NCBI GenBank assembly: GCA_963702435.1
Contig: CAVPCR010000006.1
Location: 127,135 to 191,134, forward strand
Reading direction: 5' to 3'
DNA length: 64,000 nucleotides
DNA from: Candidatus Eiseniibacteriota bacterium
Lineage (GTDB): Bacteria; Eisenbacteria; RBG-16-71-46; CAVPCR01
Shown: one piece after another, positions 1-64,000 of the stretch
How the letters are laid out: each line of letters starts with the position of its first letter
Numbering within the stretch: the stretch's first letter is position 1
Program-made: the position numbers and the translations under genes
The notes under the pieces: generated by a model
Databases searched by the model: none
What the model was told of the DNA's origin: nothing
What the model saw: only the letters and a program-made list of their open reading frames with translations

Positions 1-710
1 TGCGGGACACCCTCCTCGCTCTCGGCGTCGCCCCGGACCGCCTCCATTACATCCCGAACGGGGTCGACTTGACCCGCTTCCCGCCGGCGGACGAGGGCGC
101 GCGCGGCGAGGCGCGCCGTACGCTGGGTGTGCCGGCGGAAGCGTCGCTCGTCCTCTTCGTCGGACGCCTCGAGGAGGTGAAGGGCGCCGATCTCCTCCTC
201 GCCGCGTGGGCGCGAGTCACTGCCCCGGATGCGATCCTCGCCCTGGTCGGGAGCGGGCCGCTCGCCGCCGGGCTCGCGGCGTCGTGCCTCGGAAGCAGCG
301 GGCCGCTCTCTCGCGTGCGCTTCGCGGGCGCGGTCGAGGATCCCGCACCCTGGTACCGGGCGGCCGATCTCGCCGTCGTGCCCTCGCGCTCCGAGGGCCT
401 CTCGAACAGCCTTCTCGAGGCGATGGCGAGCGGGCTCGCGATCGCCGCCACCGCGATCCCGGGGATTGCCGCGGTCCTCACCGACGGCGAGAACGGGCGG
501 CTCGTGCCCGCCGAGCCGGGCGCCCTCGCCCGCGCGATCGACGAGCTCCTCGCCGATCGCGCCGCCCGGCTCCGCCTCGGGCAGGAGGCCGCACGCACCG
601 CCGCCCGGCGCTATGATTTGCGGGTGACCGCGGAATCCTACGAGTCGCTCTACCGCGCGCTCACTGCCCGCGGCCGGGCGATACCTCCCGGCGACCCCGG
701 ACAGCGGTGA
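1..710 (+). CDS. Glycosyltransferase family 1 (GT4-type), C-terminal part; 5' end lies outside the window
   Basis: Frame 3 is open from base 3. The translation ...IPNGVDLTRFPP...LFVGRLEEVKG...PSRSEGLSNSLLEAMASGLAIAAT...GENGRLV is the typical GT1 C-terminal nucleotide-sugar-binding region. Stop TGA at 708-710. Confidence 0.85.
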   Translation, partial: RDTLLALGVAPDRLHYIPNGVDLTRFPPADEGARGEARRTLGVPAEASLVLFVGRLEEVKGADLLLAAWARVTAPDAILALVGSGPLAAGLAASCLGSSGPLSRVRFAGAVEDPAPWYRAADLAVVPSRSEGLSNSLLEAMASGLAIAATAIPGIAAVLTDGENGRLVPAEPGALARAIDELLADRAARLRLGQEAARTAARRYDLRVTAESYESLYRALTARGRAIPPGDPGQR

Positions 711-2436
711 GCGCGGTCGCCAGCAGATCCGTCGCACGGATCAGACGGGCGTAGACGCGATCGAAGGTGCGCGCATCCCCGAAAACGGGGTCGGGAACCT
801 CGGGTGAGGCGATGCGCTCCGGATCGAAGCGGGCCATCAGCACGACCTTCTCCGCCACCCCCGGGTGCGCTGCGATCAGGCGCGCCCGCTGGTCGAGATC
901 CATGACCAGGATGAGATCGGCGCCGGCGACGAGCGCGGGCGTGACCGGCTGCGAGCGGTGGGGCGAGAGATCGACGCCGTGCCGCGCCGCGGCGGCGCGG
1001 GCGAGCGGCGGCGCCGGATGCCCGAGCGCGGCGCGGAGCCCGGCCGACTCGACGACGATCGCCTGATCCGCTGCGGCGGTGAGGCGCGCGCGCAGGAGAT
1101 GCTCGACGAAGGGGCTCCGGCAGATGTTCCCGTCGCAGAGGACGAGGACCCGCCGCGCCGCGAGGCGCCGCGGCGGTCCGGCGCCGAGATGGACGAGTCG
1201 GGCGCGCTCGCGCGTACCGACGCGACCGAGCGCGCGGAGGGAGCGCGCGCCGAGCTCCTGCCCTTCACGGAGAGCCGGCCCCGGATCGCTGAAGCTCTCG
1301 ATCTCCAGGTGCTCGCGACCACCGAGGAGGCGAGCCGCCGCAGCGAGCGCACCGGGTACGGCGCCGGCGAGCTCGGCGAACCCGCGCTCCCGATGCCACG
1401 CGAGATCGCGCGCGAGATGCCGCATGCGCACCCCGGGCCTCCCGGTGGCGAGACGCGGAGGACCCGCGGTGGCGAGACGCGGAGGACCCGCACCGAGCGC
1501 GAGATCGACCGCGGCGCGCGCGAGATCCACGCCGGACGCCGCAGCGAGCGGCAGCGACTCGTCGGGGCCGAGGCTCACATCGAGGAGACGGGCCCGCCCG
1601 GACGCGACCCGGAAGGCGATCGCGAGGAGCCCCGACGGGGCGAGCGGCGCTGCAAAGGCGTGCGCCAGCGCGCCGAGCGCGGGATCGACGGCCATCGTCT
1701 CCGCGTAGGTGGCCGCGCCGTGAGGCCCGTGGATCTCGTGCCGGACTCGGTGCTGGACGGCGGCGACCGGCGCTCCCGCGGCATAGAGCAGCGTGAGCCC
1801 CACCTGCTCCCCCGCGAGCGGCTCCTCGGCGACGGCCGCGCCGAGAGCGAGCATCTCCTCGGCAGCCATGAGGAACGCGGCGCGGTCGCGGACGAGGAGC
1901 CCGCGGCGCCGGGCGCCGCGGCCGCCCCGGCCCCATTGCACGCGCGCCGCCGGCCGGACCAGGATCGGGAAGGCGATCCTCTCAGCCAATAACTGCGCCG
2001 CGGCGTAGTTATCGACGAGATGGTGTGCCGGCACGTCGAGACCCGCGGCGGCGGCCCGGGCCAGCAGCGCGGGGCGGTCGGACCAGAGAGCGACGAGCGG
2101 TGCGGCCGGCACCTCGAGCGGCGAGATCCGCGCGAGCTCCTCGCGGAACGGCGCGAGGGCCGCGATGGCGAGATCGCCGGCGGCAACGAGGAGGGCGGGC
2201 GGCGCCGCACGTGCCGCGGCGATCACCGCGCCGGCGAACTCCGCCGGCGGCCCGGCGAGCGGATCGGGGAGCGCGACCACGCGGCCGATCCAGCGCGATG
2301 CAGCGGCCGGCGGGCGGCGCTCGGGCGTGGCGAGCGCGATGGCATGGCCGGCCCGGCCGAGCGCCCGGGCGACGGCGAGCGCGACGCGGTCCTCGTCCGT
2401 GACGAGGAGTATCTCCCGCCCTGGGGAAGGAGTCAC
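661..2436 (-). CDS. ATP-grasp domain protein fused in frame to a low-molecular-weight protein-tyrosine phosphatase (Wzb-like)
   Basis: The GTG start at 2436 overlaps the TGA of the upstream gene (GTGA). The N-terminal ~400 aa resemble a pre-ATP-grasp/ATP-grasp fold (REILLVTDEDRVALAVARALGRAGH...FPILVRPA...). The C-terminal ~155 aa carry the LMW-PTP P-loop VLVLCDGNICRSP and ...LILVMD...VPDPVFG. No stop separates the two parts. Confidence 0.7.
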   Translation of the reverse strand: MTPSPGREILLVTDEDRVALAVARALGRAGHAIALATPERRPPAAASRWIGRVVALPDPLAGPPAEFAGAVIAAARAAPPALLVAAGDLAIAALAPFREELARISPLEVPAAPLVALWSDRPALLARAAAAGLDVPAHHLVDNYAAAQLLAERIAFPILVRPAARVQWGRGGRGARRRGLLVRDRAAFLMAAEEMLALGAAVAEEPLAGEQVGLTLLYAAGAPVAAVQHRVRHEIHGPHGAATYAETMAVDPALGALAHAFAAPLAPSGLLAIAFRVASGRARLLDVSLGPDESLPLAAASGVDLARAAVDLALGAGPPRLATAGPPRLATGRPGVRMRHLARDLAWHRERGFAELAGAVPGALAAAARLLGGREHLEIESFSDPGPALREGQELGARSLRALGRVGTRERARLVHLGAGPPRRLAARRVLVLCDGNICRSPFVEHLLRARLTAAADQAIVVESAGLRAALGHPAPPLARAAAARHGVDLSPHRSQPVTPALVAGADLILVMDLDQRARLIAAHPGVAEKVVLMARFDPERIASPEVPDPVFGDARTFDRVYARLIRATDLLATALTAVRGRREVSPGRGQ

Positions 2437-3869
2437 GGGCGCGCCGTGCGACCGCCCAGCGTCATGGCGGGAGCGGCGAGGAGCACCCACAGCATGACCA
2501 CTTCCTGGTCCCAGATGTACGTCTGGAAGAGCCCGGCCACGAGGAAAGCCGACGCCGCGGCGAGGGCGATCAGGAGGAGGTCGTGGCGCGCGGCAGCCGC
2601 GAGCGACCGGCCGGCGCCGGAGTCGACGCCGCTCGCTGCCGCGTTCCGGAGCCCGCGGGTCGCGGCGACGAAGGTGCCGGCGACGATGACGATGTAGCCG
2701 GCGAGCGCGAGCGGACCGCCATCGAGGAGGGCGCGCATCGGATCCGAGTGCGCGTGCACCGTGGAGAGGTAGCGACCCGGCACCCGGTAGATCGGGAAGA
2801 GCTCGCTGAAGCGACCGGGAGCGATGCCGAGCGGGTGATCGGCGAGCATGCGGAGCGATGTCTTGAAGAGGAGGAGCCGCGGCGGCGGTTCGCTCATGGC
2901 GAACGTCTCGCCGAGACGGGCGCGCACGGAGTTGTCGGCGACGAGGATGCCGACAACGGCGAGCAGCCCGATCGCCACGAGCACGAGCGGCCGCCGCCCG
3001 CGGCGGGCGAGGACGAGAACGAGGAGGCCGACGAGGACGCCCGCCCACGAGCTTCGCGCGTAGCACCAGAGGAGGCCGAGCCCGAGCGGCGGCAGGAGGA
3101 GGAGCGGCAACCCGCGCCAGCGCTCGCCCCCGGCGGCGAGGCCGGCGGCTGCGAGCAACGCGAGCATGGCCGATCCGCCGTAGGACAGGTGATGCGAGAA
3201 GCACCCAGTGGCCATGAACCCGGTGCCGCGCGCCTCGAGCACCCGATCGCGCAGGAGATCGACCCCGCTCCAGTGCTGCCAAACGGCGTAGACACCCACG
3301 ATCGCGGCGACCACGGCCGCCACCGCGATCGCCCGGCGATAGAGCACCGGATCGCGCCGCGCCACGAGGGCGAGGACCGGCAGCGCGAGGAGCACGCCGT
3401 GCTTGCGGAGCGGATCGTCGAGGTGCTCCGGCACCCTGTTCACGAGGCAGGCGAGCCACTCGCCTGCGAAGAGCAGGAGGAGACCGAGGAGGAGAACGCG
3501 CGGCCAGCTCCCGCGTGCACCGGAACGGACGAGGACGAGGAGCCAGAGCAGCATGGAGAGCGCCAGGAGCGTCTGGCCGGCGGCGAGCGAGACCGGAACG
3601 AGCGCCGCGAAGGTGAGGAACGCGAGCTCCGCCGTCCGGATCGCGAGCGCGCCGCGCCCGGCCGCCGGCGCCTCCCGCGCGATCGGAGCGGGCTCCGCGC
3701 TCGCGCCGGGATCGGGCTTCAGGAGTCCGGTGACCACGGAACGCTGCCCGGCCGGCGCACGGGCGCTCACCGGCGGCCGCTCGGCGGGCGGCGGCCCGGC
3801 AGGCGACCGCTCGGGGGGCGGGCTTGCGGCGGGCGGCGGCTCGCGATCGGCGCCGCCGGATCCGCTCAA
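2433..3869 (-). CDS. O-antigen ligase / polymerase family (Wzy_C-like) polytopic membrane protein with a Pro-rich N-terminus
   Basis: Many hydrophobic spans, and motifs YARSSWAGVLVGLLV and HAHSDPMRALLDGG typical of O-antigen ligase-like proteins. The TTG start at 3869 overlaps the rnc stop; the true start may be internal. Confidence 0.7.
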   Translation of the reverse strand: MSGSGGADREPPPAASPPPERSPAGPPPAERPPVSARAPAGQRSVVTGLLKPDPGASAEPAPIAREAPAAGRGALAIRTAELAFLTFAALVPVSLAAGQTLLALSMLLWLLVLVRSGARGSWPRVLLLGLLLLFAGEWLACLVNRVPEHLDDPLRKHGVLLALPVLALVARRDPVLYRRAIAVAAVVAAIVGVYAVWQHWSGVDLLRDRVLEARGTGFMATGCFSHHLSYGGSAMLALLAAAGLAAGGERWRGLPLLLLPPLGLGLLWCYARSSWAGVLVGLLVLVLARRGRRPLVLVAIGLLAVVGILVADNSVRARLGETFAMSEPPPRLLLFKTSLRMLADHPLGIAPGRFSELFPIYRVPGRYLSTVHAHSDPMRALLDGGPLALAGYIVIVAGTFVAATRGLRNAAASGVDSGAGRSLAAAARHDLLLIALAAASAFLVAGLFQTYIWDQEVVMLWVLLAAPAMTLGGRTARP

Positions 3870-4783
3870 CGAGCCTCCTTCGGCGCATCGCTCTCCGCTG
3901 CGTCCGCGCTACCCTCGTCCTCGTCGCGGGCCGCCTCGGCGGCGGCGGCCGCCGCCTTCGTCCCCGGACCGGGCGACCACGCCTCCCCCGTGCCCGCGAC
4001 CGCCGGCGCCGGGGTCTCGTCGTCCTCGACCACGCGGCCGAGCCTCTGGAGCGCCGAGCGCGCCGCCTCCTGCTCCGCCTGCTTCTTGTTGAGGCCGCGG
4101 CCCTCGCCGAACGCCTTCCCGTGCACGTTCACCTCGACCGTGAACATCTTCTCGTGATCCGGCCCTTCCTCGGAGGAAGTGCGGTAGCGCGGGTGCGTCT
4201 TGTACTCGGCCTGCACGAGCTCCTGCAGGATGTTCTTGTAGTTGGTGTGCGCGCGGTCGGCGAGGATGGCATCCACCCCGGAGAGCAGGTTCGAGACGAC
4301 GAAGCCCCGCGCCGCGGCGAAGCCGCAGTCGAGGTAGATGGCGCCGAGGACGGCCTCGTACGTGTCGGCGAGGATCGAGGCGCGGCGGCGCCCGCCGGCA
4401 TCCTGCTCGGCATCGGAGAGGAGGACGAACTGGCCGAGGTTCATGGATCGGGCCCGGCGGGCGAGGACGCTCCTCGACACGAGGAGGGACTTCATCTTGG
4501 TGAGGTCGCCCTCGCGCTTGCCCGGGTAGCTCTTGTAGAGGTGCTCGTTGACGATCAGCTCGAGCACCGAGTCGCCGAGGAACTCGAGGCGCTCGTTCGA
4601 CTGCTCGATGTTGTCGCCGTTGCCTTGCAGGTAGGACCGGTGCGTGAGGGCCTTGCGGAGGAGGCCCTGGCTCGCGAAGCGGATCCCGAGCCGGCGCTGG
4701 AACTCGGCGAGACTCTCCGCCTCCGGGTCGCGGGGCGTCGCCCGCGGCCGGAATAGAGCCTCCACCAGAGCCCTGAGACCCAT
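3866..4783 (-). CDS. rnc: Ribonuclease III with an acidic/Ala-rich C-terminal tail
   Basis: Signature NERLEFLGDSVLELIV, plus ILADTYEAVLGAIYLD and a dsRBD (KNILQELVQ...FTVEVNVHGKAFGEGRGLNKKQAEQEAARSAL). ATG at 4783 (MGLRALVE). Confidence 0.93.
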   Translation of the reverse strand: MGLRALVEALFRPRATPRDPEAESLAEFQRRLGIRFASQGLLRKALTHRSYLQGNGDNIEQSNERLEFLGDSVLELIVNEHLYKSYPGKREGDLTKMKSLLVSRSVLARRARSMNLGQFVLLSDAEQDAGGRRRASILADTYEAVLGAIYLDCGFAAARGFVVSNLLSGVDAILADRAHTNYKNILQELVQAEYKTHPRYRTSSEEGPDHEKMFTVEVNVHGKAFGEGRGLNKKQAEQEAARSALQRLGRVVEDDETPAPAVAGTGEAWSPGPGTKAAAAAAEAARDEDEGSADAAESDAPKEAR

Positions 4784-4990
4784 GACCGACCTGACTCCCT
4801 CGCCGCTCGATGGCTCGACTCGCGTGCCGGCCCATCCCGGCGCGCCGCCGCAGCGCGGCCGGGCACGGCGTCGACCGGCCTCCGCGCCCGGATCCCCCTT
4901 ACCAGATCGTCGCAGCGGGCGGGCAGCTTGACCGGCGGGCGGACACCGCCCGCGGGCTGCCGCGATCGCGGCGCGGCCCACCCTGAGGCA

Positions 4991-6232
4991 TCAACCCGCG
5001 TAACGCCTGACCACGAGGGCGACGTTGTGGCCCCCGAAGCCGAGCGAATTGGACATCACCACGTCGACCCGGGTCCGGCGCGCCGCGTTCGGCACGCAAT
5101 CCAGGTCGCAATCCGGATCGGGCACCTCGTAGTTGGTGGTCGGCGGCACGATGTTGTCGCGAATCGCCAGCACCGCGATGTTGAACTCGATCCCCCCGGC
5201 CGCTCCCAGCAGGTGGCCGGTCATCGACTTGGTGGAGCCGAACGCAACCTTGTACGCATGCTCGCCGAAAACGGTCTTCACGGCCATCGTCTCGTACTTG
5301 TCGTTCATCGGCGTAGACGTGCCGTGGGCATTGATGTAATCGACCGCCGCCGGAGCGATGCCGGCATCCCCGAGCGCGATCCTCATGGCGCGGGCCGCGC
5401 CCTCGCCACCCGGTGCCGGCGCGGTCACGTGGTGCGCGTCTCCGGTCGCCCCGTAGCCGACCACCTCGGCGAGGATCGGTGCGCCGCGCGCCCGCGCGTG
5501 GTCGAGGCTCTCGAGGACGGCCACTCCCGATCCCTCGCCCATGACGAAACCGTCGCGCCCGAGATCGAACGGACGCGAGGCCCGCTCCGGGGCATCGTTG
5601 CGCGTCGACATCGCCTTCATGGCGCAGAACCCGCCGATCGCGAGCGGCGTGATGGTGGCCTCCGCACCGCCGGTGACGACCAGGTCCGCCTCTCCCTTGG
5701 CGATGATGCGAAATGCCTCGCCGATCGCATGCGCACCGGAGGCGCAGGCGGAGACCGCCGCGAAGTTGGGACCGCGGTAGCCGAGGCGGATCGAGATCTG
5801 CCCGGCCGCCATGTCGGCGATCATCATCGGGATGAAGAACGGACTGATGCGCGAGGGCCCTTTCTCGACCAGCGCCGCGTGCTGGGTCTCGAGGGTCTCG
5901 ATGCCGCCGATGCCGGAGCCGATGATGACCCCGGCCCGGTCGAGATCGACGCCGTTCTCGCCGTCGAGCCCGGCCGCCGCCACCGCTTCGAGCGCCGCGG
6001 CGATGCCGTACTGCACGAAGAGGTCCGTCCGGCGGATCTCCTTCTTGTCAAGGTAATCCTCCGGCTTGAACCCCTTCACCTCACCGGCGATCCGCGTGTC
6101 GAAGCCACTCGCGTCGAAGCGAGTGATGAGGCCGATCCCGCTCTGGCCCTTGACGATTGCGTCCCAGAACTCGGGAATCGAGTTCCCGAGGGGGCTCACC
6201 GTACCCAGCCCTGTGACCACCACCCGATTCAT
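4991..6232 (-). CDS. fabF: 3-oxoacyl-ACP synthase II
   Basis: [17 protein letters not shown]...[13 protein letters not shown]...NAHGTSTP...[12 protein letters not shown]...[10 protein letters not shown], full length 413 aa. Confidence 0.96.
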
Positions 6233-6348
6233 CGTGCAGATTCCTCGCCCGAGGTGACGCGAGACGGATCCAGTGCCGTCGCGCCTGCTGCCGCGGAGAG
6301 CGCGCAGCTCCCGGCCGCAACCGGCGCGACGGCGCTCGCGACGACCCG

Positions 6349-6597
6349 CTAGGCTTCCTGCTTCACGTGCTTGCGCAGGTAGTCGACCGCGTCGCGAACG
6401 GTCGTCATCTTTTCGGCGTCCTCGTCCGGGATCTCGATCTCGAACTCCTCCTCGAGCGCCATGACCAGCTCGACCTGATCCAGCGAATCGGCGCCGAGGT
6501 CATCGATGAACGAAGCATCGGCCGTCACCTGATCGGCGGAAACGCCGAGCTGCTCGGTGATGATCTCCTTGACTCGCTGCTCGCTGAACGCCGCCAT
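6349..6597 (-). CDS. acpP: Acyl carrier protein
   Basis: 82 aa with the phosphopantetheine site [20 protein letters not shown]. Confidence 0.96.
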
Positions 6598-6692
6598 TCG
6601 TTAACCTCCGCGTTGCGGTCTCGCCGCGGACCGGAGCTCCGCTTCCGGCGCTCCGGTCTCGGCTTTCGGTTGGGCGAGGCCTCGTGCCTCGC

Positions 6693-7469
6693 CTACATCA
6701 GCATACCGCCGTCCACGTGGATCACCTGCCCGGTCACGTACCGGGCCTCCTCCGAAGCCAGGAAGACCACGAGCGGAGCGACGTCCGCCGGCTGGCCGAA
6801 GCGGCCGAGCGGGATCGCTTCGAGCATGCGCTGCTTGACCTCGGCCGCGAGATCGCGGGTCATGGCCGTCTCGATGTACCCGGGCGCCACGCAGTTGGCA
6901 GTGATGTTGCGGCTGGCCAGTTCCTTGGCCACCGACTTCGTGAACCCGACGAGCCCGGCCTTCGACGCCGCGTAGTTGGTCTGACCCGCATTGCCCATGA
7001 GCCCGACCACCGAGGACACGTTCACGATGCGGCCCCAGCGCCGGCGGGTCATGCCGCGGGCGAAGGCCCGCGTCAGGTAGAAAGCACCCTTGAGATTAGT
7101 ATCCAGGACCTGGTCCCAATCGGCAACGCGCATGCGGAGGAGGAGGCCGTCCCTGGTCACCCCGGCGTTGTTGACCAGGATGTCGATCCCCGGCACCGCC
7201 TTCTCCACCTCCGCGGCGAGCGACTCGACGGCCGCCTCGACCGCCACGTCGGCCGCGAAGGCGTGCCCCTGCCGGCCGAGGCCGCGGATCGCCGCCACCG
7301 TCTCGTCGAGCGCCGCCCGGTCGCGGCCCACCGCCACGACGTCGGCCCCCGCCCGGGCCAGCGCCAGCGCGATCTCGCGCCCGATCGAGCGCGACGCCCC
7401 GGTGACCAGCGCCACACGGCCCCCGACCGGTTCGCTCCGAGCCGCCACGTCCCTGTCCTCGCTCGTCAT
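6693..7469 (-). CDS. fabG: 3-oxoacyl-ACP reductase (SDR)
   Basis: VALVTGASRSIG...NNAGV...NVSSVVG...YAASKAGLVGFTKS...QVIHVDGGMLM. Confidence 0.93.
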   Translation of the reverse strand: MTSEDRDVAARSEPVGGRVALVTGASRSIGREIALALARAGADVVAVGRDRAALDETVAAIRGLGRQGHAFAADVAVEAAVESLAAEVEKAVPGIDILVNNAGVTRDGLLLRMRVADWDQVLDTNLKGAFYLTRAFARGMTRRRWGRIVNVSSVVGLMGNAGQTNYAASKAGLVGFTKSVAKELASRNITANCVAPGYIETAMTRDLAAEVKQRMLEAIPLGRFGQPADVAPLVVFLASEEARYVTGQVIHVDGGMLM

Positions 7470-7490
7470 GGCTGCGCCACGCCCCCGGCG

Positions 7491-8438
7491 CTACGACCGG
7501 CCCACGCCGAGGAGCGCCGTCACCGCCGCCTCGAGCCCGGTGGGATCCCCTACCGCGCTGACCCGGATCCCGGGCGCGACCGAGCGCATCAGTCCCTTGA
7601 GCACGGCGCCGGGACCGAGCTCGACGGCATCCTCGACGCCGTTCGCCGCCACCCAGCGCATCGACTCCTCCCAGCGCACCGGCTGCGTGAGCTGGTCCTT
7701 GAGCGTGCGGCCGATGTCGGCCGCCCGCATCACCGGGGCGGCGGTCGCATTCGCGATCACCGGGAAGCGTGCATCGGCGATCGGCATGGCGTCGAGCGCC
7801 GTCTCGAGCCCTTCCCGGGCGCTCGCCATGAGCGGCGAATGGAAAGCACCGCTCACCTCGAGTCGCACCGTCCGCTTGGCGCCGGCCGAGCGCGCGAGGT
7901 CGCAGGCACGCTCGACTGCGTCCTTCTCGCCCGAGATCACGACCTGGTTCGGGGCATTCAGGTTCGCCGCCACCACGATGCCGGCCGCCGCGGCCTGCGC
8001 GAGGACCGGGGCCATCTCGGCGGCGGTGAGCCCGAGCACCGCGGCCATCCCGCCGGGCCGGCGCAGTCCCGCCTCGTACATGAGCTCGCCCCGCCGGCGC
8101 ACGATGCGCACGGCGTCGATGAAGGACAGGGATCCCGCGGCCACGTGCGCCGAGTACTCCCCGAGGCTGTGTCCCGCCGCCCCCGTGGCGTCGATGCCCG
8201 CCTCGCGCAGGAGGCGCAGACAGGCCACGGAGAGGATCAGGATCGCCGGCTGGGCGTTCTGCGTCTTCCGGAGCTCGGCCTCTGGTCCCTCGAACGAGAG
8301 CCGTCCGAAATCGATGCCGGTGGCATCGGCCGCTTCCTCGTAGGTTTCCCGGGCTCGCGCGAAAGCCGCGTAGAGCTCGCGCCCCATGCCGACCTGCTGC
8401 GCGCCCTGTCCGGGGAACAGAAAGACGAGCGTAGCCAT
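7491..8438 (-). CDS. fabD: Malonyl-CoA:ACP transacylase
   Basis: FLFPGQGAQQVGMG...AAGHSLGEYSA...VSGAFHSPLM. Confidence 0.94.
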   Translation of the reverse strand: MATLVFLFPGQGAQQVGMGRELYAAFARARETYEEAADATGIDFGRLSFEGPEAELRKTQNAQPAILILSVACLRLLREAGIDATGAAGHSLGEYSAHVAAGSLSFIDAVRIVRRRGELMYEAGLRRPGGMAAVLGLTAAEMAPVLAQAAAAGIVVAANLNAPNQVVISGEKDAVERACDLARSAGAKRTVRLEVSGAFHSPLMASAREGLETALDAMPIADARFPVIANATAAPVMRAADIGRTLKDQLTQPVRWEESMRWVAANGVEDAVELGPGAVLKGLMRSVAPGIRVSAVGDPTGLEAAVTALLGVGRS

Positions 8439-8531
8439 GCGCCTCCTCGTGCCTGTGCGCCGGGACCCCGGAGGACCGGCGGCCCGGTCGCGAGCGCCCC
8501 CGTTCAGGGTGGCGCGTTCCGGGAGGCCGGC

Positions 8532-8714
8532 TTACGACTCGGCCGGGGTGACCACCTCGCGCCCGTCGTACTGGCCGCAGTGCGCGCACACGTGGTGCGG
8601 GCGCTTCGGCTGGTGGCAGTTCGAGCACTGATGAAATGCAGGGCGATGCAGCTTCCAGTGCGTGCGCCGCTTGGCGCTGCGCGCCCGAGAATGCCGTCGC
8701 TTCGGCAGGGCCAT
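8532..8714 (-). CDS. rpmF: 50S ribosomal protein L32
   Basis: [21 protein letters not shown]...[21 protein letters not shown] prefer Met4 of the listed ORF as the start. Confidence 0.92.
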
Positions 8715-8816
8715 GACCGTCAACCTCCGTCAGTGAGACCTTCGTTCGATAACTCGCGCGCCCGACCGGTCCGCCTTGCGCCGCCCGCGGGCGTGCGCGC
8801 CGACCCTCACGTCGCC

Positions 8817-9326
8817 TCAACCGGGCCCGCGCGCCTCCCGCAGGCGCTCCCAGCGCGGATCGACGCGATCGACGTGGCAATCGCACGATCCGGCGTTCCG
8901 GTCCGCGCCGCAGGTCGGGCAGAGCCCGCGACACCCCGGCGAACAGAGCCGCTGGATCGGAATGTCGATGATGATGCTCTCGCGCACTTCGGTGCTCAGG
9001 TCCAGATGATGCCCGTCATGAAAGAGCACCCCGTCCTGACCGGCGAGCTCGTGCTGCGGCTTCGACCGGCGCGCGATCGCGCGCAGCGCACCCGCATACG
9101 CCTCTCGGAAGGGCTTGAGGCAGCGATCGCACTCCCCCTCGAGCTCGCCCTCGTATCGCACGGTGATGTCGAGGTCGTCGCCCGTGCGCGCCGCCACGAT
9201 CTGGAGCCGGATCTCCGGCGCAAACACGAGCCCCGCCCAGGCGAGACCGAGGTCCTCCGGGCTCACCACCTCGGACGAGCGATGGACACCCTCGCCGAGG
9301 CGGCGAAGATCGAGGACGAATCCCAT
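8817..9326 (-). CDS. yceD: DUF177 / YceD-family protein (large-subunit biogenesis associated)
   Basis: It sits directly upstream of rpmF as in many bacteria. It has the C-terminal Cys cluster CSPGCRGLCPTCGADRNAGSCDC. Start taken at MGFVLDL (9326). Confidence 0.8.
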   Translation of the reverse strand: MGFVLDLRRLGEGVHRSSEVVSPEDLGLAWAGLVFAPEIRLQIVAARTGDDLDITVRYEGELEGECDRCLKPFREAYAGALRAIARRSKPQHELAGQDGVLFHDGHHLDLSTEVRESIIIDIPIQRLCSPGCRGLCPTCGADRNAGSCDCHVDRVDPRWERLREARGPG

Positions 9327-9505
9327 GCACGGGCCCCCGCAGTGCGCCTCCCTGGGACCTAATTGGCGCACCGATCGCTGGTTGCCGGCCTCGGGAGCGA
9401 GAACCGTCGGATTCTAGCCGCGGGACCCCGGAGTGTCAACGCAACGCAGGGCGGCCGGCCCTCCCCGGACCACCCCGGGGGCAGGCGACCGGACGTCCGT
9501 CTCCT

Positions 9506-9535
9506 GCTATAAGTGTATTGTTAATATGTAGTTAA
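9506..9535 (-). promoter_or_regulatory. Possible sigma70-type promoter for the yceD-rpmF-fab operon (TTAACT-N17/18-TATAGC on the minus strand)
   Basis: The only strongly AT-rich ~30 nt island in this part of the window (ctataagtgtattgttaatatgtagttaa). It lies ~180 nt upstream of the yceD start and overlaps the ndk stop codon. Confidence 0.3.
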
Positions 9536-9960
9536 CCGGATCGCTGGCGCCATCCGAGCTTGGCCTGGAAGAAAGCGATCTCGTTCCGCGCCGTGTCCGG
9601 GCCATCCGATCCGTGGACCGCGTTCGACTGCTTGTCGATCCCGAACTCGCGCCGGATCGTGCCGGGAGCCGCCTCCCGCGAGTCGGTCGCCCCCATCAGG
9701 GCCCGGAGCCGCTCGATCGCGTCGGCACCGCCCTCGAGAAGGCAGGGCACGCAGGGCCCCGAGGACATGAACTGGCAGAGGTCCGCGAAGAAGGGGCGCT
9801 CGCGGTGCACGGCATAGAAACGCTCCGCCTCGGCGGGCGAGAGCTCGGTCAGCGCCATCTCGCGGATGGCGAAGCCGGCCTCTTCCACCTTGGCCAGGAT
9901 CTTCCCGGTGAGCCGCCGCCCCACGGCGTCGGGCTTGACGATGAACAACGTGGTGGCCAC
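9532..9960 (-). CDS. ndk: Nucleoside-diphosphate kinase
   Basis: [10 protein letters not shown]...[13 protein letters not shown]...GTIRREFG...[19 protein letters not shown]. The GTG start at 9960 gives the canonical N-terminus; the ORF is open up to 9990. Confidence 0.93.
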
Positions 9961-10051
9961 TCGCGCCCCCTCCCTTCTCTTGCTCCGCAACTCGAGGCCC
10001 GGACCGCCGCACGGGGCCCGTCACTTCCTCCGGGCCCTGCCCGCGTCCCTC

Positions 10052-10938
10052 CTAGTGAACGCGGGCGGGCATCCGCTCCTTGAGCAGCGCCGGGATCTCC
10101 GACGGCACGCGCGCTACCGCCACTCCCGCCGCGGCGAAGGCCCGCATCTTCTCCTCGGCCGTGCCCGTCGCCCCCGAGATGATGGCGCCGGCATGTCCCA
10201 TGCGCTTCCCCGGCGGCGCCGTCTGTCCCGCGATGAAGGCGACGACCGGCTTCTTCAGGTGCTCGCGAATGAAGGCGGCCGCTTCCTGCTCGTCGGTGCC
10301 GCCGATCTCCCCGATCATGACGACCGCCTCGGTCTCCGGGTCCGCCTCGAACAGCGCGAGCACGTCGATGAAATTCGTGCCGATGATGGGATCGCCGCCG
10401 ATCCCGATGCAGGTCGACTGGCCGATGCCGGAATCCGAGAGCGGCTTGACCACCTCGTAGGTGAGCGTGCCCGTGCGGGAGACGACGACCGATCCGCCCG
10501 GGCTTGTGGATGTAGCCGGGCATGATGCCGAGCTTGGCCTTGCCGGGCGAGATCAGGCCCGGGCAGTTGGGCCCGACAAGCCGGGTCTTCTGGCTCCGCT
10601 CGAGGACCGACCACACGCCGAGCATGTCGGTCACCGGGATCCCCTCGGTGATCGCGACGACGAGCGGCAGCCCGGCGTCGGCCGCCTCGAGGATGGCGTC
10701 GGCCGCGAACGCGGCCGGGACGTAGATGACGGACGCGTTGGCGCCGGTCTGGGCGACGGCCTCGCGCACCGTGTTGAAGATCGGCATTCTCGTCGAAGCG
10801 GGTGCCGCCCTTGCCCGGGGTCACACCCGCGACGACCTTGGTGCCGTACTCGATCATGCCGCGCGCATGGAAGGACCCGTCCCGTCCGGTGATCCCCTGG
10901 ACGATGACGCGCGTCTTCTCGTCGATCAGGATGCTCAT
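10052..10938 (-). pseudogene. sucD: Succinyl-CoA ligase alpha subunit, split over three frames by two 1-nt indels (probably consensus errors)
   Basis: Piece 1, 10938-~10790: [50 protein letters not shown]. Piece 2, 10787-~10490: [11 protein letters not shown]...[14 protein letters not shown]. Piece 3, ~10487-10052: [16 protein letters not shown]...GIGGDPIIG...GHAGAIISG. Span length is 887 = 3n+2. Confidence 0.9.
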
Positions 10939-10960
10939 GGTCCTTTAGCCCTCCCCGGCC

Positions 10961-12115
10961 CTAAACCGCCGCGCCGACCGGGCGCGGGGTGCCGCCGGCG
11001 GCCGTGATCGCCTGGCGCACGCCTTCGTCCATCTGAGTGGTGGCGCTCAACCCGATGGCGGTCAGGATCTCGCGCGCCTTCTCCTCGTTGGTGCCCGTCA
11101 AGCGGATGACGATCGGCACCGCCGGCTTCCTCTTGGCGAGCGCCTGGGCGATGCCCTGGGCCACGTCGTCGCTACGCGTGATGCCGCCGAAGATGTTGAA
11201 GAGGATCGCCTTCACCTTGGGATCGGTGGCCAGGATATCCATCGCCGTGACCACCTTGTCGGGGTTCGAGCTGCCGCCGATGTCGAGGAAGTTGGCCGGC
11301 GAGCCGCCGAAGTGCTTGATCAGATCCATGGTGGCCATGGCGAGCCCCGCGCCGTTCACGACGCAGCCGATCTCGCCGTCGAGCTTGATGTAGGAGAGCC
11401 CCATCTGGCGGGCCTTCGCCTCGTTCGGATCCTCGTCCTCGCGCATCGCCTCCATGTCGGGATGGCGGTAGAGCGCGTTGTCGTCGAGGTTCACCTTGGC
11501 GTCGAGCGCCCACACCTTGCCGTCCTTGGTGACGACGAGGGGATTGATCTCGGCCAGCGAGGCGTCGGTGCGCGCGAAGGCCTGGCAGAGCTTGGGGAGG
11601 ATCGCGGCGATCTGGAGCGCCACCTCCCCGCGCGGCTCGATCGCGAAGCAGATCCGGCGCGCCTCGTGGGCGCGGAGCCCAACCGTCGGGTCGAAGTGGT
11701 GCTTCAAGATCTTCTCGGGGCTCGTCCGCGCCACTTCCTCGATGTCGATGCCGCCGGCCGCCGAGGCCATGATGACGGGCCGCCTGGCGGCCCGGTCGAG
11801 GATGATGCCGAGGTAGTACTCGTGCGCGATGTCGAGCTGCTCGGCCACGAGCACCTTGCGCACCGGGAGCCCCTTGATCGACATCCCGAGGATGGCGGTC
11901 GCCTTCTCCTCCGCTTCCTCGGGGGTGGCGGCCAGCTTGATGCCGCCGGCCTTGCCGCGACCGCCGGCGTGCACCTGGGCCTTGACCACGACCTTGCCGC
12001 CGAGCTCGCGGGCGATCGCCCGCGCCTCGGCGGGTGTGCGCGCGAGCTTTCCCTTCGGCACCGGCATGCCGGCCGCCGCGAAGAGGTCCTTCGCCTGGTA
12101 CTCGTGGATGTTCAC
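10961..12115 (-). CDS. sucC: Succinyl-CoA ligase beta subunit (ADP-forming)
   Basis: MNIHEYQAKDLF...VVKAQVHAGGRGKAGGIK...NIFGGITRSD, intact 384 aa. Confidence 0.96.
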   Translation of the reverse strand: MNIHEYQAKDLFAAAGMPVPKGKLARTPAEARAIARELGGKVVVKAQVHAGGRGKAGGIKLAATPEEAEEKATAILGMSIKGLPVRKVLVAEQLDIAHEYYLGIILDRAARRPVIMASAAGGIDIEEVARTSPEKILKHHFDPTVGLRAHEARRICFAIEPRGEVALQIAAILPKLCQAFARTDASLAEINPLVVTKDGKVWALDAKVNLDDNALYRHPDMEAMREDEDPNEAKARQMGLSYIKLDGEIGCVVNGAGLAMATMDLIKHFGGSPANFLDIGGSSNPDKVVTAMDILATDPKVKAILFNIFGGITRSDDVAQGIAQALAKRKPAVPIVIRLTGTNEEKAREILTAIGLSATTQMDEGVRQAITAAGGTPRPVGAAV

Positions 12116-12169
12116 TGGATCGTCTCCTTGATCCCGGGGCGCACCCCGCGCGGCGGCGAGTGCCGCGCG

Positions 12170-13522
12170 TCAGGCGGGCGCCGGGCGCTTGCCGCGAGAC
12201 AGAAGCAGAGCGATGGGGCCGGAGAGATCCGGCTGGCCGATCGGCTGCAACTCGTAGGTGACCCGCACGGCGGGCCGATCGAAGTGGATCAGACGCCGGA
12301 GATCGATCGGGGTGGCGATGACCACCGTGTCCGCCGGCACCGCCCGCACCGTGCGCTCGAGATCGGCGATCTGCTCGGCGCCGTAGCCCAGCGCCGGCAG
12401 GAGGTGTCCGATCCCCGGATACTGCTCGAAGGCGGCCTGGATGCGGCCGACGACATAGGGCCGCGGATCAATGATCGCGGCGGCACCGAACTTCCGCGCG
12501 GCCACCACCCCGGCCCCGTAGGTCATGCCGCCGTGGGTGAGGGTGGGACCGTCCTCGATCACGAGCACGCGCTTCCCGGCGACCTGGGCCGGATCGTCCA
12601 CCGTGATCGGCGAGGCGGCCTCGACCACGAGCGCCCGCGGGTTCACGCGGCGGATGTTCTCGCGCACCCGCTCCACGCCGCCCGGCGGGGCGCTCTCGAT
12701 CTTGTTGATCACGACGATATCGGCAAGCCGGAGGTTGGTCTCGCCCGGGTGATAGGTGAGCTCGTGCCCCGGGCGGTGCGGATCGGCGACCGTGATGGTC
12801 AGATCGGGCCGGTAGAAGGAGAAGTCGTTGTTGCCGCCGTCCCACAGGATGACGTCCGCCTCCTTCTCGGCCTCGGCCAGGATGGCCGCGTAGTCGACGC
12901 CGGCATACACGACGGTGCCGTTCTTGAGATGCGGCTCGTACTCCTCCCTCTCCTCGACCGTGCAGCGATGGCGATCGAGGTCCTCGAACGTGGCGAAACG
13001 CTGCACCGCCTGCTCGGCGAGCTCGCCGTAGGGCATCGGATGACGGATGGCGACCACGCGCTTGCCCGCCGCGCGCAGCAGGTTCGCGACGTAACGGGTG
13101 GTCTGGCTCTTGCCGCTGCCGGTGCGGGTGGCGACCACCGCCACCACCGGCACCCGCGCCTCGAGCATGGTCGCGCGCGGCCCGAGCAGGCGGAAATCGC
13201 AGCCGAGCGCCGCGGCGCGCGAGGCCGCGTGCATCACGTACTCGTGCGAGACATCAGAGTAGGCAAAGATGATCTCGTCGGCGCCGTGCTCCGCGACTAT
13301 CGCCTCGAGCTCGGACTCGGGGCGGATCGGGATGCCGCTCGGGTAGTGCGGCCCGGCGAGCGCGGCCGGGTAGGTGCGCGTATCGATCCCGGGGATCTGG
13401 GTGGCCGTGAACGCCACGACGCGGGTGTGCGGATCACCGCGAAAAACGACGTTGAAGTTGTGGAAATCGCGCCCGCCCGCGCCCATGATGATCGCCTTCT
13501 TCGGCGGCGTGTTCGCCTGCAT
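12170..13522 (-). CDS. Cyclic 2,3-diphosphoglycerate synthetase-like P-loop protein (COG2403-type predicted GTPase)
   Basis: 450 aa with KKAIIMGAGGRDFHNFN, a Walker A-like TRTGSGKSQTT, ILWDGGNNDF and VINKIE. The resemblance to the archaeal cDPG synthetase family is from memory only. Confidence 0.6.
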   Translation of the reverse strand: MQANTPPKKAIIMGAGGRDFHNFNVVFRGDPHTRVVAFTATQIPGIDTRTYPAALAGPHYPSGIPIRPESELEAIVAEHGADEIIFAYSDVSHEYVMHAASRAAALGCDFRLLGPRATMLEARVPVVAVVATRTGSGKSQTTRYVANLLRAAGKRVVAIRHPMPYGELAEQAVQRFATFEDLDRHRCTVEEREEYEPHLKNGTVVYAGVDYAAILAEAEKEADVILWDGGNNDFSFYRPDLTITVADPHRPGHELTYHPGETNLRLADIVVINKIESAPPGGVERVRENIRRVNPRALVVEAASPITVDDPAQVAGKRVLVIEDGPTLTHGGMTYGAGVVAARKFGAAAIIDPRPYVVGRIQAAFEQYPGIGHLLPALGYGAEQIADLERTVRAVPADTVVIATPIDLRRLIHFDRPAVRVTYELQPIGQPDLSGPIALLLSRGKRPAPA

Positions 13523-13576
13523 GCAGCGTCCCCCCGCTTCAAGTCCACCTGGTGTCCTGGCCGCGCGGCGAGCCAG

Positions 13577-13618
13577 GAGAAAAAGAAAAGGCTAGCCACC
13601 GCGTGCGGTGAACTAGCC
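13577..13618 (-). terminator. Rho-independent terminator after hldC
   Basis: The minus strand reads GGCTAGTTCACCGCACGCGGTGGCTAGCC followed by TTTTCTTTTTCTCC. It is a nested GC-rich hairpin plus a T-tract, ~120 nt downstream of the hldC stop. Confidence 0.65.
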
Positions 13619-13738
13619 CCCCGACGAGCCGGTTCCGTTGCCCGCACCTCCGCCCTCACCTCGACCGCGAATCCCGGGCGCGGGGCCGGGAAACGCTAGC
13701 ATTGCGCGACGCAGCGGGTCAAGGCCGCGCCGCGCGCC

Positions 13739-14215
13739 CTACGGGACCGGCCGGCGCAGGCGCGCGATGGTCTCGGTGGTCGAGTGGCCGGGACGGAACG
13801 GGATCAGCACGACGCGACCGCCGGCGGCCTCCACCGTGTCGCGACCGACGACGGCGGCGAGCGTGTAGTCGGCGCCCTTGGCGAGGACGTCGGGCACGAG
13901 GGCGGCGATCAGCGCCGCCGGCGTGTCCTCGGTGAAGATCACCACGCGGTCGACGGCGGCGAGTGCGGCGAGGACATGGGTGCGGTCGTCCGCGGCGGTG
14001 AGCGGCCGGCCCGGCCCCTTCAGTCGCCGCACCGAGTCGTCGTCGTTGACGCCGACGACGAGGGCGTCGCCGAGGGCGCGCGCCGCGGCCAGGTACTCGA
14101 CGTGGCCGCGATGGAGGAGATCGAAGCAGCCATTGGTGAAGACGACCCGCCGCCCCGCCTGTCGCAATTCCTCGCGCCAGAGCACAGCTTCCTCGCGAGT
14201 CACGACCTGGCCCAT
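13739..14215 (-). CDS. hldC: D-glycero-beta-D-manno-heptose-1-phosphate adenylyltransferase (RfaE domain II type, cytidylyltransferase fold)
   Basis: [19 protein letters not shown]...[17 protein letters not shown]...VVIFTEDTP. Confidence 0.85.
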
Positions 14216-14233
14216 GGCGTTCTCCCGTTCCCC

Positions 14234-15238
14234 TCAGCCGTTCTGCGCCAGAGACTCGCGGAGCGCGGCCACCGTCGTGGTGGCGGTACCGATCTCGCGG
14301 ATGACGAGCCCGGCGGCATGGTTGGCGATCAGGGCGGCCACCTTGCGATCCGCGCCGGCGGCGAGCGCCAGGGCGAAGGCGGCGACCACCGTGTCGCCGG
14401 CTCCGGTCACGTCGTACACCTCCTGGGCCACGGTCGGGAAGTGCGTGTGCTCGGCCGGCAATTCGAAGAGCGACATCCCCTGCTCGCTGCGGGTGATGAG
14501 GACGGCCTCGCACCCGAGCCGCGCCAGGAGTCCGAACCCCGCCGCCTCGAGCCCCGCCTCGTCCTGGATGCGCCGGCCGTAGGCGTTCCCCGCCTCGGTC
14601 AGGTTCGGGGTGATGACGCTCACGGCGCGATAGGCATCGAAGTGGGACTCCTTGGGATCCACGCACACCGGCACCCCGGCCGCCGCCGCGCGCGCGAGCA
14701 CGGCGACGAGGAGATCGCGCTCGATGACCCCCTTCCCGTAGTCGGAGATGACGAGCGCGCCGGCGCCGGGGAGCGCGGCGGCGATCTCCCGCTCGAGCTC
14801 GGCCGCGACCGCCGGCGAGATCGGGGCCACGTCTTCCTGATCGGCGCGCACCACCTGCTGATGATGGGCGATGATGCGCGTCTTCTGCGTGGTGCGGCGG
14901 GCAGGATCGGCCTTCAGGTGATCGGCGGCGAGCCCGCGTGCCGCGAGCGCGGCGCCGAGCGCGGCCGCTGTCGCGTCGTCCCCGGTCACGCCCACGAGCA
15001 CCGGGACGCCGCCGAGCGCATGCACGTTGTCGGCGACGTTGGCGGCCCCGCCGAGACGCACCGTCTCGCGGTTGACCTCGACGATCGGCACCGGAGCTTC
15101 CGGGGAGATCCGCCGCACGGCCCCCCACAGATAGCGATCGAGCATGACGTCGCCGAGGACGACGATGCGCCGGCCGGGGAAGCGGCCGAAAGCCGCCTCG
15201 ATGCGCTCGCGCGGGATCGCGACCCGATGAGCTCCCAT
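14234..15238 (-). CDS. hldA: D-glycero-beta-D-manno-heptose-7-phosphate kinase (RfaE domain I type, PfkB family)
   Basis: IVVLGDVMLDRYLWG...ISPEAPVP...LGGAANVA...ITPNLTEA...DVTGAGDTV. Confidence 0.85.
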   Translation of the reverse strand: MGAHRVAIPRERIEAAFGRFPGRRIVVLGDVMLDRYLWGAVRRISPEAPVPIVEVNRETVRLGGAANVADNVHALGGVPVLVGVTGDDATAAALGAALAARGLAADHLKADPARRTTQKTRIIAHHQQVVRADQEDVAPISPAVAAELEREIAAALPGAGALVISDYGKGVIERDLLVAVLARAAAAGVPVCVDPKESHFDAYRAVSVITPNLTEAGNAYGRRIQDEAGLEAAGFGLLARLGCEAVLITRSEQGMSLFELPAEHTHFPTVAQEVYDVTGAGDTVVAAFALALAAGADRKVAALIANHAAGLVIREIGTATTTVAALRESLAQNG

Positions 15239-15310
15239 GGCGCGCGAAGCTACACCGGTCTCCGCACGAGATCAAGCCGGCACGCCGCCGCCGGCGCGTC
15301 CTGCCATCCG

Positions 15311-16072
15311 CTACATGAGACCACGGCCCTTCAGGCTCACGTACTTCCCGTGCCCGATGACGAGATGGTCGAGCACCTCGATGCCGAGGAGAAGGCCCAC
15401 CTCGACCAGCCGCCGGGTGAGAGCCAGATCGTCGTCCGACGGCTCGGGATCGCCCGACGGATGGTTGTGCACGATGATGATGCTCGCGGCGCGGCGCTCG
15501 AGCGCGGGTGCGAACACCTCGCGCGGGTGGACGATCGATGCGCTCAGGCTGCCGACAGAGATGGTCTCGCGGGCGAGCACGCGGTTGCGCGCGTCCAGGT
15601 AGAAGGCGACGAAGTGCTCCCGGCGCGCGAGTTCGAGATCGCGCGCCACGGCGTGCACATCGGCGGCCTGGACGAGCGCGCGCGCGCCGCCATCGGGCCG
15701 GTAGAGCCGCCGGCCGAGCTCGAAGCAGGCGGAGAGGAGCGCCGCTTCCGCCGGCCGGAGTCCCGGCGTCTCGAGCCACCCCGCGCACCCGAGGAGCGCG
15801 AGCTCCGGGAGGTCCGCCCGTTCCGTGAGGAGGCGGACGAGCCGCCGGTCGCGGCCGCTCGGCGCGCCGCGCCCGACGACGAGGGCGAAGAGCTCGAGAT
15901 CCGAGAGGGACTGCGGGCCCTCCTCCCCGATCCGGTCCCCGAGCGACTTCGCCGCCGCGACCGCTCCCCCGCCCGCCCGCATCGAGGGACCACGCTCGGC
16001 GCGGAGCACCGTCTCCGTGCTCCGCCCCCCGGACGCGCGGGACCCGGGTGCGTCCGGACCAGGGACGGCCAT
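15311..16072 (-). CDS. radC: RadC-like JAMM-motif protein (UPF0758)
   Basis: C-terminal ...SIVHPREVF..AL...AASIIIVHNHPSGDPEPSDDDLALTRRLVEVGLLLGIEVLDHLVIG. The start is uncertain (16072 or 16132). Confidence 0.85.
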   Translation of the reverse strand: MAVPGPDAPGSRASGGRSTETVLRAERGPSMRAGGGAVAAAKSLGDRIGEEGPQSLSDLELFALVVGRGAPSGRDRRLVRLLTERADLPELALLGCAGWLETPGLRPAEAALLSACFELGRRLYRPDGGARALVQAADVHAVARDLELARREHFVAFYLDARNRVLARETISVGSLSASIVHPREVFAPALERRAASIIIVHNHPSGDPEPSDDDLALTRRLVEVGLLLGIEVLDHLVIGHGKYVSLKGRGLM

Positions 16073-16450
16073 GCCTTCGCTGCGTGCAACGTATCCACCG
16101 CCAACTGGTCCGTTCCGCGACGATGCATGCATGGCACGAGCTCCGTCTCAAGTCCGTCAGCGCCCTCGCCCCCGGCGGAGGAGACGACGAGTCGTCTCCT
16201 CGGCGGGGGGCGCCCCGCGCGTCCGAGGTCCTGTCCGCGTGAACGGCGGCATGACGTCCTGAAGCGAAGGCCGTGCCAGACGTGAGGAGCGACCGGGCGG
16301 GACGCGCGCGGCGGGCGCCGATCGATCGCACGCGGGCCGGGGTCAAGAGGTTGCCCGCGGGGCGGTGGTCTTCGTGCAGGGCGGGTCGCCCGCCCATCCC
16401 CCGGCCGGAGCGTCAGGCCGTCGCCGGCGTGGTCGGTGCCGGACACGGCG

Positions 16451-16479
16451 GTGACAGGCGGCGGCGTCCCGCCTATACT
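16451..16479 (+). promoter_or_regulatory. Possible sigma70-type promoter GTGACA-N17-TATACT
   Basis: Near-consensus hexamers with 17-nt spacing in a 765-bp non-coding gap, ~360 nt upstream of the 16839 ATG. Confidence 0.35.
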
Positions 16480-16838
16480 CCGCGCCCGTCGCGCCGGTCG
16501 CGCGGGCCGGTGACCGCGCGGGCCGGCCGGTCGACCCCGCGCGGCCGGAACTCGCGGCGGAGGCCGGGGTAGAGGCTGGCAGGCGCCGGCGGGCTCTACG
16601 TTCCCCGGCAGCGGACCTTCCGCGCACGAGCCGGCCGGCCGGGGTCGGCCGGCGGCCGATTACCTCCTGGAGACCAGAGCGGCGGATGATCTCGACCCTG
16701 CGGCAGGCTGGCGCCGCCCCGACCGGCACTTCGCCCGCGCCCCCCCCGGAGAGGATCGCCCGCCCCGGGGCCGGATTGCCGCGTCTCGTTGCCTGCGCAC
16801 TCCCGCTCTGCCATCGCTCCGTGCTCGAGTAGAGGACC

Positions 16839-19800
16839 ATGAATCGACGACCGCTCATCGCACCCGCGGCGCTCCTCGCCGCCGCCATGCTCGCAGCGCT
16901 CCTCGCGCCGGCCGCCGCCCCCGCGGGGAACCGGAGCGAGCTCGAATGGCAGACCCTCAAGACCGAGCACTTCGAGGTCCACTTCCACCAGGGCACCGAG
17001 GGCACCGCCCGGCGCGCCGCGGCCATCGCCGAGGAGATCTACCCGGCGATCACCGGGCTCTACGACTACAAGCCCAAGCCGCCCACGCACCTCATCATCA
17101 TCGACACCGACGACTACGCCAACGGCGCCGCCTTCTACTACGACGACAAGATCGAGATCTGGGCCACCGCGCTCGAGTTCGAGCTGCGCGGCACCCATAC
17201 CTGGCTCCGCGATGTGATCACGCACGAGTTCACCCACATCGTGTCGCTGCAGGCCGCCCAGCGCATGCCGCACTTCATGCCCGCGGTCTACCTCCAGGAC
17301 TTCGGCTATGAAGAGGAGAAGCGCACCGACGTGCTCATCGGCTATCCCAACATCATCTACTCGTACCCGTGGCCGGGCACCACGATGGCGGCCTGGTTCG
17401 CCGAGGGCGTGTCCCAGTACCAGACCCGCGACGTCTACAACGACTGGTGGGACTCGCACCGCGACATGCTGCTCCGGATGGCGGCGCTCGACGGCACCCT
17501 CCTCACCTACGACCAGATGGGCGGCTTCGGCGGGACCGGTCTCGAGTCCGAGATGGTCTACAACCAGGGCAACTCGCTCGTCCGCTACATCGCGGAGCAC
17601 TACGGCGAGGAGTCACTCGAGACCGTGGCCAAGGGTCTCAAGTCGATCTGGCGCCTGGACATGGACGCAGCCTTCCGCGAGGGGACCGGGAAGAGCGGGC
17701 CCGAGTTGTACAACGAGTGGAAGGAGGCGATCACCGCCGACTACCGGGCGGTCGCGACGGCGATCGCACCCGCGGCGATCGAGGGCACGGTGGTCTCGAA
17801 CGGCGGCTATTTGAACCTCTACCCGGCCTGGCGTCCCGGCACCGGATCGCTCTACTGGGCCTCGAACGAGGGGCGCGACTACGGCCAGCTCACCCTCGTC
17901 AAGCTCGACTCGGGCGCGGTGGCGCGCGCCGCAGCCGGGCCCGGCGCCCGGGGCGGGCGGGGGGACCTCCGCGGCGACACGCCGGAGCCGGTCACGAGCG
18001 GCATCTCGACCCCGCTCGCGATCGCCGCCGACGGCAGCCGCGCCTACTTCTCGAAGCGCACCAATGAGAATCCCCACGGCTACCGCGTGAACGACGTCTA
18101 CGTGCTCGACCTCACGTCCGACAAGGAGAAGGACGATCGGCTCACCCACGCGCTCCGGGCGAAGGACCCGGCGATCTCCGCGGACGGGAGCCGGATCGCG
18201 GCGGTCGTGAACGGCGACGGCACCAACCAGGTCGTGATCCTCGATCGGGAAGGCAAGCTCGAGAAGACGATCACGGCGAGTGCTCACGGCACTCAGTACT
18301 TCACGCCGCGGTGGTCGGCCGACGGCCGCTCGCTCCTCCTCTGCGTGTTCCGCGGGCTCTCCCGCGATATCCTGCTGATCGACGCGGACACCGGCGCCGA
18401 GCAGATGGTGGTCGAGTCACCGGCCGACGAGCGCGACCCCTGCTACATCCCCGGCGAGAAGGCGATCCTCTACGCGTCGGATCGCTCGGGGATCTTCAAC
18501 ATCTACCGCCGCGATCTCGAGAGCGGCGAGGTGACCCAGGTCACCAACCTGGTCGGCGGCGCCTTCTATCCGAACGTGGCCGCGGACGGCAAGCTCGCCT
18601 TCAGCGCCTACACCGGGCACGGCTACGAGGTGCGCGTGCTCGAGCGCACCGCCTGGGGTCGGCTCCCGGTGCCCGCCACCCCCACCGATCCGCGCGGCGA
18701 CTACCGCCTCGCCGCGGCGGGCCCGAGCGCGCTCGGCTTCGAGGGCCAGGAGGTCGGCTACACCGGCGAGGCGACACGCTACAAGCTCAGCTATCCGACG
18801 ACCCACTTCATGCCGCGACTGGTGATCGATGACGGGCGCGTTCGCCTCGGCTTCTACATGGGGTCGAACGAGATCCTCGACAAGCAGGCGATCACCGCCG
18901 GCGGCGCCGTCGGGCGGCGCTACGACGGGTTCGAGTTCGAGCTGTTCGGCGGGTACGAGAACCGGCAGCTCCCGGTGGCCATCCTCCTCGATGCTTACCG
19001 CGTGCGGCGCCGGGACGTGAGCGTCGAGCAGAGTGAGATCGTGCCGGGGTCGGGCGTGCCCCACGGCGGCGAGGTCCGCCCGGTCAGCTTCGAGACGCGC
19101 TACGACCTGGTCGAGGCCGACGCCGGCGCCCGCTACGAGTGGGGCGAGCGCTACAGCGTGACCTACTGGAAGAACCTCGCGCTCCTCTACACCTACCAGG
19201 ACTACAACATCAACCTGTTCGCCACCGACGAGGAGGACGGCTCCTTCTACGGCAAGGACGGCTGGAGCTATTACCGCGGGAACATCCTCGGCCTCCACTT
19301 CGATTACCGGAAGATCGAGCGGGCGATGGACTCGGACGTGAACCCGCGCGGCGGGCGGACCATCTCTGCGCGCGTCGCCCACACCTGGGCGGGGCTCAAT
19401 CCCTCGGGCATCCGCAGCCTCGAGGATTTCCAGCCCGTCTACGAGGACAACAACTTCAACGAGATCGAGGTGGACTGGCGCGAGCACGTGGCGCTGCCGT
19501 GGGGCCGGCACACCCTCGAGGTCCGCGCGCGCGGCGGGGTCATCGACAACCCCGAGGTCGACGACTTCTTCTTCTTCGCCGTGGGCTCGAAGCCGGGGCT
19601 GCGCGGCTACACCTACTTCTCGGCGCAGGGGCGAAAGCTCGGGATCGGCGCGCTCACCTACCGCTTCCCGATCTTCCGGCGCATCGACAAGCAGGTCTCA
19701 CCGCTCCTCATCCACCGGCTGTACGGAGGGGTCTTCTACGAGGCCGGCAACGTGTGGAACGACGAGGGAGTGAGCGGGCTATCCGGGGACGAGCTGCTCA

Positions 19801-19943
19801 CCGACGCCGGGTTCGAGCTCCGCGCCGACATGACCTCGTTCTACTCGTACCCGGCCGCCTTCTATGTCGAGGGCGCCCGCGGCCTGTCCGGCTACCTGGA
19901 CGAGGAGTGGCACTTCTACTCGGGCCTGCTCTTCGGCTTCTAG
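16839..19943 (+). CDS. Secreted multidomain protein: peptidase-MA-like HExxH domain + TolB-like PD40 beta-propeller + C-terminal Omp85/surface-antigen-like beta-barrel
   Basis: Signal peptide MNRRPLIAPAALLAAAMLAALLAPAAAPA. Zinc motif VITHEFTHIV. Repeated PD40-like blocks (DPAISADGSRIAAV, PRWSADGRSLL, YASDRSGIFNIYR, PNVAADGKLAF). The barrel-like C-terminus ends ...HFYSGLLFGF. Confidence 0.75.
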   Translation: MNRRPLIAPAALLAAAMLAALLAPAAAPAGNRSELEWQTLKTEHFEVHFHQGTEGTARRAAAIAEEIYPAITGLYDYKPKPPTHLIIIDTDDYANGAAFYYDDKIEIWATALEFELRGTHTWLRDVITHEFTHIVSLQAAQRMPHFMPAVYLQDFGYEEEKRTDVLIGYPNIIYSYPWPGTTMAAWFAEGVSQYQTRDVYNDWWDSHRDMLLRMAALDGTLLTYDQMGGFGGTGLESEMVYNQGNSLVRYIAEHYGEESLETVAKGLKSIWRLDMDAAFREGTGKSGPELYNEWKEAITADYRAVATAIAPAAIEGTVVSNGGYLNLYPAWRPGTGSLYWASNEGRDYGQLTLVKLDSGAVARAAAGPGARGGRGDLRGDTPEPVTSGISTPLAIAADGSRAYFSKRTNENPHGYRVNDVYVLDLTSDKEKDDRLTHALRAKDPAISADGSRIAAVVNGDGTNQVVILDREGKLEKTITASAHGTQYFTPRWSADGRSLLLCVFRGLSRDILLIDADTGAEQMVVESPADERDPCYIPGEKAILYASDRSGIFNIYRRDLESGEVTQVTNLVGGAFYPNVAADGKLAFSAYTGHGYEVRVLERTAWGRLPVPATPTDPRGDYRLAAAGPSALGFEGQEVGYTGEATRYKLSYPTTHFMPRLVIDDGRVRLGFYMGSNEILDKQAITAGGAVGRRYDGFEFELFGGYENRQLPVAILLDAYRVRRRDVSVEQSEIVPGSGVPHGGEVRPVSFETRYDLVEADAGARYEWGERYSVTYWKNLALLYTYQDYNINLFATDEEDGSFYGKDGWSYYRGNILGLHFDYRKIERAMDSDVNPRGGRTISARVAHTWAGLNPSGIRSLEDFQPVYEDNNFNEIEVDWREHVALPWGRHTLEVRARGGVIDNPEVDDFFFFAVGSKPGLRGYTYFSAQGRKLGIGALTYRFPIFRRIDKQVSPLLIHRLYGGVFYEAGNVWNDEGVSGLSGDELLTDAGFELRADMTSFYSYPAAFYVEGARGLSGYLDEEWHFYSGLLFGF

Positions 19944-19982
19944 ACGGGTCGCCGCTTCCTGCGCCTGGCCGTCCTCGCGAAG

Positions 19983-20297
19983 CTAGCCGGCGGGCGCGGG
20001 CCCCGGGGGGTCGAGGAGCGCGTCGAGACGGTGTGCCTCGGCGGCGATGACGGCTCCATCGGCGCTCAGGCGCACGAGGCTGAACCCCTCGGTGGTCGGG
20101 CGGATCGGGAATCCGCCCATGAGCTCGACCACTCCGTGCGCCTGGAGGCGCCGGCAGGCATCCCGGATCTCAGCGGGATCGGCCCCCAGCGCGGCGCGGA
20201 GGTCGGCGACCGAGATCCAGCTGCCCTGTCCGCCGCGACCGCGGTCCTTCAGGTAACGAGCGACCTTCATGGCCACGGCGGGCTGAACTCCGGCCAT
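19983..20297 (-). CDS. Hypothetical small protein (104 aa), possibly winged-helix-like
   Basis: The ATG at 20297 is preceded by a strong SD (GCAGGAGGACGAGA-ATG). The sequence is non-shadow-like: MAGVQPAVAMKVARYLKDRGRGGQGSWISVADLRAALGADPAEIRDACRRLQAHGVVELM. No family recognised. Confidence 0.5.
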   Translation of the reverse strand: MAGVQPAVAMKVARYLKDRGRGGQGSWISVADLRAALGADPAEIRDACRRLQAHGVVELMGGFPIRPTTEGFSLVRLSADGAVIAAEAHRLDALLDPPGPAPAG

Positions 20298-20312
20298 TCT
20301 CGTCCTCCTGCT

Positions 20313-20402
20313 CGGATGCCCCCCCGGAAAGAGGCCCGCCCCTTGGACTTGTGGTACCAAGGGGCGGAACCATGGCTCGGACTGCGAAGCTCGGGGCATC
20401 CG
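20313..20402. other. ~90-nt nested stem-loop element in a lower-GC intergenic region
   Basis: A 10-bp closing stem (CGGATGCCCC 20313-20322 with GGGGCATCCG 20393-20402) encloses a perfect 11-bp hairpin (CCGCCCCTTGG / CCAAGGGGCGG, 20336-20367, 10-nt loop). Confidence 0.4.
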
Positions 20403-20776
20403 TCCTCGCCAACCCGGTTTCCCGGGCGCGGGCGTCGTAGCGGGCGCCCGCCGGCCGCATGTGACCATGGGCCGGCCTGGGCGAGCCGAGCTCGAATCAA
20501 GGATGCTGCCGCTGGGCGATCAAGATGCAACCCCAAGGTGAATGCCCACGGGATGAAGAGCTCCGCCCCATCCAGGCATCAAGTAGCATGCCAGAGACAG
20601 CGCTCGGCGTCAATGCGCGCCTGGTCGGGGAGCGGCCGGGTGTGTGAGCCTGCGGCTCGACGCCATGCCCTGCCTGTGCTATGCAGTCCCGCACGCACCA
20701 CGTGCCGGCGGCCTTCGCGGCACGATGCAGGTCCAGGCGGCCGCGAAGGTCGGATGTCGCTCGGGTGGGAGGTGGC

Positions 20777-21433
20777 ATGAGCGTCATGGGTGGCGGTGGC
20801 GGGTCGAGAACGGCAGGAGCCGTCGCGGCGGCAACGGCGGCCGCGCAAGGAGCGGCTGCAGCGCCCGGACCCGCGTCCTCCGGGCATGGTGCGGAGACCG
20901 CCGGCGCGGTCGCGGGAGCCGCGGTCGCCTCCGGCCTGTGGACGTTTCCGACCCTCGTCTTCTCCGCGTTCGTCCTCGGCTGGGCGGCCGAGGCCGCGCA
21001 GTTCGTGTTCTCCCAGGGCCTCTCGCTCGCCATCCTGGCCTGGCTGCAAACGCTGCCCGAGTTCGCGGTCGAGGCGGTCATCGCCTGGAACCAGAACGTC
21101 CCGCTCATGACCGCCAACTTCACCGGCTCCCTCCGCCTCCTCGTCGGGCTCGGCTGGCCGCTCATCTTCATCACCCGGGCGGTGTTCGGGGTCAAGAAGA
21201 CCGGTCTGCGCGCCACGGTCATCACGCTCGAGAAGGAGCACGCGGTCGAGGTGGTGTCGCTCTTCGTCCCCATCCTCTACTTCGTCATCATCTGGCTCAA
21301 GGCCTCGCTCAACCTGATCGACGCCGCCATCCTGCTCGCCATGTACGTGGCGTATCTCCAGGTGCTGGCCCGGATCCCGCCCAAGGAGAGCGAGAGCCTC
21401 GAGGACATTCCCCGGGTGTCGCGCTGGGCTTGA
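20777..21433 (+). CDS. Ca2+/cation antiporter (CaCA) family, N-terminal half (alpha-1 repeat)
   Basis: SD GGGAGGTGG before the ATG at 20777. A Gly/Ala-rich N-terminus is followed by TM helices with LQTLPEFAVEAVIAW. Ends ...IPRVSRWA-TGA. Confidence 0.7.
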   Translation: MSVMGGGGGSRTAGAVAAATAAAQGAAAAPGPASSGHGAETAGAVAGAAVASGLWTFPTLVFSAFVLGWAAEAAQFVFSQGLSLAILAWLQTLPEFAVEAVIAWNQNVPLMTANFTGSLRLLVGLGWPLIFITRAVFGVKKTGLRATVITLEKEHAVEVVSLFVPILYFVIIWLKASLNLIDAAILLAMYVAYLQVLARIPPKESESLEDIPRVSRWA

Positions 21434-22059
21434 CGCGCCCGGGCCGGTGGAAGCTCGTGGCCATCTTCGGCCTCTTCCTCGCCGGCGGCTTGATCCTCTA
21501 CTTCGTCGCGCACCCGTTCTACCAGGCCATGCTCGGCATGGCCGTCACGCTCGGCGTCTCCCAGTTCGTGTTCGTGCAGTGGGTGGCGCCCTTCCTGTCC
21601 GAGTTCCCGGAGAAGGTGACCGCGTTCAACTGGGCGCGCACCGGCAGCAAGGCCTCGCTCGCGCTCATGAACATGGTCTCCTCCAACATCAATCAGTGGA
21701 CGGTGCTCGCGGCGATGATCCCCATCGTCTACTCGATCTCGCGCGGCGAGCCGTCCTCGATCCCCTTCGACGACTATCACCGGACCGAGATCCTCCTGAC
21801 CGTGATCCAGTCCTTCCTCGGCATGCTGCTCCTTTCCAACCTCGAGTTCCGGTGGTACGAGGCGATCGGGCTCTTCGTCCTGTGGGCAACCCAGTTCGCC
21901 TTGCCCCACGTGCGTGAGGAGATCATCGTGGTCTATGCCGCCTGGTGCGTCTTCGAACTCGGGCTCGCCGCCGCCGGCCACAAGCAGCTGCGCGCGTTCC
22001 CCGTCTTCATCGAGCTGTGGCGCGCGCACGCCAGGCCGGCACGCGCCCGCCGGCGCTGA
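21430..22059 (+). CDS. CaCA family, C-terminal half (alpha-2 repeat). It is either a separate TTG-initiated gene overlapping the upstream stop (TTGA) or the frameshifted continuation of one gene.
   Basis: ...WKLVAIFGLFLAGG...VAPFLSEFPEKVTAFNWA...SSNINQWTVLAAM. The frame differs by -1 from the N-terminal half. The combined span is 1283 nt = 3n+2. Confidence 0.65.
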   Translation: MTRPGRWKLVAIFGLFLAGGLILYFVAHPFYQAMLGMAVTLGVSQFVFVQWVAPFLSEFPEKVTAFNWARTGSKASLALMNMVSSNINQWTVLAAMIPIVYSISRGEPSSIPFDDYHRTEILLTVIQSFLGMLLLSNLEFRWYEAIGLFVLWATQFALPHVREEIIVVYAAWCVFELGLAAAGHKQLRAFPVFIELWRAHARPARARRR

Positions 22060-22118
22060 GCCGCCCGGACGTGATGCCTGCCCACGCGCACATGCCGGCC
22101 CCGGGGGCGGGTGGCGAC

Positions 22119-23870
22119 ATGGCGCCGCGGGCCCGCCGCCGGCCGGCCCGCGTCCTCTTGCTCCTCGCCGCCGCCTTCATCGCGACGCTCCTCGCCCACG
22201 GCTACGCCTTCGAGCTCGGCGCCGAGAACCAGCCGCTCCAGGTCCCGCACATCGCCCAGCTCCGCGATCCCGGGCTCTACCCCGGCGATCCGCTCGTCCA
22301 GGTCCTCGGCAAGTACCGCTCGGCCTTCTTCCCGGCGGCGGCCTGGCTCAGCCGGTGGCTCACGCTCGAGCAGCTGTTCTTCCTCGTGCACGTCGCGACC
22401 ACGGTCGCGGTCGGCGCCGCGATGTGGTCGATCGGCCGTCTTCTCTATCGCTCCACGAACGCCGCCGCGGTGGCTGCCCTGCTCCTCCTCGTGTCGCCGG
22501 TCGTGCGCCCGACCGTGGTCGGCCATGACACGCTCGTCGCCGCCTGGGTCACGCCGACCACGGTCTCCTTCCCGATCCTCCTCGTGGCGCTCTACGGTCT
22601 CCTCTCCGGCCGTACCGCCCTGGCCGGGCTCGCCGCCGGCCTCGCCGCGCACGTGAACGCGGTGGCCGCCGGGATCTTCGTGATCGTCGCGTTGCCGGTC
22701 GCGCTCGGCGAGGCGCGGCGCTGGCGCGCGGCCGCCGCCTTCCTCGGCGTGTTCGCCCTCGTCGCGCTGCCTCCGCTCCTCACCTTGCCCGGTGGCGCGC
22801 TCGTCAGCGGCCGCGGCCTCGACTTCCTCGCCCTCCTTCGCGTCTACTACCCGTACCACTTCTTCCTCGGCGCCCAACCGCCCGGCGTGTTCGTGCGCGT
22901 GGCCATCCTCTTCCTGACCGCCATCGCCGGATTCCGCGCGCTGCCGGAAAGCCCGACCGGCCGCCGCGCGACCTATCTCGCCCTCGCCGTGACCACGACG
23001 GTGGCCGCGGGCGCCCTGTTCGCCGATCTCATCCCGGTGGCGGCGCTCACGCAGCTTCACCTGCTGCGCGCAGATCGCTGGTGCTACGTCCTCATCTTCA
23101 TGCTCGCCGCCGGCCTCGTGCGGCGCGCCCTGGCCGACAAGGAGCCCACCGACTTCGCCGGAGCCGTCGCCGTGGCGGCGGGACTCCTCCGCGCCGCCTA
23201 TCCCCTCGTCGCCTGGGGCGCCATCCTCCTCCTGCTGCGTCCGGCCGGGAGGCGCGTACGCATGGCGCTCGTCCTCGCCGCCGGCGGGGTCGCGCTCAGC
23301 CGCATGTGGGAGCCGCGCCTCGCGCTCTCGGCGGCGCTTCTCATCGCCCTCGCCGCCATCGCCTGCGCCGGACGGCCGCGCTTCATGAACGCCGTCACCC
23401 GTCGCGGCGCAGTCGCCGCGCTCGCGATCGCCTACCTCGAGCTCGTGCTCCACACGGGGACGATCGGCCCCGACGGCATCTCGATCGCGCGCCAGGTCTT
23501 TCATCCCGACTGGCGCGAGGTGCAGGAGTGGGCGGCCCGTTCCACCCCGGTCGCTGCGCGGTTCGTGACGCCGCCCGAGTACGCCGGGTTCCGCGTCTAC
23601 GCGCGACGCGGCACGGTGGTCGAACGCAAGGACGGGGCCGCGATGCTCTGGGAACCGGCCTTCGGCCCGGGCTGGTGGGAACGGGTCACCACCGTGGATG
23701 CCGCGATTGCCGCGCGGAACGCCTGGGAGCTTTCGCGCGTGGCCCGGCTCTACGGAGCCGGCTGGGTCATCGTGCCGTCCGCCCTGGCCCCGCCCGACCC
23801 CTCGCCGGAACTCACGCTCGTCCACGAAAACTCGCGGTTCAGCGTCTACGAGGTGGAGGAGAAGGAGTAG
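22119..23870 (+). CDS. Hypothetical polytopic membrane protein with a C-terminal soluble domain (GT-C-like topology is a guess only)
   Basis: 583 aa. ATG at 22119 (MAPRARRRPARVLLLLAAAFIATLL), more than 10 hydrophobic spans, then a ~170-aa hydrophilic tail (HPDWREVQEWAARSTP...FSVYEVEEKE). Confidence 0.6.
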   Translation: MAPRARRRPARVLLLLAAAFIATLLAHGYAFELGAENQPLQVPHIAQLRDPGLYPGDPLVQVLGKYRSAFFPAAAWLSRWLTLEQLFFLVHVATTVAVGAAMWSIGRLLYRSTNAAAVAALLLLVSPVVRPTVVGHDTLVAAWVTPTTVSFPILLVALYGLLSGRTALAGLAAGLAAHVNAVAAGIFVIVALPVALGEARRWRAAAAFLGVFALVALPPLLTLPGGALVSGRGLDFLALLRVYYPYHFFLGAQPPGVFVRVAILFLTAIAGFRALPESPTGRRATYLALAVTTTVAAGALFADLIPVAALTQLHLLRADRWCYVLIFMLAAGLVRRALADKEPTDFAGAVAVAAGLLRAAYPLVAWGAILLLLRPAGRRVRMALVLAAGGVALSRMWEPRLALSAALLIALAAIACAGRPRFMNAVTRRGAVAALAIAYLELVLHTGTIGPDGISIARQVFHPDWREVQEWAARSTPVAARFVTPPEYAGFRVYARRGTVVERKDGAAMLWEPAFGPGWWERVTTVDAAIAARNAWELSRVARLYGAGWVIVPSALAPPDPSPELTLVHENSRFSVYEVEEKE

Positions 23871-23920
23871 GAGTAGGGCGCGCGGACCGCGGGCGCGGCA
23901 GGGGACGCCGGCGGCGCTCG

Positions 23921-24948
23921 CTACAGGCCCAGCTCCTCGAGCAGGCGCGTGTCCTTCCGCCAGTCCGCGATCACGCGCACGTGGAGCTCGAGGAAGACCG
24001 GACGCCCGAGCATCGCCTCGATGTCGAGCCGCGCCTCCCGGCCGACCGCGCCGAGCGCGCGCCCTCCCTCGCCGATCAGGATGGCCTTCTGCGTCTCCCG
24101 CTCGACCAGGATCTCCGCCCTCACATACACCTTCTTGCGCTCCGCCTCCTCCTCGAAGGCGGTGATGCGCACGGCGGTGGCGTACGGCACCTCCTCGCGG
24201 TAGCGGCGAAACACCTTCTCGCGCACGAGCTCGGCGGCGAAGAAGCGCTCCGGCCGGTCGGAGAGCGTGTCCGGAGGATAGAAGGGCGGGCTCGCCGGGA
24301 GGCGCGCGGCGAGCGCCGCCTCGAGCTCCGCGATGCCGTCGCCCTCGAGGGCGGAGACGGGCACGATGGCCGCAAAGTCGCCGAGCGCGGCCAGCTCGGC
24401 GATCATCGGCAGGAGCTCGAGCTTGGCGACACGGTCGATCTTGTTGAGCACGAGGAAGAGCGGGCGACTCCCGGCCCTGGCGAGCAGATCCTTCACGAGA
24501 TCGATCTCGCGATCGCGGAGCGGGTCGCGGGCCTCGACCAGGACCACCAGCAGATCGGCGTCGCCGACCGCGGCCAGCGCCTGCTCGAGCATGCGCCGCT
24601 GGAGCTCGTAGCGCGGCTCGAGGATCCCCGGCGTGTCGAGGAAGACCATCTGGTAGCCGGGGCGGCTGAGGATGCCGAGGATGCGCTGCCGTGTGGTCTG
24701 CGGCGCCGGGGTCACGATCGAGAGCTTGTGATCGAGGAGCCGGTTCATGAGGGTGGACTTGCCGACGTTCGGCCGGCCGACCAGAGCGACGTAGCCGGCG
24801 CGCGACGGCGCCGCGTTGCTCTCCGGCGCCCGCGCCCCGGCGCCCCACTGCTCTCCGGCGCCCCGCTGCTCTCCGGCGCCGCGCTATCCGCCGGCACGGG
24901 GTGCGGATCGCCGGGCGGCGACGGAGGGAGCGACTTGCCGGCGCTCAT
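23921..24948 (-). pseudogene. era: GTPase Era with an N-terminal repeat extension. The ATGA-coupled start is out of frame with the G domain (1-nt deletion inferred).
   Basis: G1 AGYVALVGRPNVGKSTLMNRLL, DTPG, NKID and a KH domain are in the frame of ORF 23921-24748. That frame has no start after its upstream TAG. The ATG at 24948 overlaps the ftsY stop but is in another frame. Span is 1028 nt = 3n+2. Confidence 0.85.
24817..24880. repeat. Three copies of TGCTCTCCGGCGCC (coding APES(S/N)G repeats in the era N-terminal extension)
   Basis: Copies at 24817-24830, 24849-24862 and 24867-24880. Confidence 0.8.
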
Positions 24949-25898
24949 CGTGTGTGGCCCGGACGCACCGCGCCGGCCTCCTCGAACAGGGCCTCGACGA
25001 AGTCCCGCGCATCGAAGGGCACGAGGTCGTCGATCCCCTCGCCCACTCCCACCATCTCGACCGGCAACCGGAGCTCGCTCGCGATCGCGACCACCACCCC
25101 ACCACGCGCCGTGCCGTCGAGCTTGGCGAGCACGAGCCCCGTGATGCCGGCCGTCTGGTCGAAGAGCCTGGCCTGCCGGATCGCGTTCTGCCCGGTCGTC
25201 GCATCGAGGCAGAGGAGCACCTCGTGCGGGGCGCCGGCCAGGCGCCGGGCGACGACCCGATGCACCTTCCGGAGCTCTTCCATGAGGTTCGCCTTCGTAT
25301 GGAGGCGCCCGGCCGTGTCGAGGAGGATGACGTCCACGCCGCGACTCTCGCCCGCGGCGACCGCATCGAAGGCGACGGCGGCGGGGTCGGCGCCCGAACG
25401 CTGGCGGACGATCTCGACGCCGGCGCGCTCGGCCCACGCGGCGAGCTGCTCGCCCGCCGCCGCGCGAAAGGTGTCGCAGGCGCCGACGAGGACCCGGCGG
25501 CCCGCATCCATCTCGCGCTTGGCGAGCTTCCCGATGGTCGTCGTCTTCCCCACCCCGTTCACGCCGACCAGCATGATCACGTGGGGGCGCACCCGGCGGG
25601 CCGGATCGACCGGCGCCGCGCGCGGCGCCGACTCGAGGAGCGCGACGATCTCCTCCTTGAGCGCCGTCTCGACCGCCGCCGGAGTGGCAAGACTCTCGAC
25701 GCGCACGCGCTCGCGGAGTCGCGCGAGCAAGGTCTCGGTCGCCTCGACGCCGACGTCCGCCGCGATGAGGATGCGTTCGAAATCGGAGAACAGCTCCTCG
25801 TCGACGCGACCGCGGTCGAGCGCGCCGCGGAGACTCGCGGCGAGGCTCTGGCGCGTGCGGGCAAGGCCTTGCCGCAGCTTGTCGAGAATGGACAGCAT
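24945..25898 (-). CDS. ftsY: Signal recognition particle receptor FtsY
   Basis: IMLVGVNGVGKTTTIGKLA...CDTFRAAAGEQL...ILLDTAGRLH...LAKLDGTARGG. Confidence 0.95.
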   Translation of the reverse strand: MLSILDKLRQGLARTRQSLAASLRGALDRGRVDEELFSDFERILIAADVGVEATETLLARLRERVRVESLATPAAVETALKEEIVALLESAPRAAPVDPARRVRPHVIMLVGVNGVGKTTTIGKLAKREMDAGRRVLVGACDTFRAAAGEQLAAWAERAGVEIVRQRSGADPAAVAFDAVAAGESRGVDVILLDTAGRLHTKANLMEELRKVHRVVARRLAGAPHEVLLCLDATTGQNAIRQARLFDQTAGITGLVLAKLDGTARGGVVVAIASELRLPVEMVGVGEGIDDLVPFDARDFVEALFEEAGAVRPGHTR

Positions 25899-26028
25899 CG
25901 TCTCCTCTGGCTTCCTCTCCTGCCGGCGGCCCGGGGCTCGAGGCGCGCCGATTCTAGACCACCGCCGCCGGGCGGGCCAGACCCGCCCGCCCTTGCCCGC
26001 CCGCGCGCCGGCGCGCTAGGATCGACGC

Positions 26029-26595
26029 GTGGAATCCGGCGAGATCACAGCGGGCACCTTGCTCATCGCGAGCCCGACCCTCCGCGATCCCAACTTCGCC
26101 CGCACGGTCGTCCTGCTCTGCGAGCACACCGACACGGGATCGATGGGGCTCGTCGTGAACCGGCCGACCACGACCAGAGTGGCCGACGTGCTCCGCGGCG
26201 TCAGCCAGCTCCCGCCGGCCGTGGAGATCCTCTATCGCGGCGGTCCGGTGCAGCAGGATATCCTGCTCGTGCTGCACAAGTTGGACGTGACCGTGCCCGG
26301 TGCGCAGATGGTGGCGGCCGGGATGGCCCTCGGCGGGAACATGCAGGTGCTCGTCGATGTGCTCGCGGGAGCCCGCGGGCCGTCCGAACGCGTTCGCGTC
26401 TACGCCGGCTATGCGGGATGGGGCGAGGGGCAGCTCGAGATGGAGATGGCGACCGGCAGCTGGTTCATCTGCCCCGCCACCGCGGAGATCGTCTTCGACC
26501 TCGATCCGGAGAAGGCCTGGAACGCCGCGATCCGCGGCCTCGGCCCGGACTACGAGCACCTCGTCACGATGCCGCTCGATCCGCGCGTCAACTGA
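26029..26595 (+). CDS. YqgE/AlgH family protein (UPF0301)
   Basis: GTLLIASPTLRDPNFARTVVLLCEHTDTGSMGLVVNRP...YAGYAGWGEGQLEMEM..GSW. GTG start at 26029. Confidence 0.85.
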   Translation: MESGEITAGTLLIASPTLRDPNFARTVVLLCEHTDTGSMGLVVNRPTTTRVADVLRGVSQLPPAVEILYRGGPVQQDILLVLHKLDVTVPGAQMVAAGMALGGNMQVLVDVLAGARGPSERVRVYAGYAGWGEGQLEMEMATGSWFICPATAEIVFDLDPEKAWNAAIRGLGPDYEHLVTMPLDPRVN

Positions 26596-29500
26596 TCTCC
26601 GTAGCGTCGTCGTCGCCGCCTGCCCCGTTGCCGCCGCCCGCCACCGCGGCGAGATCGCCCGCACCGGCCATGCCGTCCCGCCCGGCGTCATCGCCCGCGC
26701 CGGCGACAGCGTCCCGCCCGCCGTTCCCGTCGTCGCCGGTTGCCGCCTCCGCCGTCTCGACATCCTCCTCGCCCGGCGCGATCTCGCCGTGTTCGAGACG
26801 CACCGAGACGAGCTTCGACACGCCCGGTTCCTCCATCGTCACGCCGTACAGGCGCTCGCATGCTTCCATCGTGCGCTTGTTGTGGGTGATGACGATGAAC
26901 TGCGTGTCCCGCTGGAACTGCCGGAGGAGCTTCACGAAGCGATCCACGTTGGCGTCGTCGAGCGGGGCGTCCACCTCGTCCATGATGCAGAAGGGGCTCG
27001 GCTTGACGAGATAGATCGAGAAGAGGAGCGAGATGGCGGTGAGCGCCCGCTCCCCGCCCGACATCATGCGGATCGAGCGCAACGCCTTGCCCCGCGGGCG
27101 CGCCATGATCTCGATGCCGCCGTCGAGGTCGTCGCCGGCCAGCGCGATCTCGGCCTCGCCCCCCTCGAAGAGCGTGGAGAAGACGCGGGCGAAGTTGGCC
27201 TGCACCTGGGCGAAGGTCTGCTGGAAGAGCTCGGAGGCGGTCTGGTTGATCTTCTCGATCGCTTCGAGCAGCTCGGCGCGCGCCGCCACCAGGTCATCGC
27301 GTTGCTTGGTCAGGAAGTCGAAACGCTGCTTCACTTCCTCGTACTGCTCGATGGCGAGCAGGTTGACCGGCCCGATGCGGCGGAGCCGCTCGCGGAGCTC
27401 GTTCAGCTCGGCAAGGGCCTTCGCGGCCTCCTCCCCTTCCGCCAGGGTCTCGTTGGTCTCGAGGAGCTCGACGCCGTACTCCTCGCGAATCCGGGCGGCG
27501 ATGGCCTCGATCTCGCCGCGGGTGCGCTCGTGGTCGAGCTCGTCCCGATGCGTGCCCTCGACCAGGCCGTCGAATCCGTGCCGCGCCGCGCGCGCTTCCT
27601 TCTCCTCGGCGACCACCTCGGAGCGCGCCTCTCCCTCCGCCACCTCGAGGGCGCGCACGCGCGCCTCCTTCTCCTCGCGATCGACCATGGCCTGCGCGGT
27701 GGCCGTCTCGTGCTCGGCGATGGTCACGGCCAGCGCGGTCAGGGACTCGGTGCCGAGCTCGATCTCGCCGCCCAGTCGCGCGAGCTCCGCCGCGATCTCG
27801 CCGCGCTCGGCGGAGAGCCGCTCGTTCTCGGCGCGCACCTCGGCGAGACGGGCCGAGAACGCGGCCCAGTGGAGCCGCGACTCCTGCTCCTCGGCGAATC
27901 GCCGGTCGCGCTCCTCCTCGAGATGCGCCACCTCGGCTTCGAGGTCGGCACAGTCCGTGGCGAAGGTCTGGCTCTCGCGGCGCGCGTCATCGAGCTCCGA
28001 GCCGAGCGTCACCTCGCGGGCGCCGGAGGCCACGATCGCGCCGCTGAGGGCGGCGATCGCCCCCTCCAGATCGCGCATCACCTCGGCCTTGATCTCGGCG
28101 GCGAGCGCCGCGGCGGCGTGCGCCTTCTCGGACGCGAACACCGCCTCGCGTTCGGCCTCGTAGCGGCTGCGAAGCTCGCGCAGCGTCCCGGCGCTCGCCT
28201 CGCGCCCCGCACGGAGATCCGCCTCCTCGGCGCGCAGCGCGGCGATCTCGGTCCGCAGCGGCTTGAGGGCCTCCTCGGTCGCCGCGATCTCCTGCTCGCG
28301 CGAGAGCACGCTGGTCCCGGTGCCCGCGCCGTCCCCGCCGGTGACGGCGCCGGAGCGCGTCCACAGCTCCCCGTCGAGCGTCACCACGCGATATCCCCGG
28401 GCCTCCGGATGCGCGATGAGCTCCTGCGCCCGCGACCGGTCGCTGACGACGAGGACGTCGCCGAGGAGATACTCGACCGCCGCGCCATAGCGATCGGAAT
28501 GGGCCTCCACGAGATCGCTCAGGCGGCCGAGGATGCCGTCGCCCGCCGGCGCTCCGCGCCGCGGTTCCGGCGCCGGCTCGAGCCCCGCGAGCGGGAGGAA
28601 GGTGGCGCGGCCGCCCTGGCGCTCCCGCAGGTGATCGATGTAGCCGGCCGGCGCCCCGCGCTCCTCGACCAGGATGGTGCCGACGCCGGAGCCGAGCGCG
28701 GCCTCGACGGCCTCGACGAGATCGGCCGGCACGCGGATCAGCTCGGCGATCGTGCCGTGCATGCCGCCCGGCCGGTCACCGGCCAGGAGCGTCTGCACGC
28801 CGCGGGCGAAACCCTCGTAACGGCGCCGGAGATCGAGGAGCACCGCCAGACGCGATTCATGCGTGGCGGCGGCCTCGGCGATCCCGAGGAGCTTCTGCCC
28901 GGCTTGCTCGGCCGCGAGCGAGAGCGAGATCGTGCGCGCCTCGACCTCGTCGAGCTCGCTGCGGGTCCTCTCGCATGCACTGCTCGCGCCGCCGAGCGCC
29001 GCATCGAGCTGCTCGCTCTCCCTCGTGGTCGCCGTCCACTCGCTCCGCACCTGCTCGAGATCGGCGACCAGCCGATCGCGCCGGAGCACGAGATCCTCGG
29101 CCTTGCGCTGCTCCTCGGCGAGGGCCGTGCGCCGCTCGACATGGCCCTCGACGAGCTCGAGGCTCAGCTGCTTCTTCTCCGCGAGCTCGACCCGCCGCGC
29201 CTTCCACGTGCGTTCGACCTCGTTGCGAAGGTCCGCGCGCGCGGCGAGCTCGGCCTCGATCTCCGCCGCGGACCCCGCCAGACGCGCGAGCTCGGCGCCC
29301 GACCCGGCCGCCGCGCGCGCGGTGACCTGGTCGCGCTCGGTCAGGCGGCCGATCGTCGACCGCGCCTCGCCGAGGCGCGCCTGCGTCGCGAGCTCCCGCT
29401 CGCGCAGCACGCGCACCTCGCTCGTCCACTCGGCGATCAGGCGATCGTGGCGATCGAGCTCCTCCTGGGCGGCGCGGAGCTCCCGCTCGAACTCGGTCTG

Positions 29501-30325
29501 GCGCAGCCGCCGTTCCTCGACCGTCAGCTCGAGGCTCGCCAGGCGGGCCCGCTCGCCCTCGAGCTGGGCGCGGGACCCGGCGAGACGCGCCGCCAGCTCG
29601 TCGCGACGGGCGGCCAGCTCGTGCACGCGCTGGCGGCCGAGGGCGAGGTCGAGGTGGCGGACTCGCTCGAGGTGGCGCTTGTAACGGCGCGCGCGGCCGA
29701 CCTGCCGGCCCAGGGAGTGCGTCTCGCGCTCGACCTCGCTGATGATGTCGGCCACGCGCACGAGGTCGGCCTCGGTGGCCTTGAGCTTGAGCAGGGCCTC
29801 GTGCTTTCGCGCCTTGTACTTGGTGATCCCCGCGGCCTCCTCGAGGATCTGCCGGCGCTGCCCCGAGTCGTCGGAGAGCACCGACTCGACCATCTCGCGC
29901 GCGATGAGCGAGTACCCGCTCGAGCCGATCCCGGTGTCGAGCAGGAGATCCTTGACGTCGCGGAGCCGGCACGGCTTGCGATTGAGCACGTAGTCGCTCT
30001 GTCCCGAGCGATAGAGCCGGCGGCCGACCGACACGGTCGAGTACTCGACGGGGAGCAGGTTCTTCGTGTTCGAGAAGGTGAGGTAGACCTCGGCCATGCC
30101 GAGCGGCTTGCGGGCGGCCGTGCCGTTGAAGATCACGTCCTCCATCGAGTGCCCGCGCAGGAGGCGGGCCGACTGCTCGCCGAGCACCCAGCGGATGGCG
30201 TCCGAGAGGTTCGACTTGCCGCAGCCGTTGGGGCCGACGATCCCGGTGATGCCTGCGCCAAAGCGCACCGTGAGCTTGAACGGGATGGACTTGAACCCGA
30301 AGATGTCGAGCTTCTCGAGGAACAT
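26588..30325 (-). CDS. smc: Chromosome partition protein SMC
   Basis: MFLEKLDIFGFKS...GIVGPNGCGKSNLSDAIRWVLGEQS, long coiled coils, a hinge, and the C-terminal LSGGERALTAISLLFS...CIMDEVDAPLDDAN. It has a Gly/Asp-rich tail. Confidence 0.95.
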   Translation of the reverse strand: MFLEKLDIFGFKSIPFKLTVRFGAGITGIVGPNGCGKSNLSDAIRWVLGEQSARLLRGHSMEDVIFNGTAARKPLGMAEVYLTFSNTKNLLPVEYSTVSVGRRLYRSGQSDYVLNRKPCRLRDVKDLLLDTGIGSSGYSLIAREMVESVLSDDSGQRRQILEEAAGITKYKARKHEALLKLKATEADLVRVADIISEVERETHSLGRQVGRARRYKRHLERVRHLDLALGRQRVHELAARRDELAARLAGSRAQLEGERARLASLELTVEERRLRQTEFERELRAAQEELDRHDRLIAEWTSEVRVLRERELATQARLGEARSTIGRLTERDQVTARAAAGSGAELARLAGSAAEIEAELAARADLRNEVERTWKARRVELAEKKQLSLELVEGHVERRTALAEEQRKAEDLVLRRDRLVADLEQVRSEWTATTRESEQLDAALGGASSACERTRSELDEVEARTISLSLAAEQAGQKLLGIAEAAATHESRLAVLLDLRRRYEGFARGVQTLLAGDRPGGMHGTIAELIRVPADLVEAVEAALGSGVGTILVEERGAPAGYIDHLRERQGGRATFLPLAGLEPAPEPRRGAPAGDGILGRLSDLVEAHSDRYGAAVEYLLGDVLVVSDRSRAQELIAHPEARGYRVVTLDGELWTRSGAVTGGDGAGTGTSVLSREQEIAATEEALKPLRTEIAALRAEEADLRAGREASAGTLRELRSRYEAEREAVFASEKAHAAAALAAEIKAEVMRDLEGAIAALSGAIVASGAREVTLGSELDDARRESQTFATDCADLEAEVAHLEEERDRRFAEEQESRLHWAAFSARLAEVRAENERLSAERGEIAAELARLGGEIELGTESLTALAVTIAEHETATAQAMVDREEKEARVRALEVAEGEARSEVVAEEKEARAARHGFDGLVEGTHRDELDHERTRGEIEAIAARIREEYGVELLETNETLAEGEEAAKALAELNELRERLRRIGPVNLLAIEQYEEVKQRFDFLTKQRDDLVAARAELLEAIEKINQTASELFQQTFAQVQANFARVFSTLFEGGEAEIALAGDDLDGGIEIMARPRGKALRSIRMMSGGERALTAISLLFSIYLVKPSPFCIMDEVDAPLDDANVDRFVKLLRQFQRDTQFIVITHNKRTMEACERLYGVTMEEPGVSKLVSVRLEHGEIAPGEEDVETAEAATGDDGNGGRDAVAGAGDDAGRDGMAGAGDLAAVAGGGNGAGGDDDATEIS

Positions 30326-30423
30326 CGGCCCTCCGTGGCGGACGCCGGCCGCCGCCGCTGAGCGGCGGGGCCGGATGAATCGGGCGCGCACGATGCGCGC
30401 CGGTCAAGCGAGAGGCGAGCGCT

Positions 30424-33334
30424 CTAGCGCGGAATCGTGAACACCTGCGCTGCGGGCGACAGCCCGTCGGCGCGGACGGCCTCCATGACGCGGTTCGCTT
30501 CCTCGGAAGTCGGATACGGACCGAGCAGAACCCGGCGCCATGTCCCCTTCTCCGCTACATCCACGCTGACGATCACGCCCTCGAACCCGAGCGCCCGGTA
30601 GCGGGAGAGATCCTCCTCCGCCTTGGCCCGGGTTCGGAACGAGCTCACGTGCACGCCATACGGTCCGGCTCCCGGCGCGGCCGCGGCGGCGCCGGTGGTG
30701 CGCTCCCGGTCCGGCGGGGCGACACCGGCCGTCGGGGCCGGAGGCGACGCCGCGGGCTCCGTGGCCGGAGCGGGTGCGGCGACTTGCGGGGTGGTGCCCG
30801 GCGGCGGGGTGGTACCCGGCGGCGGGGTGGTGCCCGGCGGCGGGGTGGTGCGCACGGCCGGCTCGGGGGGACTCGACGGAGCCGGCGCCATGGCCGCGGG
30901 CGCGCTCGCCGCGGGGCTGCCGGTACCGCCATCGTCGCCGCCGGGCGCGGGGATCGCCGCCGTCTGCGTGCGGCGCGGTTCACCCGGCGCCGGCGTCTCG
31001 ACCGCGGCGGTCCGCGGCGGCCGCGGTCCGAAGCGAATGACCTCGCTCTTGTACGCCCAGAACATCACGAGGCAGATCCCGAACAGCCCGCCGATCACCA
31101 GCACGCGCCACGGCCTCTGCCGCGGCTCCGGGCGCGCCGGGGCGGGCGGGGGCTCGAGCTCGTGCTCGAGCTCCGCGATGGCATCCGGAACTTCGCGCTC
31201 GTCGGCGGTCGCGCTCGCCGGCGCCAGCAGATCGGCAAAGAGCGAGCGCTCCGGAATCGGCCCGGCGCCCTGCGCCGATTCCTGCGTCTCACCGTGATAA
31301 TCGGCGGCAGCCGCGGCCGTCTCCGGGAGCGGGGGCACCTCACCGGGGAACGCCGGCGCGACCTCCGCGGGGGCGGGCGGCGGCGCGCCGAACGCGCCCT
31401 CGTCCCAGGTCGGCAGCGCAGGCTCGACGGCCGATGGGATCCCCGGCGCGGACTCGAACGCGATCGGCATCTCGAACTCGGGTTCGACGGCAGCGGGCAT
31501 CTCGGGCTCGGCCGCCGCCGGCGCCTCGGCCCATGGCTCGAACGCGGTCGGCATCTCGAACTCGGGTTCGACGGCAGCGGGCGTCTCGGGCTCGGCCGCC
31601 GCCGGCGTCTCGGCCCATGGCTCGAACGCGGTCGGCATCTCGAACTCGGGTCACGGCTGCGGGCGTCTCGGGCTCGGCCGCCGCCGGCGTCTCGGCCCAT
31701 GGCTCAAACGCGGTCGGCATCTCGAACTCCGGCTCGAGGCGCGGGCATCCGGGCTCGGCCGCCGCCGGCGCCTCGGCCCATGGCTCGAACGCGGTCGGCT
31801 TCTCGAACTCCGGCTCGGGCGCCGGCTCGAGCTCGGGCGCAGGTTCGGCCGCCGCCGGCGCCTCGGCCCATGGCTCGAACGCGGTCGGCTTCTCGAACTC
31901 CGGCTCGGGCGCCGGCTCGAGCTCGGGCGCGGGCTCGAACGCCACCGGCGCCGGCTCGAATCCGGCAGGCATCTCCTCGACCGGCCACCCATCCGCCGCC
32001 GGCCGGGCCGGGGCTTGCGCCTCGCTCTCCGCGTCCTGCGGCGCCATCGCAGCCGGTTCCTCGGCGGTCGGAACGGCCGGCCCCGCCGGTCCGTCGGTGT
32101 CGCCGCGACCCGGTACGCCGCGCGTGAGGCGATCCCACGCCGCCTCGAACGACTGCGCGAACTCGTCGGCGGCGGGCCCGGCGCCCGTCGCCCCCGCCTC
32201 TCCTTCACCCCCCGCCGCACCGGGCATGACCCCTGCAGCGAGGTCATCCGGCTCCCCGGCGAGCGGACGCAGCAGGCGCGGCGGTGCGGGAATCTCCGGC
32301 GGCTCAGGCAGCTTCGGCCTCGTCTCGCTCAGGAACGGCGACACGCCGATCGGCGGCGCCCCGGTCCCCCGCAACCGAGCCACCTCGGCCGCCCACAGGG
32401 ACGCAGCGGACTCGTCCACCTCCGTCGTCTCGCGGATCACCACCTCGGCGCCGTCGTCCAGATCGAATCCGGGCACGCTCTCGGCGGCGCCCGCGTCCCA
32501 GAATCGCTGCGCCCCGGCCGTCTCGGCTGCGGCCGCGGTCCCGGGCTCCCGCTCCGCCGCCGGCTCGGGTGCCGCGGCGGGCGGCTGCACCATGCGGTCG
32601 GCGGTGAGCGGCCCCGCGGTGACGAGGCCGAGGATCGGCGCGTCCATGTCCCAGAGCGTGAGATAGCTCCGCCGGATGGCGTCCCGGCCGATGGCATCGA
32701 GACCGTAGGCGATGAGGATCGAGTCGAGGCGGCGCGCGAGCATGCTCAGGATCGGCCCGGGCAGACCCGTCGTCGACGTCACCAGCGTGAGATCGGAGTT
32801 CCTGCGCAGGGCGCCCAGCACGCGCTCCCACTCATCGCCGTGGATGGGCTCGCCCGACCACGGATGCGAACCGGCCGTGATCATGTTCACGCCGAGGAGC
32901 CCGCTGTCGCGGGCCACCGCTGCGTAGGAGCAGCCGTAGAGGAGCATGTCGATCAGTCCCTCGCGGCGGGTAGGATCGCCGGCGAAGGCGGGAGCGCGGA
33001 GCTCGGCCTCGACGATGGTCACCTGGCGGCCGGTCCGGGCGAGCCGGGCGGCGAGATTCGCCGCGAGCTTGAAGCGCACCGGATCCTGATCGAGGCCGAG
33101 GCAACCGAGGAGCTTGAGCGGCATGTGCTCGCAGAGGAGCTCGACGCGACCGACGATCGCCTCGTACGACGCACCGGGATCCACGAGATCGGTCACGCCG
33201 AAGGGGGGAACGACATCGGGCTCGACGCGCGCGAGCGTGCCGAGCAGCGAGACGTTCAGATCGCCCGCCACCTGGGCCGGCGATTCGTAGAACTCAGGCT
33301 CACCACGTCCCGCGGCGGGAAGGGGAGATTGCAT
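30424..33334 (-). pseudogene. Large bitopic protein interrupted by a 2-nt lesion inside the repeats: degenerate ParA/BY-kinase-like N-domain + Pro/Ala/Glu tandem repeats + TM + SPOR domain
   Basis: N-terminal frame (33334-~31655): ...KLAANLAARLARTGRQVTIVEAELRAPAF..GLIDMLLYG, with no Walker A lysine. C-terminal frame (31638-30424): repeats, the TM RPWRVLVIGGLFGICLVMFWAY, then SPOR (YGVHVSSFRTRAKAEEDLSRYRALGFEG...WRRVLLGPY). Span is 2911 nt = 3n+1. Confidence 0.75.
31455..31950. repeat. Coding tandem repeat, period ~81-87 nt, 5-6 copies (EFE(M/K)PTAFEPWAE(A/T)PAAAEPE.PAAVEP)
   Basis: The core GGCCCATGGCTCGAACGCGGTCGGC(A/T)TCTCGAACTC recurs near 31528, 31612, 31695, 31776 and 31863. Confidence 0.85.
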
Positions 33335-33474
33335 CCTGACTCCTTCGCGAGATTCCGGTCACGCACCGCACGGCCCCGGCCGGCAGGACGCAGGCGAATC
33401 CTCGCCCGATCGCACGCCGACCGCGCCAAGTCGAGACTATATAGCCACCTCGGCCCGTCCGCTCAATCCCCATC

Positions 33475-34899
33475 TCAAGATCGGTCCACCCGGGGACGAC
33501 CTTGGGCGCGGGCGACGAAGGCGCCCACGACTCGCTCGCCGTCCCCCGGCAGGAGCGTGCGCAGATCGAGGAGCAGCTGTCCCTCCTCGATACGTCCGAG
33601 GACGGGAGGCTCCCCTCGCCTGAGCTCCGCCTCGAGGGTCGCGACCGTCCCGGCGCCCGCCCGCGGGCGGAGCGCCACCCCGGCCGAGGGGATCCCTACC
33701 ATGGGGAGCGCCCCGCCGCCGACCCGGCTCGTCATCGCGGCCACGCGCACCTCGACATCCGGCGCCGCGCGCGCGATCTCCGCCGCCAGCGCCGCTGCCT
33801 CCGCCTCGATCCCGGCCACCGGCCGGGCCAGGAAGCGGAGGGTCGGGATCTCGGCCCACGCCTCCGCCGGCTCGAGGTAGGCCCGGAGCGTGGCCTCGAG
33901 CGCCGCGAGCGAGAGCTTATCCAGCCGGAGCGCTCGCGCGAGCGGATCGCTCGCCAGGCGGCGGATCAGGGTGGCCTCGCCGACGAGGACGCCGGCCTGC
34001 GGCCCGCCGAGCAGCTTGTCCCCCGAGAACATGACGACCGCGGCGCCGGCGGCCAGGCTCGTCGCCGCGGTCGGCTCGCGCCCGATGCGATCGCCGAGGT
34101 CGAGGAGCGCGCCGCTCCCGAGATCCTCCGCCACCGGGACCCCGTGGGCGCGGCCGAGGGCGGCGAGCGCCGGCAACTCCACCTCGGCCACGAATCCGTC
34201 CATCACGAAGTTCGAGCGGTGGACCTTCAGGATGAGCGCCGTCTCCGGTCCGATCGCCCGGGCGTAATCCGCGAGATGGGTCTTGTTCGTCGTTCCCACC
34301 TCGCGAAGCCTGGCCCCGGACCGCGCCATGATGTCGGGCAGCCGGAAGGAACCGCCGATCTCGACCAGCTCCCCGCGGGACACGATGACCTCGCGCCCGT
34401 GCGCGAGCCCGCTCAGGGTCAGGAGCACCGCCGCCGCGTTGTTGTTGACGACGAGCGCGTCCTCCGCCCCGGTGAGCTCGACCAGGAGCTCGCGCACCGC
34501 GGCCTGACGCGATCCGCGCTCGCCGCGCTCGAGGTCGAACTCGAGCGTCGAGTACTGGGCCGCCGCTGCCGCCACCGCCCGCTGTGCCGCGGTCGAGAGG
34601 ACCGATCGCCCGAGGTTCGTGTGCACGACGATGCCGGTGGCGTTCACGACCGGACGGAGGCCGGGCCGCGCGAGCGCGAGGGCCGCCAGAGCGACGCGGG
34701 CCGCCAGCACGTCCACGGCGGCCGGATCGGTCGTTGCCGACTCCTCCCCCGCCGGGGCCGCGGCCAGCGTCTCGCGGGCGGCGGCCAGCACGGTGCGGGC
34801 CGCTCGCCGCTTGAGCACGCGCGGCGCGTCCATCGTGACGAGGAGAGGATGATTCAGCAGGGCCTCGACGGCCGGCAGCTCACGACGCCGGTCCGGCAT
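33475..34899 (-). CDS. selA: L-seryl-tRNA(Sec) selenium transferase
   Basis: MPDRRRELPAVEALLNHP...RPVVNATGIVVHTNLGRS...ALVVNNNAAAVLL...VIVSRGELVEIGGSFR...KVHRSNF...FSGDKLLGGPQAG. ATG at 34899. Confidence 0.9.
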   Translation of the reverse strand: MPDRRRELPAVEALLNHPLLVTMDAPRVLKRRAARTVLAAARETLAAAPAGEESATTDPAAVDVLAARVALAALALARPGLRPVVNATGIVVHTNLGRSVLSTAAQRAVAAAAAQYSTLEFDLERGERGSRQAAVRELLVELTGAEDALVVNNNAAAVLLTLSGLAHGREVIVSRGELVEIGGSFRLPDIMARSGARLREVGTTNKTHLADYARAIGPETALILKVHRSNFVMDGFVAEVELPALAALGRAHGVPVAEDLGSGALLDLGDRIGREPTAATSLAAGAAVVMFSGDKLLGGPQAGVLVGEATLIRRLASDPLARALRLDKLSLAALEATLRAYLEPAEAWAEIPTLRFLARPVAGIEAEAAALAAEIARAAPDVEVRVAAMTSRVGGGALPMVGIPSAGVALRPRAGAGTVATLEAELRRGEPPVLGRIEEGQLLLDLRTLLPGDGERVVGAFVARAQGRPRVDRS

Positions 34900-35057
34900 G
34901 CAGTACGCTCGCTCGCTCGAGCCCGCGGTCGCGGTCGGTTGCGCGGGTCGCGTGGTCGGAGGTTCGCCCCGGCGCACGAGGCGCCGCCTCCCGCCGGCAA
35001 CGCATCACCCGGGACAGGTGGGGCTCGAAGGCGCTCCGGAGACGGGCCGGGACGCGA

Positions 35058-35880
35058 TCACCCGCCGAGATAGGCGTTCCTGACCTCCTCGTTGCGCAGG
35101 AGGTTCTCCCGGGTATCGGACAGGACGATGCTCCCTGTCTCCATCACGTAGCCGCGATCGGCGATGCCGAGGGCCATGTGCGCATTCTGCTCGACGAGCA
35201 GGATGGTCACGCCCTGGCGGCTGATCTCGGCGACGGTGCGGAATATCTCACGGACGAGGATCGGTGCCAACCCCAAAGACGGTTCATCCATGAGCAGGAG
35301 GCGCGGCCGCGACATGAGTCCGCGCGCGATGGCGAGCATCTGCTGCTCGCCGCCGGAGAGCGTCCCTCCCCGCTGCCGCTCGCGCTCCTTGAGGCGCGGG
35401 AAGAGCGCGAACATGCGCTCGAGATCGGCGCGGATCCGGGCGCGATCCCGCCGCAGGTAGGCACCGAGCTCGAGATTGTCGCGCACGCTCAGGTTGGCGA
35501 AGATGATCCGGCCTTCCGGGACCTGCGAGATGCCGCTCGCGACGATGCGATGGGCGGCGAGGCGGGTGATGTCCCGCCCCGCGAAGGTGATCCGGCCGTG
35601 ACGCGGCGGGAGCAGCCCCGAGATGGTGCGGAGGAGCGTCGTCTTGCCGGCGCCGTTGGCCCCGATCAGGGTCACCACCTCGCCCGCGCGGACCGCAAGG
35701 GACACCCCGCGCAGCGCCCGGACCGCGCCGTAGCAGACATCGAGATCTTCGACCGCGAGGAGCGGCTCGCCGGCGGCGGACGCGGCGGACGCGGCGGGCG
35801 CGAGCGGACGCGGCGGGCCGGGCGGGGGCTGCCGGGCCTGCCCGGACCGCGCTCGCCGGATCCTGCGGCGTCCGCGTCAT
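35058..35880 (-). pseudogene. livF: Branched-chain amino acid ABC transporter ATP-binding protein LivF. The ATGA-coupled start is out of frame with the ABC domain (1-nt insertion inferred in a GC repeat).
   Basis: The ABC frame reads ...EPLLAVEDLDVCYGAVRALRGVSLAVRAGEVVTLIGANGAGKTT...LSGGEQQMLAI...LLLMDEPS, with no start before the GTG at 35705. The ATG at 35880 overlaps the livG stop. Span is 823 nt = 3n+1. Confidence 0.85.
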
Positions 35881-36649
35881 GGACCGGCCACCTCTTCCCC
35901 GAGGTACGCCTCGATCACCTTCGGATGGCGGCGTATCTCCTCGGGCCGGCCGCTCGCGATCTGGCGCCCGTAGTCGAGGACCGCGATCCGCTCGCAGATC
36001 CCCATGACGACGCGCATGTCGTGCTCGATCAGGAGCACGGTCATCTCGTAGCGGTCGCGGATCCACCGGATCAGATCCATGAGCTCCTCGGTCTCGGGCG
36101 GGTTCAGCCCTGCCGCCGGCTCGTCGAGGAGGAGGAGACGCGGGCCGGTGGCGAGGGCCCGGGCGATCTCGAGACGCCGCTGCTGGCCGTAGGGCAGCTC
36201 GCCGGCCAGCCGCCCGGCCACCGGCTCGAGCCGGAAGTCGCGGAGGAGCTGGCGCGCGCGTTCCTCGATCGCCGCCTCGGCCCGCCCGGAGGCGGCCGAA
36301 TGGAGCATCGAGGCAAGCAGGCTCGGCTTGTGCCTGGGGTGGAAGGCCGTGCGCACGTTGTCGAGGACGGTCATGGCCTTGAACAGGCGGAGTTCTGGAA
36401 GGTGCGCGCCACCCCTGCTCCCGCGATGCGGAAGGCCGGCTGGCCGCAGAGGAGGCGCTCGCCGAGGCGGATCTCGCCCTCGCTCGGCGCGTACACGCCG
36501 GTGATCAGGTTGAAGACCGTGGTCTTCCCCGCGCCGTTCGGCCCGATCAGGCCGACGAGCTCCCCCTTGTCGATCACGAGGTCGAGCGAGTCGACCGCCT
36601 TCAGGCCTCCGAAGTAGTGGGTCACCCGATCGAGCACGAGGAGGGCCAT
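35877..36649 (-). pseudogene. livG: Branched-chain amino acid ABC transporter ATP-binding protein LivG, split by a 1-nt deletion
   Basis: Piece 1: MALLVLDRVTHYFGGLKAV...GPNGAGKTTVFN...GVARTFQN. Piece 2: (LRLFKA)MTVLDNV...YGQQRRLEIARAL...LLLDEPAAGL. Observed CAGAACTCCGCCTG where CAGAACCTCCGCCTG is expected. Span is 773 nt = 3n+2. Confidence 0.9.
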
Positions 36650-36653
36650 GGCG

Positions 36654-37671
36654 CTATCGGGTCCCCCCGGGCGCGGCGCCCCGGCCGGCTCCGAAGCGCG
36701 CCCCCAGGCGCGCCCCGAGCGCGCGCAGGTCGAGCTCGCGCGTGCCGAGGAGGCCCTGCGGCCGCGCGATCATGAGCACGATCAGCAGCAAGGAGTAGAG
36801 GACCATCCGGTAGTCCTTGACCGGACGCAGGACCTCCGGCAGCAGGGTCAGGACGATGGCCGCGAGCACCGATCCGGTGATCGAGCCCATGCCGCCGAGC
36901 ACGACCATGATCACGATCTCGATCGACTTGATGAAGCTGAAGCTGTTCGTGTGCAGGTAGCCCAGGTAGTGGGCGAAGAGCCCGCCGGCGATGCCGGCGA
37001 AGGAGGCGCCGACCACGAAGGCCAGCACCTTGTAGCGCGTGGTGTCGATGCCGAGGGCCTCGGCGGCGATCTCGTCCTCGCGCACCGCGAGAAGGCGCGG
37101 CCGTGCGTCGAGTGGACCAGGTTCCAGACGACCGCGATCGTGACCGCGGTCCACAGGAAGACCCAGGCAGACTCGACCAGGCGGGGATGTCCGTGAAGCC
37201 GCGGGCGCCGCCCACCGCCTCGATGTTCAGGATGATGACCCGGATGATCTCGCCGAACCCGAGGGTGGCGATGGCGAGGTAGTCGCCGCGCAGCCGAAGG
37301 CTCGGCAATCCCACCAGGAGTCCGGCGAGCGCGGCGACACCGCCGCCGAGGAGCAGCGCCGCGAGGAAGAGGAGGGCCTCGCCCAGACCGGCGGGGACGC
37401 CCCGGACGGCGAGGACCGCCACCCAGTTCCGGGCCAGGTAGTAGGTGAAAGCCGCTGACAGGTAGCCGCCCACCGCCATGAAGCCGGCGTGTCCGAGCGA
37501 GAACTGCCCCGTGAAGCCGTTGATCAGGTTGAGCGACACGGCGAGGATGATGCTGATCCCGCAGAGCGTGATGATCTGGAGCAGGTAGGGATTGACGACC
37601 GCCGGCAGGATGCGACCGGCAGCGAAGATCGCGGCAACGAGGACCGCCAGGCCGAGGAGACGCGTCCCCAT
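36654..37671 (-). pseudogene. livM: Branched-chain amino acid ABC transporter permease LivM, split over three frames by two 1-nt deletions
   Basis: Piece 1: MGTRLLG...GQFSLGHAGFMAVGGY...GARGFTDIP. Piece 2 (~37178-37092): LVESAWVFLWTAVTIAVVWNLVHSTHGRAF. Piece 3: LAVREDEIAAEALGIDTTRYKVLAFVV...GGMGSITGSV. Span is 1018 nt = 3n+1. Confidence 0.88.
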
Positions 37672-38571
37672 CTAGACCTTCTCGACCTCCGTGCGTCCGA
37701 GGAGCCCCCCGGGTTTGAACAGCAGGATGAGGATCAGGATGGCGAAGGCGATCGCGTCGCGGTAGGTAGGCGCCAGGTAGCCAACCACCATGGTCTCGGC
37801 GATGCCCATGACGAGGCCGCCGACCATCGCCCCCGGGATGTTGCCGATGCCGCCGAGCACGGCGGCGACGAAGGCCTTGAGCCCGGGGATGAGCCCCATG
37901 AGCGGATCGACCCGCGGGAGATAGAGTCCGACGAGGACGCCGGCGGCGGCCGCCAGCGCGCAGCCGATCGCGAAGGTGAAGGTGATGATGCGGTCGGTCG
38001 GGATGCCCATGAGCCGCGCGGCGTCGGCCGAGAAGGAGACCGCCCGCATCGCCTTGCCCACGCGCGTGCGCTGGACGATGAGCTGGAGGAGCGCCATCAG
38101 GGCCACGGCCACCGCGAGCACGAGGAACTGATGGCTGCCGAACGTGATCGATCCGACCGTCAACTGCCGGCTGGGCAGGATCTCCGGGAAGGCGTGCGGG
38201 CGGGCTCCGAAGATCACGATGCCCACGTTCTCGAGGAGGAGCGAGACGCCGATCGCCGTGATCAGGGCGATGAGGCGCGGCTGCCGCCGCACCGGGCGAT
38301 AGGCGGCGCGCTCGATCACGATGCCGAGGACCGCGCAGGCGCCCATGGCGATGACGAGAACGAGGAGGGCCTTGCCGATCGCGGGCTCGGTGTCGGCGCC
38401 GATGGCCTGGGCGGCGAAGAGGGCGACGTAGGCGCCGACCATGAAGACGTCGCCGTGCGCGAAGTTGATGAGCCGGAGGATCCCGTAGACCATCGTGTAG
38501 CCGAGGGCGATCAGAGCGTAGATCGACCCCCAGGCGATGCCGTTGACGAGCTGCTGGAGGAACTCCCCCAC
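37672..38571 (-). CDS. livH: Branched-chain amino acid ABC transporter permease LivH
   Basis: The GTG at 38571 gives MGEFLQQLVNGIAWGSIYALIALGYTMVYG...INFAHGD... The stop abuts the livM ATG. Confidence 0.9.
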   Translation of the reverse strand: MGEFLQQLVNGIAWGSIYALIALGYTMVYGILRLINFAHGDVFMVGAYVALFAAQAIGADTEPAIGKALLVLVIAMGACAVLGIVIERAAYRPVRRQPRLIALITAIGVSLLLENVGIVIFGARPHAFPEILPSRQLTVGSITFGSHQFLVLAVAVALMALLQLIVQRTRVGKAMRAVSFSADAARLMGIPTDRIITFTFAIGCALAAAAGVLVGLYLPRVDPLMGLIPGLKAFVAAVLGGIGNIPGAMVGGLVMGIAETMVVGYLAPTYRDAIAFAILILILLFKPGGLLGRTEVEKV

Positions 38572-38626
38572 CTGGCCGGCCGTCCCTGGTCCGCGAGCCG
38601 CTACGGCTCGATCGTGGTCACGTACT

Positions 38627-39832
38627 TTACCCGGTCGGCTCGACGGCCAGGACGACCGCCGACTTGACCGCGTTCCTCTGCGCATCGATCGAGATCGTGC
38701 CCGTGACGCCGGGGAAGTCGCGCACCCGCGCGATCTGGTCGCGGAGCTTGGCGCGGGCCGCCGCGCGCTCCTCGCGCGCCTTCGCGCCGGCCGGCGCCGG
38801 CCCGGCCAGGAGCTCGATGGCCGCGGGATCGGCGGCCGCGAGCGCGCGGAGCGCGGTCGCCAGCACCTGCGCCGCATCGTAGCCGAGCGCGCCGAGCCCA
38901 TCCGGCTTGTGCCCGTAGCGTGCCGCGTAGGCGGTCACGAAGCTCTGCACGCGCGGGCTCTGGTCGTCGGCCGAGTAGTGGTTCGAGAAGAAGCTGTTGA
39001 CGACCGCCTCGCCACCGAGCTTGAAGAGCTCGGGGGAGTCCCAGCCGTCCCCGCCGAGGAGCGGGGCCGTGATCCCGAGCTCGCGCGCCTGGCGCGCGAT
39101 GAGGCCGACATCGTTGTAGTAGCCGGGCACGAAGATGGCCTCGGGGTTCCGTGCCTTGAGATCGGTGAGCTGCGGCCGGAAATCGCTGTCGCCCTGGCTG
39201 TAGGACTGGTCGCCGACGATCTGGCCGCCGAGGGCGGTGAACGTCTCGTTGAAGTAGTCGGCGAGCCCGATCGAGTAGTCCGAGCGGACGTCCCGGAGGA
39301 TGGCCGCCCGGCGCACGTTCTTGTGCTCGTAGGCGAAGCGCGCCATCACCGTCCCCTGGAAGGGGTCGATGAAGCAGACGCGGAAGATGTAGTCTCCGGT
39401 CGCCGTCACCTTGGGGTTGGTGGACGAGGGGGTGATCATCGGCACGCCGGCCTCCTGGCAGATGGGAGCGGCGGCGAGCGAGTTCGAGCTCGGGATCTCG
39501 CCGAGGACGGCGATGACCCCGTCCTGGCTGATGAGCTTGCGGACGACGGTGGCCGCCTCCTCGGGGCGGCTCTGGTCATCCTCGACGGTCACCTTGATCT
39601 TCCTGCCGGCGACGCCGCCGGCCGCGTTGATCTCGTCCACGGCGAGGAGGATCGCGTTCTTCGTGGACTGGCCGAAGGTGGCGGTGCTCCCGGTGAGTCC
39701 CATGTACCCGCCGACCAGGATGTCGGTCCGGCCCCCGCCCCCACCGCATCCGGCCAGGATGCCGAGGGACGCGCAGAGCGCAAGGGCGAGGGGAGCGACA
39801 GGGCGGGGGACGCGGCGGGGCAGAGGCGACAT
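38627..39832 (-). CDS. Branched-chain amino acid ABC transporter substrate-binding lipoprotein (LivJ/K-like)
   Basis: Lipobox LGILAGC. ILVGGYMGLTGSTATFG...AILLAVDEINAAGGV.G.KI...DDQS.PEEA...PMITPSSTNP... Confidence 0.9.
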   Translation of the reverse strand: MSPLPRRVPRPVAPLALALCASLGILAGCGGGGGRTDILVGGYMGLTGSTATFGQSTKNAILLAVDEINAAGGVAGRKIKVTVEDDQSRPEEAATVVRKLISQDGVIAVLGEIPSSNSLAAAPICQEAGVPMITPSSTNPKVTATGDYIFRVCFIDPFQGTVMARFAYEHKNVRRAAILRDVRSDYSIGLADYFNETFTALGGQIVGDQSYSQGDSDFRPQLTDLKARNPEAIFVPGYYNDVGLIARQARELGITAPLLGGDGWDSPELFKLGGEAVVNSFFSNHYSADDQSPRVQSFVTAYAARYGHKPDGLGALGYDAAQVLATALRALAAADPAAIELLAGPAPAGAKAREERAAARAKLRDQIARVRDFPGVTGTISIDAQRNAVKSAVVLAVEPTG

Positions 39833-39949
39833 CGTCTCTCCTCCGGAAGGTCAGCGTATCGCGCACATCCTTCAATGCATGTGAAAAGCGGCTGCAATCT
39901 AGCACGGGGCTTCGGCGAGGGTCAACCGGCGGCGGCACGATGCGCCCCG

Positions 39950-42430
39950 GTGGCGCCGGTGTACGCGCGCACGGCCGTCCGCTGCGCCCTGCTCTGCGCG
40001 CTCGCCGCGTTCTCGACGCTCCTCGCCTGCGCCAAGCGCCCCACGACCCCGACCGCGATCGCCATCGAGGAGGCGTCGGCGCGCGCTTACCGCTCGCTCG
40101 TCGAGTCGGTCGGCATCGACTCGAGTCCCGTCCGCGACAAGACGATCGTCCTTGATCCGGGGCATGGCGGCGGCTATCGCGGCGCCGTCGGCCGCCGCGG
40201 GACAGCCGAGGCCGACGTGAATCTCGCGGTCGCGCTCTTCCTGTGGGGACTCCTCGACGATGCCGGAGCGCGCGTCACCCTCACGCGAAGCGCCGATCGC
40301 GATTTCGTGGGCGGGGCCCTGGCCCCCCCGGCGATCGTTCCCCTGGCCACCGAGGGCGCAGTGGAGACCAACGCCGCACCGCCGCCTCCCGCCCATCCGG
40401 ATTCGCTCCCCGCCGACCTCGCGGCGCGCGTCGCCCGCGCCAATCATCTCGACGCCGATCTCTTCCTCTCCATCCATCACAATGCCGACGCCTCCGGCGA
40501 CACGACCCGGAACCAGACCCAGACCTTCTACCGGCTTGGCGATCCCGGCCCGTCCCTCGACGCCGCCCAGGCCATCCACCGCCACCTCGTGCGCAATCTC
40601 ACCCCGGCCGGCGGGCAAGTCCTGCCGGGGAACTACCACGTGCTCCGGAACTCGAACGCAGCGGCGGCGGTCCTCGGCGAGGCATCGTTCCTGACCAACC
40701 CGGGGTTCGAGGAGAAGCTCCTGCGCATTGACCGGGTCGAGCTCGAGGCCACGGCCTATTTCCTCGGGATCGTCGACCACTTCGCCCGCGGGGTGGCCTT
40801 CGCGCACGCCGTCGCCCCGCGCGACACGACGCTCGATCGGGAGACGGTCGACCTCCGCGCCCGCTTCGCCGGGGATCGGATCGATCCGGCGACGGTCGAG
40901 ATCGCGCTCGACGGCACGCCGCTGCCCGTGCGGCTGGCGGGGGGAACGGAGGGAGCGGCCGCGGCGGCCGAGTTCGCGGCGGCAGCCCCCGCCCCGCTCG
41001 CGAACGGCTGGCACGAGGTGCTCGTCAGCGGGCGCACGCTCGGCGGCAACGCAGCCGCTCCCGCCCGCGCCCGGTTCGAGATTCGGCGCCCGCCCGCGGA
41101 AATTCGCGCCGAGCCGTGGCCGCCGTGGAACGGCACCGAGACGCGGGGCCCGCTCGGGCTCGAGGTCGTGGTCCGCGATCGCTTCGGCACGGCGGTCGCC
41201 GACTCGACCGCAGTCGAGCTGACGAGTCCGGTCGCCGCCCGCGCGCTCACGCGCGGCGGCCGCGCCTGGTTCCGGCTCGCCTCCCCGCCCGCGCCGGATG
41301 CGCGCTGGACGGTGGCCGCCGGGGCCGCCGCCGTCTCGGTGGCAGTCGTGACCCCGGGCGCCCCGCCGCATCGATCGGGGACCGTCGTCGACCGCGCCAC
41401 CGGAAAGGGCGTACCCGGCGCCGAGATCCGCGCGGCCGAGACCGGCCGGTGGCTCGGCCGGGCCAACCCCGACGGGGAGTACGCCGTGCCGGTCTCGCTC
41501 CACACGCCCGCGCCCGGAGGACCCGCGTATCCCGATGGCTTCGTGGCGAGAGCGCCCGGCTATCTTCAGCGCCGGATCGAGGCGTCGCCCGTGACGAGCC
41601 GGGTCGCGATCGATCCCGTGCTCGGCGGCGTGCTCCACGGACGGCGGGTGGCGGTCGACGCGGCCGGAGGAGGCGCCGATCCGGTCTTCGTCTCACCGAC
41701 GGGAGTCCGCGCGTCGGATACGGCACTCGACGTGGCGCGGCGATTCGCCCTGGATCTGGCCCGCGCCGGGGGATCGGCCGAGCTCGTGCGGGACGAGGAT
41801 CTCACCCTCCCCGACCTCGGACGCGTGGAGATCGCCGAGCAGAGCGCGGCGGCTCGCTATGTCCGCATCGGTGCCGACCGCGTCCCCCGCATCCGCCACT
41901 ACCCGGGAAGCCGGCGCGGCGAGGCGCTGGCCCGCGCCATCGCGCGCGAGATCAAGGAGGAGACCGGGCTCGCGCTCGACATCCGCGCCGAGGTGACGCC
42001 CGTGCTGCTCGCCACCAGCATGCCGGCCGTCGAGATTCTCCTCCCGGCGCCGATCGATCCAGCCGGAGAAAACGAGCACCTCGACCCGGACTTCCGGCGC
42101 CGCGTGGCGCGGGCCCTCCTCCTGGGCATGGCGATCGAGGCAGGTCTCGATCCATCGCGCCTGGCGGTCGTTCGCTTGAAGACGCCGGACCCCCACGTGC
42201 TCCTCGACGGGGCGATCGTCCTTCCCGCCCGCGGCGGCGAGGCCCTCGTCCGCGGGATCGAGCCGGGGCCGGCCGGCCACGAGGCGGCATCGCTCGGAGC
42301 GGATGGGGCGGTGGGGCGCGGGATCGGCTTCACGGTCGAGGGGCCCGCGGGAAGCTCGCCGCCGGTCCTCACCGTCACCCTCGAGCCCGCCGGAACCCCC
42401 GGCGGGCGGCCCGCCGGCGCGCGCCCGTAA
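39950..42430 (+). CDS. Lipoprotein with an N-terminal N-acetylmuramoyl-L-alanine amidase (Amidase_3) domain, a CarboxypepD_reg-like Ig domain and a second, divergent Amidase_3-like domain
   Basis: Lipobox STLLAC. IVLDPGHGGGYRGAVG...ADLFLSIHHNA...VLGEASFLTNP. GTVVDRATGKGVPGAEIRAAETGRWLGRANPDGEY. The second domain is VAVDAAGGG...YVRIG...VEILLPAPIDP. The start (GTG 39950 or 39959) is uncertain. Confidence 0.75.
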   Translation: MAPVYARTAVRCALLCALAAFSTLLACAKRPTTPTAIAIEEASARAYRSLVESVGIDSSPVRDKTIVLDPGHGGGYRGAVGRRGTAEADVNLAVALFLWGLLDDAGARVTLTRSADRDFVGGALAPPAIVPLATEGAVETNAAPPPPAHPDSLPADLAARVARANHLDADLFLSIHHNADASGDTTRNQTQTFYRLGDPGPSLDAAQAIHRHLVRNLTPAGGQVLPGNYHVLRNSNAAAAVLGEASFLTNPGFEEKLLRIDRVELEATAYFLGIVDHFARGVAFAHAVAPRDTTLDRETVDLRARFAGDRIDPATVEIALDGTPLPVRLAGGTEGAAAAAEFAAAAPAPLANGWHEVLVSGRTLGGNAAAPARARFEIRRPPAEIRAEPWPPWNGTETRGPLGLEVVVRDRFGTAVADSTAVELTSPVAARALTRGGRAWFRLASPPAPDARWTVAAGAAAVSVAVVTPGAPPHRSGTVVDRATGKGVPGAEIRAAETGRWLGRANPDGEYAVPVSLHTPAPGGPAYPDGFVARAPGYLQRRIEASPVTSRVAIDPVLGGVLHGRRVAVDAAGGGADPVFVSPTGVRASDTALDVARRFALDLARAGGSAELVRDEDLTLPDLGRVEIAEQSAAARYVRIGADRVPRIRHYPGSRRGEALARAIAREIKEETGLALDIRAEVTPVLLATSMPAVEILLPAPIDPAGENEHLDPDFRRRVARALLLGMAIEAGLDPSRLAVVRLKTPDPHVLLDGAIVLPARGGEALVRGIEPGPAGHEAASLGADGAVGRGIGFTVEGPAGSSPPVLTVTLEPAGTPGGRPAGARP

Positions 42431-42470
42431 GCGCCCGTTCCGGCCCGCCCGCTCCCGGCCGGGAACTTGC

Positions 42471-42499
42471 TTCACCCACCGCGGCTCTTCTTTTACAAT
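42471..42499 (+). promoter_or_regulatory. Possible sigma70-type promoter TTCACC-N17-TACAAT upstream of the rhodanese operon
   Basis: Locally AT-rich (cttcttttacaatgttttacc), ~140 nt before the ATG at 42641. The leader contains 7-bp hairpins at ~42545-42563 and ~42569-42585. Confidence 0.3.
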
Positions 42500-42640
42500 G
42501 TTTTACCGGCGACCCGATCTCCCCCCGCGTATCGTGGATCCGGGTAGCCCGAGCTCGTCGGGCTCGATGCCCGGCGCGGCGCCGGGTTCCCCCGGTCGCC
42601 GCCCCCCGGATCGCGCGAACAAAGAGGCACTTGGAGCAGC

Positions 42641-43270
42641 ATGTCGAACCGAACGGCCCAACGTCCGTCCGATCGCGCGACCCCACGGCGGCGCTCGGTC
42701 CGCGAGGCGCTCTTCATCGCTCTTCTCGGCACCGGGCTCGCCCTGGTCGCCAACGCCCTCTCCCCGCGCGGCATCCCGCTCGTCGGGGACTTCTCGCGGG
42801 GCGCGGCGCTCGCCAACCGGAGCACCGAGGAACTGGCGACGCTGCCGGCGGAGATCGATCTCGCTCACGTCAAGGACATCGTGGCCGCCAGCGCGCGCCG
42901 GGAGGCGCCCGCCGCCCCCGACAGCGCGCCGACGAGTCCCGCCCGCGCCGACACCTCGCTCGCCGCGGCGCTGGCCGCGGGCGCGGTGCTCCTCGACGCC
43001 CGGACCGCCGATGTCTACGCCGCGGGGCACATCCCCGGCGCGCTCAACCTGCCCACGGCCGAGTTCGATCGGGCCTATCCCGGGCTCAAGGCCCGGATCG
43101 CCGCGGCCTCGCTCCTCGTCGTCTATTGCGACGGCGGCGACTGCGAGCTATCGCACGATCTGGCGGGCATGCTCAAGGACCTGGGGCACGGCCCCATCCA
43201 GCTCTTCCCCGGCGGCTTCGATGCGTGGATGGAGGCCGGGTACGACATGCACGAGGGCACGGAACCATGA
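42641..43270 (+). CDS. Membrane-anchored rhodanese-domain protein
   Basis: SD GGAG before the ATG. One TM (LFIALLGTGLALVANAL). Rhodanese core LLDARTADVYAAGHIPGALNLP...LLVVYCDGGDCELSHDLA. Confidence 0.8.
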   Translation: MSNRTAQRPSDRATPRRRSVREALFIALLGTGLALVANALSPRGIPLVGDFSRGAALANRSTEELATLPAEIDLAHVKDIVAASARREAPAAPDSAPTSPARADTSLAAALAAGAVLLDARTADVYAAGHIPGALNLPTAEFDRAYPGLKARIAAASLLVVYCDGGDCELSHDLAGMLKDLGHGPIQLFPGGFDAWMEAGYDMHEGTEP

Positions 43271-43737
43271 GCGTGCGCCGGATTCTCTATCACCTCGTGC
43301 GCTTCGCGGTGGGCGCGGTGTTTCTCTACGCCAGCGTGCACAAGGTGATCGCCCCGGCGGAGTTCTCCCGCACCGTGTACCACTACCAGCTCCTGCCCGC
43401 GGCGGCCGTCAACCTGGTCGCGATCGTGCTGCCGTGGATCGAGGGGCTGGTCGGCCTCTGCCTCGTCCTCGGCGTCAAGATGCGCGGGGCCGCCGCCATC
43501 GCCGCGGTCTCGCTCCTCGTCTTCCTCGTCGCCATGGGCACGGCGCTCGCTCGCGGCCTCAACATCGACTGCGGCTGCTTCGCGGCGTCGGGCACCAGGC
43601 TCGGCTTCGATCGCATCATCGGCGACCTCGTCCTCCTGGCCGCGGCCGCCTTCCTCTACCAGGAGTCGGCGCGCGGATCCGTATCCATCCCCGCGCTCCG
43701 CGGCCTTCAACCCTCGAGCGTCAAGGAGTCGTCATGA
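43267..43737 (+). CDS. MauE/DoxX-family integral membrane protein (DCGCF motif)
   Basis: The ATG overlaps the rhodanese stop (ATGA). There are four hydrophobic helices, with ...ARGLNIDCGCFAASG... typical of MauE-like proteins. Confidence 0.75.
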   Translation: MSVRRILYHLVRFAVGAVFLYASVHKVIAPAEFSRTVYHYQLLPAAAVNLVAIVLPWIEGLVGLCLVLGVKMRGAAAIAAVSLLVFLVAMGTALARGLNIDCGCFAASGTRLGFDRIIGDLVLLAAAAFLYQESARGSVSIPALRGLQPSSVKESS

Positions 43738-45095
43738 CCCGTCGTCTCGCCTTCCTCGCGGTCCTCGTCTCAGCCATCCTGGCCAGCTTCCTCGCGGCGG
43801 GACCGCCGGCGCGGAGCGCGGCGGACCCGGAGATCTTCGTCCTCGCCACGGCCTCGAACCGCGGCGAGGTCGATCCCTGCGGCTGAAAGTCGGCCCGCAA
43901 GGGAGGGCTGGCCCGGAGGGCTGCCCTGATCGACTCGCTGCGTGGACTCCACGCGAACATGCTCGTCGTCGACGCCGGTGGGATGACCCATCCCAACAAG
44001 CAGCAGAATCCGCGCTACAACGACTTCGTGGTCGAGGCCATGAACGCGATGCGCTACGACGCGGTCACCATGGGCCACCTCGAGCTGGACCGCGGGATCG
44101 ACTTCGTGCGCGAGTACGTGCCGAAGTTCCAGTGCCCGGTCGTGGTCTCGAACGTGCGCGTGACGAGCGGCAACGCGCCGTGGAAGGAGAGCGCGGTCAT
44201 CCAGGTCGGCGGGCGCCGGGTGGGCATCCTCGGGCTCGTGAGCGGCGACTACGGGCAGGGCCCCGATGCGCTCTTCCAGGCCGGCTTCACCTTCGAGGAG
44301 CCGCTGGCGGCGGCCCAGCGCCTCCTGCCCGAGCTCGAGAAGCAGTGCGACGTGGTGGTCGCCCTCGCCCACCTCGAGACCAAGGAACTCGACCGCGTCG
44401 TGCGCCATGGGCGCGGGATCGACCTCGTGGTCGCCGGGTACAACCCGAGCCCGGTCAACGCGCAGCCCGACAGTGCGGCGACCACTCTCCTCCGCCCCGG
44501 GCAGCGCGGGGAGCACGTGGGTATCGCGAGCGTGACGCCGGGAAGCCAGGGGGCCGCCGCCACGGTCTCCGGTGTCGAGACCGTGATGCTCGAGATGGCC
44601 AAGTTCCCTGATGACGAGCCGCTCGCCGCGCGCCTCGCCGTGGTCAAGAAGGAGATCGAGTCGGAGACCCGCAAGGCGCAGCTCGAGCAGGAGCTCAAGG
44701 CCCAGGAGGGGCTGATCCTCGGCCAGGACCGCTACCTGGGGGGCGAGGCCTGCGCGCGCTGCCACGCGGGAGAGACCGGGTGGTGGAACGGCGATCCGCA
44801 TGCGCGCGCCTTCGCCACGCTCGAGGCCAAGGGGAAGCAGGCGGATGCTGCCTGCCTCAAGTGTCACGTCACCGGCGACGGCATGCCGGGCGGCTTCGGC
44901 GGCATCGGGACGACGGCCAACATGAAGAACGTGCAGTGCGAGTCCTGCCACGGCATGGGCACCCAGCACGACTGGACCGGGGCGACAGCTGTCCGGCCGG
45001 GCGAGACCAACTGCCGTACGTGCCACACCGCCGAGTGGAGCCCCGATTTCGACTACGGGACCTATCTCGGCCGTCTCGGGCACGGCAAGAAGTAA
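43734..45095 (+). CDS. Candidate selenoprotein: signal peptide + degenerate 5'-nucleotidase/metallophosphoesterase-like domain with PCG-U(TGA 43884-43886) + C-terminal tetrahaem cytochrome c
   Basis: The ATG overlaps the MauE stop (ATGA). The frame is open across a single TGA to 45095. Signal peptide MTRRLAFLAVLVSAILASFLAAGPPARSAA. Four CxxCH sites (CARCH, CLKCH, CESCH, CRTCH). 5'-NT-like blocks GGLARRAALIDSLR, VVDAGGM, MGHLELD and ALAHLE. Confidence 0.6.
43904..43927 (+). promoter_or_regulatory. SECIS-like hairpin downstream of the in-frame UGA
   Basis: AGGGC-U-GGCCC GGA GGGCU GCCCU forms 5 + 5 bp with a bulged U and a G-containing 3-nt apical loop. The stem starts 18 nt after the UGA. Confidence 0.4.
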
Positions 45096-45140
45096 CGGTC
45101 AGGCGCTGAAATCCGCGGCGCGCGCACCGCTGCGGGCGCA

Positions 45141-45200
45141 GCGCCGGGGGGCGCAGCGGAGCGCCGGGGGGCGCAGCGGAGCGCCGGGGGGCGCAGCGAC
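45141..45200. repeat. Three tandem 20-nt units GCGCCGGGGGGCGCAGCGGA, each able to form a GCGCC/GGCGC hairpin, between convergent genes
   Basis: Exact copies at 45141, 45161 and 45181 (the last ends ..GAC). They lie between the cytochrome stop (45095) and the stop of the minus-strand gene (45213). Confidence 0.85.
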
Positions 45201-45212
45201 GCCCCGGGCAGG

Positions 45213-46715
45213 TCAGAAGCCCCCGGCGGGAACCGGAGTCACCCCGGCGTGCGAGAGTCGGAAGACCGGCACCGCACCGCCGGCCTCCGGCGGAGCGAGG
45301 AGCATGGTCCGCGGGATCGCGGCGGCGGCGAGCGCCGCGGCCACGTCCTCCGGCGCCTCCGGCTCGGCGGCGAGCGCGCCTGCCGCGAGGCGCGCCGCGA
45401 TGTAGCCGCGGGCGGCAACCTGGTCGGGCTCGCTCCCGAACCGGCGCCGGTAGCGCGCGGCGAAGGTCTCGCCGCCCAGGACCGGCGGCTCGTAGTAGTT
45501 CTCCGCGAAGTACGCCTCGTCGAGGTACTCGAGCGCGACCGTCGCCACGTCCCTGCCGGCCAGTTCCTCGAGGCCCAGGAGCCGCGCTCCGACCTCGTAG
45601 TACGCGAACTGCGGGATGGCGGTCATGAGCTCGCGCGGCGTTCCGGGCAGGAAGATCCCATCCGGGGCCAGCACCTTGAGTCGCTCGAGCGCCGGCCCGA
45701 AGTCGACCTCGCCTCCACGGTACACCTCCCGGCCCACGACCGCGGTTCCCGCGGCGGTCGCCGCGCGCGCGAAGCGCTCGCCGAGATCCCGTCCCCCCTC
45801 CGTGTCCGGAGCCAGGATCGCGAGCCTGCTCAGGCCGAGCTCGCGGGCGGCGCGGGCCAGCGCCTCCGCCTGATACGCGCGCGGTGCCGTGGTGCGAAAC
45901 ACCTGTGATCCGATCGCCGACAGGTCCTCGCGGCCCGGAGCCGGCGTGATGAGCGGGATCCCCGCCCCGCCGGCAGCGGCCGCCGCCGGCACGGTGGTGG
46001 CAGGCAGGACATCGCCGACCACGACCCCGACGCCGGCACGGGCGAGCTCCACGCCGGCGCGCGCCGCGGCGAGCGGTTCGCCACGGGTGTCGGCGGCCAG
46101 GAGCGTCAGCGGAAAACGCGCCGCGCGGTTGTGCTCCTCGACCGCGAGGGCCGCCGCCTGCACGAACGCTTCGCCCTGGCGCGCTAGACGCCCGTTGAGC
46201 GGGGCGAGCACTCCGATCGTGAACAGGCGGAGCGCCCGGGGCGGCGGCAGACCGAGCCCGACCTGCGCAGCGGCCGCCGAGTCCGCACCGAGGGCCCGCG
46301 CCGCGGCGACGAGCAGGCTCGCTGCCGCGTTGCGCTCGGCGTGCGCGTGACGGGCGAGCGCGAGGAGCGCCCGGGCCGTCGCGGCGCCGCGGCGCGTGGC
46401 CTCATCACCGAGGTAGAGGTACTCGGTCGTGGTGAGACTCTGCGGCCGGAGCCGGGCGATGATCTCCGCGCCGCGTGCCGCGGTGGCGCCGTCCCCTGCC
46501 AGGTAGAGCGCCCACTCCGCGCCACGGAAGGAGTAGCCCGCCGCGAGGAGCTCCTCCGCATGGCGGGCGGCGGCGCCGGCCCAGGCCGAGTCGTGGCGCG
46601 CGCTCGTGGCGGCCGGGGGCGGACCGGAGCGCGGATCCGCCGCGGCGAACGGCGGGCGGACGGCGATCGCGACGGCGCCGAGGCCGGCGAGGAGGACCCG
46701 GACTCGCGCGCTCAC
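45213..46715 (-). CDS. Periplasmic binding protein, type 1 (LivK/Peripla_BP_6-like) with an N-terminal helical region (LpoA-like architecture is possible)
   Basis: The GTG at 46715 overlaps the upstream stop (GTGA). Signal peptide SARVRVLLAGLGAVAIAV. FTIGVLAPLNGRLARQGEAFVQAAALAVEE...IPLITPAP...LAILAPDTEGG. Confidence 0.7.
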   Translation of the reverse strand: MSARVRVLLAGLGAVAIAVRPPFAAADPRSGPPPAATSARHDSAWAGAAARHAEELLAAGYSFRGAEWALYLAGDGATAARGAEIIARLRPQSLTTTEYLYLGDEATRRGAATARALLALARHAHAERNAAASLLVAAARALGADSAAAAQVGLGLPPPRALRLFTIGVLAPLNGRLARQGEAFVQAAALAVEEHNRAARFPLTLLAADTRGEPLAAARAGVELARAGVGVVVGDVLPATTVPAAAAAGGAGIPLITPAPGREDLSAIGSQVFRTTAPRAYQAEALARAARELGLSRLAILAPDTEGGRDLGERFARAATAAGTAVVGREVYRGGEVDFGPALERLKVLAPDGIFLPGTPRELMTAIPQFAYYEVGARLLGLEELAGRDVATVALEYLDEAYFAENYYEPPVLGGETFAARYRRRFGSEPDQVAARGYIAARLAAGALAAEPEAPEDVAAALAAAAIPRTMLLAPPEAGGAVPVFRLSHAGVTPVPAGGF

Positions 46716-47236
46716 GAACCGGGCTCCGCCAGGGCGCGATGGGCTGCGGCGAGCTCGACGTAGTGATCGGCCGAGCGCAGGAAACCCTCCTCGACGCTCG
46801 CGTCGAGGGTGCGCACGACCTTGGCCGGGATGCCGGCCACGAGCGAGCGCGGCGGAATGCGCCGGCCCTCGAGGACCACGGCGCCGGCCGCGACGATCGA
46901 TCCCGAACCGATCACGGCGCCGTTCAGGAGGATCGCCCCCATGCCGATCAGGCAGCGATCCTCGATCGTGCAGCCGTGGAGGATGACGCGATGGCCGACG
47001 GTGACCTCGTCGCCGACCAGGGTCGGCCACTCGCCGGAATCCACGTGCACGACGCAACCGTCCTGGATGTTGGTGCGGCGGCCGATCCGGATCCAGTTGA
47101 TGTCGCCCCGCACCGTCGTGTGGTACCAGATGCTGGCGTCGTCACCGAGCGTGACATCGCCGATCACGACCGCCCCGGGGGCGACAAAGGATGCGCGCAC
47201 CACGTCGGGGATCTTGTCGCCGTACGGAAGGATCAT
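46712..47236 (-). CDS. Gamma-carbonic-anhydrase-like hexapeptide-repeat protein (YrdA/PaaY type)
   Basis: MILPYGDKIPDV...FVAPGAVVIGDVTLGDDASIWYHTTVRGDINWIRIGRRTNIQDGCVVH...LHGCTIED. Confidence 0.88.
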   Translation of the reverse strand: MILPYGDKIPDVVRASFVAPGAVVIGDVTLGDDASIWYHTTVRGDINWIRIGRRTNIQDGCVVHVDSGEWPTLVGDEVTVGHRVILHGCTIEDRCLIGMGAILLNGAVIGSGSIVAAGAVVLEGRRIPPRSLVAGIPAKVVRTLDASVEEGFLRSADHYVELAAAHRALAEPGS

Positions 47237-47340
47237 GCGTCGCCCCCCTGCCCCCCGCGCACCGCGCCGATCGCACCGCTCTGACGCGCTCGCGCCCGGC
47301 GCCATGCGGATCGTTCGCCCGGTCGCTGCCCGCCCGCCCC

Positions 47341-47844
47341 CTACAGCTGGAACTTGCCGAAGTCTTCCGGATTCAGCTTCTCGAGGTAGCGCCGGAGATC
47401 TTCTGCCTGCTCCTCCTCGGAGAGCGGCCGCACGTGCTCGCGCTCCACCTTCTCCCCGGATCCGCCGTCGAAGAGCTTCTCGGAGACGAAGATCGGAGAC
47501 TTGGCGCGGAGCGCAAGCGCGATCGAGTCGCTCGGGCGGGCATCCACGGCCAGGACTTCCGTGTCCATCTGGATGACGATCGTCGCGAAAAAGGTGTTCT
47601 CCTTGAGCTCGGAGATGAGCACCTTCACGATGCTGGCGCGCAGGCCCTTGATGATGGTGATGAGCAAATCGTGCGTGAGCGGTCGCTGGAACTTCTGCCC
47701 CGTCATCTCGAGGGCGATCGCATTGGCCTCGTTCTGCCCGATCCAGATGGGCAGGATGCGCTTGCCGTCGACCTCCTGCAGGATGACGACGGGGCTCTTG
47801 GTCTTGTCGTCGATGGCGAGACCGCTGACCTGGACCTCGATCAC
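47341..47844 (-). CDS. Bifunctional nuclease family protein (DUF151)
   Basis: VVILQEVDGKRILPIWIGQNEANAIALEMTGQKFQRPLTHDLL...DARPSDSIALALR...PIFV. Confidence 0.85.
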   Translation of the reverse strand: MIEVQVSGLAIDDKTKSPVVILQEVDGKRILPIWIGQNEANAIALEMTGQKFQRPLTHDLLITIIKGLRASIVKVLISELKENTFFATIVIQMDTEVLAVDARPSDSIALALRAKSPIFVSEKLFDGGSGEKVEREHVRPLSEEEQAEDLRRYLEKLNPEDFGKFQL

Positions 47845-47871
47845 GACCCTGGTCTCCTCCGGCTGTCCTGG

Positions 47872-49146
47872 TTACCGCGGGCCGCCGCCGGCGCCCGGAT
47901 CCGGCGGCGCGGTTCCCGGCATCGGGGTCGGCGTATCCATATACTTGAGCATGTACTTGGCCGAGTCAACCAGTTCCGAGTCCGGATAGCGCACGACTAC
48001 CTGCTCGAGCGCGGCTCGCGCCTTGTCCTTGTCCTTGACTTCCTCGGCATAGACGAAGCCGATCATGAACTGGGCCTGCGCCGCGAACTTGGTGCCGTCG
48101 TGCTCGGCCACGACTTGCTCGTAGAGCCGGATCCGCTCTAGCGGGTCCTCGGTGCTCTGCGCCTTGTCGAAGAGCTGCTTGGCCGAGTGCTCGCGGAATC
48201 CCTCCTCGCCGAGCAGCGCCTGCTGGTCGATCTCGACCTTGTACCGGGCGCGGAGCGAGTCGACCAGATGCTGGCCGATGTCCTTGAACTTCTGGCTCGA
48301 GAGCCGCCGCTCGAGCGACGGCTGGACCGCGGCCAGCTCGCGCGAGCGCTCCGGCTCCCGCTCCTCGACGCGCACGACGTGGAACCCCTTGTCGGTGCGA
48401 ATCGGCTCTGACAGCTGCCCCGCCGGCACGGCCAGCACGGCCTCGACGAAGGAGTCGTTCTGGCCCAGACCGCGCACCGGTGCGCCGCGCGAGACGTAGC
48501 CCAGGGCGCCGTCGAGGTTCTTGGTCTGCTGGTCGATTGACCGCGAGAGGAGCGACTTGAAGTCTGCGCCGGCCAGGAGACGCCGGCGCACCTCGCGGGC
48601 CTCGGCCTCGGTGGCGACGACGATCTGGCGCGCGGTCACCCGCTCGGCGACCCGGAACTCGGCCGGATGCTCGTCGTAGTAGCGGCGCACTTCGTTCGAG
48701 TCGGGGACCGCCATCGGCGCGAGCACCTTGTCGCTGTAGTAGCGGCTCAGGAGCTGCGTCTTCATGTCCTCGACGTAGCGCTGGTACTCGGGATCGCGGT
48801 CGAGCTTCCGGGACTCGGCGGCGATCCGGATCAGCTTCTCGTCGACCATCTGCTCGAGGAGGATCGCCTGCTTCTCCGGGTCCTTGAGCGACTCCTGCGC
48901 CGCTTCCGGCAGCTGCGTCATGCGGAACTCGAGATCGGCCCGGGTGATGCGGTAGGGGCCGACCCGGGCGAGCACCTGGTCGCCACCGGCCTGGTCCGGC
49001 TTTCCGCCGCGGTCGCAGCCCAGGGCGGCGAGGCCGGCCAGGGCGAGAAGGAGAACGGCCAGTCGGACCCACTGCGGGGGACGGCCTCCGGTCGTGCCGG
49101 ACCGCAATCCGCAGCGCTCGAGCTTCGCGTCGCACATCGTGATCAT
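47872..49146 (-). CDS. Parvulin-type peptidyl-prolyl isomerase lipoprotein (PrsA/SurA-like) with a C-terminal TPR-like region
   Basis: Lipobox LAALGC. ARQIVV...GGALGYVSRG...PIRTDKGFHVVRVEE. The start codon is uncertain. Confidence 0.8.
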   Translation of the reverse strand: MITMCDAKLERCGLRSGTTGGRPPQWVRLAVLLLALAGLAALGCDRGGKPDQAGGDQVLARVGPYRITRADLEFRMTQLPEAAQESLKDPEKQAILLEQMVDEKLIRIAAESRKLDRDPEYQRYVEDMKTQLLSRYYSDKVLAPMAVPDSNEVRRYYDEHPAEFRVAERVTARQIVVATEAEAREVRRRLLAGADFKSLLSRSIDQQTKNLDGALGYVSRGAPVRGLGQNDSFVEAVLAVPAGQLSEPIRTDKGFHVVRVEEREPERSRELAAVQPSLERRLSSQKFKDIGQHLVDSLRARYKVEIDQQALLGEEGFREHSAKQLFDKAQSTEDPLERIRLYEQVVAEHDGTKFAAQAQFMIGFVYAEEVKDKDKARAALEQVVVRYPDSELVDSAKYMLKYMDTPTPMPGTAPPDPGAGGGPR

Positions 49147-49206
49147 CCCCTTCTCCCGCGCGGGACCGCGAGGCCCCGGCGCGAGGTCGCCGGCGCGTAC
49201 CCGCGC

Positions 49207-49653
49207 CTAGGCCATCTTCTCCACCCAGACCTTGACCTCGCCGGCCACGCCGGGTGCCAGCCGCACGCCCACGGCATAGATGCCGGTCTGCTTGATCGGC
49301 TCCTCGAGCTGGATGGCCTTGCGCTCGATCGCATGCCCCTTCTCGGCGAGGGCGAGGGCGATCTCGTTCGCGGTGACCGAGCCGAAGAGCTTCCCTTCCT
49401 CGCCGGCCTGAGCGCGGATGTGCACCTCGACCCCGGCCAGGCTCGCGAGCAGGACCTCCGCGGCCCGCCGCTCCTTGAGCTCCCGCCGCTCGCGCGTGCG
49501 GATCGCCTCCTTGAAGATGGCCTCGCCGGCGCCGGCGGCATTCACTGCCAGGCCGCGCGGGATGAGGAAGTTGCGTGCGTAGCCGTTGGCCACGCGCACC
49601 CGGTGGCCGCGCGGGCCGAGGCCGTCCACGGTCTCGAGCAGGATGATCTCCAT
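49207..49653 (-). CDS. rplI: 50S ribosomal protein L9
   Basis: MEIILLETVDGLGPRGHRVRVANGYARNFLIPRGLAV, preceded by GGAGG. Confidence 0.94.
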   Translation of the reverse strand: MEIILLETVDGLGPRGHRVRVANGYARNFLIPRGLAVNAAGAGEAIFKEAIRTRERRELKERRAAEVLLASLAGVEVHIRAQAGEEGKLFGSVTANEIALALAEKGHAIERKAIQLEEPIKQTGIYAVGVRLAPGVAGEVKVWVEKMA

Positions 49654-49654
49654 G

Positions 49655-50494
49655 TTACGAACCTCCATCCTCCGGTCCCGCGCTTGGAGGCGCGAGCAGC
49701 CGGCGAAAATCCAGCCACTGATCGAGAAGCCCGATCGCAACGGCCGCGATCGTGAGCGGCGTCATGATCACGGCCAGCACCGCGAGCACGACCTGCATGC
49801 CCGCCGGCACCATTCGCTTGCCGAGCACGTTCCGTCCCACCGCGAGCCCCTGGGCCAGGAAGGCGGCGGCATGGACCATGCCCAGGTTCTTGCCGAGAAC
49901 GAGGAGCCAGTGCACTCCAGCGGCGCGCCCGGCCACGTAGGCGAGGAGCGCCGCCGCGAAGCTCCATACCACCCAGAACGGCAACGCGAGCGCCGCGAAC
50001 GGCGCCAGGCGCTCCACCTCGAGACCCCACCGCGGAAAGACCCGCACCGCCGCCCCGTACGCCATGAGCACGAGCAGGAACGAGACGAGCGCCGCGCTTG
50101 CCGGTACGAATTCAAGCAGCCACGCCGCCGTCGCGGCCCCGCTTCCGGCGACGCTGCCCGCGGCCTCGCGCTCGACGAACAGCGCGAGCTCCGCCTCGAG
50201 CACCGCGCGTTCGGTGGTGAACGCACTCGTGACGAAGGCCGTCGTGAGAGGCAGCGCGGCCAGGACGAGAGCCCGCCCCCGCCCGAGCCGCCCCCGCGCG
50301 GCGAAGCCGAGGACGACCCCGGCTCCGGCCACCGCGCCGGCGCCCGCTGCGGCCAGCCGATCATTGCCGCCGGTCAACGCCAGGGCGACGACCACGACCA
50401 GGCCCACGACGAGACCGGCCGCCAGCGACCGCACGGTGGCGGCCATCACCGCGAGAACGGCGAGGACGACCACCGGAATGAGCAAGTACCCCAT
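49655..50494 (-). CDS. DUF2232 (YybS-like) membrane protein
   Basis: A polytopic membrane protein located between rpsR and rplI, the usual position of this family. Confidence 0.65.
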   Translation of the reverse strand: MGYLLIPVVVLAVLAVMAATVRSLAAGLVVGLVVVVALALTGGNDRLAAAGAGAVAGAGVVLGFAARGRLGRGRALVLAALPLTTAFVTSAFTTERAVLEAELALFVEREAAGSVAGSGAATAAWLLEFVPASAALVSFLLVLMAYGAAVRVFPRWGLEVERLAPFAALALPFWVVWSFAAALLAYVAGRAAGVHWLLVLGKNLGMVHAAAFLAQGLAVGRNVLGKRMVPAGMQVVLAVLAVIMTPLTIAAVAIGLLDQWLDFRRLLAPPSAGPEDGGS

Positions 50495-50578
50495 GCTCTC
50501 TCCGGCCGGAGGGACGCGGCAGTCGCGGCGCCTCTGGGCGCGAGCCGCCCAGAGCCCCGCACCCCCCGGCCGCCGGCC

Positions 50579-50818
50579 CTAGCGCAACTGGTCCGAGGTG
50601 AACGGCAGGAGCGCCAGGATGCGCGCTCGCTTCACCGCCAGGGTGACCTGCTTCTGGTGCCGGGCGCAGGTCCCCGAGATCCGGCGCGGCACGATCTTGC
50701 CGCGATCGGTGATGAAACGGGCGAGCCGGCGATCATCCTTGTAGTCGATCCGCTCGAGCTTCTCGACGCAGAGCTTGCAGACCTTCTTCTTGAGCTGCTT
50801 CGGTTCTTTGGTCCTCAA
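50579..50818 (-). CDS. rpsR: 30S ribosomal protein S18
   Basis: ...[43 protein letters not shown]. Confidence 0.95.
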
Positions 50819-50866
50819 CGGGAAGTCTCCCTCCTACGTGTTGCAGTCCCCCGGGCGAGCGGAGGA

Positions 50867-51397
50867 TCAGGCCTCGGGCTCACCGGGTCCGGGGCCGCTT
50901 CGCGCCGGACTCTCGGCCGCGGCCATCGGCTCGCGGGGCTCGCGCGGCTCGCGCGGCTCCCGCGGCTCGCGTTCGACGTTATCGGCATCGCGATCGCGCC
51001 GGTCGAAGCGCCGGCCGCCGCTGAAGCCCTCCCCGCGACGGCCGCCGTGGTAGCCCTCCCCGCGGCGATCCCCACCGTGCGTGAAGCCCTCGGCCGACGG
51101 CGGCGCGGACGGCCCGAGGGAGAGGACGGTCAGGTAGCGGAGCAGGGACTCATTGAGCAGGTAGCGGCGCTTGATCTCGTCGAGCACCTCCCGCTCCGAC
51201 TTGAAGCGGATGAGCGAGTAGATGCCCTCGCGCTTCTTCTGCACCTCGTAGGCCAGGCGCCGGCGCCCCCAGCGCTGCACCTCGAGCACCTCGCCCCCGC
51301 CCTGCGTGATCACGGTTGAGACCGTCTCGATCTCCTGCTCGACTCGCGTGTCGTCGAGCGTCGGATCGAGCACGATCACGGTTTCGTACTCCCTCAC
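50867..51397 (-). CDS. rpsF: 30S ribosomal protein S6 with a Gly/Arg and (EPR)n C-terminal extension
   Basis: MREYETVIVLDPTLDD...WGRRRLAYEV.K..EGIY. The GTG start overlaps the pth stop (GTGA). The tail is ...EREPREPREPREPREP... Confidence 0.92.
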   Translation of the reverse strand: MREYETVIVLDPTLDDTRVEQEIETVSTVITQGGGEVLEVQRWGRRRLAYEVQKKREGIYSLIRFKSEREVLDEIKRRYLLNESLLRYLTVLSLGPSAPPSAEGFTHGGDRRGEGYHGGRRGEGFSGGRRFDRRDRDADNVEREPREPREPREPREPMAAAESPARSGPGPGEPEA

Positions 51398-52053
51398 GTG
51401 GTTACCTCCTCTGATCCCGAGCGGCGTCCCCGCGGCGGGGCGGCGCCGGCCTCTCCATCAAACCCGGCCGGCCGCTCCTCGTCGTCCGGTCCCGGTGCGT
51501 TCCAGCGGTTCATCGCCGCATCGATTCCCTGGCCGAGCACCGTGTCGATCACCGCGAGCCCCGCGGTGACGGCGGGCCCGACCTTCGCTTCCTCCTCGGC
51601 CGTGAAGTCCTCGAGCACCCAGTCCTTCATGTCGCGTCCCGGCGGCGGGCCGCCGACTCCGAAGCGGAGCCGGGCGAAGCACGCGCTCGCGAGGACGTCG
51701 ATCAGCGACTTGAGCCCGTTGTGGCCGCCGTCGCCACCCTGCTTGCGGAGCCGGAGGCGTCCGAGCGGCAGGTAGATGTCGTCGACCACGACCAGGATCT
51801 CCTCCGGGTCGATCTTCTCCCGGCGCATCACCGCCGCCACCGCGTCCCCCGAGCAGTTCATGTACTCGAGCGGACGCATGATGAGGAGCGGCCGGCCGCG
51901 CCGGCGCCCGCGCGCGATCTCGCTTGACCCGGTGCGGGCGAAGCGCTCGCCGCCGACGAGCTCCCGGTACGCCGCCGCCACGCGGAAACCGATGTTGTGA
52001 CGGTTCCGCGCGTAGGCAGGTCCGGGGTTGCCGAGACCGACCACGAGGAGCAC
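51394..52053 (-). CDS. pth: Peptidyl-tRNA hydrolase
   Basis: LLVVGLGNPGPAYARNRHNIGF...MNCSG...GGDGGHNGLKS. Confidence 0.94.
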   Translation of the reverse strand: MLLVVGLGNPGPAYARNRHNIGFRVAAAYRELVGGERFARTGSSEIARGRRRGRPLLIMRPLEYMNCSGDAVAAVMRREKIDPEEILVVVDDIYLPLGRLRLRKQGGDGGHNGLKSLIDVLASACFARLRFGVGGPPPGRDMKDWVLEDFTAEEEAKVGPAVTAGLAVIDTVLGQGIDAAMNRWNAPGPDDEERPAGFDGEAGAAPPRGRRSGSEEVTT

Positions 52054-52062
52054 GGCTTGAGC

Positions 52063-52797
52063 TCAGTCCTTGTCCCGGCCCTTGCCCCGCTCCCTGTCCT
52101 TGTCCTTGTCCTTGTCCTTGTCCCTGTCCTTGTCCTTGTCCTTGTCCTTGGCGTCGCCCGCGGCTTCCTCGCCCGCAGCCGGTGCCGCCTCGGCCGCCGC
52201 CGCGGCAGCGACCTCCGTATCGGCCTTCACGATCCGCGGCGCGCTCACGGTGACAACGACCATCTCCGGCTCGCTCAGGAGGTCGTACTTGTCCGACTCG
52301 ATCGCGAGGTCGCGGACGTGGATCGCGTCGCCGATGTGCAGGCTCGAGATATCGATGACGAAGCGATCCGGAATGTTGTTCGGAAGGCACTTGAGCTCGA
52401 TGCTGCGGAGCGGGTACTCGAGGATGCCCCCCTCGTCCTTGACTCCCGGCGCGGTACCCTCGATGAGGAGCGGCACCTGGACGTGCACCTTCTCCTTGAG
52501 CGAGATGCGCTGGAGGTCGACGTGGATCACCTTGCCCGTGATCGGGGCCCGCTGGAGCTCGCGGATCACGGTCAGGCGGCTGTCCTCGGGCCGGTCACCG
52601 AGCTTGAGATCGATGATCATGGTGCCCGTGCGCTGACGGACCAGCGCGTTCAGATCGTTGGCCGAGAGCGCCACCAGCTCCGGATCGAAGCCGTGGCCAT
52701 AGACAACAGCCGGGATCTGACCGGCCACCCGCAAGCGGCGAGAGGGCCCCTTGCGTCCCACCTCTCTCCGCGATGCCTTGAGTGTCATGGTCGCCAT
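52063..52797 (-). CDS. rplY: 50S ribosomal protein L25 / general stress protein Ctc with a (KD)n tail
   Basis: GKGPSRRLRVAGQIPAVVYG...VIRELQRAPITGKVIHVDLQRI. The C-terminus DAKDKDKDKDRDKDKDKDKDRERGKGRDKD is encoded by CTTGTC hexamer repeats at 52095-52150. Confidence 0.92.
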   Translation of the reverse strand: MATMTLKASRREVGRKGPSRRLRVAGQIPAVVYGHGFDPELVALSANDLNALVRQRTGTMIIDLKLGDRPEDSRLTVIRELQRAPITGKVIHVDLQRISLKEKVHVQVPLLIEGTAPGVKDEGGILEYPLRSIELKCLPNNIPDRFVIDISSLHIGDAIHVRDLAIESDKYDLLSEPEMVVVTVSAPRIVKADTEVAAAAAAEAAPAAGEEAAGDAKDKDKDKDRDKDKDKDKDRERGKGRDKD

Positions 52798-52866
52798 GGT
52801 TGATGACTCTCCTTCACTGCCTGCATTTCGCGCTCGCGCGCGGGCGCACGCCGCGAAGCGGCGTGC

Positions 52867-53781
52867 TCAGACGAACAGGGAGCTCAGCGAACGCTCCTCG
52901 TGGATGCGGCGAATCGCCTCGCCGAGGAGCGCCGCCACGGACAGCACGGTGAACTTCTCGCCCAGGTCCGGATGCGGGATGGTGTCGGTGATGATGACCT
53001 CCTTGATCGGCGAGACGTTCAGCCGCCCGACCGCATCGGCCGAGAAGACCGAGTGGGTGGCGCAGGCGTAGACCGCGCGCGCGCCGAGACGAAGCGCGGC
53101 ATCGGCGGCCTCGCAGATGGTGGTCGCGGTGGAGATCATGTCGTCGAGGATGAGAATGGTCTTGCCCTCGGTCTCGCCGATCACGTGCATCACCTCGGCC
53201 ACATCAGGCCGCGGGCGGCGCTTGTCCGCCACCGCGAGATCGGCGCCCAGGCGCTTGGCGAAGGCCCGCCCGAGCTTGGCCGAACCGATGTCCGGCGACA
53301 GGATGCAGAGATCCCGCCAGTTGCGCGCCTTCACGTGCTCGAGGATGACCGGGGCCGCGAACAGGTGATCGAACGGAATGTCGAAGAACCCCTGGATCTG
53401 CGCCGAATGCAGATCCATGGTCAGGAGCCGGTCGGCCCCCGCCGCCGAGATCATGTTGGCGACGAGCTTGGCGGTGATCGCCACCCGCGGCTGATCCTTG
53501 CGGTCCTGCCGGGCGTAGCCGAAGTACGGCATGACCGCGGTGATGCGCCGCGCCGACGCGCGCCGGGCGGCATCCAGCATGATGAGGAGCTCCATGATGT
53601 TGTCCGCCGGCGGAAAGGTCGGCTGGAAGATGAACACGTCGTTCCCGCGGATGTTGGCGTTGATCTTGACCGAGATCTCGCCGTCGCGGAACCGCGTGAC
53701 CTCGCCGTCGCCGAGCTCGATTCCGAGATACGAGCAGGTCTTCCTGGCCAAGGGCAGGTTGGCCGTCCCCGAGAAGACCAT
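52867..53781 (-). CDS. prs: Ribose-phosphate pyrophosphokinase
   Basis: MVFSGTANLPLA...RFRDGEISV...MPYFGYARQDRK...LTMDLHSAQIQGFF...ILDDMISTATT. Confidence 0.95.
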   Translation of the reverse strand: MVFSGTANLPLARKTCSYLGIELGDGEVTRFRDGEISVKINANIRGNDVFIFQPTFPPADNIMELLIMLDAARRASARRITAVMPYFGYARQDRKDQPRVAITAKLVANMISAAGADRLLTMDLHSAQIQGFFDIPFDHLFAAPVILEHVKARNWRDLCILSPDIGSAKLGRAFAKRLGADLAVADKRRPRPDVAEVMHVIGETEGKTILILDDMISTATTICEAADAALRLGARAVYACATHSVFSADAVGRLNVSPIKEVIITDTIPHPDLGEKFTVLSVAALLGEAIRRIHEERSLSSLFV

Positions 53782-54135
53782 CAACCGATCCACCTGGACC
53801 TCCCCTCCCGCCGCGCGCTCCGGCGTTCGCCTCGCTGCTGCATGTTGCCGCTCTCCAGCTCCATGACGGCAGTCAGTCGCCTCTCCGCTTCCAGGACCCA
53901 GGCCGGTCGCCGCCGTCCGGTCCGCACCCTGCTGCCGCGCACCGGCCGGCCGCGACCCACCCCGCAACCGACAAAAAAGCCCGGCGAACGAGACCCATGT
54001 GGACGCACCTCGGTGAGGCGCGCCTCCCCGTCACGCCCGAGGGCAGACCGGGAGGATGGCATTCGCGGGCTCGCTACGCTCTGATCGCGATCTGTCGTAC
54101 GTGTCGTTTTCTGGTCAGCCGCTCCCGCCCGAAAC

Positions 54136-54210
54136 TGGCTGGGGCGGGAGGATTCGAACCTCCGGATACGGGATCCAAAGTCCCGCGCCTTACCACTTGG
54201 CGACGCCCCA
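54136..54210 (-). tRNA. tRNA-Gln (anticodon UUG), CCA encoded
   Basis: The minus strand is TGGGGCG TC GCC AAGTGGTAA GGC G CGGGA CTTTGGA TCCCG TATCC GGAGG TTCGAAT CCTCC CGCCCCA G CCA. It folds as a full cloverleaf and is arm-for-arm comparable to E. coli tRNA-Gln. Confidence 0.93.
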
Positions 54211-54242
54211 GCACTGGCGCCGCGCATCGAGCCGGCGGGGCG

Positions 54243-54539
54243 TCAGACCTGGCTCCCCTGACGCGCCACCTCGCGCTCGTACTCGGCGAGGAGGATGTCC
54301 TCCATCTCTCGGCGCGTCTCGATGTTGATCGGGTGCGCGATGTCCTGGAACTGCCCGTCGGGCCGGCGCCGGCTGGGCATGGCCACGAACACCCCGTTAG
54401 TACCCTGGATGATCTTGAGTCCGCGGATGACGAAAGCGTTGTTGAGCGTCATCGTTGCAAAGGCCTTGAGCCGATCGTGCTTCTCGTCCGCGCAGAGCGT
54501 GACCCGGACTTCCGTGATCACGAGCTTCGGATCCGCCAT
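54243..54539 (-). CDS. spoVG: Septation protein SpoVG
   Basis: ITEVRVTL...DRLKAFATMTLNNAFVIRGLKIIQGTNGVFVAMPSRR..DG.FQDIAHPIN.ETR. Confidence 0.93.
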   Translation of the reverse strand: MADPKLVITEVRVTLCADEKHDRLKAFATMTLNNAFVIRGLKIIQGTNGVFVAMPSRRRPDGQFQDIAHPINIETRREMEDILLAEYEREVARQGSQV

Positions 54540-54545
54540 CCGCCC

Positions 54546-55547
54546 TCACCCTCCATGCGATGGATCCCCGGCCGCCCCCGGAACCCCGGGTCTTGAGGTC
54601 CTGACCGTGGGCAGGACCCGGCAGCCAGCGCGGGATGGACGACACAGGTGGACAGGGTGATCCAGGCGACCAAGCGATGCGACGAGGGCCCGCGCCTCCG
54701 CCTCGCCCACGACCAACGCGTAGGCGGCGGATCCGCTGCCACTCATGCGCGCCCCGACGGTCACGCTTCTTCTCAGTTCCTCGAGAACCCCCGCCACCAC
54801 CCCATAGCGCCGAGCCACAACCTCCTCGAGGTCGTTGACCAGAGCGCGCGCGATCCGAGACCAACTGCGCTCGCGAATCGCGGACTCGAGCATGCTAGAC
54901 GACTGCCCCCGGGATGTCAACTCCTCTGCCGTCCTAGCTGCATATGCCCATTGCGTTTCCACCGGCACTCCGGGGGCGACGAGGACCACCCGGCAGGGCG
55001 GGAGCGGCGGCAGGCGGCGAAGCCGCTCACCACGGCCGGTGGCAAAGCAGGTCCCCCCGACCAGGAAGAAGGGCACATCCGAGCCGAGATCGGCGGCCAG
55101 GCGGAGGAGGGCGGCGGACCCGAGAGGTCGGCCGAGGAGGTGGTTGAGGCCGAGGAGGACGGCGGCGGCATCGGCGGAGCCCCCTCCGAGCCCGGCGGCG
55201 AGCGGGATCCGCTTCTCGAGATGGATCGCGATGCCGAACTGCGGCAAGGCCCCGCCATCCCGAACCGGGGCTCTGGCCCGGGCCGCGAGAAAGGCGGACG
55301 CCGCCTGGACCGCGAGGTTGGCCGGACCGACGGGCAAGGCAGCCCCGGTCACCGTGAGCGCGATCCCGGTCCCCGGCGCGACCTCGAGCCCGACCTCGTC
55401 GGCCAGATCGATGGCCTGCATCACGGTTGCGAGATCATGGTAGCCGTCCGGGCGCCGGCGGAGGATCTCGAGGGTGAGGTTCACCTTGGCCGGGGCGAGG
55501 ACCCGCACCCGGCTCGTTCCCTCGCTCTCCGGCCCCGCGCGCTCCAT
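54546..55547 (-). CDS. ispE: 4-diphosphocytidyl-2-C-methyl-D-erythritol kinase
   Basis: APAKVNLTLEILRRRPDGYHDL...LEKRIPLAAGLGGGSADAAAVLLGLN...MSGSGSA. Confidence 0.9.
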   Translation of the reverse strand: MERAGPESEGTSRVRVLAPAKVNLTLEILRRRPDGYHDLATVMQAIDLADEVGLEVAPGTGIALTVTGAALPVGPANLAVQAASAFLAARARAPVRDGGALPQFGIAIHLEKRIPLAAGLGGGSADAAAVLLGLNHLLGRPLGSAALLRLAADLGSDVPFFLVGGTCFATGRGERLRRLPPLPPCRVVLVAPGVPVETQWAYAARTAEELTSRGQSSSMLESAIRERSWSRIARALVNDLEEVVARRYGVVAGVLEELRRSVTVGARMSGSGSAAYALVVGEAEARALVASLGRLDHPVHLCRPSRAGCRVLPTVRTSRPGVPGAAGDPSHGG

Positions 55548-55570
55548 CGCTCTCGGTCGCCTCCGGCGCG

Positions 55571-56455
55571 TCAGTCGACGTACAAGATGAGGGCGACCGC
55601 GCCGAGCCAAAGGAGCGTGTTCAGGAGGAGCGGCCCGTCGGTCAGGAGCACCTCGGTCGGATTGCCGCCCGAGCGCCGTTCGAGCACGAGGTACGTGTAG
55701 CGGAAGACGCCGTAGACCACGAAGGGGATCGTGTAGACGAGGGCCGGGGACTGGAACCTGGCCAGCGTGGCCGGCGCGATCGTGTATGTCGCGTAGGCGA
55801 TGATTGTGGCGGCGGTCATCACGCCCATCATGAGATCGAGGAGCCGCGGCGAGTAGTCGGCGAGCGTACGGCGATGCGTGGCGGCCTTGAGATCGAGGAG
55901 CACGAGCTCCTGGTGCCGCTTGCCCGTGGCGAGGAACAGAGCGAGGAACAGGGTGCACACCTCGAGCCAGGGCGAGATCTGGGTGGTCGGATCGACGGCG
56001 CGTATGACCTCGACGCCGGCGATCGCGCGCAGCACGAAGCCGACGGCGATGGCGAGCACGTCGAGGATGATCACGCGCTTCAAGACGAGCGAGTAGGCGA
56101 AGATGAGCAGCGTGTACGCCGCCGCCGCGAGCGCGAAGCCCGGGGCGAGCCGCGCCGCGGCGGTGAGGCCGGCGGCGAGGAGCACGGCGGCGGCCGCGAG
56201 GCCGACGCCCGGCTTGAGCGCCCCCGAGGCCATCGGCCGGAGCTTCTTCTCCGGATGCAGACGGTCGCGTTCGAGGTCGAGGAAGTCGTTGATCAGATAG
56301 GAGGCGCTCGACACGGCGCAGAAGATCAGGAAGCCGCCCACGGCGCGCAGGAGAAGCACCGGGTCGGTGGCGTGCTGCGAGAAGATGAGGCCGGCGAAGA
56401 GGACCCCGTTCTTCACCCACTGCCGGGGCCGGAGACCGGCGAGGAGCGCTCGCAT
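55571..56455 (-). CDS. UbiA-family prenyltransferase resembling decaprenyl-phosphate phosphoribosyltransferase (DPPR synthase type)
   Basis: MRALLAGLRPRQWVKNGVLFAGLIF...SASYLINDFLDLERDRLHPEKKLRP.ASG, then 8-9 TM helices. The ATG overlaps the upstream stop (TGATG). Confidence 0.7.
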   Translation of the reverse strand: MRALLAGLRPRQWVKNGVLFAGLIFSQHATDPVLLLRAVGGFLIFCAVSSASYLINDFLDLERDRLHPEKKLRPMASGALKPGVGLAAAAVLLAAGLTAAARLAPGFALAAAAYTLLIFAYSLVLKRVIILDVLAIAVGFVLRAIAGVEVIRAVDPTTQISPWLEVCTLFLALFLATGKRHQELVLLDLKAATHRRTLADYSPRLLDLMMGVMTAATIIAYATYTIAPATLARFQSPALVYTIPFVVYGVFRYTYLVLERRSGGNPTEVLLTDGPLLLNTLLWLGAVALILYVD

Positions 56456-58149
56456 CAGCGCGCCTCGTGGATCGGCGGGCACACCGCGGGATCCGGCTCC
56501 GCGGACGCCGCGACGAGCCGGGACGCGCGGCGCGTCTCGCCCGGGACCGGGACGGCGTTCTCCGCGCCGCCGGTCAGCACCGGGCCGCCCTGCGCGCCGG
56601 CGAGCGCCCCCCTTCCGGCGAGCGCCCCCCCTGCATCGACCTGCTTGATCTGGTGCGCGACCTCGGCCGCCCACCCCACGGCGTTGGCCCCCGCCTCTCC
56701 GTAGAGGAAGCGCCGGGCGCTCGTTCCGGCCCCGCGCGCATAGCGCCAGAAGCTCCACGGCATGCCGACGATCAGGAACGCCACGAGCTTCCGGAAGTGC
56801 TCGGGAGTGTCGGCGAAGAGCTCGGTGCCGTCGGCCTCGAGCTCCTCGATGCGCGGCGCGACCGGCTTCAAGCGGTCCCGCCGGACGCCGCCCCAGAGCG
56901 CGGCGAGGAGCCGCGGCAGGCTGGCCAGCGGCCCGCTCGCTCCCTCCGGATAGAGCGCGATCGCGCGCACGTAGGGCGCGTGAAAGATGGGGTCCATGTC
57001 CACCTCGACGACCCACTCGAGACCGCCACCGCTCCGGGCGCGCAAGCGCTCGTGCTCGCGCGCCTCGCGATGGGCCGTCAACCGTGCGTAGTCGTACCAC
57101 AGCTCGCGATAGTGGGCATCCCCGACCACCCACTCGAGGCGGCCGGCGTCGGGACCGTCGGCCCTGACCCAGCACTCCACCCGTTCCCAGTCCCGCTCCC
57201 AGAACTTGAGGAGTTCGCCGGGCACGAGCGTCACGAAGCGCCACACCCAGTAGCGTTCGCCGCGGAGCCAGGCCGGAGCATGGCCGCGGGCGGCATAGGG
57301 GTAAGCCGGCGACGCGGGGTCGTTCACGTAGAGGAAGAGGGTCGGCGGCAGGCCGCGCGGGACGAGGAACCACTCGACGGCGAAGAAGAGGAGCACGAAT
57401 CCCAGCGAGAACCAGGCGAGCCCCGACACCGATTCCGGGAGCTGCCACAGATGCCGGAAGGCCACGATGGGGAGCGGCGCGACGAGCGCGGTGAGCGGAT
57501 CGCGGAGCAGCCCGAGGAGAAGGAGAGCGAGGAACAGGTAGAGCGCCCCCGTCAGGTGATCCCCGAGCGGCCGGAGGACGGCGAGGCTCCCGAGATGCGG
57601 CAGCACGGCGAGCGAGAGCCCGATGGCGAGGAGCCCGGCCAGGAGGAACTTGTACGTGGGATAGAAGAGGCTCACCGCGCACTGCGCGCCGCGCGGATCG
57701 ATGAGCCTCTCCCCCACCGTCCGGCCGGCCGCGGTCACCCGCACGCGCCCCGGTCCCGCCGGCTCCAGGTGGAGGCAGTGCCGGCCCATCACATCGTCCA
57801 CCGGGTGGCCGAGCCGCTTCGCGCGCCCGCGGACGAGCCGCATGATGTCGTAGACCACGCGGTAGGGCATGAGCACCGGCAGGAACACGAAGGCCAGGAT
57901 GTAGTAGCGGAGAGCGGGCAGGCGCGTGCGCGGGCGATCGATCGCGCGCCGGAACTGGCCGAGCGTCAGCCGCCCGCCGGCGAGCACGGCCGGCGACACC
58001 ACGCCTTCCAGGTTGAAGACGCTGGCCCAGTAGTCGCAGTAGAGAAAGGGGCCGAGCCCGGGAGTGTTTCGATCCACGTCGCGATCGCGGCTGCGGGGGC
58101 CCCGCCGCGCGGGCGGGGTGCCCTGGTACTCGGAGATTCCGCCGCTCAC
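56455..58149 (-). CDS. Hypothetical membrane protein (564 aa): ~5 TM helices + a ~300-aa Trp/Arg/Glu-rich soluble domain; no family recognised
   Basis: The GTG at 58149 overlaps the EamA-like stop (GTGA). Composition is not shadow-like: ...YWVWRFVTLVPGELLKFWERDWERVECWVRADG...HYRELWYDYARL... Confidence 0.6.
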   Translation of the reverse strand: MSGGISEYQGTPPARRGPRSRDRDVDRNTPGLGPFLYCDYWASVFNLEGVVSPAVLAGGRLTLGQFRRAIDRPRTRLPALRYYILAFVFLPVLMPYRVVYDIMRLVRGRAKRLGHPVDDVMGRHCLHLEPAGPGRVRVTAAGRTVGERLIDPRGAQCAVSLFYPTYKFLLAGLLAIGLSLAVLPHLGSLAVLRPLGDHLTGALYLFLALLLLGLLRDPLTALVAPLPIVAFRHLWQLPESVSGLAWFSLGFVLLFFAVEWFLVPRGLPPTLFLYVNDPASPAYPYAARGHAPAWLRGERYWVWRFVTLVPGELLKFWERDWERVECWVRADGPDAGRLEWVVGDAHYRELWYDYARLTAHREAREHERLRARSGGGLEWVVEVDMDPIFHAPYVRAIALYPEGASGPLASLPRLLAALWGGVRRDRLKPVAPRIEELEADGTELFADTPEHFRKLVAFLIVGMPWSFWRYARGAGTSARRFLYGEAGANAVGWAAEVAHQIKQVDAGGALAGRGALAGAQGGPVLTGGAENAVPVPGETRRASRLVAASAEPDPAVCPPIHEAR

Positions 58150-58589
58150 TGGCCGGCGATGGTCTCGACCTCGCCGCTCCGCGGCGCCGCCCCGCCCGGC
58201 CCGCCGTGCGCCTGATCGCTCGGCGGCGCGCTGAAGGCCAGGAGCGCCACGCCGCCGCAGATGATGCCGACCCCGATGATGCGGGCGATGCTCACGTGCT
58301 CGCGCAGGAGCAGCCATGAGAAGAATACCACCAGCACATAGCCCATGCTGACCAGCGGGTAGGCGAGGCTGAGCGGTAGCTTGCTCAGGATGAACAGCCA
58401 GAAGAGCGAGCTCACGCCGTACATGAGAAAACCGAGGAGCACGATCGGGGTCGTGAACAGCTTGACGTAGTAACCGATGGGGCCGGTCTCCTCCATGCTC
58501 AGGTTCAGGCGCCCGATGGCGTACTTGAGGATGAGCTGGCCGGCCACCGCCGGGGTGACGCTGCAGAGAACGAGCAGAATGCTCTTCAT
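58146..58589 (-). CDS. Small EamA/SMR-like 4-TM transporter (ArnE/ArnF-like size and topology)
   Basis: 147 aa: MKSILLVLCSVTPAVAGQLILKYA...LSLAYPLVSMGYVLVVFFSWLLLRE.VS..RIIGVGIICGGVALL. Confidence 0.7.
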   Translation of the reverse strand: MKSILLVLCSVTPAVAGQLILKYAIGRLNLSMEETGPIGYYVKLFTTPIVLLGFLMYGVSSLFWLFILSKLPLSLAYPLVSMGYVLVVFFSWLLLREHVSIARIIGVGIICGGVALLAFSAPPSDQAHGGPGGAAPRSGEVETIAGQ

Positions 58590-58592
58590 GAC

Positions 58593-59363
58593 TCAGGATC
58601 TCCTGGAACGCGTCGGCACGCGGGGAAAGAGCTCGGCCTCGATGCGGGCGCACAGGAGATGGCCGAGGAGCAGATGGACCTCCTGGATGCGGGCGGTGTC
58701 GTCGCAATCGACGACGAAGCCCAGGTCGCAGGTGGCCGCGAAACGCCGGCCGCGCCGGCCGGTGAGACCGATCGTCCGGATGCCGAGCTCGCGCGCGGCG
58801 GCGAGAGCTTTGAGCACGTTCGGCGAGCGGCCGCTGGTCGTGAGCGCGACGAGGACGTCGCCCGGGCGCCCGATCGCGCTGAGCTGGCGGGCGAACACGA
58901 ACTCGTAGCCGTAGTCGTTGGCGACGGCGGTCAGCGCGGGCACGCTGTCGTTCAGGGCGAGCGCGTGCAGCGGGGCGCGGTCGTAGTAGAAGCGGCCGGC
59001 AAGCTCGGCGGCGAGGTGCGCCGCCTCGGCGGAGCTGCCGCCGTTGCCGCAGAAGAGGATCTGATTCCCGCCGCGGAGGGCCTCGACCGCCAGCGCGATC
59101 GCCGCGACCAGGCGCTCCTCGTGCGCGCCGGCCAGCGCTGCGAGCCGGGCCGCCTCGGCGATCCCGGCCGCGAGCGCGGTGCGATGGGCGCCCTCGACCG
59201 CCCGGCCCCGGCTCCCCGTCCGCGAGGCGCGCTTCCGGATCACCGCGCCGCCTCGCCGAGTCGTCGCATCACCTTGCGGGGTCGCATCGCCTCGCCGGGT
59301 TGTCGCATCGCCTTGCCGGGTCGCATCGCCTCGCCGGGTTGTCCCGCCGCTTCCCCGCGTCAT
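58593..59363 (-). CDS. gmhA: Phosphoheptose (sedoheptulose-7-phosphate) isomerase, SIS domain, with an N-terminal tandem-repeat extension
   Basis: ILFCGNGGSSAEAAHLAAEL...ALNDSVPALTAVANDYGYEFVFARQL...VLVALTTSGRSPNVL...GLTG. The ATG at 59363 overlaps the upstream stop (ATGA). Confidence 0.82.
   Translation of the reverse strand: MTRGSGGTTRRGDATRQGDATTRRGDATPQGDATTRRGGAVIRKRASRTGSRGRAVEGAHRTALAAGIAEAARLAALAGAHEERLVAAIALAVEALRGGNQILFCGNGGSSAEAAHLAAELAGRFYYDRAPLHALALNDSVPALTAVANDYGYEFVFARQLSAIGRPGDVLVALTTSGRSPNVLKALAAARELGIRTIGLTGRRGRRFAATCDLGFVVDCDDTARIQEVHLLLGHLLCARIEAELFPRVPTRSRRS
59251..59345. repeat. Imperfect ~18-21-nt tandem repeats (GTCGCATCGCC(T)TGCCGGG...) coding (T)RRGDAT(R/P)QGDAT in the gmhA N-terminus
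   Basis: The repeats are directly visible at 59263-59340. Confidence 0.75.
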
Positions 59364-60295
59364 CGGTTCCCTCCCCGCGCCGGCGCCACCGCCGGTTCGC
59401 TCGTCGCGGCCGAGCGCCGCCGCCAGTCCGCCATGGACTCCGCGAGCGCCGCCGGCCACGGACGCGGCGGCACCCCGGTCCACCCGGCGAAGCGCGCGCA
59501 GTCGAGGACCGAGTAGCGGGGGCGGCGCGCCAGGCGCCCGTTCTCGGCCTGCGTCGTCGGCAGGATGCGATCGGGATCGAGGCCTGCCAGCTCGAGCGTG
59601 GCGCGGGCGAAATCGAAGCGGCTGACCCCACCCGTGTTGGCGAGGTGCACGATACCCGTGGCCTCCGCTGCGATGAGCGCGGCCAGGCCACGGGCGAGAT
59701 CGGCGGCCGCCGTCGGGCATCCGACCTCATCGGTGACCACGCGGAGGGGACGCGCCGGATCGGAGGCAGCCGCGAGGATCGCGTTCACGAACCCCTTCTT
59801 GCGGCCGTAGAGCCAACCCCCGCGCACGATGAGCGCGGCGGGGACGGCCGCGCGGGCCGCCGTCTCCCCCTCGAGCTTCGAGCGGCCGTAGGCGGAGAGA
59901 GGGCCCGGCGCGTCCGTCTCCACGTACGGCTCGGACTTCTCGCCGCTGTAGACGTAGTCGGTGCTCATGTAGAGGAGTCGCGCGCCGGTGGCGGCCGCCG
60001 CCGCCGCCACGTTCGCCGTGCCGCCGACGTTCAGGCGCGCGGCCGCGCCCATCTCCTGCTCGGCCTGGTCGACGGCGGTGTAGGCGGCGAGATGGACGAC
60101 CCAGTCCGGCCGCGCCGCCGCGATCGCCGCGCCGATCGCCGCCGCGTCGCACACGTCCACGAGCGCGCGCCCCGCGAACTCGCCCCCGGCCACCTCGTGC
60201 CCGGCAGCCTCGAGCACCGGCACGAGCGCGCCGCCGACGAGCCCGCCGGCTCCCGTCAGGTAGATCTTGAACCGCAGCATCGCGCCCTCGCCCAT
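59360..60295 (-). CDS. dTDP-4-dehydrorhamnose reductase-like NAD(P)-dependent sugar reductase (RmlD family)
   Basis: IYLTGAGGLVGGAL...VVHLAAYTAVD.AE...STDYVYSG....PY.E.D...PLSAYGRSKLEGE. The start is 60295 or 60280. Confidence 0.8.
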   Translation of the reverse strand: MGEGAMLRFKIYLTGAGGLVGGALVPVLEAAGHEVAGGEFAGRALVDVCDAAAIGAAIAAARPDWVVHLAAYTAVDQAEQEMGAAARLNVGGTANVAAAAAATGARLLYMSTDYVYSGEKSEPYVETDAPGPLSAYGRSKLEGETAARAAVPAALIVRGGWLYGRKKGFVNAILAAASDPARPLRVVTDEVGCPTAAADLARGLAALIAAEATGIVHLANTGGVSRFDFARATLELAGLDPDRILPTTQAENGRLARRPRYSVLDCARFAGWTGVPPRPWPAALAESMADWRRRSAATSEPAVAPARGGNR

Positions 60296-60302
60296 CCCGG
60301 CT

Positions 60303-61367
60303 CTAGACCTCGACCTCGCTCGAGTCGCCGATCATGAAACGGCTGGCGCGCGGCCGGCCCCGCCCCCGGGTGATGCGCACGTCCTTGCCGATCAGGCTCG
60401 ACTCGACACGCGTCTCGAGGTCGATGATCTGGCTCCGCTGGAGCACGATGGAGTGCTCGATCTCCGAGCCCTGGAGAGTGACTTCGTCGCTGAGCGCCGT
60501 GAAGGGCCCCACGTAGGAATCGATGATCCGGCAGCGCTCGCCGATGATGAGCGGCCCGCGGAGCACGCTCCGCTGGACGGTGGTGCCGGCGCCGATCACG
60601 ACCTGGCCCTCGATCCGGCTCTCGTCGTCCACCTCGCCGCGGATCTCCCGCACGATGTCGGAGAGCATCATGCGGTTGGCTTCGAGCATGTCCTCGAGCT
60701 TGCCGGTGTCCTTCCACCAGCCGGTGATGATGTGCGAGCGCACGTCGAACTTCTGATCGATCAGGTGCTGGATGGCGTCGGTGATCTCGAGCTCGCCGCG
60801 GCCGGACGGCTTGATGGCGCGCGCCGCCGTGAAGATCGTGCGGTCGAACATGTAGACGCCGACGAGCGCGTAGTTGCTCTTCGGCTGCCGCGGCTTCTCC
60901 TCGAGCCCGATCACCCGGTTCTGGGCGTCGAGCTCCGCCACCCCGAACTGGCTCGGGTTCGGCACCTTGGCGAGGAGGATCTGGCAATTGGGACGCTCGC
61001 GCCGGAATTCCTCGACGAGCGGCACGATGCCGTCGCGAATGCAGTTGTCGCCGAGGTACATGACGAAGGGGTCGTCCTGGATGAAGTCCTCGGCGATGAG
61101 GACGGCGTGGGCGAGCCCGCGCGGCGCGTCCTGCGGCAGGTAGGTGACGCGCACGCCGAAGCCGCCGCCGTCCCCGACCGCGGCCCGGATCTCCGCCTGG
61201 GTGTCGCCGACGACGATCCCGACCTCGGTGATCCCGGCGGCGTGCACCGCCTGGATGGCGTGGAAGAGGATCGGCTGGTTCGCCACCGGGACGAGCTGCT
61301 TCGCGCTCGTGTGCGTGATGGGCCGGAGCCGCGTGCCCCGGCCGCCGGACAGGATGAGACCTTTGAT
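60303..61367 (-). CDS. Sugar-1-phosphate nucleotidyltransferase, long RmlA-like form with a C-terminal left-handed beta-helix. The conserved N-terminus has no canonical start (ATC at 61367 after GGAGGG).
   Basis: The in-frame sequence upstream of the listed ORF reads D-I-KGLILSGGRGTRLRPITHTSAKQLVPVANQPIL (the G-x-G-T-R-x loop). The only ATG/GTG/TTG after the upstream TAG is the GTG at 61286, which would delete this loop. Confidence 0.75.
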   Translation of the reverse strand: MKGLILSGGRGTRLRPITHTSAKQLVPVANQPILFHAIQAVHAAGITEVGIVVGDTQAEIRAAVGDGGGFGVRVTYLPQDAPRGLAHAVLIAEDFIQDDPFVMYLGDNCIRDGIVPLVEEFRRERPNCQILLAKVPNPSQFGVAELDAQNRVIGLEEKPRQPKSNYALVGVYMFDRTIFTAARAIKPSGRGELEITDAIQHLIDQKFDVRSHIITGWWKDTGKLEDMLEANRMMLSDIVREIRGEVDDESRIEGQVVIGAGTTVQRSVLRGPLIIGERCRIIDSYVGPFTALSDEVTLQGSEIEHSIVLQRSQIIDLETRVESSLIGKDVRITRGRGRPRASRFMIGDSSEVEV

Positions 61368-61400
61368 GTCGCCCTCCGCGTCTCCTTGAGCCTGATCCTA

Positions 61401-61484
61401 CACTGGCCCTTCCGCCGGCACTGGCCCTTCCGCCGGCCGGGCTCTTCGTCCGGGCGCCGGCCGGGCTCTTCGTCCATGCGCCGG
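61401..61484. repeat. Two adjacent direct-repeat pairs in the alaS/rmlA-like intergenic region: CACTGGCCCTTCCGCCGG x2, then CCGGGCTCTTCGTCC(GG/AT)GCGCCGG x2
   Basis: Copies at 61401-61418 and 61419-61436 (exact), and at 61437-61460 and 61461-61484 (2 mismatches). Confidence 0.85.
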
Positions 61485-61491
61485 CCGCTCT

Positions 61492-64000
61492 TTAGAACGT
61501 CGCCCCGGCGCCCAGGCGTTCGCGCAGGAACTCGCGACCGCGGTCGAGGGCCGGATCGATGAGCTCGACCGCCTTGCCGCCCGACCCCATCGCCTGGTGC
61601 GGCTTGCCGCCGCCCGTCCCGCCGGCGACCGCCGCCACCTCGCGCACGAGCTCGTCGGCGCGGAGACCGCCTGCGATCACGTCGTCCGTGGCCACCGCCA
61701 GGAACGATACCTTGCCGCCCATCACGGCGGCCAGGATGCCGGCACCCGACCGCAGGCGGTCGCGCAGGTGATCTCCCGCCCGCCGCAGGAGGTCGATCGA
61801 ATCCACATCGATCCTCGCCGCGACGAAGCGGCGCCCTCCCGTGTTTTCGGCTCTCGCGAGCGCTTCCTCCACCTGCTTCTCGACGCCGCCGCCGGCGGTG
61901 CCCTTCATCTTCTGCTTGAGATCGGCGTTCTCCTTGAGCACCGCCTTGAGCCGGTCGGCCACCTGGACCCGCGGCACTCCGAGGATCTGTCCGAGCTCGT
62001 CGAGACGGCCCTCGAGCTCCAGGGTGAGCGCGAGCGCGCCGAGCCCGGTCACCGCCTCGAGCCGGCGCATGCCGGCGCCGACAGCGCCCTCGGCCACGAT
62101 CTTGAACAACCCGATGTCGCCGGTGCCCCGGCAGTGCGTGCCGCCGCACAGCTCGAGCGAGAAGCCCGGGACCCCGATCGTGCGCACCTCGCGCCCGTAC
62201 TTCTCGCCGAAGAGCGCGATGGCCCCCCGCGCTCGCGCCTCGTCATAGGACTGGGTGCGCACGTCGACCGGCGTGTTCTTGAGGATCTCGCGATTCACGA
62301 GCTCCTCGATCGCCGTGCGCTCGGCCGGCGTCACGGCGGCGAAGTGCGTGAAATCGAAGCGCAGGTGCGTGGACGAAACGAGCGATCCGGCCTGCTGCAC
62401 GTGCGTCCCGAGGACGGCGCGGAGCGCGGCATGGAGAAGATGCGTGGCGGTGTGGTTGCGCATGGTCGCGCCGCGCAGGTGCGGATCCACACGGGCGGTG
62501 ACGCGTGCGCGGACGAGATCGGCCGGCCCGCCGGCGAGGAAGCGGCCGCGGTGCACGTGGCTCTTCACGGTCTCCCCGTCGGGGCCGGACACCGCCGCCA
62601 CCGTGTCGGCGACCTGGATCCGGAACCCATCGCCCTCGATCGTGCCCTGATCCCCGACCTGCCCCCCGCTCTCGGCGTAGAAAGGGGTCTCGTCGAGAAC
62701 GACCTCGATCCCCTCCGCCGTCTCCCGGTAGCGGCGAACGGTGGCCTCGAGGATCAGCGTCTCGTAGCCGCGGAACTCCGAATCGGGTCCGTCCGTCACC
62801 TCGGTCCACGGCCCGCCGGCCCCCTCCGCGGCGACCGCATGGAAGCGGTGCGCGCGGCGCGCCCGCTCCCGCTGCTCGGTCATCGCGGTCTCGAATCCCG
62901 GTCGATCGACCGTGAGCCCCTCTTCGCTCGCCATCTCGGCCGTCAGGTCGACGGGAAAGCCGTAGGTGTCGTAGAGCTGGAAGATGTCGGCGCCCGAGAG
63001 CTCGGCCGCCCCGCCGGCGCGGCGCTCGGCGACGATGGCCTGGAAGCGCTCCATGCCCGAGTCGAGCGTGCGGGCGAAGCGTTCCTCCTCCGACTGCGTG
63101 ATGCGGAGGATCGCCTCCTTCATCCCCTCGAGCTCGGGATAGATCGCCCCGTAGTGGCGGATCACGGTCTCGGCGATCCGGTAGAGGAACGGCGCGGCGA
63201 TCCCGAGCTCGCGACCGCGCCGCGCGGCCCGGCGGAGCACGCGGCGGATGACGTAACCGCGCCCCTCGTTCCCCGGCACCACCCCGCCGGCGATGGCGAA
63301 GGCGAGCGCGCGGGCGTGGTCGGCGACGATGCGCACGGCCACCCGGCGCCCGTCGTCGGGCATGGCGGCGAGGGCGGCGAACTCGAGGACGTCGTCCACG
63401 AGCGGGCGGAGGAGGTCGGTCTCGTACGTAGACGGCGCCCCCTGCACGATGAGGGCGAGCCGCTCGAGACCCATGCCGGTGTCGATCCCGGGTCGCGCGA
63501 GCGGCAGCCGCCGCCCGTCGGCGTCCTGGTTGAACTGCGGAAAGACGAGGTTCCAGAACTCGAGGTAGCGATCGCTCTCGCCGAGCGCGCCCTCGCGGCC
63601 GCCGGGATCCGCCGCCGGGCCCACATCCCAGTACAGCTCGCTCGACGGACCGCAGGCCCCGGTCGAGCCGGCCGGTCCCCAGAAGTTGTCCTTGTCCCCG
63701 AGGCGTACGATCCGGCCGGGCAGGAGGTCGGTCTCCGCCTCCCACAGCCGGGCCGCCTCGCCGTCCGATTCGTGCACCGAGACCCAGATGCGATCGCGAT
63801 CGAGCTCGACCACCGTGCGCACGAACTCCCAGGCCCAGGCGATCGCCTCGCGCTTGAAGTAGTCGCCGAAGGAGAAGTTCCCGAGCATCTCGAGGAACGT
63901 GTGATGGCGGATGGTGTGCCCGATCTGGTCGATGTCGGTCGCGCGCAGGCACTTCTGCACCGACACGGCGCGCGTGAACTCTGGGTTCGCAGCGCCGTAG
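61492..64000 (-). CDS. alaS: Alanine--tRNA ligase; N-terminus lies outside the window
   Basis: ...SVQKCLRATDIDQIGHT.RHHTFLEMLGNFSFGDYFK...ELCGGTHC...GGGKP. The frame is open to the window edge. Confidence 0.95.
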   Translation of the reverse strand, partial: YGAANPEFTRAVSVQKCLRATDIDQIGHTIRHHTFLEMLGNFSFGDYFKREAIAWAWEFVRTVVELDRDRIWVSVHESDGEAARLWEAETDLLPGRIVRLGDKDNFWGPAGSTGACGPSSELYWDVGPAADPGGREGALGESDRYLEFWNLVFPQFNQDADGRRLPLARPGIDTGMGLERLALIVQGAPSTYETDLLRPLVDDVLEFAALAAMPDDGRRVAVRIVADHARALAFAIAGGVVPGNEGRGYVIRRVLRRAARRGRELGIAAPFLYRIAETVIRHYGAIYPELEGMKEAILRITQSEEERFARTLDSGMERFQAIVAERRAGGAAELSGADIFQLYDTYGFPVDLTAEMASEEGLTVDRPGFETAMTEQRERARRAHRFHAVAAEGAGGPWTEVTDGPDSEFRGYETLILEATVRRYRETAEGIEVVLDETPFYAESGGQVGDQGTIEGDGFRIQVADTVAAVSGPDGETVKSHVHRGRFLAGGPADLVRARVTARVDPHLRGATMRNHTATHLLHAALRAVLGTHVQQAGSLVSSTHLRFDFTHFAAVTPAERTAIEELVNREILKNTPVDVRTQSYDEARARGAIALFGEKYGREVRTIGVPGFSLELCGGTHCRGTGDIGLFKIVAEGAVGAGMRRLEAVTGLGALALTLELEGRLDELGQILGVPRVQVADRLKAVLKENADLKQKMKGTAGGGVEKQVEEALARAENTGGRRFVAARIDVDSIDLLRRAGDHLRDRLRSGAGILAAVMGGKVSFLAVATDDVIAGGLRADELVREVAAVAGGTGGGKPHQAMGSGGKAVELIDPALDRGREFLRERLGAGATF

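Follow-up and report, generated by a model that had tools for sequence, protein, structure and literature searches.

A rhodanese–MauE–selenocytochrome operon of an Eisenbacteria genome and its likely role in a periplasmic relay for thiol/selenol oxidation

Three adjacent genes on the + strand of a 64,000-nt stretch of a Candidatus Eiseniibacteriota genome (the window) most likely constitute an operon whose products, with MauE at the centre, form a relay for the oxidation of thiols or selenols on the periplasmic side of the membrane. The genes encode a rhodanese-like protein, a MauE protein and an exported selenoprotein containing four haem-binding motifs, and the reactive motifs of all three are predicted to face the periplasm. 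We put the probability at roughly one half (0.5) that MauE, the rhodanese and a dedicated Cys-Gly-Sec/haem partner act as a relay in the oxidation of periplasmic thiols or selenols. Each of the three proteins belongs to a known family. What appears to be undescribed so far is a widespread rhodanese-MauE cassette, the C-x4-C loop usual in its rhodanese, its preference for neighbours with C-x-C, C-x-U or U-x-C motifs, and its link and fusion to UshA-like proteins.

RESULTS

Organization of the locus

The gene trio was confirmed from the sequence together with the list of open reading frames. The rhodanese-like gene extends from 42641 to 43270 (209 aa), the MauE gene, of the MauE/DoxX family, from 43267 to 43737 (156 aa) and the selenoprotein gene from 43734 to 45095 (453 aa). 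Consecutive genes share ATGA overlaps at 43267–43270 (rhodanese/MauE) and 43734–43737 (MauE/selenoprotein), exactly where the original prediction had placed them, and a GGAG-type ribosome-binding site lies 8–12 nt 5′ of each start. The predicted components, i.e. the rhodanese loop, the DCGCF sequence of MauE and a CG-U protein with four CxxCH motifs, were likewise all present. Overlaps of 4 bases are the commonest operon junction; they mark translational coupling rather than proven stoichiometry. The stoichiometric co-expression that had been read from these junctions is thus reduced to translational coupling, and the MauE/selenoprotein overlap, which is retained in two of the homologous loci (L081, L083), becomes a gap of 88–100 nt in two others (L082, L084). 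A single promoter had also been proposed. One sigma-70-like site, TTCACC-17 nt-TACAAT at 42471–42499 on the + strand, was found in the 210-nt gap that follows the upstream amidase gene, compared to a mean of 0.2 sites in shuffled sequences; this is a consensus match only, and the promoter is putative. The only tRNA gene in the 64-kb window is a tRNA-Gln.

MauE contains an invariant CGC motif

The second protein of the trio scored 97.2 bits against Pfam MauE (PF07291; cut-off 27) and only 28 bits against DoxX. Its structure model (pLDDT 86) contains four transmembrane (TM) helices spanning residues 3–28, 45–68, 72–95 and 114–136. The motif C102-G-C104 (IDCGCF; TGC GGC TGC at 43570–43578) is situated in the flexible loop between TM3 and TM4. 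In the MauE alignment (A3) residues C102, G103, C104 and F105 were invariant, as were K26 in TM1 and E59 in TM2. The residue following CGCF is Ala in the window protein, a position at which Gly is usual. A Foldseek search with the model returned nothing at E ≤ 0.001, and so no match to DsbB or VKOR, a result that counts against the relay interpretation.

A preprint of March 2026 describes MauE with the same four TM helices, CGC-Phe in the periplasmic TM3–TM4 loop, and the same conserved K in TM1, E in TM2 and F, and MauE of Caldithrix abyssi and of Desulfatibacillum (UniProt H1XRV2 and B8FLW7) replaced DsbB in Escherichia coli, with the CGC motif being required (bioRxiv 10.64898/2026.03.05.709764). 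That work proposes that MauE may be the second commonest bacterial disulfide-forming enzyme and a generalist oxidase; the partners proposed for it are thioredoxin-fold DsbA or MauD, and a rhodanese is never mentioned (bioRxiv 10.64898/2026.03.05.709764). By analogy with these homologues, the window MauE is probably a DsbB-like, quinone-coupled disulfide-forming oxidase. Experiments on homologues now support a role for MauE as a disulfide-forming oxidase, and because these homologues act like DsbB, it is plausible that a thiol/selenol centre is connected to the quinone pool, as had been suggested (bioRxiv 10.64898/2026.03.05.709764).

The rhodanese-like protein carries a C-x4-C loop that is lost in two clades

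The first protein of the trio has a basic N-terminus, a TM anchor at approximately residues 23–42 and a rhodanese domain at residues 106–198 (PF00581, 57 bits; Pfam cut-off 22.2). Application of the positive-inside rule predicts that this domain lies in the periplasm. The active-site loop VVYCDGGDCELS includes C163-D-G-G-D-C168 (43127–43144), with codons for Cys163 at 43127–43129 and Cys168 at 43142–43144. C163, which comes after strand LLVVY, opens the active-site loop and thereby occupies the canonical position of the catalytic Cys in rhodanese sulfurtransferases.

Of the 91 rhodanese-like ORFs hit in the full set of retrieved loci, 67 fit a strict C-x4-C pattern, and the motif was recognized by eye in several others. 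The catalytic Cys was not conserved among all orthologues, as the cysteines are missing in two clades in which the cassette is otherwise intact. In one of these clades (L091, L133, L134 and L141) the genes are ordered as in the window, and the other comprises L115, L129, L131, L136 and L148. The MauE CGC motif stays invariant where the rhodanese cysteines are lost. From the absence of these cysteines in two clades we conclude that the rhodanese is not a universal redox intermediary. A classical persulfide-carrier rhodanese is not favoured for the same reason, and the persulfide or perselenide carrier of the original prediction received no support. One apparent Sec form of the loop (L103) was discarded since its in-frame stop is TAG rather than TGA.

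The rhodanese also gave a weak match (E-value 1.5e-5; 23 bits, cut-off 805) to TsoB, a rhodanese/DsbD fusion-like selenoprotein (NF045694; UxxxxU). In TsoB, too, the rhodanese loop has four residues between its two chalcogen residues, and the rhodanese domain is coupled to a thiol-redox domain in the membrane. However, its membrane partner is DsbD-like and fused and its loop residues are Sec, whereas the window protein has Cys residues and a separate MauE partner.

The selenoprotein combines a Cys-Gly-Sec motif with a tetrahaem domain

The in-frame UGA at 43884–43886, within the context DPCG-TGA-KS (43872–43892), was read as selenocysteine on the basis of Sec/Cys alternation: among homologues, the same column contains TGA (Sec) in 44 distinct forms and Cys in no fewer than 19. 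A SECIS-like hairpin with a GGA loop was identified at 43904–43927 (conserved core 43908–43924). Across 43 Sec forms the hairpin was 83% paired, compared to 24–45% for slid controls, and covariation analysis gave 16 double-change cells versus 4.8 ± 1.8 in shuffles. The hairpin was also stronger in Sec than in Cys forms (p = 0.006). As it overlaps the conserved GLARRA codons, the signal is partly protein-driven. No family model was found for the hairpin, and a search of the window against Rfam gave just a tRNA.

The encoded protein begins with a signal peptide, followed by a 5′-nucleotidase-type N-domain and a long linker helix, and ends in a tetrahaem c554-like domain (Cytochrome_C554, PF13435; 57.3 bits, cut-off 20.8). 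Within the N-domain, the first beta strand is followed by the PCG-U/C motif, which contains Cys49-Gly-Sec51. Four CxxCH motifs occur between 44751 and 45026, namely CARCH (44751–44765), CLKCH (44853–44867), CESCH (44937–44951) and CRTCH (45012–45026), and all four show almost no variation across the aligned family. Sec is nearly always a catalytic redox residue. The presence of both selenocysteine and four haems in this putative client suggests that the Cys-Sec pair is likely to be catalytic rather than structural.

The protein belongs to the ‘UshA-like (seleno)protein’ family NF041198, which the GOS survey named COG0737 UshA-like CxU selenoprotein; PMC2398784, PMC9312934 and PMC13188914 all count it among the selenoprotein families. 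This CxU family has been known since 2008 and has no assigned function. It shares with the window protein the PCG-U/C motif after the first strand, the domain order, and the alternation of Sec and Cys in one column. Positions 347–519 of the profile align to the multihaem C-terminus of relatives, such that the haem domain is already included in the family. The score of the window protein (251.6 bits) was under the curated cut-off of 275, making it a divergent member; homologues P0008, P0022, P0037 and P0040 were just under the cut-off, and P0074 passed it with 279.3 bits.

A structure model of the Cys homologue P0008 (55% identical) was used as a stand-in for the window selenoprotein; the CGC loop and the haem domain of this model are of low confidence. 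Foldseek matched the fold to the N-domain plus linker helix of 5′-nucleotidases at an E-value of about 1e-20 (CD73, UshA and the T. thermophilus enzyme), and the helix motif GG(L/V)ARRA is common to the selenoprotein and 5′-nucleotidase-type enzymes. Although the N-domain fold and the long linker helix are held in common with 5′-nucleotidase, UshA and SoxB, most of the dimetal ligands, and also the catalytic His, have given way to other residues, and a tetrahaem domain takes the place of the nucleotide-binding C-domain. Relative to CD73-type enzymes, DxH is replaced by S41/R43, GD by DAGG (G82), GNHE by GHLE (H115, L116) and the last GH by GY (Y236). H212 is kept, and none of these His residues is invariant across the family alignment. 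The N-domain has a 5′-nucleotidase fold devoid of the dimetal phosphoesterase site and carries a vicinal Cys-Gly-Sec pair in its place. With the SoxB profile (TIGR04486) the window protein gave 46.4 bits (E 1.8e-12) against a cut-off of 550 bits. An active phosphoesterase or a SoxB-like hydrolase was rejected on account of the replaced metal ligands and this shortfall.

The weak SoxB matches of the family N-domains, with E-values down to 2e-17 (P0022), are among the observations that would fit a role in sulfur or selenium transfer. According to this explanation, which follows the original prediction, persulfide or perselenide formed on the rhodanese would pass to the Cys-Sec pair, and a chalcogen substrate such as thiosulfate, polysulfide or selenite would then be oxidized or reduced by the tetrahaem domain together with a MauE/DoxX protein linked to quinone. 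The Cys at the canonical rhodanese position is consistent with such chemistry, as are two precedents for DoxX: a DoxX-family protein occurs in archaeal thiosulfate:quinone oxidoreductase, and Mycobacterium tuberculosis contains a membrane-associated DoxX-SseA-SodA oxidoreductase complex in which SseA is rhodanese-type (PMC6930017). In the latter, too, a DoxX/MauE-clan membrane protein and a member of the rhodanese family cooperate in thiol redox chemistry (PMC6930017), but SseA is a cytosolic tandem-rhodanese protein and the complex is without a CGC MauE motif, a selenoprotein or a cytochrome. The loop is C-x4-C, however, and not that of a standard rhodanese, its cysteines are lost in two cassette clades, and the dimetal site required by SoxB is gone. 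Moreover, homologous MauE acts as a protein disulfide oxidase, and neither the window nor its relatives have genes of sox, dsr, psr, phs or selenite reduction next to the locus. We consider sulfur or selenium transfer unlikely, and the chalcogen substrate that had been suggested for the module found no support.

The cassette recurs across phyla and is linked to C-x-C-type proteins

Approximately 160 cassette loci were surveyed in two partly overlapping samples. The rhodanese gene was directly upstream of MauE on the same strand in 76 of 80 species loci in the first sample and in 71 of 79 in the second, often with a 4-nt overlap at the junction. Overall, about 90% of the surveyed MauE subfamily has a rhodanese-like partner encoded beside it. 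The phyla of the MauE preprint recur among the surveyed cassette loci. In place of the thioredoxin-fold partners proposed there, the conserved neighbour in these loci is a rhodanese-like C-x4-C protein, and the cassette shows a link to C-x-C/C-x-U proteins. We found no described MauE-rhodanese association in the literature on MauE, DoxX, rhodanese, DUF1573 and Eisenbacteria selenocysteine, and linkage of the UshA-like family to MauE or rhodanese is not mentioned in PMC2398784, PMC9312934 or PMC13188914.

Among its neighbours, the cassette favours genes for exported proteins that carry a C-x-C, C-x-U or U-x-C motif. DUF1573, an exported C-x-C protein that also has U-G-C selenoprotein forms, was encoded directly beside the cassette in 25 of 80 loci, and UshA-like genes were at the cassette in seven of 80. 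In one protein (P0053) DUF1573 is fused to an UshA-like cytochrome. The link between UshA-like genes and the cassette was observed in five gene arrangements and one fusion type. The order rhodanese-MauE-cytochrome is found in the window, L081–L085, L091, L133, L134 and L141, and the order cytochrome-rhodanese-MauE in L011. Cytochrome and cassette are divergently oriented in L006 and L086, and in L102 (Marinimicrobia) a haem-less Sec form precedes rhodanese and MauE. In two Calditrichota species (L167, L172) MauE, the UshA-like domain and the four-haem domain are present in one ORF. These results establish that the gene association extends beyond this genome.

The three genes do not form an obligate trio. 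Rhodanese and MauE genes were absent within 8 kb at 78 of 80 loci of the UshA-like selenocytochrome, indicating that the selenocytochrome needs no adjacent cassette, and 73 of 80 cassette loci were without an UshA-like gene. All-against-all clustering of 84 loci revealed no other broadly conserved selenocytochrome neighbour except tandem paralogues. In close relatives the whole neighbourhood is the same (ABC transporter, amidase, binding protein, SurA and L9), and hence their synteny is not independent evidence.

Since MauE has been proposed to be a generalist, the adjacency of cassette and cytochrome might be incidental. The cassette would then serve housekeeping oxidative folding, with an independent selenocytochrome lying next to it by chance in this lineage; the majority of members of either family, which occur without the other, and the synteny of the entire neighbourhood among close relatives, would be expected in that case. 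However, the adjacency has been kept through rearrangement into five distinct gene arrangements, is found in Eisenbacteria, an unassigned lineage, Marinimicrobia and Calditrichota, and includes a true fusion. In addition, the only families enriched directly beside the cassette are those with C-x-C-type motifs. Chance proximity of unrelated genes is accordingly quite improbable in our judgement.

Vicinal thiols and selenols bind soft metals. The Cys-Sec, C-x-C and C-x4-C motifs could thus bind As(III), Hg, Cu or similar ions for sequestration or detoxification in the periplasm, and genes for an ArsR-type regulator, an ArsP-type permease and Thioredoxin_3 are located near the cassette in Desulfobacterales. 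This association may simply reflect lineage synteny, however. No such genes are near the locus in the window or its Eisenbacteria relatives, and a binding role would leave the four haems unexplained. Handling of thiophilic metals or metalloids is for these reasons a very unlikely function of the locus.

DISCUSSION

The gene structure, motifs, fold, Sec/Cys pattern, SECIS-like hairpin and recurrent linkage with its fusion were observed here, and are most readily accommodated by the thiol/selenol oxidation relay. In this relay, the CGC motif in the periplasmic loop of MauE would form disulfides and deliver the electrons to quinone. The rhodanese-like protein, as the conserved and translationally coupled partner of MauE, would serve as a periplasmic intermediary or docking adaptor rather than as a classical sulfurtransferase. 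The Cys-Gly-Sec motif of the selenoprotein would constitute a selenenylsulfide centre that is oxidized, or re-oxidized in turnover, by the MauE cassette, and the haems would link this centre to periplasmic electron carriers. We infer the direction of electron flow, as well as the membrane topology, the role of the rhodanese and the nature of the physiological substrate.

DsbL/DsbI is co-encoded with its client arylsulfate sulfotransferase. In this system, as in MauE/MauD with methylamine dehydrogenase, the genes of a membrane oxidase and its periplasmic partner likewise accompany that of one exported protein, the client whose cysteines the pair serves. The locus described here differs in that the periplasmic partner does not have a thioredoxin fold and the client contains selenocysteine and four haems. 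The original prediction held that no characterized system has this composition. The selenocytochrome is in fact already catalogued (NF041198; PMC2398784, PMC13188914) and a role for MauE is now supported, while the pairing itself seems undescribed.

A broader and rather speculative extension is that the rhodanese(C-x4-C)-MauE(CGC) cassette, together with its C-x-C/C-x-U/U-x-C proteins (UshA-like tetrahaem proteins and DUF1573), represents an unrecognized class of periplasmic relay, a chalcogen-based quinone:cytochrome link. Electrons would pass between c-type haems and the quinone pool of the membrane by way of vicinal thiol/selenol pairs, and not by metal cofactors alone. In the Calditrichota fusion this link would be condensed into one chain, and its catalytic components would be the two orphan families of selenoproteins. 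We regard this possibility as doubtful.

The rhodanese-like C-x4-C protein is a candidate partner for MauE in phyla that have no clear DsbA. Our results also tie two orphan selenoprotein families, the UshA-like PCGU and DUF1573 UGC proteins, to MauE machinery, one of them through a natural fusion, such that these families gain a testable function. If it is true that the Cys-Sec/haem protein turns over through MauE, this would be a new way to wire haems to quinones.

Organisation of the operon

Three plus-strand genes make up the operon: a rhodanese-like gene (42641-43270; Pfam Rhodanese, 57 bits), a MauE/DoxX gene (43267-43737; Pfam MauE, 97 bits) and a third frame encoding an exported selenocytochrome (43734-45095; Pfam Cytochrome_C554, 57 bits). 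Each start is preceded by a GGAG-type ribosome-binding site. ATGA start/stop overlaps join the genes at 43267-43270 and 43734-43737. The third gene contains an in-frame TGA (43884-43886; DPCG-TGA-KS), and its four CxxCH motifs fall within 44751-45026. The organisation agrees with the original prediction, which also took the overlaps to imply stoichiometric co-expression. The four-base overlaps indicate translational coupling; however, such overlaps are common, and the second is absent from some relatives.

A single, weakly evidenced sigma-70-like match (42471-42499, plus strand) lies in the 210-nt gap 3' of a gene encoding an 851-aa Amidase_3 protein of the cell-wall amidase type (about 39875-42430). 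All close relatives have this gene ahead of the operon, but L006, L011 and L086 do not; we treat it as lineage synteny outside the module. Directly past the operon stop codon, the convergent intergenic region contains 3.2 copies of the 20-nt unit GCGGAGCGCCGGGGGGCGCA (45136-45198, 97% matches). This region folds strongly (-75.9 kcal/mol), yet only 1.95 sd below shuffles, and may represent a terminator or a REP-like element.

The selenocytochrome family and its selenocysteine codon

The selenocytochrome scored 251.6 bits against NCBIfam NF041198, 'UshA-like (seleno)protein', slightly below the 275-bit cut-off. As the C-terminal part of this profile aligns with the haem region of relatives, the family definition already comprises a 5'-nucleotidase-type N-domain, PCG-U/C and a multihaem tail. 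The family has been on lists of CxU selenoproteins since a 2008 ocean survey and appears in subsequent reviews, without a stated function (PMC2398784, PMC9312934, PMC13188914). Our scan of species-representative genomes identified relatives encoded at more than 512 loci in Eisenbacteria, Latescibacterota, Acidobacteriota, Planctomycetota and delta- and gamma-proteobacteria. The loci nearest to the window locus are Eisenbacteria MAGs (70% MauE and 66% cytochrome identity), and the window probably derives from a member of Candidatus Eisenbacteria. Among the fetched loci, one alignment column holds TGA in 44 distinct genes and a Cys codon in at least 19, an alternation that reads as the classic selenoprotein signature. 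UshA-like paralogues often occur as adjacent pairs (L001, L002, L009, L024, L051, L058, L073, L080 and L082), mostly one Sec and one Cys form, with two Sec forms in L009; some partners, such as P0028 in L082, have no haem domain. This arrangement suggests a heteromer. The window contains one copy.

A SECIS-like hairpin, CUGGCCC-GGN-GGGCCAG, lies 3' of the UGA, at 43904-43927 (plus strand) in the window. Pairing was 83% across 43 Sec forms compared to 24-45% for slid controls, and 16 double-change cells were counted versus 4.8 ± 1.8 in shuffles, with 0 of 500 shuffles attaining 16. The hairpin was also more stable in Sec than in Cys forms (-13.6 versus -11.1 kcal/mol, p = 0.006). Because it overlaps conserved GLARRA codons, this signal is partly protein-derived.

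Loss of the phosphoesterase site

A structure model was made for a Cys homologue 55% identical to the window selenocytochrome. Its N-domain was confidently modelled (pLDDT > 90), and Foldseek matched the N-domain and long linker helix to CD73, UshA and the Thermus 5'-nucleotidase (E about 1e-20). Alignment with solved 5'-nucleotidases revealed that the dimetal ligands are mostly missing: DxH is replaced by S41/R43, GD by G-G82, GNHE by G-H115-L116-E and the last GH by G-Y236. The family alignment contains no invariant histidine; the reactive residues that stay unchanged throughout are C49 and C/U51. From the ligand replacements and the lack of an invariant histidine we conclude that the selenocytochrome is not a phosphoesterase. 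Given that selenocysteine nearly always serves as a catalytic redox residue, the Cys-Gly-Sec pair most likely forms a redox centre, accompanied by four attached haems.

Rhodanese and MauE form a widespread cassette

A recent preprint reported that MauE homologues substitute for DsbB in E. coli and need the CGC of their periplasmic TM3-TM4 loop to do so, predicted ubiquinone contacts for a conserved Lys, Glu and Phe after CXC, and proposed thioredoxin-fold partners, with rhodanese never mentioned (bioRxiv 10.64898/2026.03.05.709764, March 2026). All of the conserved residues occur in the window MauE (K26, E59 and C102-G-C104-F105), and its model shows four helices (pLDDT 86). A scan with a MauE alignment yielded 80 species loci from many phyla, of which 76 had a rhodanese gene directly upstream on the same strand; in a second, partly overlapping sample the count was 71/79. 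Rhodanese-MauE is thus a two-gene cassette of wide distribution, and it is found beside unrelated neighbours as well (L088, L089).

The strict C-x4-C pattern YCDGxxCxLS was present in 67 of 91 rhodanese-like ORFs, and in several others by eye. Two cassette clades are without the loop cysteines, both being lost in L091, L133, L134 and L141 and in L115, L129, L131, L136 and L148; MauE DxCGCF is invariant there, its CGC intact. A large DUF1573 protein with PSCDCT, TSCPCT or a CGC form is encoded upstream in all of these loci. In L103, a TAG (5676-5678) replaces the Tyr codon immediately 5' of the loop; being TAG, it was rejected as a Sec codon, and it is probably a pseudogene or sequencing error.

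Exported proteins encoded beside the cassette

Synteny outside this genome was assessed from both sides. The close relatives L081-L085 and L170 (55-87% identity) carry the same three genes and are not independent evidence because they share the whole neighbourhood with the window. Iterative profile searches found rhodanese and MauE in only 2 of 80 species-representative cytochrome-family loci, both from Eisenbacteria and rearranged: L011 has the order cytochrome-rhodanese-MauE, and in L006 the pair is divergently oriented. Apart from tandem Sec/Cys paralogues, the cytochrome family had no other broadly conserved neighbour.

From the cassette side, two exported families with vicinal cysteine motifs were enriched directly adjacent on the same strand: DUF1573 (SCGCT) in 25/80 loci and the UshA-like family in 7/80, with one or the other in 31/80. 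Desulfobacterales and Syntrophales have U-G-C selenoprotein forms of DUF1573 with an in-frame TGA. The motif G-U-G-C-T(A) was located in L096 (~798), L099 (~6688), L103 (~4732), L121 (~6710), L123 (~6705), L146 (~1058) and L152 (~234), in genes adjoining the cassette, and in L096 and L152 within its flanks. Near Desulfobacterales cassettes (L100, L110, L142, L147 and others) there are also Thioredoxin_3, thioredoxin, ArsP_1-type permease and ArsR-type regulator genes, and possibly ACR3- and CcdA-like genes, which may point to a metal(loid)-responsive context or to lineage synteny alone.

Four loci (L091, L133, L134, L141) contain the cluster DUF1573-rhodanese-MauE-selenocytochrome, and Marinimicrobia locus L102 has a haem-less Sec form upstream of the cassette. 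In two Calditrichota species, MauE, a UshA-like domain (NCLC) and four CxxCH motifs occupy a single uninterrupted frame preceded by a rhodanese gene (L167, 5977-7698; L172, 128-1846), a natural gene fusion that unites two members of the window trio. Metallophosphatase motifs are more canonical in its UshA-like domain. In P0053, DUF1573 repeats are fused to a UshA-like cytochrome. The link between the cassette and the UshA-like family recurs in these several forms.

A possible thiol/selenol oxidation relay

By the positive-inside rule, the rhodanese domain, MauE CGC loop and exported selenoprotein are all predicted to face the periplasm. We consider it about an even chance (roughly 0.5) that the operon encodes a thiol/selenol oxidation relay centred on MauE. 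In this relay the rhodanese-like protein would be the conserved periplasmic companion of MauE, and the Cys-Gly-Sec/tetrahaem protein would serve as a dedicated partner or client. Against an obligate module, the chief evidence is that in each family the majority of members lack the other. The predicted membrane-linked thiol/selenol-haem module is partly borne out; the proposed persulfide-carrier role of rhodanese and a chalcogen substrate found no support, and the composition is not wholly uncharacterised, since the selenocytochrome family is catalogued (NF041198).

Our literature search found no paper that ties rhodanese, DUF1573 or the UshA-like family to either MauE or DoxX. The nearest experimental precedent is the M. 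tuberculosis DoxX-SseA-SodA complex, which combines a DoxX-clan membrane protein with a rhodanese-type protein (PMC6930017). All genes of the trio belong to known families. Dedicated oxidase pairs encoded beside their client are a known pattern, and the organisation here is a new variation on it: the partner is not of the thioredoxin fold, and the client would be a selenocysteine/haem protein. The wider cassette-client pattern appears to be undescribed.

Follow-up and report, generated by a model that had tools for sequence, protein, structure and literature searches.

The in-frame UGA at positions 43884-43886 of the window, by which is meant the whole 64-kb stretch of DNA that was analysed, is almost certainly a real selenocysteine (Sec) codon in the gene of a secreted protein with four haems, as judged by comparison of sequences. 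The UGA joins an N-terminus carrying a signal peptide to a tetrahaem C-terminus, and the proposal of the first-pass annotation that the gene is a selenoprotein candidate is supported by the homologues, by a SECIS-like hairpin after the codon and by the presence of selA. It is very probable that the codon is read as selenocysteine and that the product belongs to the UshA-like PCGU family. Recognition of the codon would restore one secreted polypeptide of 453 residues from 43734-45095 (forward strand), instead of the 50-amino-acid open reading frame and the 378-amino-acid, leaderless "cytochrome" that are called at present.

Reading frame and the selenocysteine codon

Translation of 43734-45095 gave 453 codons and a terminal TAA, the single internal stop being the TGA at codon 51, in the context ...EVDPCG-UGA-KSARKGGLARR.... 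The first-pass annotation had placed two listed open reading frames, one ending at 43886 and the other at 43959-45095, in one frame without any further stop between them, and had assigned the start and the signal peptide to the upstream piece only and the four CxxCH sites to the downstream piece only. All of this was found to be so. A Shine-Dalgarno sequence AAGGAG (43723-43728, forward strand), read directly from the DNA, lies 5 nt before the ATG at 43734, which itself overlaps the stop codon of the preceding MauE-like gene as ATGA (43734-43737), and all four haem-binding sites follow the UGA. The first 30 residues, MTRRLAFLAVLVSAILASFLAAGPPARSAA (43734-43823, forward strand), resemble a Sec-type signal peptide when judged by eye, with RR, a hydrophobic core and the sequence ARSAA/DPE, and probably function as such; full-length Cys homologues likewise begin with a hydrophobic leader. 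In the frame of the gene, GC3 was 0.90-0.97 from about 43800 onwards, i.e. across the UGA.

The first-pass annotation had suggested looking in homologues for either Cys (PCGC) or TGA at the column of the UGA within the motif P48-C49-G50-U51 (43875-43886, forward strand), and both were seen. Of 25 full-length homologues in the alignment, 21 have Cys in this column, and the C-G-C column is invariant in alignment A2. The orthologous loci L001 (66 % identical) and L002 (55 % identical) have TGA at the same codon. Related loci were searched for with a 19-sequence alignment, and those counted were 80 GTDB-representative loci (from Eisenbacteria, Krumholzibacteriota, Acidobacteriota, Rokubacteria, Thermodesulfobacteriota and others) together with L001, L002 and the window. 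Besides the window, TGA was present in 50 loci, one of which has two copies (51 in all), and TGC or TGT in 7; with the window included, the count was 52 TGA versus 7 TGC/TGT. The more distant relatives that have kept the TGA number about 50 and come from many phyla.

The SECIS-like hairpin and the decoding of UGA

A search for a SECIS element after the UGA, as recommended in the first-pass annotation, led to a hairpin of the bacterial type at 43904-43927 (forward strand; AGGGCU-GGCCC-GGA-GGGCU-GCCCU), which overlaps the codons of G-G-L-A-R-R-A. Examined against the bSECIS criteria quoted in PMC13188914, it has a 3-nt apical loop starting with GG (GGA, 43915-43917), a stem of 5 + 5 bp with one bulged U, a spacing of 28 nt between the UGA and the loop, and a folding energy of -15.9 kcal/mol for the hairpin alone. 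Compared with shuffled sequences this stability was unexceptional (z -1.3), a test which is uninformative because the sequence has 72 % GC, and the support for the predicted hairpin is the comparison with relatives, not the thermodynamics. Among 46 distinct family sequences, 84.5 % of the cells were paired, as against 30-50 % when the partner was slid, and there were 38 double changes, a covariation reached by none of 500 shuffles. Pair 12-24 links two synonymous third positions (Leu CUN and Ala GCN) and was found as GC (20 times), CG (11), UG (5), GU (2) and AU (1). The codons AGG, GCU and GGA used within the hairpin represent 2.3, 2.0 and 7.8 % of their respective synonymous codons in the genes of the window. 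Of the seven Cys forms, six use other codons for this GGLARR and no longer have the conserved hairpin, which the seventh (L065) has retained. In addition, the 56 nt from 43884 to 43939 are 100 % identical to L001, with identities of about 70-80 % in the flanks.

A covariance model built from the other members only, without the sequence of the window, matched 43899-43934 with 35.4 bits (E 1.5e-9), and this match was ranked first in 128 kb. Part of the score of the RNA model stems from the conserved GGLARR peptide. A second match of the model (3634-3669, reverse strand, 18 bits) was attributed to chance, as it lies inside a Wzy_C gene with no in-frame TGA nearby. Rfam at gathering thresholds found only a tRNA-Gln in the whole window, and less strict scanning of 43700-44100 yielded chance matches only; none of the curated families covers the SECIS of this gene. 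The hairpin would serve as the bacterial SECIS element for SelB, directing the insertion of selenocysteine at U51.

The gene selA, for L-seryl-tRNA(Sec) selenium transferase, is located at 33475-34977 (reverse strand), 8.8 kb from the selenocysteine codon and close to the distance of about 9 kb given in the first-pass annotation. It was identified with Pfam SelA (E 2.7e-143) and at equivalog level with TIGR00474 (543 bits, cutoff 267.9), and its presence speaks for the decoding of UGA as selenocysteine by this organism. ARAGORN and Rfam gave no match to a tRNA-Sec in the window, and neither selB nor selD was seen when about 50 further open reading frames of the window were scanned. The open reading frame downstream of selA (31340-33334, reverse strand) was considered as selB and rejected, since it is without a GTPase domain.

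That selB, selC and selD were not found within the 64-kb window would agree with the UGA being translated as one of the standard amino acids, i.e. Trp, Gly or Cys, either by suppression or in an alternative code, and UGA reassignment is known in some bacterial lineages. Such a reading is nevertheless extremely unlikely. TGA is the ordinary stop codon of 13 of the 26 confident genes of the window, the overlapping MauE gene among them, and as it is the commonest stop there, UGA is not reassigned genome-wide. The equivalog-level selA, the covarying SECIS at the canonical distance and the Cys of the homologues at this column, which together with selenocysteine forms the hallmark Sec/Cys pair, also speak against it. 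An error of sequencing or assembly, in which the true codon would be TGC or TGT and the protein an ordinary Cys-form UshA-like cytochrome, might be suspected from the signs of indel errors elsewhere on the contig, such as switches of frame and a BPD_transp_2 match of half length near 37200, and from the existence of Cys forms in the UshA-like family. It is, however, hardly credible that the independent assemblies of L001 and L002 and about 50 further genomes would contain the same TGA, that the hairpin with its rare codons would be intact here and missing from six of the seven Cys forms, or that the sequence from the TGA onwards would be identical to that of L001 over 56 nt, if the codon were a miscall.

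The automatic public gene calls treat the TGA as a genuine stop and split the gene accordingly, giving a protein of 378 amino acids in P0001, two open reading frames (5752-5904 and 6001-7113) in L001 and a similar pair in L002. The locus would then be a pseudogene, or would encode a secreted peptide of 50 residues and a cytoplasmic protein of 378 residues starting from Met 43959. This has very little probability, considering that the stretch of 24 codons from the UGA to Met 43959 shows conservation as protein among the orthologues and is part of the invariant block KGGLARR..DS.R of the family, and that the Cys homologues are continuous. Moreover, a c-type cytochrome requires export for haem attachment and the leader is on the upstream piece only, and no Shine-Dalgarno site comparable to that of the upstream start could be read ahead of the ATG at 43959. 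The reading of the UGA as selenocysteine is the one followed below.

Domain architecture and relation to known families

The best NCBIfam match of the 453-residue product was NF041198, "UshA-like (seleno)protein, PCGU", with 251.6 bits (E 1.4e-74), a lead of more than 200 bits and both domains matched. The curated cutoff of 275 bits was not reached, and strict equivalog membership fails. The N-terminal half alone matched profile positions 9-266 (133 bits) and the C-terminal half 362-518 (120 bits), leaving about 95 central positions (about 267-361) unmatched, and the protein of the window is about 65 residues shorter. The architecture is the same, i.e. a signal peptide, a degenerate 5'-nucleotidase N-domain with P-C-G-U/C soon after the signal peptide (here P48-C49-G50-UGA51), a linker and a c554-like tetrahaem domain, as are the position of the selenocysteine and the location of the SECIS over the GGLARR codons. 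The close clade of the window differs in remaining below the cutoff where tested (the full-length P0008 and the haem-less paralogue P0028), in having GG for GD at motif II, and in an operon with rhodanese and MauE/DoxX genes that was not seen in other members. On the strength of these comparisons, the protein is classified either as belonging to the UshA-like PCGU family or as representing a close sister clade of it.

At least 477 relatives of the UshA-like PCGU type, mostly Sec forms, occur in GTDB representative genomes, making the family very widespread. It corresponds to the "COG0737 UshA-like, CxU" selenoprotein of Zhang & Gladyshev (PMC2398784 (2008); PMC9312934; PMC13188914) and is not new, having been described since at least 2008 and already catalogued.

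The N-domain (43824-44618, forward strand) is predicted to be of the 5'-nucleotidase type with a calcineurin-like fold, based on a PDB profile search (2z1a, E 8.5e-34), alignments and a Foldseek search with the AlphaFold model of P0008 (pLDDT 87), a full-length Cys orthologue with 54 % identity. The model matched CD73/UshA with E 1e-20 over about 320 columns, including the long inter-domain linker helix, which corresponds to helix 306-336 of the model and to approximately 44619-44738 (forward strand) in the window. The metal motifs are degenerate, DxH being replaced by S41-N-R43, GD by G82-G83, GNHE by G114-H-L-E and GHxH by G235-Y-N-P. Only the His of motif IV (H213) remains of the dimetal ligands, and the positions are not conserved across the UshA-like family. 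The first-pass annotation had regarded the motifs GD (to GG) and GNHE (to GHLE) as degenerate and the protein as an old phosphoesterase scaffold carrying C-G-U, which the alignments and profiles bear out, but it had placed the UGA at the position of the DxHG motif itself. That motif aligns to S41-N42-R43, and the UGA (codon 51) comes 8 residues later, in the next loop.

The calcineurin-like N-fold, the long inter-domain helix and the motif GG[LV]ARR are shared with UshA of E. coli (1ush), the T. thermophilus protein 2z1a and human CD73, whereas the protein of the window is without the dimetal motifs and has four haems in place of the nucleotide-binding C-domain. Pfam 5_nucleotid_C was not matched, the region being held by Cytochrome_C554. 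A true 5'-nucleotidase identity was rejected on the scores and the lost metal ligands, and phosphoesterase activity is not expected from the sequence, because the metal motifs are lost and the C-domain is replaced by haems. An identity as SoxB was likewise rejected (TIGR04486, 46.4 bits, cutoff 550; metal ligands lost). SoxB (PDB 4uwq, 2wdc) also has the 5'-nucleotidase fold, with weak homology in the PDB profile search (E 1e-14), and is a periplasmic protein acting on cysteine-bound sulfur species, which may be compared with the sulfur-related rhodanese neighbour of the gene described here; in contrast to the protein of the window, it retains a di-manganese site and contains neither haems nor selenocysteine.

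The four haem c sites of the C-terminal domain, all on the forward strand, are CARCH (residues 340-344, 44751-44765), which is invariant in alignment A2, CLKCH (374-378, 44853-44867), CESCH (402-406, 44937-44951) and CRTCH (427-431, 45012-45026). The domain, with its four CxxCH motifs, matched Pfam PF13435 Cytochrome_C554 with 57.3 bits (gathering threshold 20.8). As the four haems have only three spare His residues between them, one haem is probably five-coordinate, and cytochrome c554 also has one five-coordinate haem. The cytochrome c554 of Nitrosomonas europaea (PDB 1bvb/1ft5; PDB profile E 7.8e-16) shares the four CxxCH motifs, but in the window they form the C-terminal module of a larger protein, which reaches only 28 bits with the Nitrosomonas equivalog NF043010 (cutoff 400). 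ExtKL (NF040886) and the octahaem tetrathionate-reductase family (TIGR04315), which are listed as Sec-containing multihaem cytochromes in PMC13188914, are periplasmic multihaem proteins with one selenocysteine each and are found largely in the same anaerobic phyla as the UshA-like PCGU proteins. Their catalytic domains and selenocysteine contexts are, however, unrelated, and the similarity in the haem motifs is weak.

Neighbouring genes and putative function

The selenoprotein gene is preceded by two genes on the same strand. The first of this local block of three genes (42641-43270, forward strand) encodes a membrane-anchored protein with a rhodanese domain (Pfam Rhodanese, 3e-15) and the loop YCDGGDCE, which is conserved in L001 and L002. 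The second (43267-43737, forward strand), to which the selenoprotein gene is ATGA-coupled, encodes a membrane protein of the MauE/DoxX family (Pfam MauE 1.2e-27, DoxX 4.2e-6), the CGCF motif of which is conserved in the window, L001, L002 and L006. The rhodanese-MauE synteny was observed in L001, L002 and L006 only; in three distant members the neighbours were unrelated, and there was no gene context common to the family.

The best guess for the function is a periplasmic, haem-coupled selenol/thiol oxidoreductase. Most metal ligands of the N-domain are gone, and it has instead the invariant P-C-G-U/C loop just past the old motif I; the 5'-nucleotidase linker helix is followed by a c554-like tetrahaem domain in place of the nucleotide-binding C-domain. 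C49 and U51 could form a redox-active selenenylsulfide or a nucleophilic centre where the active site used to be, and this C-G-U centre could exchange electrons with partners in the periplasm by way of the four haems, a redox mechanism which is put forward tentatively from the sequence as a possibility. In the clade of the window, the co-transcribed MauE/DoxX protein with its CGC motif and the membrane-anchored rhodanese with C-x4-C would be the probable partners, and inorganic sulfur or selenium species the likely substrate. For a first biochemical characterization, handles may be found in the dead phosphatase scaffold, the haem domain that replaces the mobile substrate domain, the probable five-coordinate haem and the clade-specific rhodanese/MauE operon.

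A further and rather improbable suggestion is that the rhodanese (C-x4-C), the MauE/DoxX protein (CGC) and the UshA-like protein (CGU), all three facing the periplasm, constitute an undescribed redox relay for chalcogens (sulfur or selenium), in which the selenol would be positioned over, or would even ligate, a five-coordinate haem, at the spot where 5'-nucleotidases dock their substrate domain. The presence of only three spare His residues for four haems, the replacement of the mobile substrate domain by the haem domain at the end of one and the same linker helix, and the paired (seleno)cysteines conserved in all three proteins are consistent with such a relay, which, if real, would link Se-S chemistry directly to electron transfer by the haems.

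Reading frame and gene calls

The region 43734-45095 (+) translates as 453 codons followed by TAA, with a sole internal stop, the TGA at 43884-43886, in the context ...NRGEVDPCG-UGA-KSARKGGLARRAALIDSLR... The ORF ending at 43886 and the ORF 43959-45095 share one frame with no other stop in between, so both the translation and the ORF list bear out the split reading frame described in the first-pass annotation. ATG 43734 overlaps the stop codon of the upstream MauE-like gene (ATGA) and has a canonical Shine-Dalgarno-type AAGGAG 5 nt upstream; direct reading of the sequence revealed no AAGGAG-like site in front of ATG 43959. Judged by eye, residues 1-30 of the product look like a signal peptide, and the four CxxCH motifs (residues 340-344, 374-378, 402-406 and 427-431) are all downstream of the UGA. 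GC3 in the frame of the gene is 0.90-0.97 from approximately 43800 onward, UGA included.

Public gene calls cut the selenoprotein genes into an ORF of 50-53 amino acids and a leaderless 'cytochrome' of 370-380 amino acids: 43734-43886 and 43959-45095 in the window, 5752-5904 and 6001-7113 in the related locus L001, and 5743-5904 and 6001-7143 in the related locus L002. As a consequence, most database entries of this clade are truncated.

Evidence for selenocysteine at the UGA codon

Of 87 homologues, the 25 full-length sequences were aligned, and 21 of these have PCGC at the UGA column. Most of the remaining homologues have 355-383 residues and cover approximately 77-84 % of the query, the pattern expected of gene callers that resume after a TGA. 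L001, which is 66 % identical and lies on a 2.3-Mb contig, and L002, at 55 % identity, encode EVDPCG-TGA-KS(A/N)RKGGLARR, with their gene calls split likewise. At least 477 relatives turned up among the GTDB species, each represented by a single genome; in a motif search of the best 80 loci of these, together with L001, L002 and the window, the codon was found as TGA 52 times and as TGC or TGT seven times, the phyla including Eisenbacteria, Krumholzibacteriota, Acidobacteriota, Rokubacteria, Latescibacterota and Thermodesulfobacteriota. The column was thus found to hold Cys or TGA, the question that the first-pass annotation had put to the homologues.

A hairpin, AGGGCU-GGCCC-GGA-GGGCU-GCCCU (43904-43927 (+), -15.9 kcal/mol), has a loop starting with GG, 28 nt 3' of the UGA, and agrees with the four bSECIS criteria quoted in PMC13188914. 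In a gapless alignment of 46 distinct Sec-form sequences, 84.5 % of the cells of the 9-bp stem were paired, compared with 30-50 % when the partner was slid, with 38 double changes; none of 500 shuffles reached this. Most informative is the pairing between the synonymous third positions of a Leu (CUN) and an Ala (GCN) codon (GC 20, CG 11, UG 5, GU 2, AU 1). The hairpin codons AGG, GCU and GGA make up 2.3, 2.0 and 7.8 %, respectively, of their synonymous codons in the genes of the window. The window and L001 share every one of the 56 nt that follow the UGA (100 % identity), against approximately 70-80 % in the flanks. Six of the seven Cys forms spell GGLARR with different codons (GCG CGC ...) and lack the conserved hairpin. 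The seventh, at approximately 3109 in the related locus L065 (TGC), retains a SECIS-like hairpin, GGGCUGGCCCGCAGGGCCGGC, and may be a recent Sec-to-Cys replacement.

Both strands of the window were searched with a covariance model of 40 other members, the window's own sequence left out, and the top match was 43899-43934 (35.4 bits, E 1.5e-9); the SECIS check proposed earlier yielded a covarying hairpin after the UGA. The runner-up, 3634-3669 (-) (18.1 bits, E 0.002), falls within a Wzy_C (O-antigen ligase-like) gene; no in-frame TGA is close to it, and it is most likely a chance GC-rich hairpin.

The window carries selA (33475-34977 (-), 543 bits against a cutoff of 267.9); selB, selD and tRNA-Sec were not found in its 64 kb. 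An ORF of approximately 560 codons immediately downstream of selA (31340-33334 (-)) has a strong GC3 coding signal and matches no Pfam family and NCBIfam models only marginally (polysaccharide tyrosine autokinase, E 0.001); it has no GTPase domain and is not selB.

The TGA could be a miscall, the gene a pseudogene, or the UGA read through with an amino acid other than Sec. TGA is the stop of 13 of the 26 confident genes in the window, the overlapping MauE gene among them, so UGA is not recoded genome-wide. Together with the Sec/Cys pair, the conserved TGA, the SECIS and selA, this leaves little room for any of the three. Assignment of UGA 43884-43886 to Sec is well supported; selenocysteine, the main interpretation of the first-pass annotation, was correct, and every proposed check that was run was positive.

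Family, fold and haem domain

The only Pfam match of the protein is Cytochrome_C554 (residues 339-407). Its best NCBIfam match is NF041198, 'UshA-like (seleno)protein' (UshA_like_PCGU; E 1.4e-74), at 251.6 bits, slightly below the curated cutoff of 275, with approximately 95 central profile positions having no counterpart. Searched singly, the N-terminal half aligns to positions 9-266 of the profile (133 bits) and the C-terminal haem half to positions 362-518 (120 bits), so the two-domain architecture is already present in the curated family. Scores of 220-257 bits were obtained for P0022, P0037 and P0040, from two other clades, and for P0008, the full-length Cys form of the window clade; a more distant homologue, P0074, clears the cutoff (279 bits). 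PMC2398784 listed the family in 2008 as "COG0737 UshA-like, CxU", giving 76 Sec sequences for the GOS metagenome, and it appears in two later reviews (PMC9312934; PMC13188914, which cites NF041198). The window protein is a slightly divergent further member of this catalogued and curated selenoprotein family, mis-split by public gene callers. The family is very widespread; no function is stated for it in the literature searched.

Compared with known structures, the family profile matched the N-domains of 5'-nucleotidases (2z1a, E 8.5e-34; CD73; UshA) and cytochrome c554 (1bvb, E 7.8e-16), and SoxB weakly. In the AlphaFold model of P0008 (mean pLDDT 87.3), a 30-residue helix (306-336) separates the beta-sandwich N-domain from the haem domain, which is helical. 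Foldseek aligned approximately 320 columns of it to CD73/UshA (E ~1e-20), covering the N-domain and linker helix; the tetrahaem module thus stands in place of the mobile substrate-binding domain of the 5'-nucleotidases. The dimetal ligands are lost (DxH to S41-N-R43, GD to G82-G83, GNHE to G114-H-L-E, GHxH to G235-Y-N-P), and these positions are unconserved within the family, in which C49, G50, C/U51, K56, G57, G58, R61, D67, S68 and R70 are invariant. Sec follows the former motif I by 8 residues, within the loop bordering what was the metal site, and is not at the DxHG motif itself, where it had been placed earlier.

Haem 2 of cytochrome c554 is five-coordinate. Because only seven His occur in the haem domain (the four proximal ones plus H356, H412 and H450) and the family alignment shows no invariant Met or Lys in it, one of the four haems is probably five-coordinate, in likeness to cytochrome c554. 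The protein would be a periplasmic oxidoreductase in which C49/U51 forms a selenenylsulfide or selenolate centre that is kept cycling by electron flow through the four haems; redox chemistry at C49/U51 is our hypothesis.

Gene neighbourhood

Upstream and co-directional are genes for a membrane-anchored rhodanese (42641-43270 (+)) with an invariant YCDGGDCE loop and a MauE/DoxX membrane protein (43267-43737 (+)) with an invariant CGCF (residues 102-105); closely spaced Cys or Sec pairs occur in all three genes of the block. The trio is kept in L001, L002 and L006, another related locus, and is absent around three more distant members, suggesting a sulfur or selenium relay particular to this clade and not a partnership across the family.

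The window has a single family copy. Tandem paralogues are frequent elsewhere in the family (L002 7215-8180; L004 3046 and 4499; L023 1901 and 3076; L085 5001-6368 and 6448-7467), typically one with the tetrahaem domain and one shorter and haem-less, of mixed Sec and Cys forms; in L085 a Sec form without haems, reading EIEPCG*HK, comes after the haem-bearing Cys form P0022. Such pairs hint that some lineages use an arrangement of two subunits.

In the branched-chain amino-acid ABC transporter block (35058-37671 (-)), the frame switches near 37200, where one ORF matches half of BPD_transp_2, consistent with assembly indel errors or frameshifts and in agreement with the earlier remark on indel errors in the window. 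Downstream of the selenoprotein stop (45095), the short stretch before the convergent Peripla_BP_6 gene (45213-47057 (-)) contains 3.2 copies of a 20-nt unit, GCGGAGCGCCGGGGGGCGCA (45136-45198, 97 % match), which may be a GC-rich repeat or a terminator region.

Follow-up and report, generated by a model that had tools for sequence, protein, structure and literature searches.

We found that the six genes at positions 55571–61367 of the window (the whole 64,000-nucleotide stretch of an Eisenbacteria genome which was analysed) on balance probably belong to a conserved operon for envelope precursors that brings together three known but separate routes. This reading draws on the families to which the proteins were assigned, on synteny, on the presence of the genes as single copies and on conserved residues at a PRPP site. 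The initial annotation had proposed one pathway with an unpredictable product; instead, each of rmlA/rmlD, gmhA and the UbiA gene falls into its own, already known route to a precursor. Because these genes supply ordinary envelope sugars (rhamnose, heptose and lipid-carried ribose), the cluster would be a new example of known pathways and not one new pathway.

Gene content and junctions

ORF and domain scans gave six ORFs at 55571–61367, all on the minus strand, at the same coordinates as in the initial annotation, and Pfam and NCBIfam bore out its domain assignments. These and the relevant surrounding features are:

61492..63999, minus strand: alaS, alanyl-tRNA synthetase-like ORF, named from a reading of its translation; directly upstream of rmlA and running past the window end
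60303..61367, minus strand: rmlA, glucose-1-phosphate thymidylyltransferase, long form (TIGR01208, Pfam NTP_transferase), with a C-terminal left-handed beta-helix
59360..60295, minus strand: rmlD, dTDP-4-dehydrorhamnose reductase (TIGR01214); other possible start at 60280
58593..59363, minus strand: gmhA-like sedoheptulose-7-phosphate isomerase, SIS domain; other possible start at GTG 59243
58146..58589, minus strand: SMR/EamA-like membrane protein, 147 aa (NCBIfam ArnF/ArnE, Pfam EamA, Multi_Drug_Res)
56455..58149, minus strand: 564-aa membrane protein, family unnamed; gene flanked by the SMR gene and ubiA
55571..56455, minus strand: ubiA, predicted UbiA-superfamily polyprenyl-phosphate 5-phosphoribosyltransferase, PPPRS/DPPRS type (NF008977)
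54546..55547, minus strand: GHMP kinase (Pfam GHMP_kinases_N, GHMP_kinases_C) directly downstream of ubiA, which we take to be ispE in name and role from our own reading of its N-terminal sequence
54136..54210, minus strand: tRNA-Gln, anticodon TTG (ARAGORN), between ispE and prs
52867..53967, minus strand: prs, ribose-phosphate pyrophosphokinase (Pfam Pribosyltran_N, 8.2e-49)
13754..15181, minus strand: hldE-like heptose kinase/adenylyltransferase (tblastn), inside the window but some 43 kb away

The same-strand arrangement and the junctions reported for it were confirmed from the sequence: 7 nt between rmlA and rmlD (22 nt with the rmlD start at ATG 60280), an ATGA overlap between rmlD and gmhA, 3 nt between gmhA and the SMR gene, a GTGA overlap between the SMR and 564-aa-protein genes, and TGATG, a 1-nt overlap, between the latter and ubiA. 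The ispE ATG (55547) lies 23 nt past the UbiA stop, and the operon extends into ispE. Consensus scans found no promoter-like sites within the six genes; one terminator-like match was found, within the SMR ORF, against a mean of 1.7 such matches in shuffled sequence.

Synteny across the phylum

In 40 UbiA loci of the phylum we found the conserved string alaS-(rmlA)-rmlD-(gmhA)-ubiA-ispE-prs-rplY-pth. The genes ubiA, ispE (downstream of ubiA), prs, rplY, pth and rpsF were each present at 40/40 loci, rmlD at 38/40, an upstream alaS homologue at 37/40, gmhA at 29/40 and rmlA at 28/40, and the gene immediately upstream of ubiA was gmhA, rmlD or SMR in 38/40. Four of the six genes originally read as one coupled operon were thus syntenic across the phylum, but the SMR gene was found at 3/40 loci and the 564-aa-protein gene at 0/40. 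It should be noted that this synteny does not show rhamnose, heptose and lipid-ribose to feed one glycan, because the same order also holds alaS, pth and ribosomal protein genes.

Identification of the UbiA protein

The UbiA protein scored 271.7 bits against NF008977 (cut-off 234) and aligned end to end with Mycobacterium tuberculosis Rv3806c (PDB 8j8j; E 3.8e-30; residues 4–288 with 17–296), which upheld its earlier placement in the decaprenyl/polyprenyl-phosphate phosphoribosyltransferase class. Nine of the 11 named PRPP/Mg substrate contacts of Rv3806c are identical: R9, K15, Y53, N56, D60, K70, R73, Y121 and K126 correspond to R22, K28, Y70, N73, D77, K87, R90, Y138 and K143, described as PRPP/Mg contacts in PMC10994848. 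Across 29 aligned homologues, seven of these show no variation, R9 is retained in at least 90%, and K126 is the majority residue only. Gln135 of Rv3806c, a ribose O3 contact, is replaced by Ile118, and the Y157 position is a Phe, as it also is in some mycobacteria. The 5-phosphate contacts K15, Y53 and F140 are invariant in the same alignment, at sites which PMC10994848 describes as not conserved in other UbiA enzymes. As judged from its sequence, the UbiA protein is therefore a predicted PRPP-dependent polyprenyl-phosphate phosphoribosyltransferase, for which the product of prs, PRPP, is the predicted donor.

The UbiA superfamily fold (Pfam PF01040), and the automatic JGI name “4-hydroxybenzoate polyprenyltransferase” carried by many homologues, would also suit an ordinary UbiA/MenA/CtaB-like prenyltransferase acting on aromatic compounds or haem. 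However, the top non-PRPP-type prenyltransferase model reached 41.5 bits, the NCBIfam haem O synthase and ubiA_proteo models gave 38.1 and 24.2 bits, and the nearest other UbiA-family PDB structure matched at 1.5e-3; together with the invariant 5-phosphate contacts, these make such an identity scarcely credible. Quinone, haem and archaeal-lipid prenyltransferases were rejected on model scores, PDB matches and contact residues.

The enzyme is single-copy and near-universal in the phylum (116/121 genomes), and NCBI already names Eisenbacteria homologues as this phosphoribosyltransferase class. None of 14 model genomes, Corynebacterium glutamicum included, reached the NF008977 cut-off. The description of the class as actinobacterial is out of date, since O-antigen and pilin glycosylation in Gram-negative bacteria have also yielded characterised members (PMC11127046).

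Rhamnose and heptose genes

Both rml genes scored above cut-off: rmlA with TIGR01208 rmlA_long (454.8 bits, cut-off 320.25; Pfam NTP_transferase, 3.4e-56) and rmlD with TIGR01214 (254.8 bits, cut-off 224.05), for which it is the sole match above cut-off in the genome. The best solved relatives of RmlD are all RmlD (1vl0, E 2.5e-46), and solved RmlA structures align from residue 1 (3hl3, E 1.1e-54). The absence of RmlB and RmlC noted earlier is true only locally, as both are encoded elsewhere in the genome (rmlB at C1:416256, 433.8 bits; rmlC at C4:133577, 203 bits), and RmlB was above cut-off in 106/121 phylum genomes. RmlA would catalyse the first step of dTDP-L-rhamnose synthesis and RmlD the last, with RmlB and RmlC supplied from those other loci.

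The rmlA start is a non-canonical, conserved ATC (61367–61365), preceded by GGAGG at 61376–61372. An in-frame TAG lies upstream (61398–61400) with no ATG, GTG or TTG between, and initiation at the nearest canonical codon downstream, GTG 61286, would remove the GGxGTR loop.

RmlD could also or instead be an SDR which acts on the UbiA product, as a single-enzyme epimerase or reductase turning polyprenyl-phosphate-ribofuranose into Xylf or Araf in the manner of ORF13 of Citrobacter youngae O2 or DprE2 of mycobacteria. Its gene lies beside or near ubiA in 38/40 loci, a stable proximity which three separate routes leave unexplained; it directly adjoins ubiA in about 10 loci without gmhA, and stays at all 12 loci without rmlA. 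As described in PMC11127046, pentose identity in Citrobacter is set by a single cytoplasmic SDR with TGxxGxxG and YxxxK motifs. The present genome gave no match to a DprE1-like ALO domain. We nevertheless consider this role unlikely, given a score above the equivalog cut-off, exclusively RmlD structural relatives and the status of the protein as the only RmlD of a genome in which RmlA, RmlB and RmlC are present. In addition, among the 12 genomes without rmlA at the locus, RmlB was above cut-off in nine and just below it in one, with no match at E 1e-90 in two.

Turning to heptose, the GmhA-like protein scored 179.2 bits against TIGR00441, under the cut-off of 209.45, and matched the solved GmhA 1tk9 at E 4.8e-47; it is the only phosphoheptose isomerase copy which tblastn found in the genome. 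Its first ~55 residues form a poorly conserved, low-complexity extension rich in Arg, Gly and Thr, within which lies a 39-nt tandem repeat (59249–59343), and alignment with solved GmhA structures begins only at residue 55–90. The start position is uncertain: the in-frame GTG 59243 would replace the ATGA overlap with a 117-nt spacer. A tblastn search with the PfkB + CTP_transf_like protein (Pfam) of locus L117 found the hldE-like ORF at C6:140888-142315 (35% identity, 499 columns, E 2e-49), whose product is the next enzyme after GmhA. With LpxC and five GT9 heptosyltransferase matches also in the genome, the earlier view of a diderm with heptose genes was borne out. GmhA would isomerise sedoheptulose-7-phosphate towards ADP-heptose for the LPS core, with HldE and GT9 heptosyltransferases from other loci.

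The SMR protein and later steps of the lipid-ribose route

The 147-aa SMR protein has several hydrophobic segments and a 30-residue C-terminal tail. It scored 59.6 bits against NCBIfam ArnF (cut-off 99), 43.2 against ArnE (cut-off 92), 30.4 against Pfam EamA and 24.1 against Multi_Drug_Res. The sub-threshold SMR and GmhA scores, and Ile118 for Gln135, count against the reading of three separate routes. The SMR protein is a candidate polyprenyl-phosphate sugar flippase and, by analogy, likely the flippase in this genome. The flippase-like gene of the initial annotation stands as an ArnE/F-like neighbour of UbiA, but it adjoins ubiA in just 3/40 phylum loci and in a same-genus relative, so that most relatives must flip the lipid otherwise, or not at all.

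A domain scan found no phosphoribose phosphatase, GT-C or epimerase genes in the cluster. The search proposed earlier for DprE1/E2-like epimerases and GT-C transferases had a mixed outcome: neither a DprE1-like ALO domain nor a GtrA-family protein was found in the genome, but 14 PMT_2 matches above cut-off, all outside the cluster, are GT-C candidates. From the Citrobacter and mycobacterial systems we infer the lipid acceptor, dephosphorylation, flipping, GT-C step and target glycan. On this model the UbiA protein would move 5-phosphoribose from PRPP onto polyprenyl phosphate at the cytoplasmic membrane face, a phosphatase would then dephosphorylate it, and the lipid-linked ribofuranose would be flipped, here by the ArnE/F-like SMR protein. 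One or more GT-C enzymes from elsewhere would use it in the periplasm, decorating an envelope glycan.

The 564-aa membrane protein

This protein has about 4–5 hydrophobic segments followed by a Trp/Glu/Asp/Arg-rich beta domain (residues ~264–505). It had no match in Pfam or NCBIfam and no significant fold match. Relatives were found, and the family alignment has 52 invariant columns. It had been listed as a member of the pathway; a conserved link was not borne out, as the family was beside UbiA in 0/40 phylum loci and UbiA was present at 0/80 family loci outside the genus. Its gene, from an unrelated unnamed family, was inserted between ubiA and the SMR gene in this genus only. An accessory membrane-anchored binding module would be a weak and doubtful guess at its role.

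Were the six genes one dedicated pathway for a novel polyprenyl-phosphate-linked sugar (e.g. heptose- or deoxyhexose-derived), with the 564-aa protein as transferase, the tight coupling (overlaps, or gaps of 0–7 nt), the membrane- and sugar-related functions and the overlap of the 564-aa gene with both neighbours in this genus would follow. Synteny has already weakened this idea, which we regard as very unlikely: ubiA stays while the content around it varies (rmlA absent from 12/40 loci, gmhA from 11/40), and each soluble enzyme is single-copy, with its usual partners encoded at other places in the genome. With a threshold of E 1e-8, none of the 80 loci outside the genus had UbiA, rmlA, rmlD, gmhA or SMR beside the 564-aa family; relaxing it to E 1e-2 brought three isolated weak matches, to rmlA, rmlD and ispE, but still nothing for UbiA, gmhA or SMR. 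Five genomes holding the family were searched for UbiA: two gave no match and one gave only weak ones (E 1.5e-5).

Comparison with known systems

Three-component systems for extracytoplasmic glycosylation with pentofuranose, comprising a UbiA-type synthase, a flippase and a GT-C, are described in Gram-negative bacteria (Kelly et al., PNAS 2024, PMC11127046). The nearest structural reference, Rv3806c (DPPRS; PDB 8j8j/8j8k; PMC10994848), shares the full-length alignment and 9/11 contacts with the Eisenbacteria enzyme, which differs in its NCBIfam subfamily (NF008977), in having Ile for Gln135 and in lacking a PAP2 neighbour. In contrast to the decaprenyl-phospho-arabinose pathway, the host here is a diderm with LpxC in which a DprE1-like ALO domain and GtrA were not found. 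Pseudomonas aeruginosa PA7-type pilin arabinofuranosylation, likened by its description in PMC11127046, also has a stand-alone Gram-negative UbiA-type synthase without a fused phosphatase; that source associates Araf-holding glycans with DprE1/E2 homologues, whereas the Eisenbacteria genome had no DprE1-like ALO domain match.

The ArnE/ArnF undecaprenyl-phosphate-aminoarabinose flippase (NCBIfam NF002816, NF011625) gave the best NCBIfam matches to the SMR protein, and has in common with it a small SMR-like form with several hydrophobic segments and a gene adjoining that of a polyprenyl-phosphate-sugar enzyme. The SMR protein differs in scoring below both cut-offs, in being one gene and not a pair, and in its C-terminal tail.

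ORF12–ORF15 of Citrobacter youngae O1/O2, as described in PMC11127046, share with the present genes a UbiA-type synthase placing ribose from PRPP onto polyprenyl phosphate in a diderm, an adjoining small membrane transporter gene and GT-C genes in the genome. Residues mutated there in the N-D-x-x-D-x-x-x-D loop (here N56, D57, D60 and D64) and in the R-x-x-E loop (R180 and E183) are present. Compared with that description, the Eisenbacteria cluster lacks a fused HAD phosphoribose phosphatase, a GT-C gene (GT136) and a gene for a dedicated epimerase, and in place of a MATE flippase there is, in few relatives only, the SMR-like protein. Finally, the Eisenbacteria ubiA lies outside a variable O-antigen locus, in the housekeeping string alaS ... 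ispE-prs-rplY-pth.

Gene order and start codons

The cluster lies between an alaS gene upstream and an ispE gene downstream (both named from the sequence) and is made up of the following genes:

60303-61367, minus strand, rmlA (long form)
59360-60295, minus strand, rmlD
58593-59363, minus strand, gmhA-like gene
58146-58589, minus strand, SMR/EamA-like membrane protein (147 aa; SMR below)
56455-58149, minus strand, membrane protein of 564 aa
55571-56455, minus strand, UbiA

These six minus-strand reading frames agree with the initial annotation, as do their junctions, which in the sequence are 7 nt (or 22 nt with an alternative rmlD start), ATGA, 3 nt, GTGA and TGATG. Consensus scans found no promoter-like sites within the cluster, and its sole terminator-like hit falls inside the SMR reading frame, with shuffled sequence giving a mean of 1.7 such hits.

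The start codon of rmlA at 61367 is ATC, with a strong GGAGG ahead of it (window 61365-61400). Ten codons further upstream is an in-frame TAG, the codons between include no canonical start, and translation from GTG at 61286, the first canonical start, would cost the protein its GGxGTR nucleotide-binding loop; residue 1 is also where the alignment with solved RmlA proteins begins. We compared the aligned first codon in loci fetched from relatives (L005 and L115-L154), counting only those with a match from residue 1: among these 28 relatives it was ATC in 11, ATG in 8, GTG in 4, ATA in 3 and TTG in 2, and 8 of the 11 ATC loci had no canonical in-frame start from the upstream stop to the essential Gly-rich loop. 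These counts suggest that rmlA has a conserved non-canonical start, perhaps a point at which translation is controlled.

The gmhA reading frame opens with ~55 residues that are Arg/Gly/Thr-rich, poorly conserved and encoded in part by a 39-nt tandem repeat; its alignment with solved GmhA proteins begins only at residue 55-90. The ATGA coupling of rmlD and gmhA therefore depends on the choice of start, the alternative being GTG at 59243. Short tandem duplications were grouped at gene boundaries (window 61401-61487, 59249-59343 and 59364-59431): the alaS-rmlA spacer holds an 18-nt repeat (2.1 copies) and a 24-nt repeat (2.4 copies), the 39-nt repeat (2.4 copies) codes for the repetitive N-terminal extension of GmhA, and the 3' end of rmlD has a 29-31-nt repeat (2 copies).

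The UbiA protein

We placed the class of the UbiA protein by HMM scores and a PDB sequence search. It scored 271.7 bits (cut-off 234; 273.8 bits in the genome search) against NF008977, the NCBIfam subfamily ‘decaprenyl-phosphate phosphoribosyltransferase’, with residues 5-294 on positions 6-290 of the 297-position profile. Among NCBIfam models for enzymes that do not use PRPP, the best prenyltransferase model reached 41.5 bits, haem O synthase 38.1 bits and proteobacterial UbiA 24.2 bits. Residues 4-288 aligned to residues 17-296 of Rv3806c, the Mycobacterium tuberculosis DPPRS (8j8j, E = 3.8e-30), and the next UbiA-family structure was an archaeal DGGGP synthase (E = 1.5e-3). Homologues in Eisenbacteria already carry the NCBI name ‘decaprenyl-phosphate phosphoribosyltransferase’.

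In the structural description of Rv3806c in PMC10994848, pyrophosphate is contacted by R22, K87, R90, K143 and Y138, Mg and ribose by N73 and D77, ribose O3 by Q135 and the 5-phosphate by K28, Y70 and Y157; according to the same description, other UbiA enzymes do not conserve the phosphoribose sites, Q135A loses 70% of activity and Phe takes the place of Y157 in some mycobacteria. Identical contact residues in the window UbiA are R9, K70, R73, K126, Y121, N56, D60, K15 and Y53, and F140 replaces Y157. The first Asp-rich loop, N-D-x-x-D-x-x-x-D, whose role in the characterised enzymes is to bind Mg and the ribose/pyrophosphate, is present, with N56, D57, D60 and D64 aligning to N73, D74, D77 and D81; the corresponding residues reported for ORF15, the UbiA-type synthase of Citrobacter youngae, are N247, D248, D251 and D255 (PMC11127046). 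Across 29 aligned homologues, among them one sequence each from Zixibacteria and Latescibacterota, the invariant residues included K15, Y53, N56, D57, D60, D64, K70, R73, Y121, F140, R180 and E183; R9 was kept in at least 90% and K126 was merely the majority residue. One contact of the 11, Gln135 to ribose O3, is absent, with Ile118 aligning there, and we did not treat this loss as disqualifying for what would be a PRPP enzyme.

The likeness to the mycobacterial class was thus borne out: by the UbiA scores, the 8j8j alignment and the retained PRPP contacts, the protein does not group with quinone or haem prenyltransferases, the grouping that the initial annotation had said would refute it. From its sequence we predict that it is a PRPP-dependent polyprenyl-phosphate phosphoribosyltransferase of the DPPRS/PPPRS branch.

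Rhamnose route and probable heptose route

RmlA scored 454.8 bits against TIGR01208 (cut-off 320.25; solved orthologue E = 1.1e-54) and RmlD 254.8 bits against TIGR01214 (cut-off 224.05; solved orthologue E = 2.5e-46), the latter being the only RmlD match over cut-off in the genome. The absence of RmlB and RmlC noted in the initial annotation is true of the cluster but not of the genome, where rmlB (433.8 bits, cut-off 365.1) and an rmlC-type cupin (PF00908, 203.1 bits) are encoded on other contigs; all four dTDP-L-rhamnose enzymes (RmlABCD) were therefore found. Across the phylum, RmlB exceeded its cut-off in 106 of 121 genomes and PF00908 was matched in 117 of 121, both counts including the unpublished genome G044. 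Because of this RmlB count we dropped the idea that RmlD is left as an orphan reductase where the other Rml steps are missing. A strongly scoring RmlC occurs in only about two dozen genomes of the phylum, and most have only a weak RmlC-like cupin (50-70 bits, PF00908) directly adjoining rmlB (for example contig C70 of genome G100, C20 of G111, C10 of G022 and C88 of G009); the phylum's 3,5-epimerase may be divergent.

For the heptose route, GmhA scored 179.2 bits against TIGR00441, below the cut-off of 209.45, and matched a solved GmhA at E = 4.8e-47. An hldE-like gene (35% identity) is found in the window at 13754-15181, and the genome, which is 85% complete, contains five over-cut-off matches to GT9 heptosyltransferases and an LpxC of 311.7 bits. 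By tblastn, gmhA, the long rmlA, SMR, the gene for the 564-aa protein and ubiA are each present in the genome in a single copy.

Conservation of the cluster across the phylum

UbiA homologues (E ≤ 1e-20) were found in 116 of 121 sampled Eisenbacteria genomes (115 of 120 without G044), with a single match in 113 of the 116. We searched ~17 kb around UbiA with the window's proteins in 40 genomes picked for long contigs and family spread, G044 not among them.

Matches to the window's proteins in the 40 loci
ubiA: 40/40
ispE: 40/40
prs, rplY, pth and rpsF: each 40/40
rmlD: 38/40
alaS: 37/40
gmhA: 29/40
rmlA: 28/40
SMR: 3/40
564-aa protein: 0/40

The gene directly upstream of ubiA was gmhA in 26 loci, rmlD in 9 and SMR in 3, together 38 of 40, so that most genomes have no space there for the SMR gene and the gene for the 564-aa protein. 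The complete six-gene form was found only in the window and its same-genus relative. Synteny in relatives, which the initial annotation had made a test of its operon, thus holds for rmlA, rmlD, gmhA and ubiA but not for the SMR gene or the 564-aa protein.

It should be noted that the order alaS ... ispE-tRNA-Gln-prs-rplY-pth is conserved as much as the sugar genes, and therefore synteny alone cannot show that three routes feed one glycan. Beyond ispE, the window continues on the same strand with tRNA-Gln, prs, rplY (L25/Ctc), pth and rpsF (50867-54210). An association of ubiA with glycan genes reaches outside the phylum, since in a Latescibacterota locus (L197, 2017-7965) rmlA-rmlD and ubiA-ispE are separated by four genes, encoding a WbaP-like phosphoglycosyl transferase, a GT4, a phosphogluco/mannomutase and a uridine kinase. 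In a locus from another family of Eisenbacteria (L117, 4332-7922), the place of rmlD and gmhA between rmlA and ubiA is filled by three genes, one for an HldE-type kinase/adenylyltransferase, one for an ARMT1-like damage-control phosphatase (DUF89) and one for a protein of 397 aa that matches nothing in Pfam. The ARMT1-like phosphatase might carry out the dephosphorylation for which the window's cluster lacks an enzyme; a tblastn search of the window's genome gave no homologue of this phosphatase.

The constancy of rmlD beside ubiA (38 of 40 loci, those without rmlA included) led us to retain the alternative that the RmlD-like SDR additionally works on the lipid-linked pentose, as a single SDR is reported to fix pentose identity in Citrobacter (PMC11127046). 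The RmlD family scores and the full Rml pathway in the genome speak against such a role, and we regard it as quite improbable.

The 564-aa membrane protein

The 564-aa protein had no Pfam or NCBIfam match. A word-based search for its family gave 149 matches, and an exhaustive search at E = 0.001 found 64 representatives, of which 16 reached 1e-30. Relatives occur in records labelled Candidatus Eisenbacteria, Gemmatimonadota, Longimicrobiales, Zixibacteria, Krumholzibacteriia and Latescibacterota, with one further relative in a record labelled Verrucomicrobiae. An alignment of 34 sequences had 52 invariant columns, concentrated in a Trp/Glu/Asp/Arg-rich stretch, and it is only over this stretch that more remote proteins (400-1000 aa) resemble the family. 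None of 24 distant relatives had a Pfam match over cut-off, and Pfam at E up to 5 on 39 domain sequences gave single chance hits only. We take the protein to be a member of an unnamed, well-conserved membrane-protein family of several FCB-group phyla with a Trp/Glu/Asp/Arg-rich beta domain.

Relatives were encoded on 89 genomic stretches, of which 80 loci were kept (L003 and L006-L084; some may be the same genome twice). UbiA, gmhA and SMR were within 8 kb in none of the 80 loci outside the genus. Among five genomes with the family, two had no UbiA match, one had weak matches only (E = 1.5e-5), and in the other two the matches were strong but located elsewhere in the genome. A reference-based search found no neighbour common across phyla; some Gemmatimonadota loci had a recurring Lrp/AsnC regulator, UDG-family protein and DUF1207 protein, none of them glycan-related.

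Models of the whole protein (pLDDT 76.1, pTM 0.79) and of residues 264-505 (pLDDT 86.1, pTM 0.85) matched nothing in the PDB at E = 0.001 with Foldseek, and Nep1-like (NLP) proteins recurred as weak matches (3st1: E = 0.18-0.25, probability 0.41). In the wide VIA-align search the best Z was 7.2 for the whole model, covering helices 158-245 only, and 5.2 for the domain, where 3st1 reached Z 4.2 with an rmsd of 3.5 over 90 residues; these scores are within background and so no fold was assigned. ESM Atlas returned only ‘hypothetical’ clusters, with a cluster in which 20% of members carry Vps62 in tenth place (score 0.89). We consider the Nep1-like similarity and Vps62 as leads only. The protein has only ~4-5 hydrophobic segments, compared with the 7-13 TM helices and extracytoplasmic catalytic loop of GT-C enzymes, both its long loops are basic, and there were no GT-C chains among its listed fold matches.

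Interpretation

The simplest reading is that three known precursor routes, which would supply dTDP-rhamnose, ADP-heptose and polyprenyl-phosphate-linked (phospho)ribose, stand side by side within a long phylum-wide string of housekeeping genes. The initial observation of the cluster is confirmed and its interpretation as a glycan pathway supported in part; the proposal of a single product not predictable from known pathways is not upheld, every enzymatic part having a known family and a predictable reaction. As the families are known, the reactions predictable and the key gene already named by pipelines, the finding is mostly ordinary. The conserved ATC start of rmlA and the unnamed FCB-group membrane-protein family perhaps deserve attention of their own.

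The two predicted substrates of UbiA would come from pathways encoded just downstream, isoprenoids from ispE and PRPP from prs, which is suggestive and no more. Because ubiA is so widespread in the phylum and is fixed between the rhamnose/heptose genes and ispE-prs, a broader reading can be put forward, though we consider it unlikely: that the lipid-ribose synthase belongs to the core housekeeping enzymes of Eisenbacteria, and perhaps of neighbouring FCB-group phyla, and is not an optional modifier of serotype, that the always-adjacent RmlD-like SDR might double as a pentose epimerase and that the genus-specific 564-aa protein, which has a new Trp/Glu/Asp-rich domain, might be a recent recruit to the system. 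If true, a core lipid-ribose synthase would imply an essential envelope polymer holding pentofuranose.

Comparison with known pentofuranose systems

Kelly et al. 2024 describe Gram-negative bacteria which add pentofuranose side chains in the periplasm with three components. The first is a polyprenyl phosphoribose synthase of the UbiA type, whose phosphatase is either fused to it or separate; the second is a flippase and the third a GT-C enzyme. The pentose is changed by optional epimerases, either a single SDR or DprE1/E2, and candidate systems are described as widespread (PMC11127046). Our cluster has a good match to the first component and a looser one to the second, and the remaining components are not in it. 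None of its six proteins has a HAD or PAP2 phosphatase domain. SMR scored 59.6 against ArnF (cut-off 99) and 43.2 against ArnE (cut-off 92), with Pfam EamA and SMR just over threshold, and adjoins ubiA in 3 of 40 loci of the phylum and in the same-genus relative; the cluster encodes no MATE protein, and no GtrA-family protein was found in the 85% complete genome. In the suggested genome search for DprE1-like epimerases and GT-C transferases, the DprE1-type ALO domain (PF04030), which a control found in Corynebacterium, had no match in the 85% complete genome, and there were 14 over-cut-off PMT_2-type GT-C matches elsewhere in the genome but no GT-C family match (Pfam, NCBIfam) among the six cluster proteins.

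An uncultured diderm phylum probably joins the users of a PRPP-derived lipid-linked pentofuranose donor, and should this donor be used for an essential envelope glycan, the biology of these systems would go past serotype diversification. The systems studied so far are variable O-antigen or pilin modification loci, whereas ubiA in Eisenbacteria is near-universal, single-copy and fixed in place, and its product belongs to a different subfamily, NF008977, the cut-off of which was reached in none of 14 model genomes.
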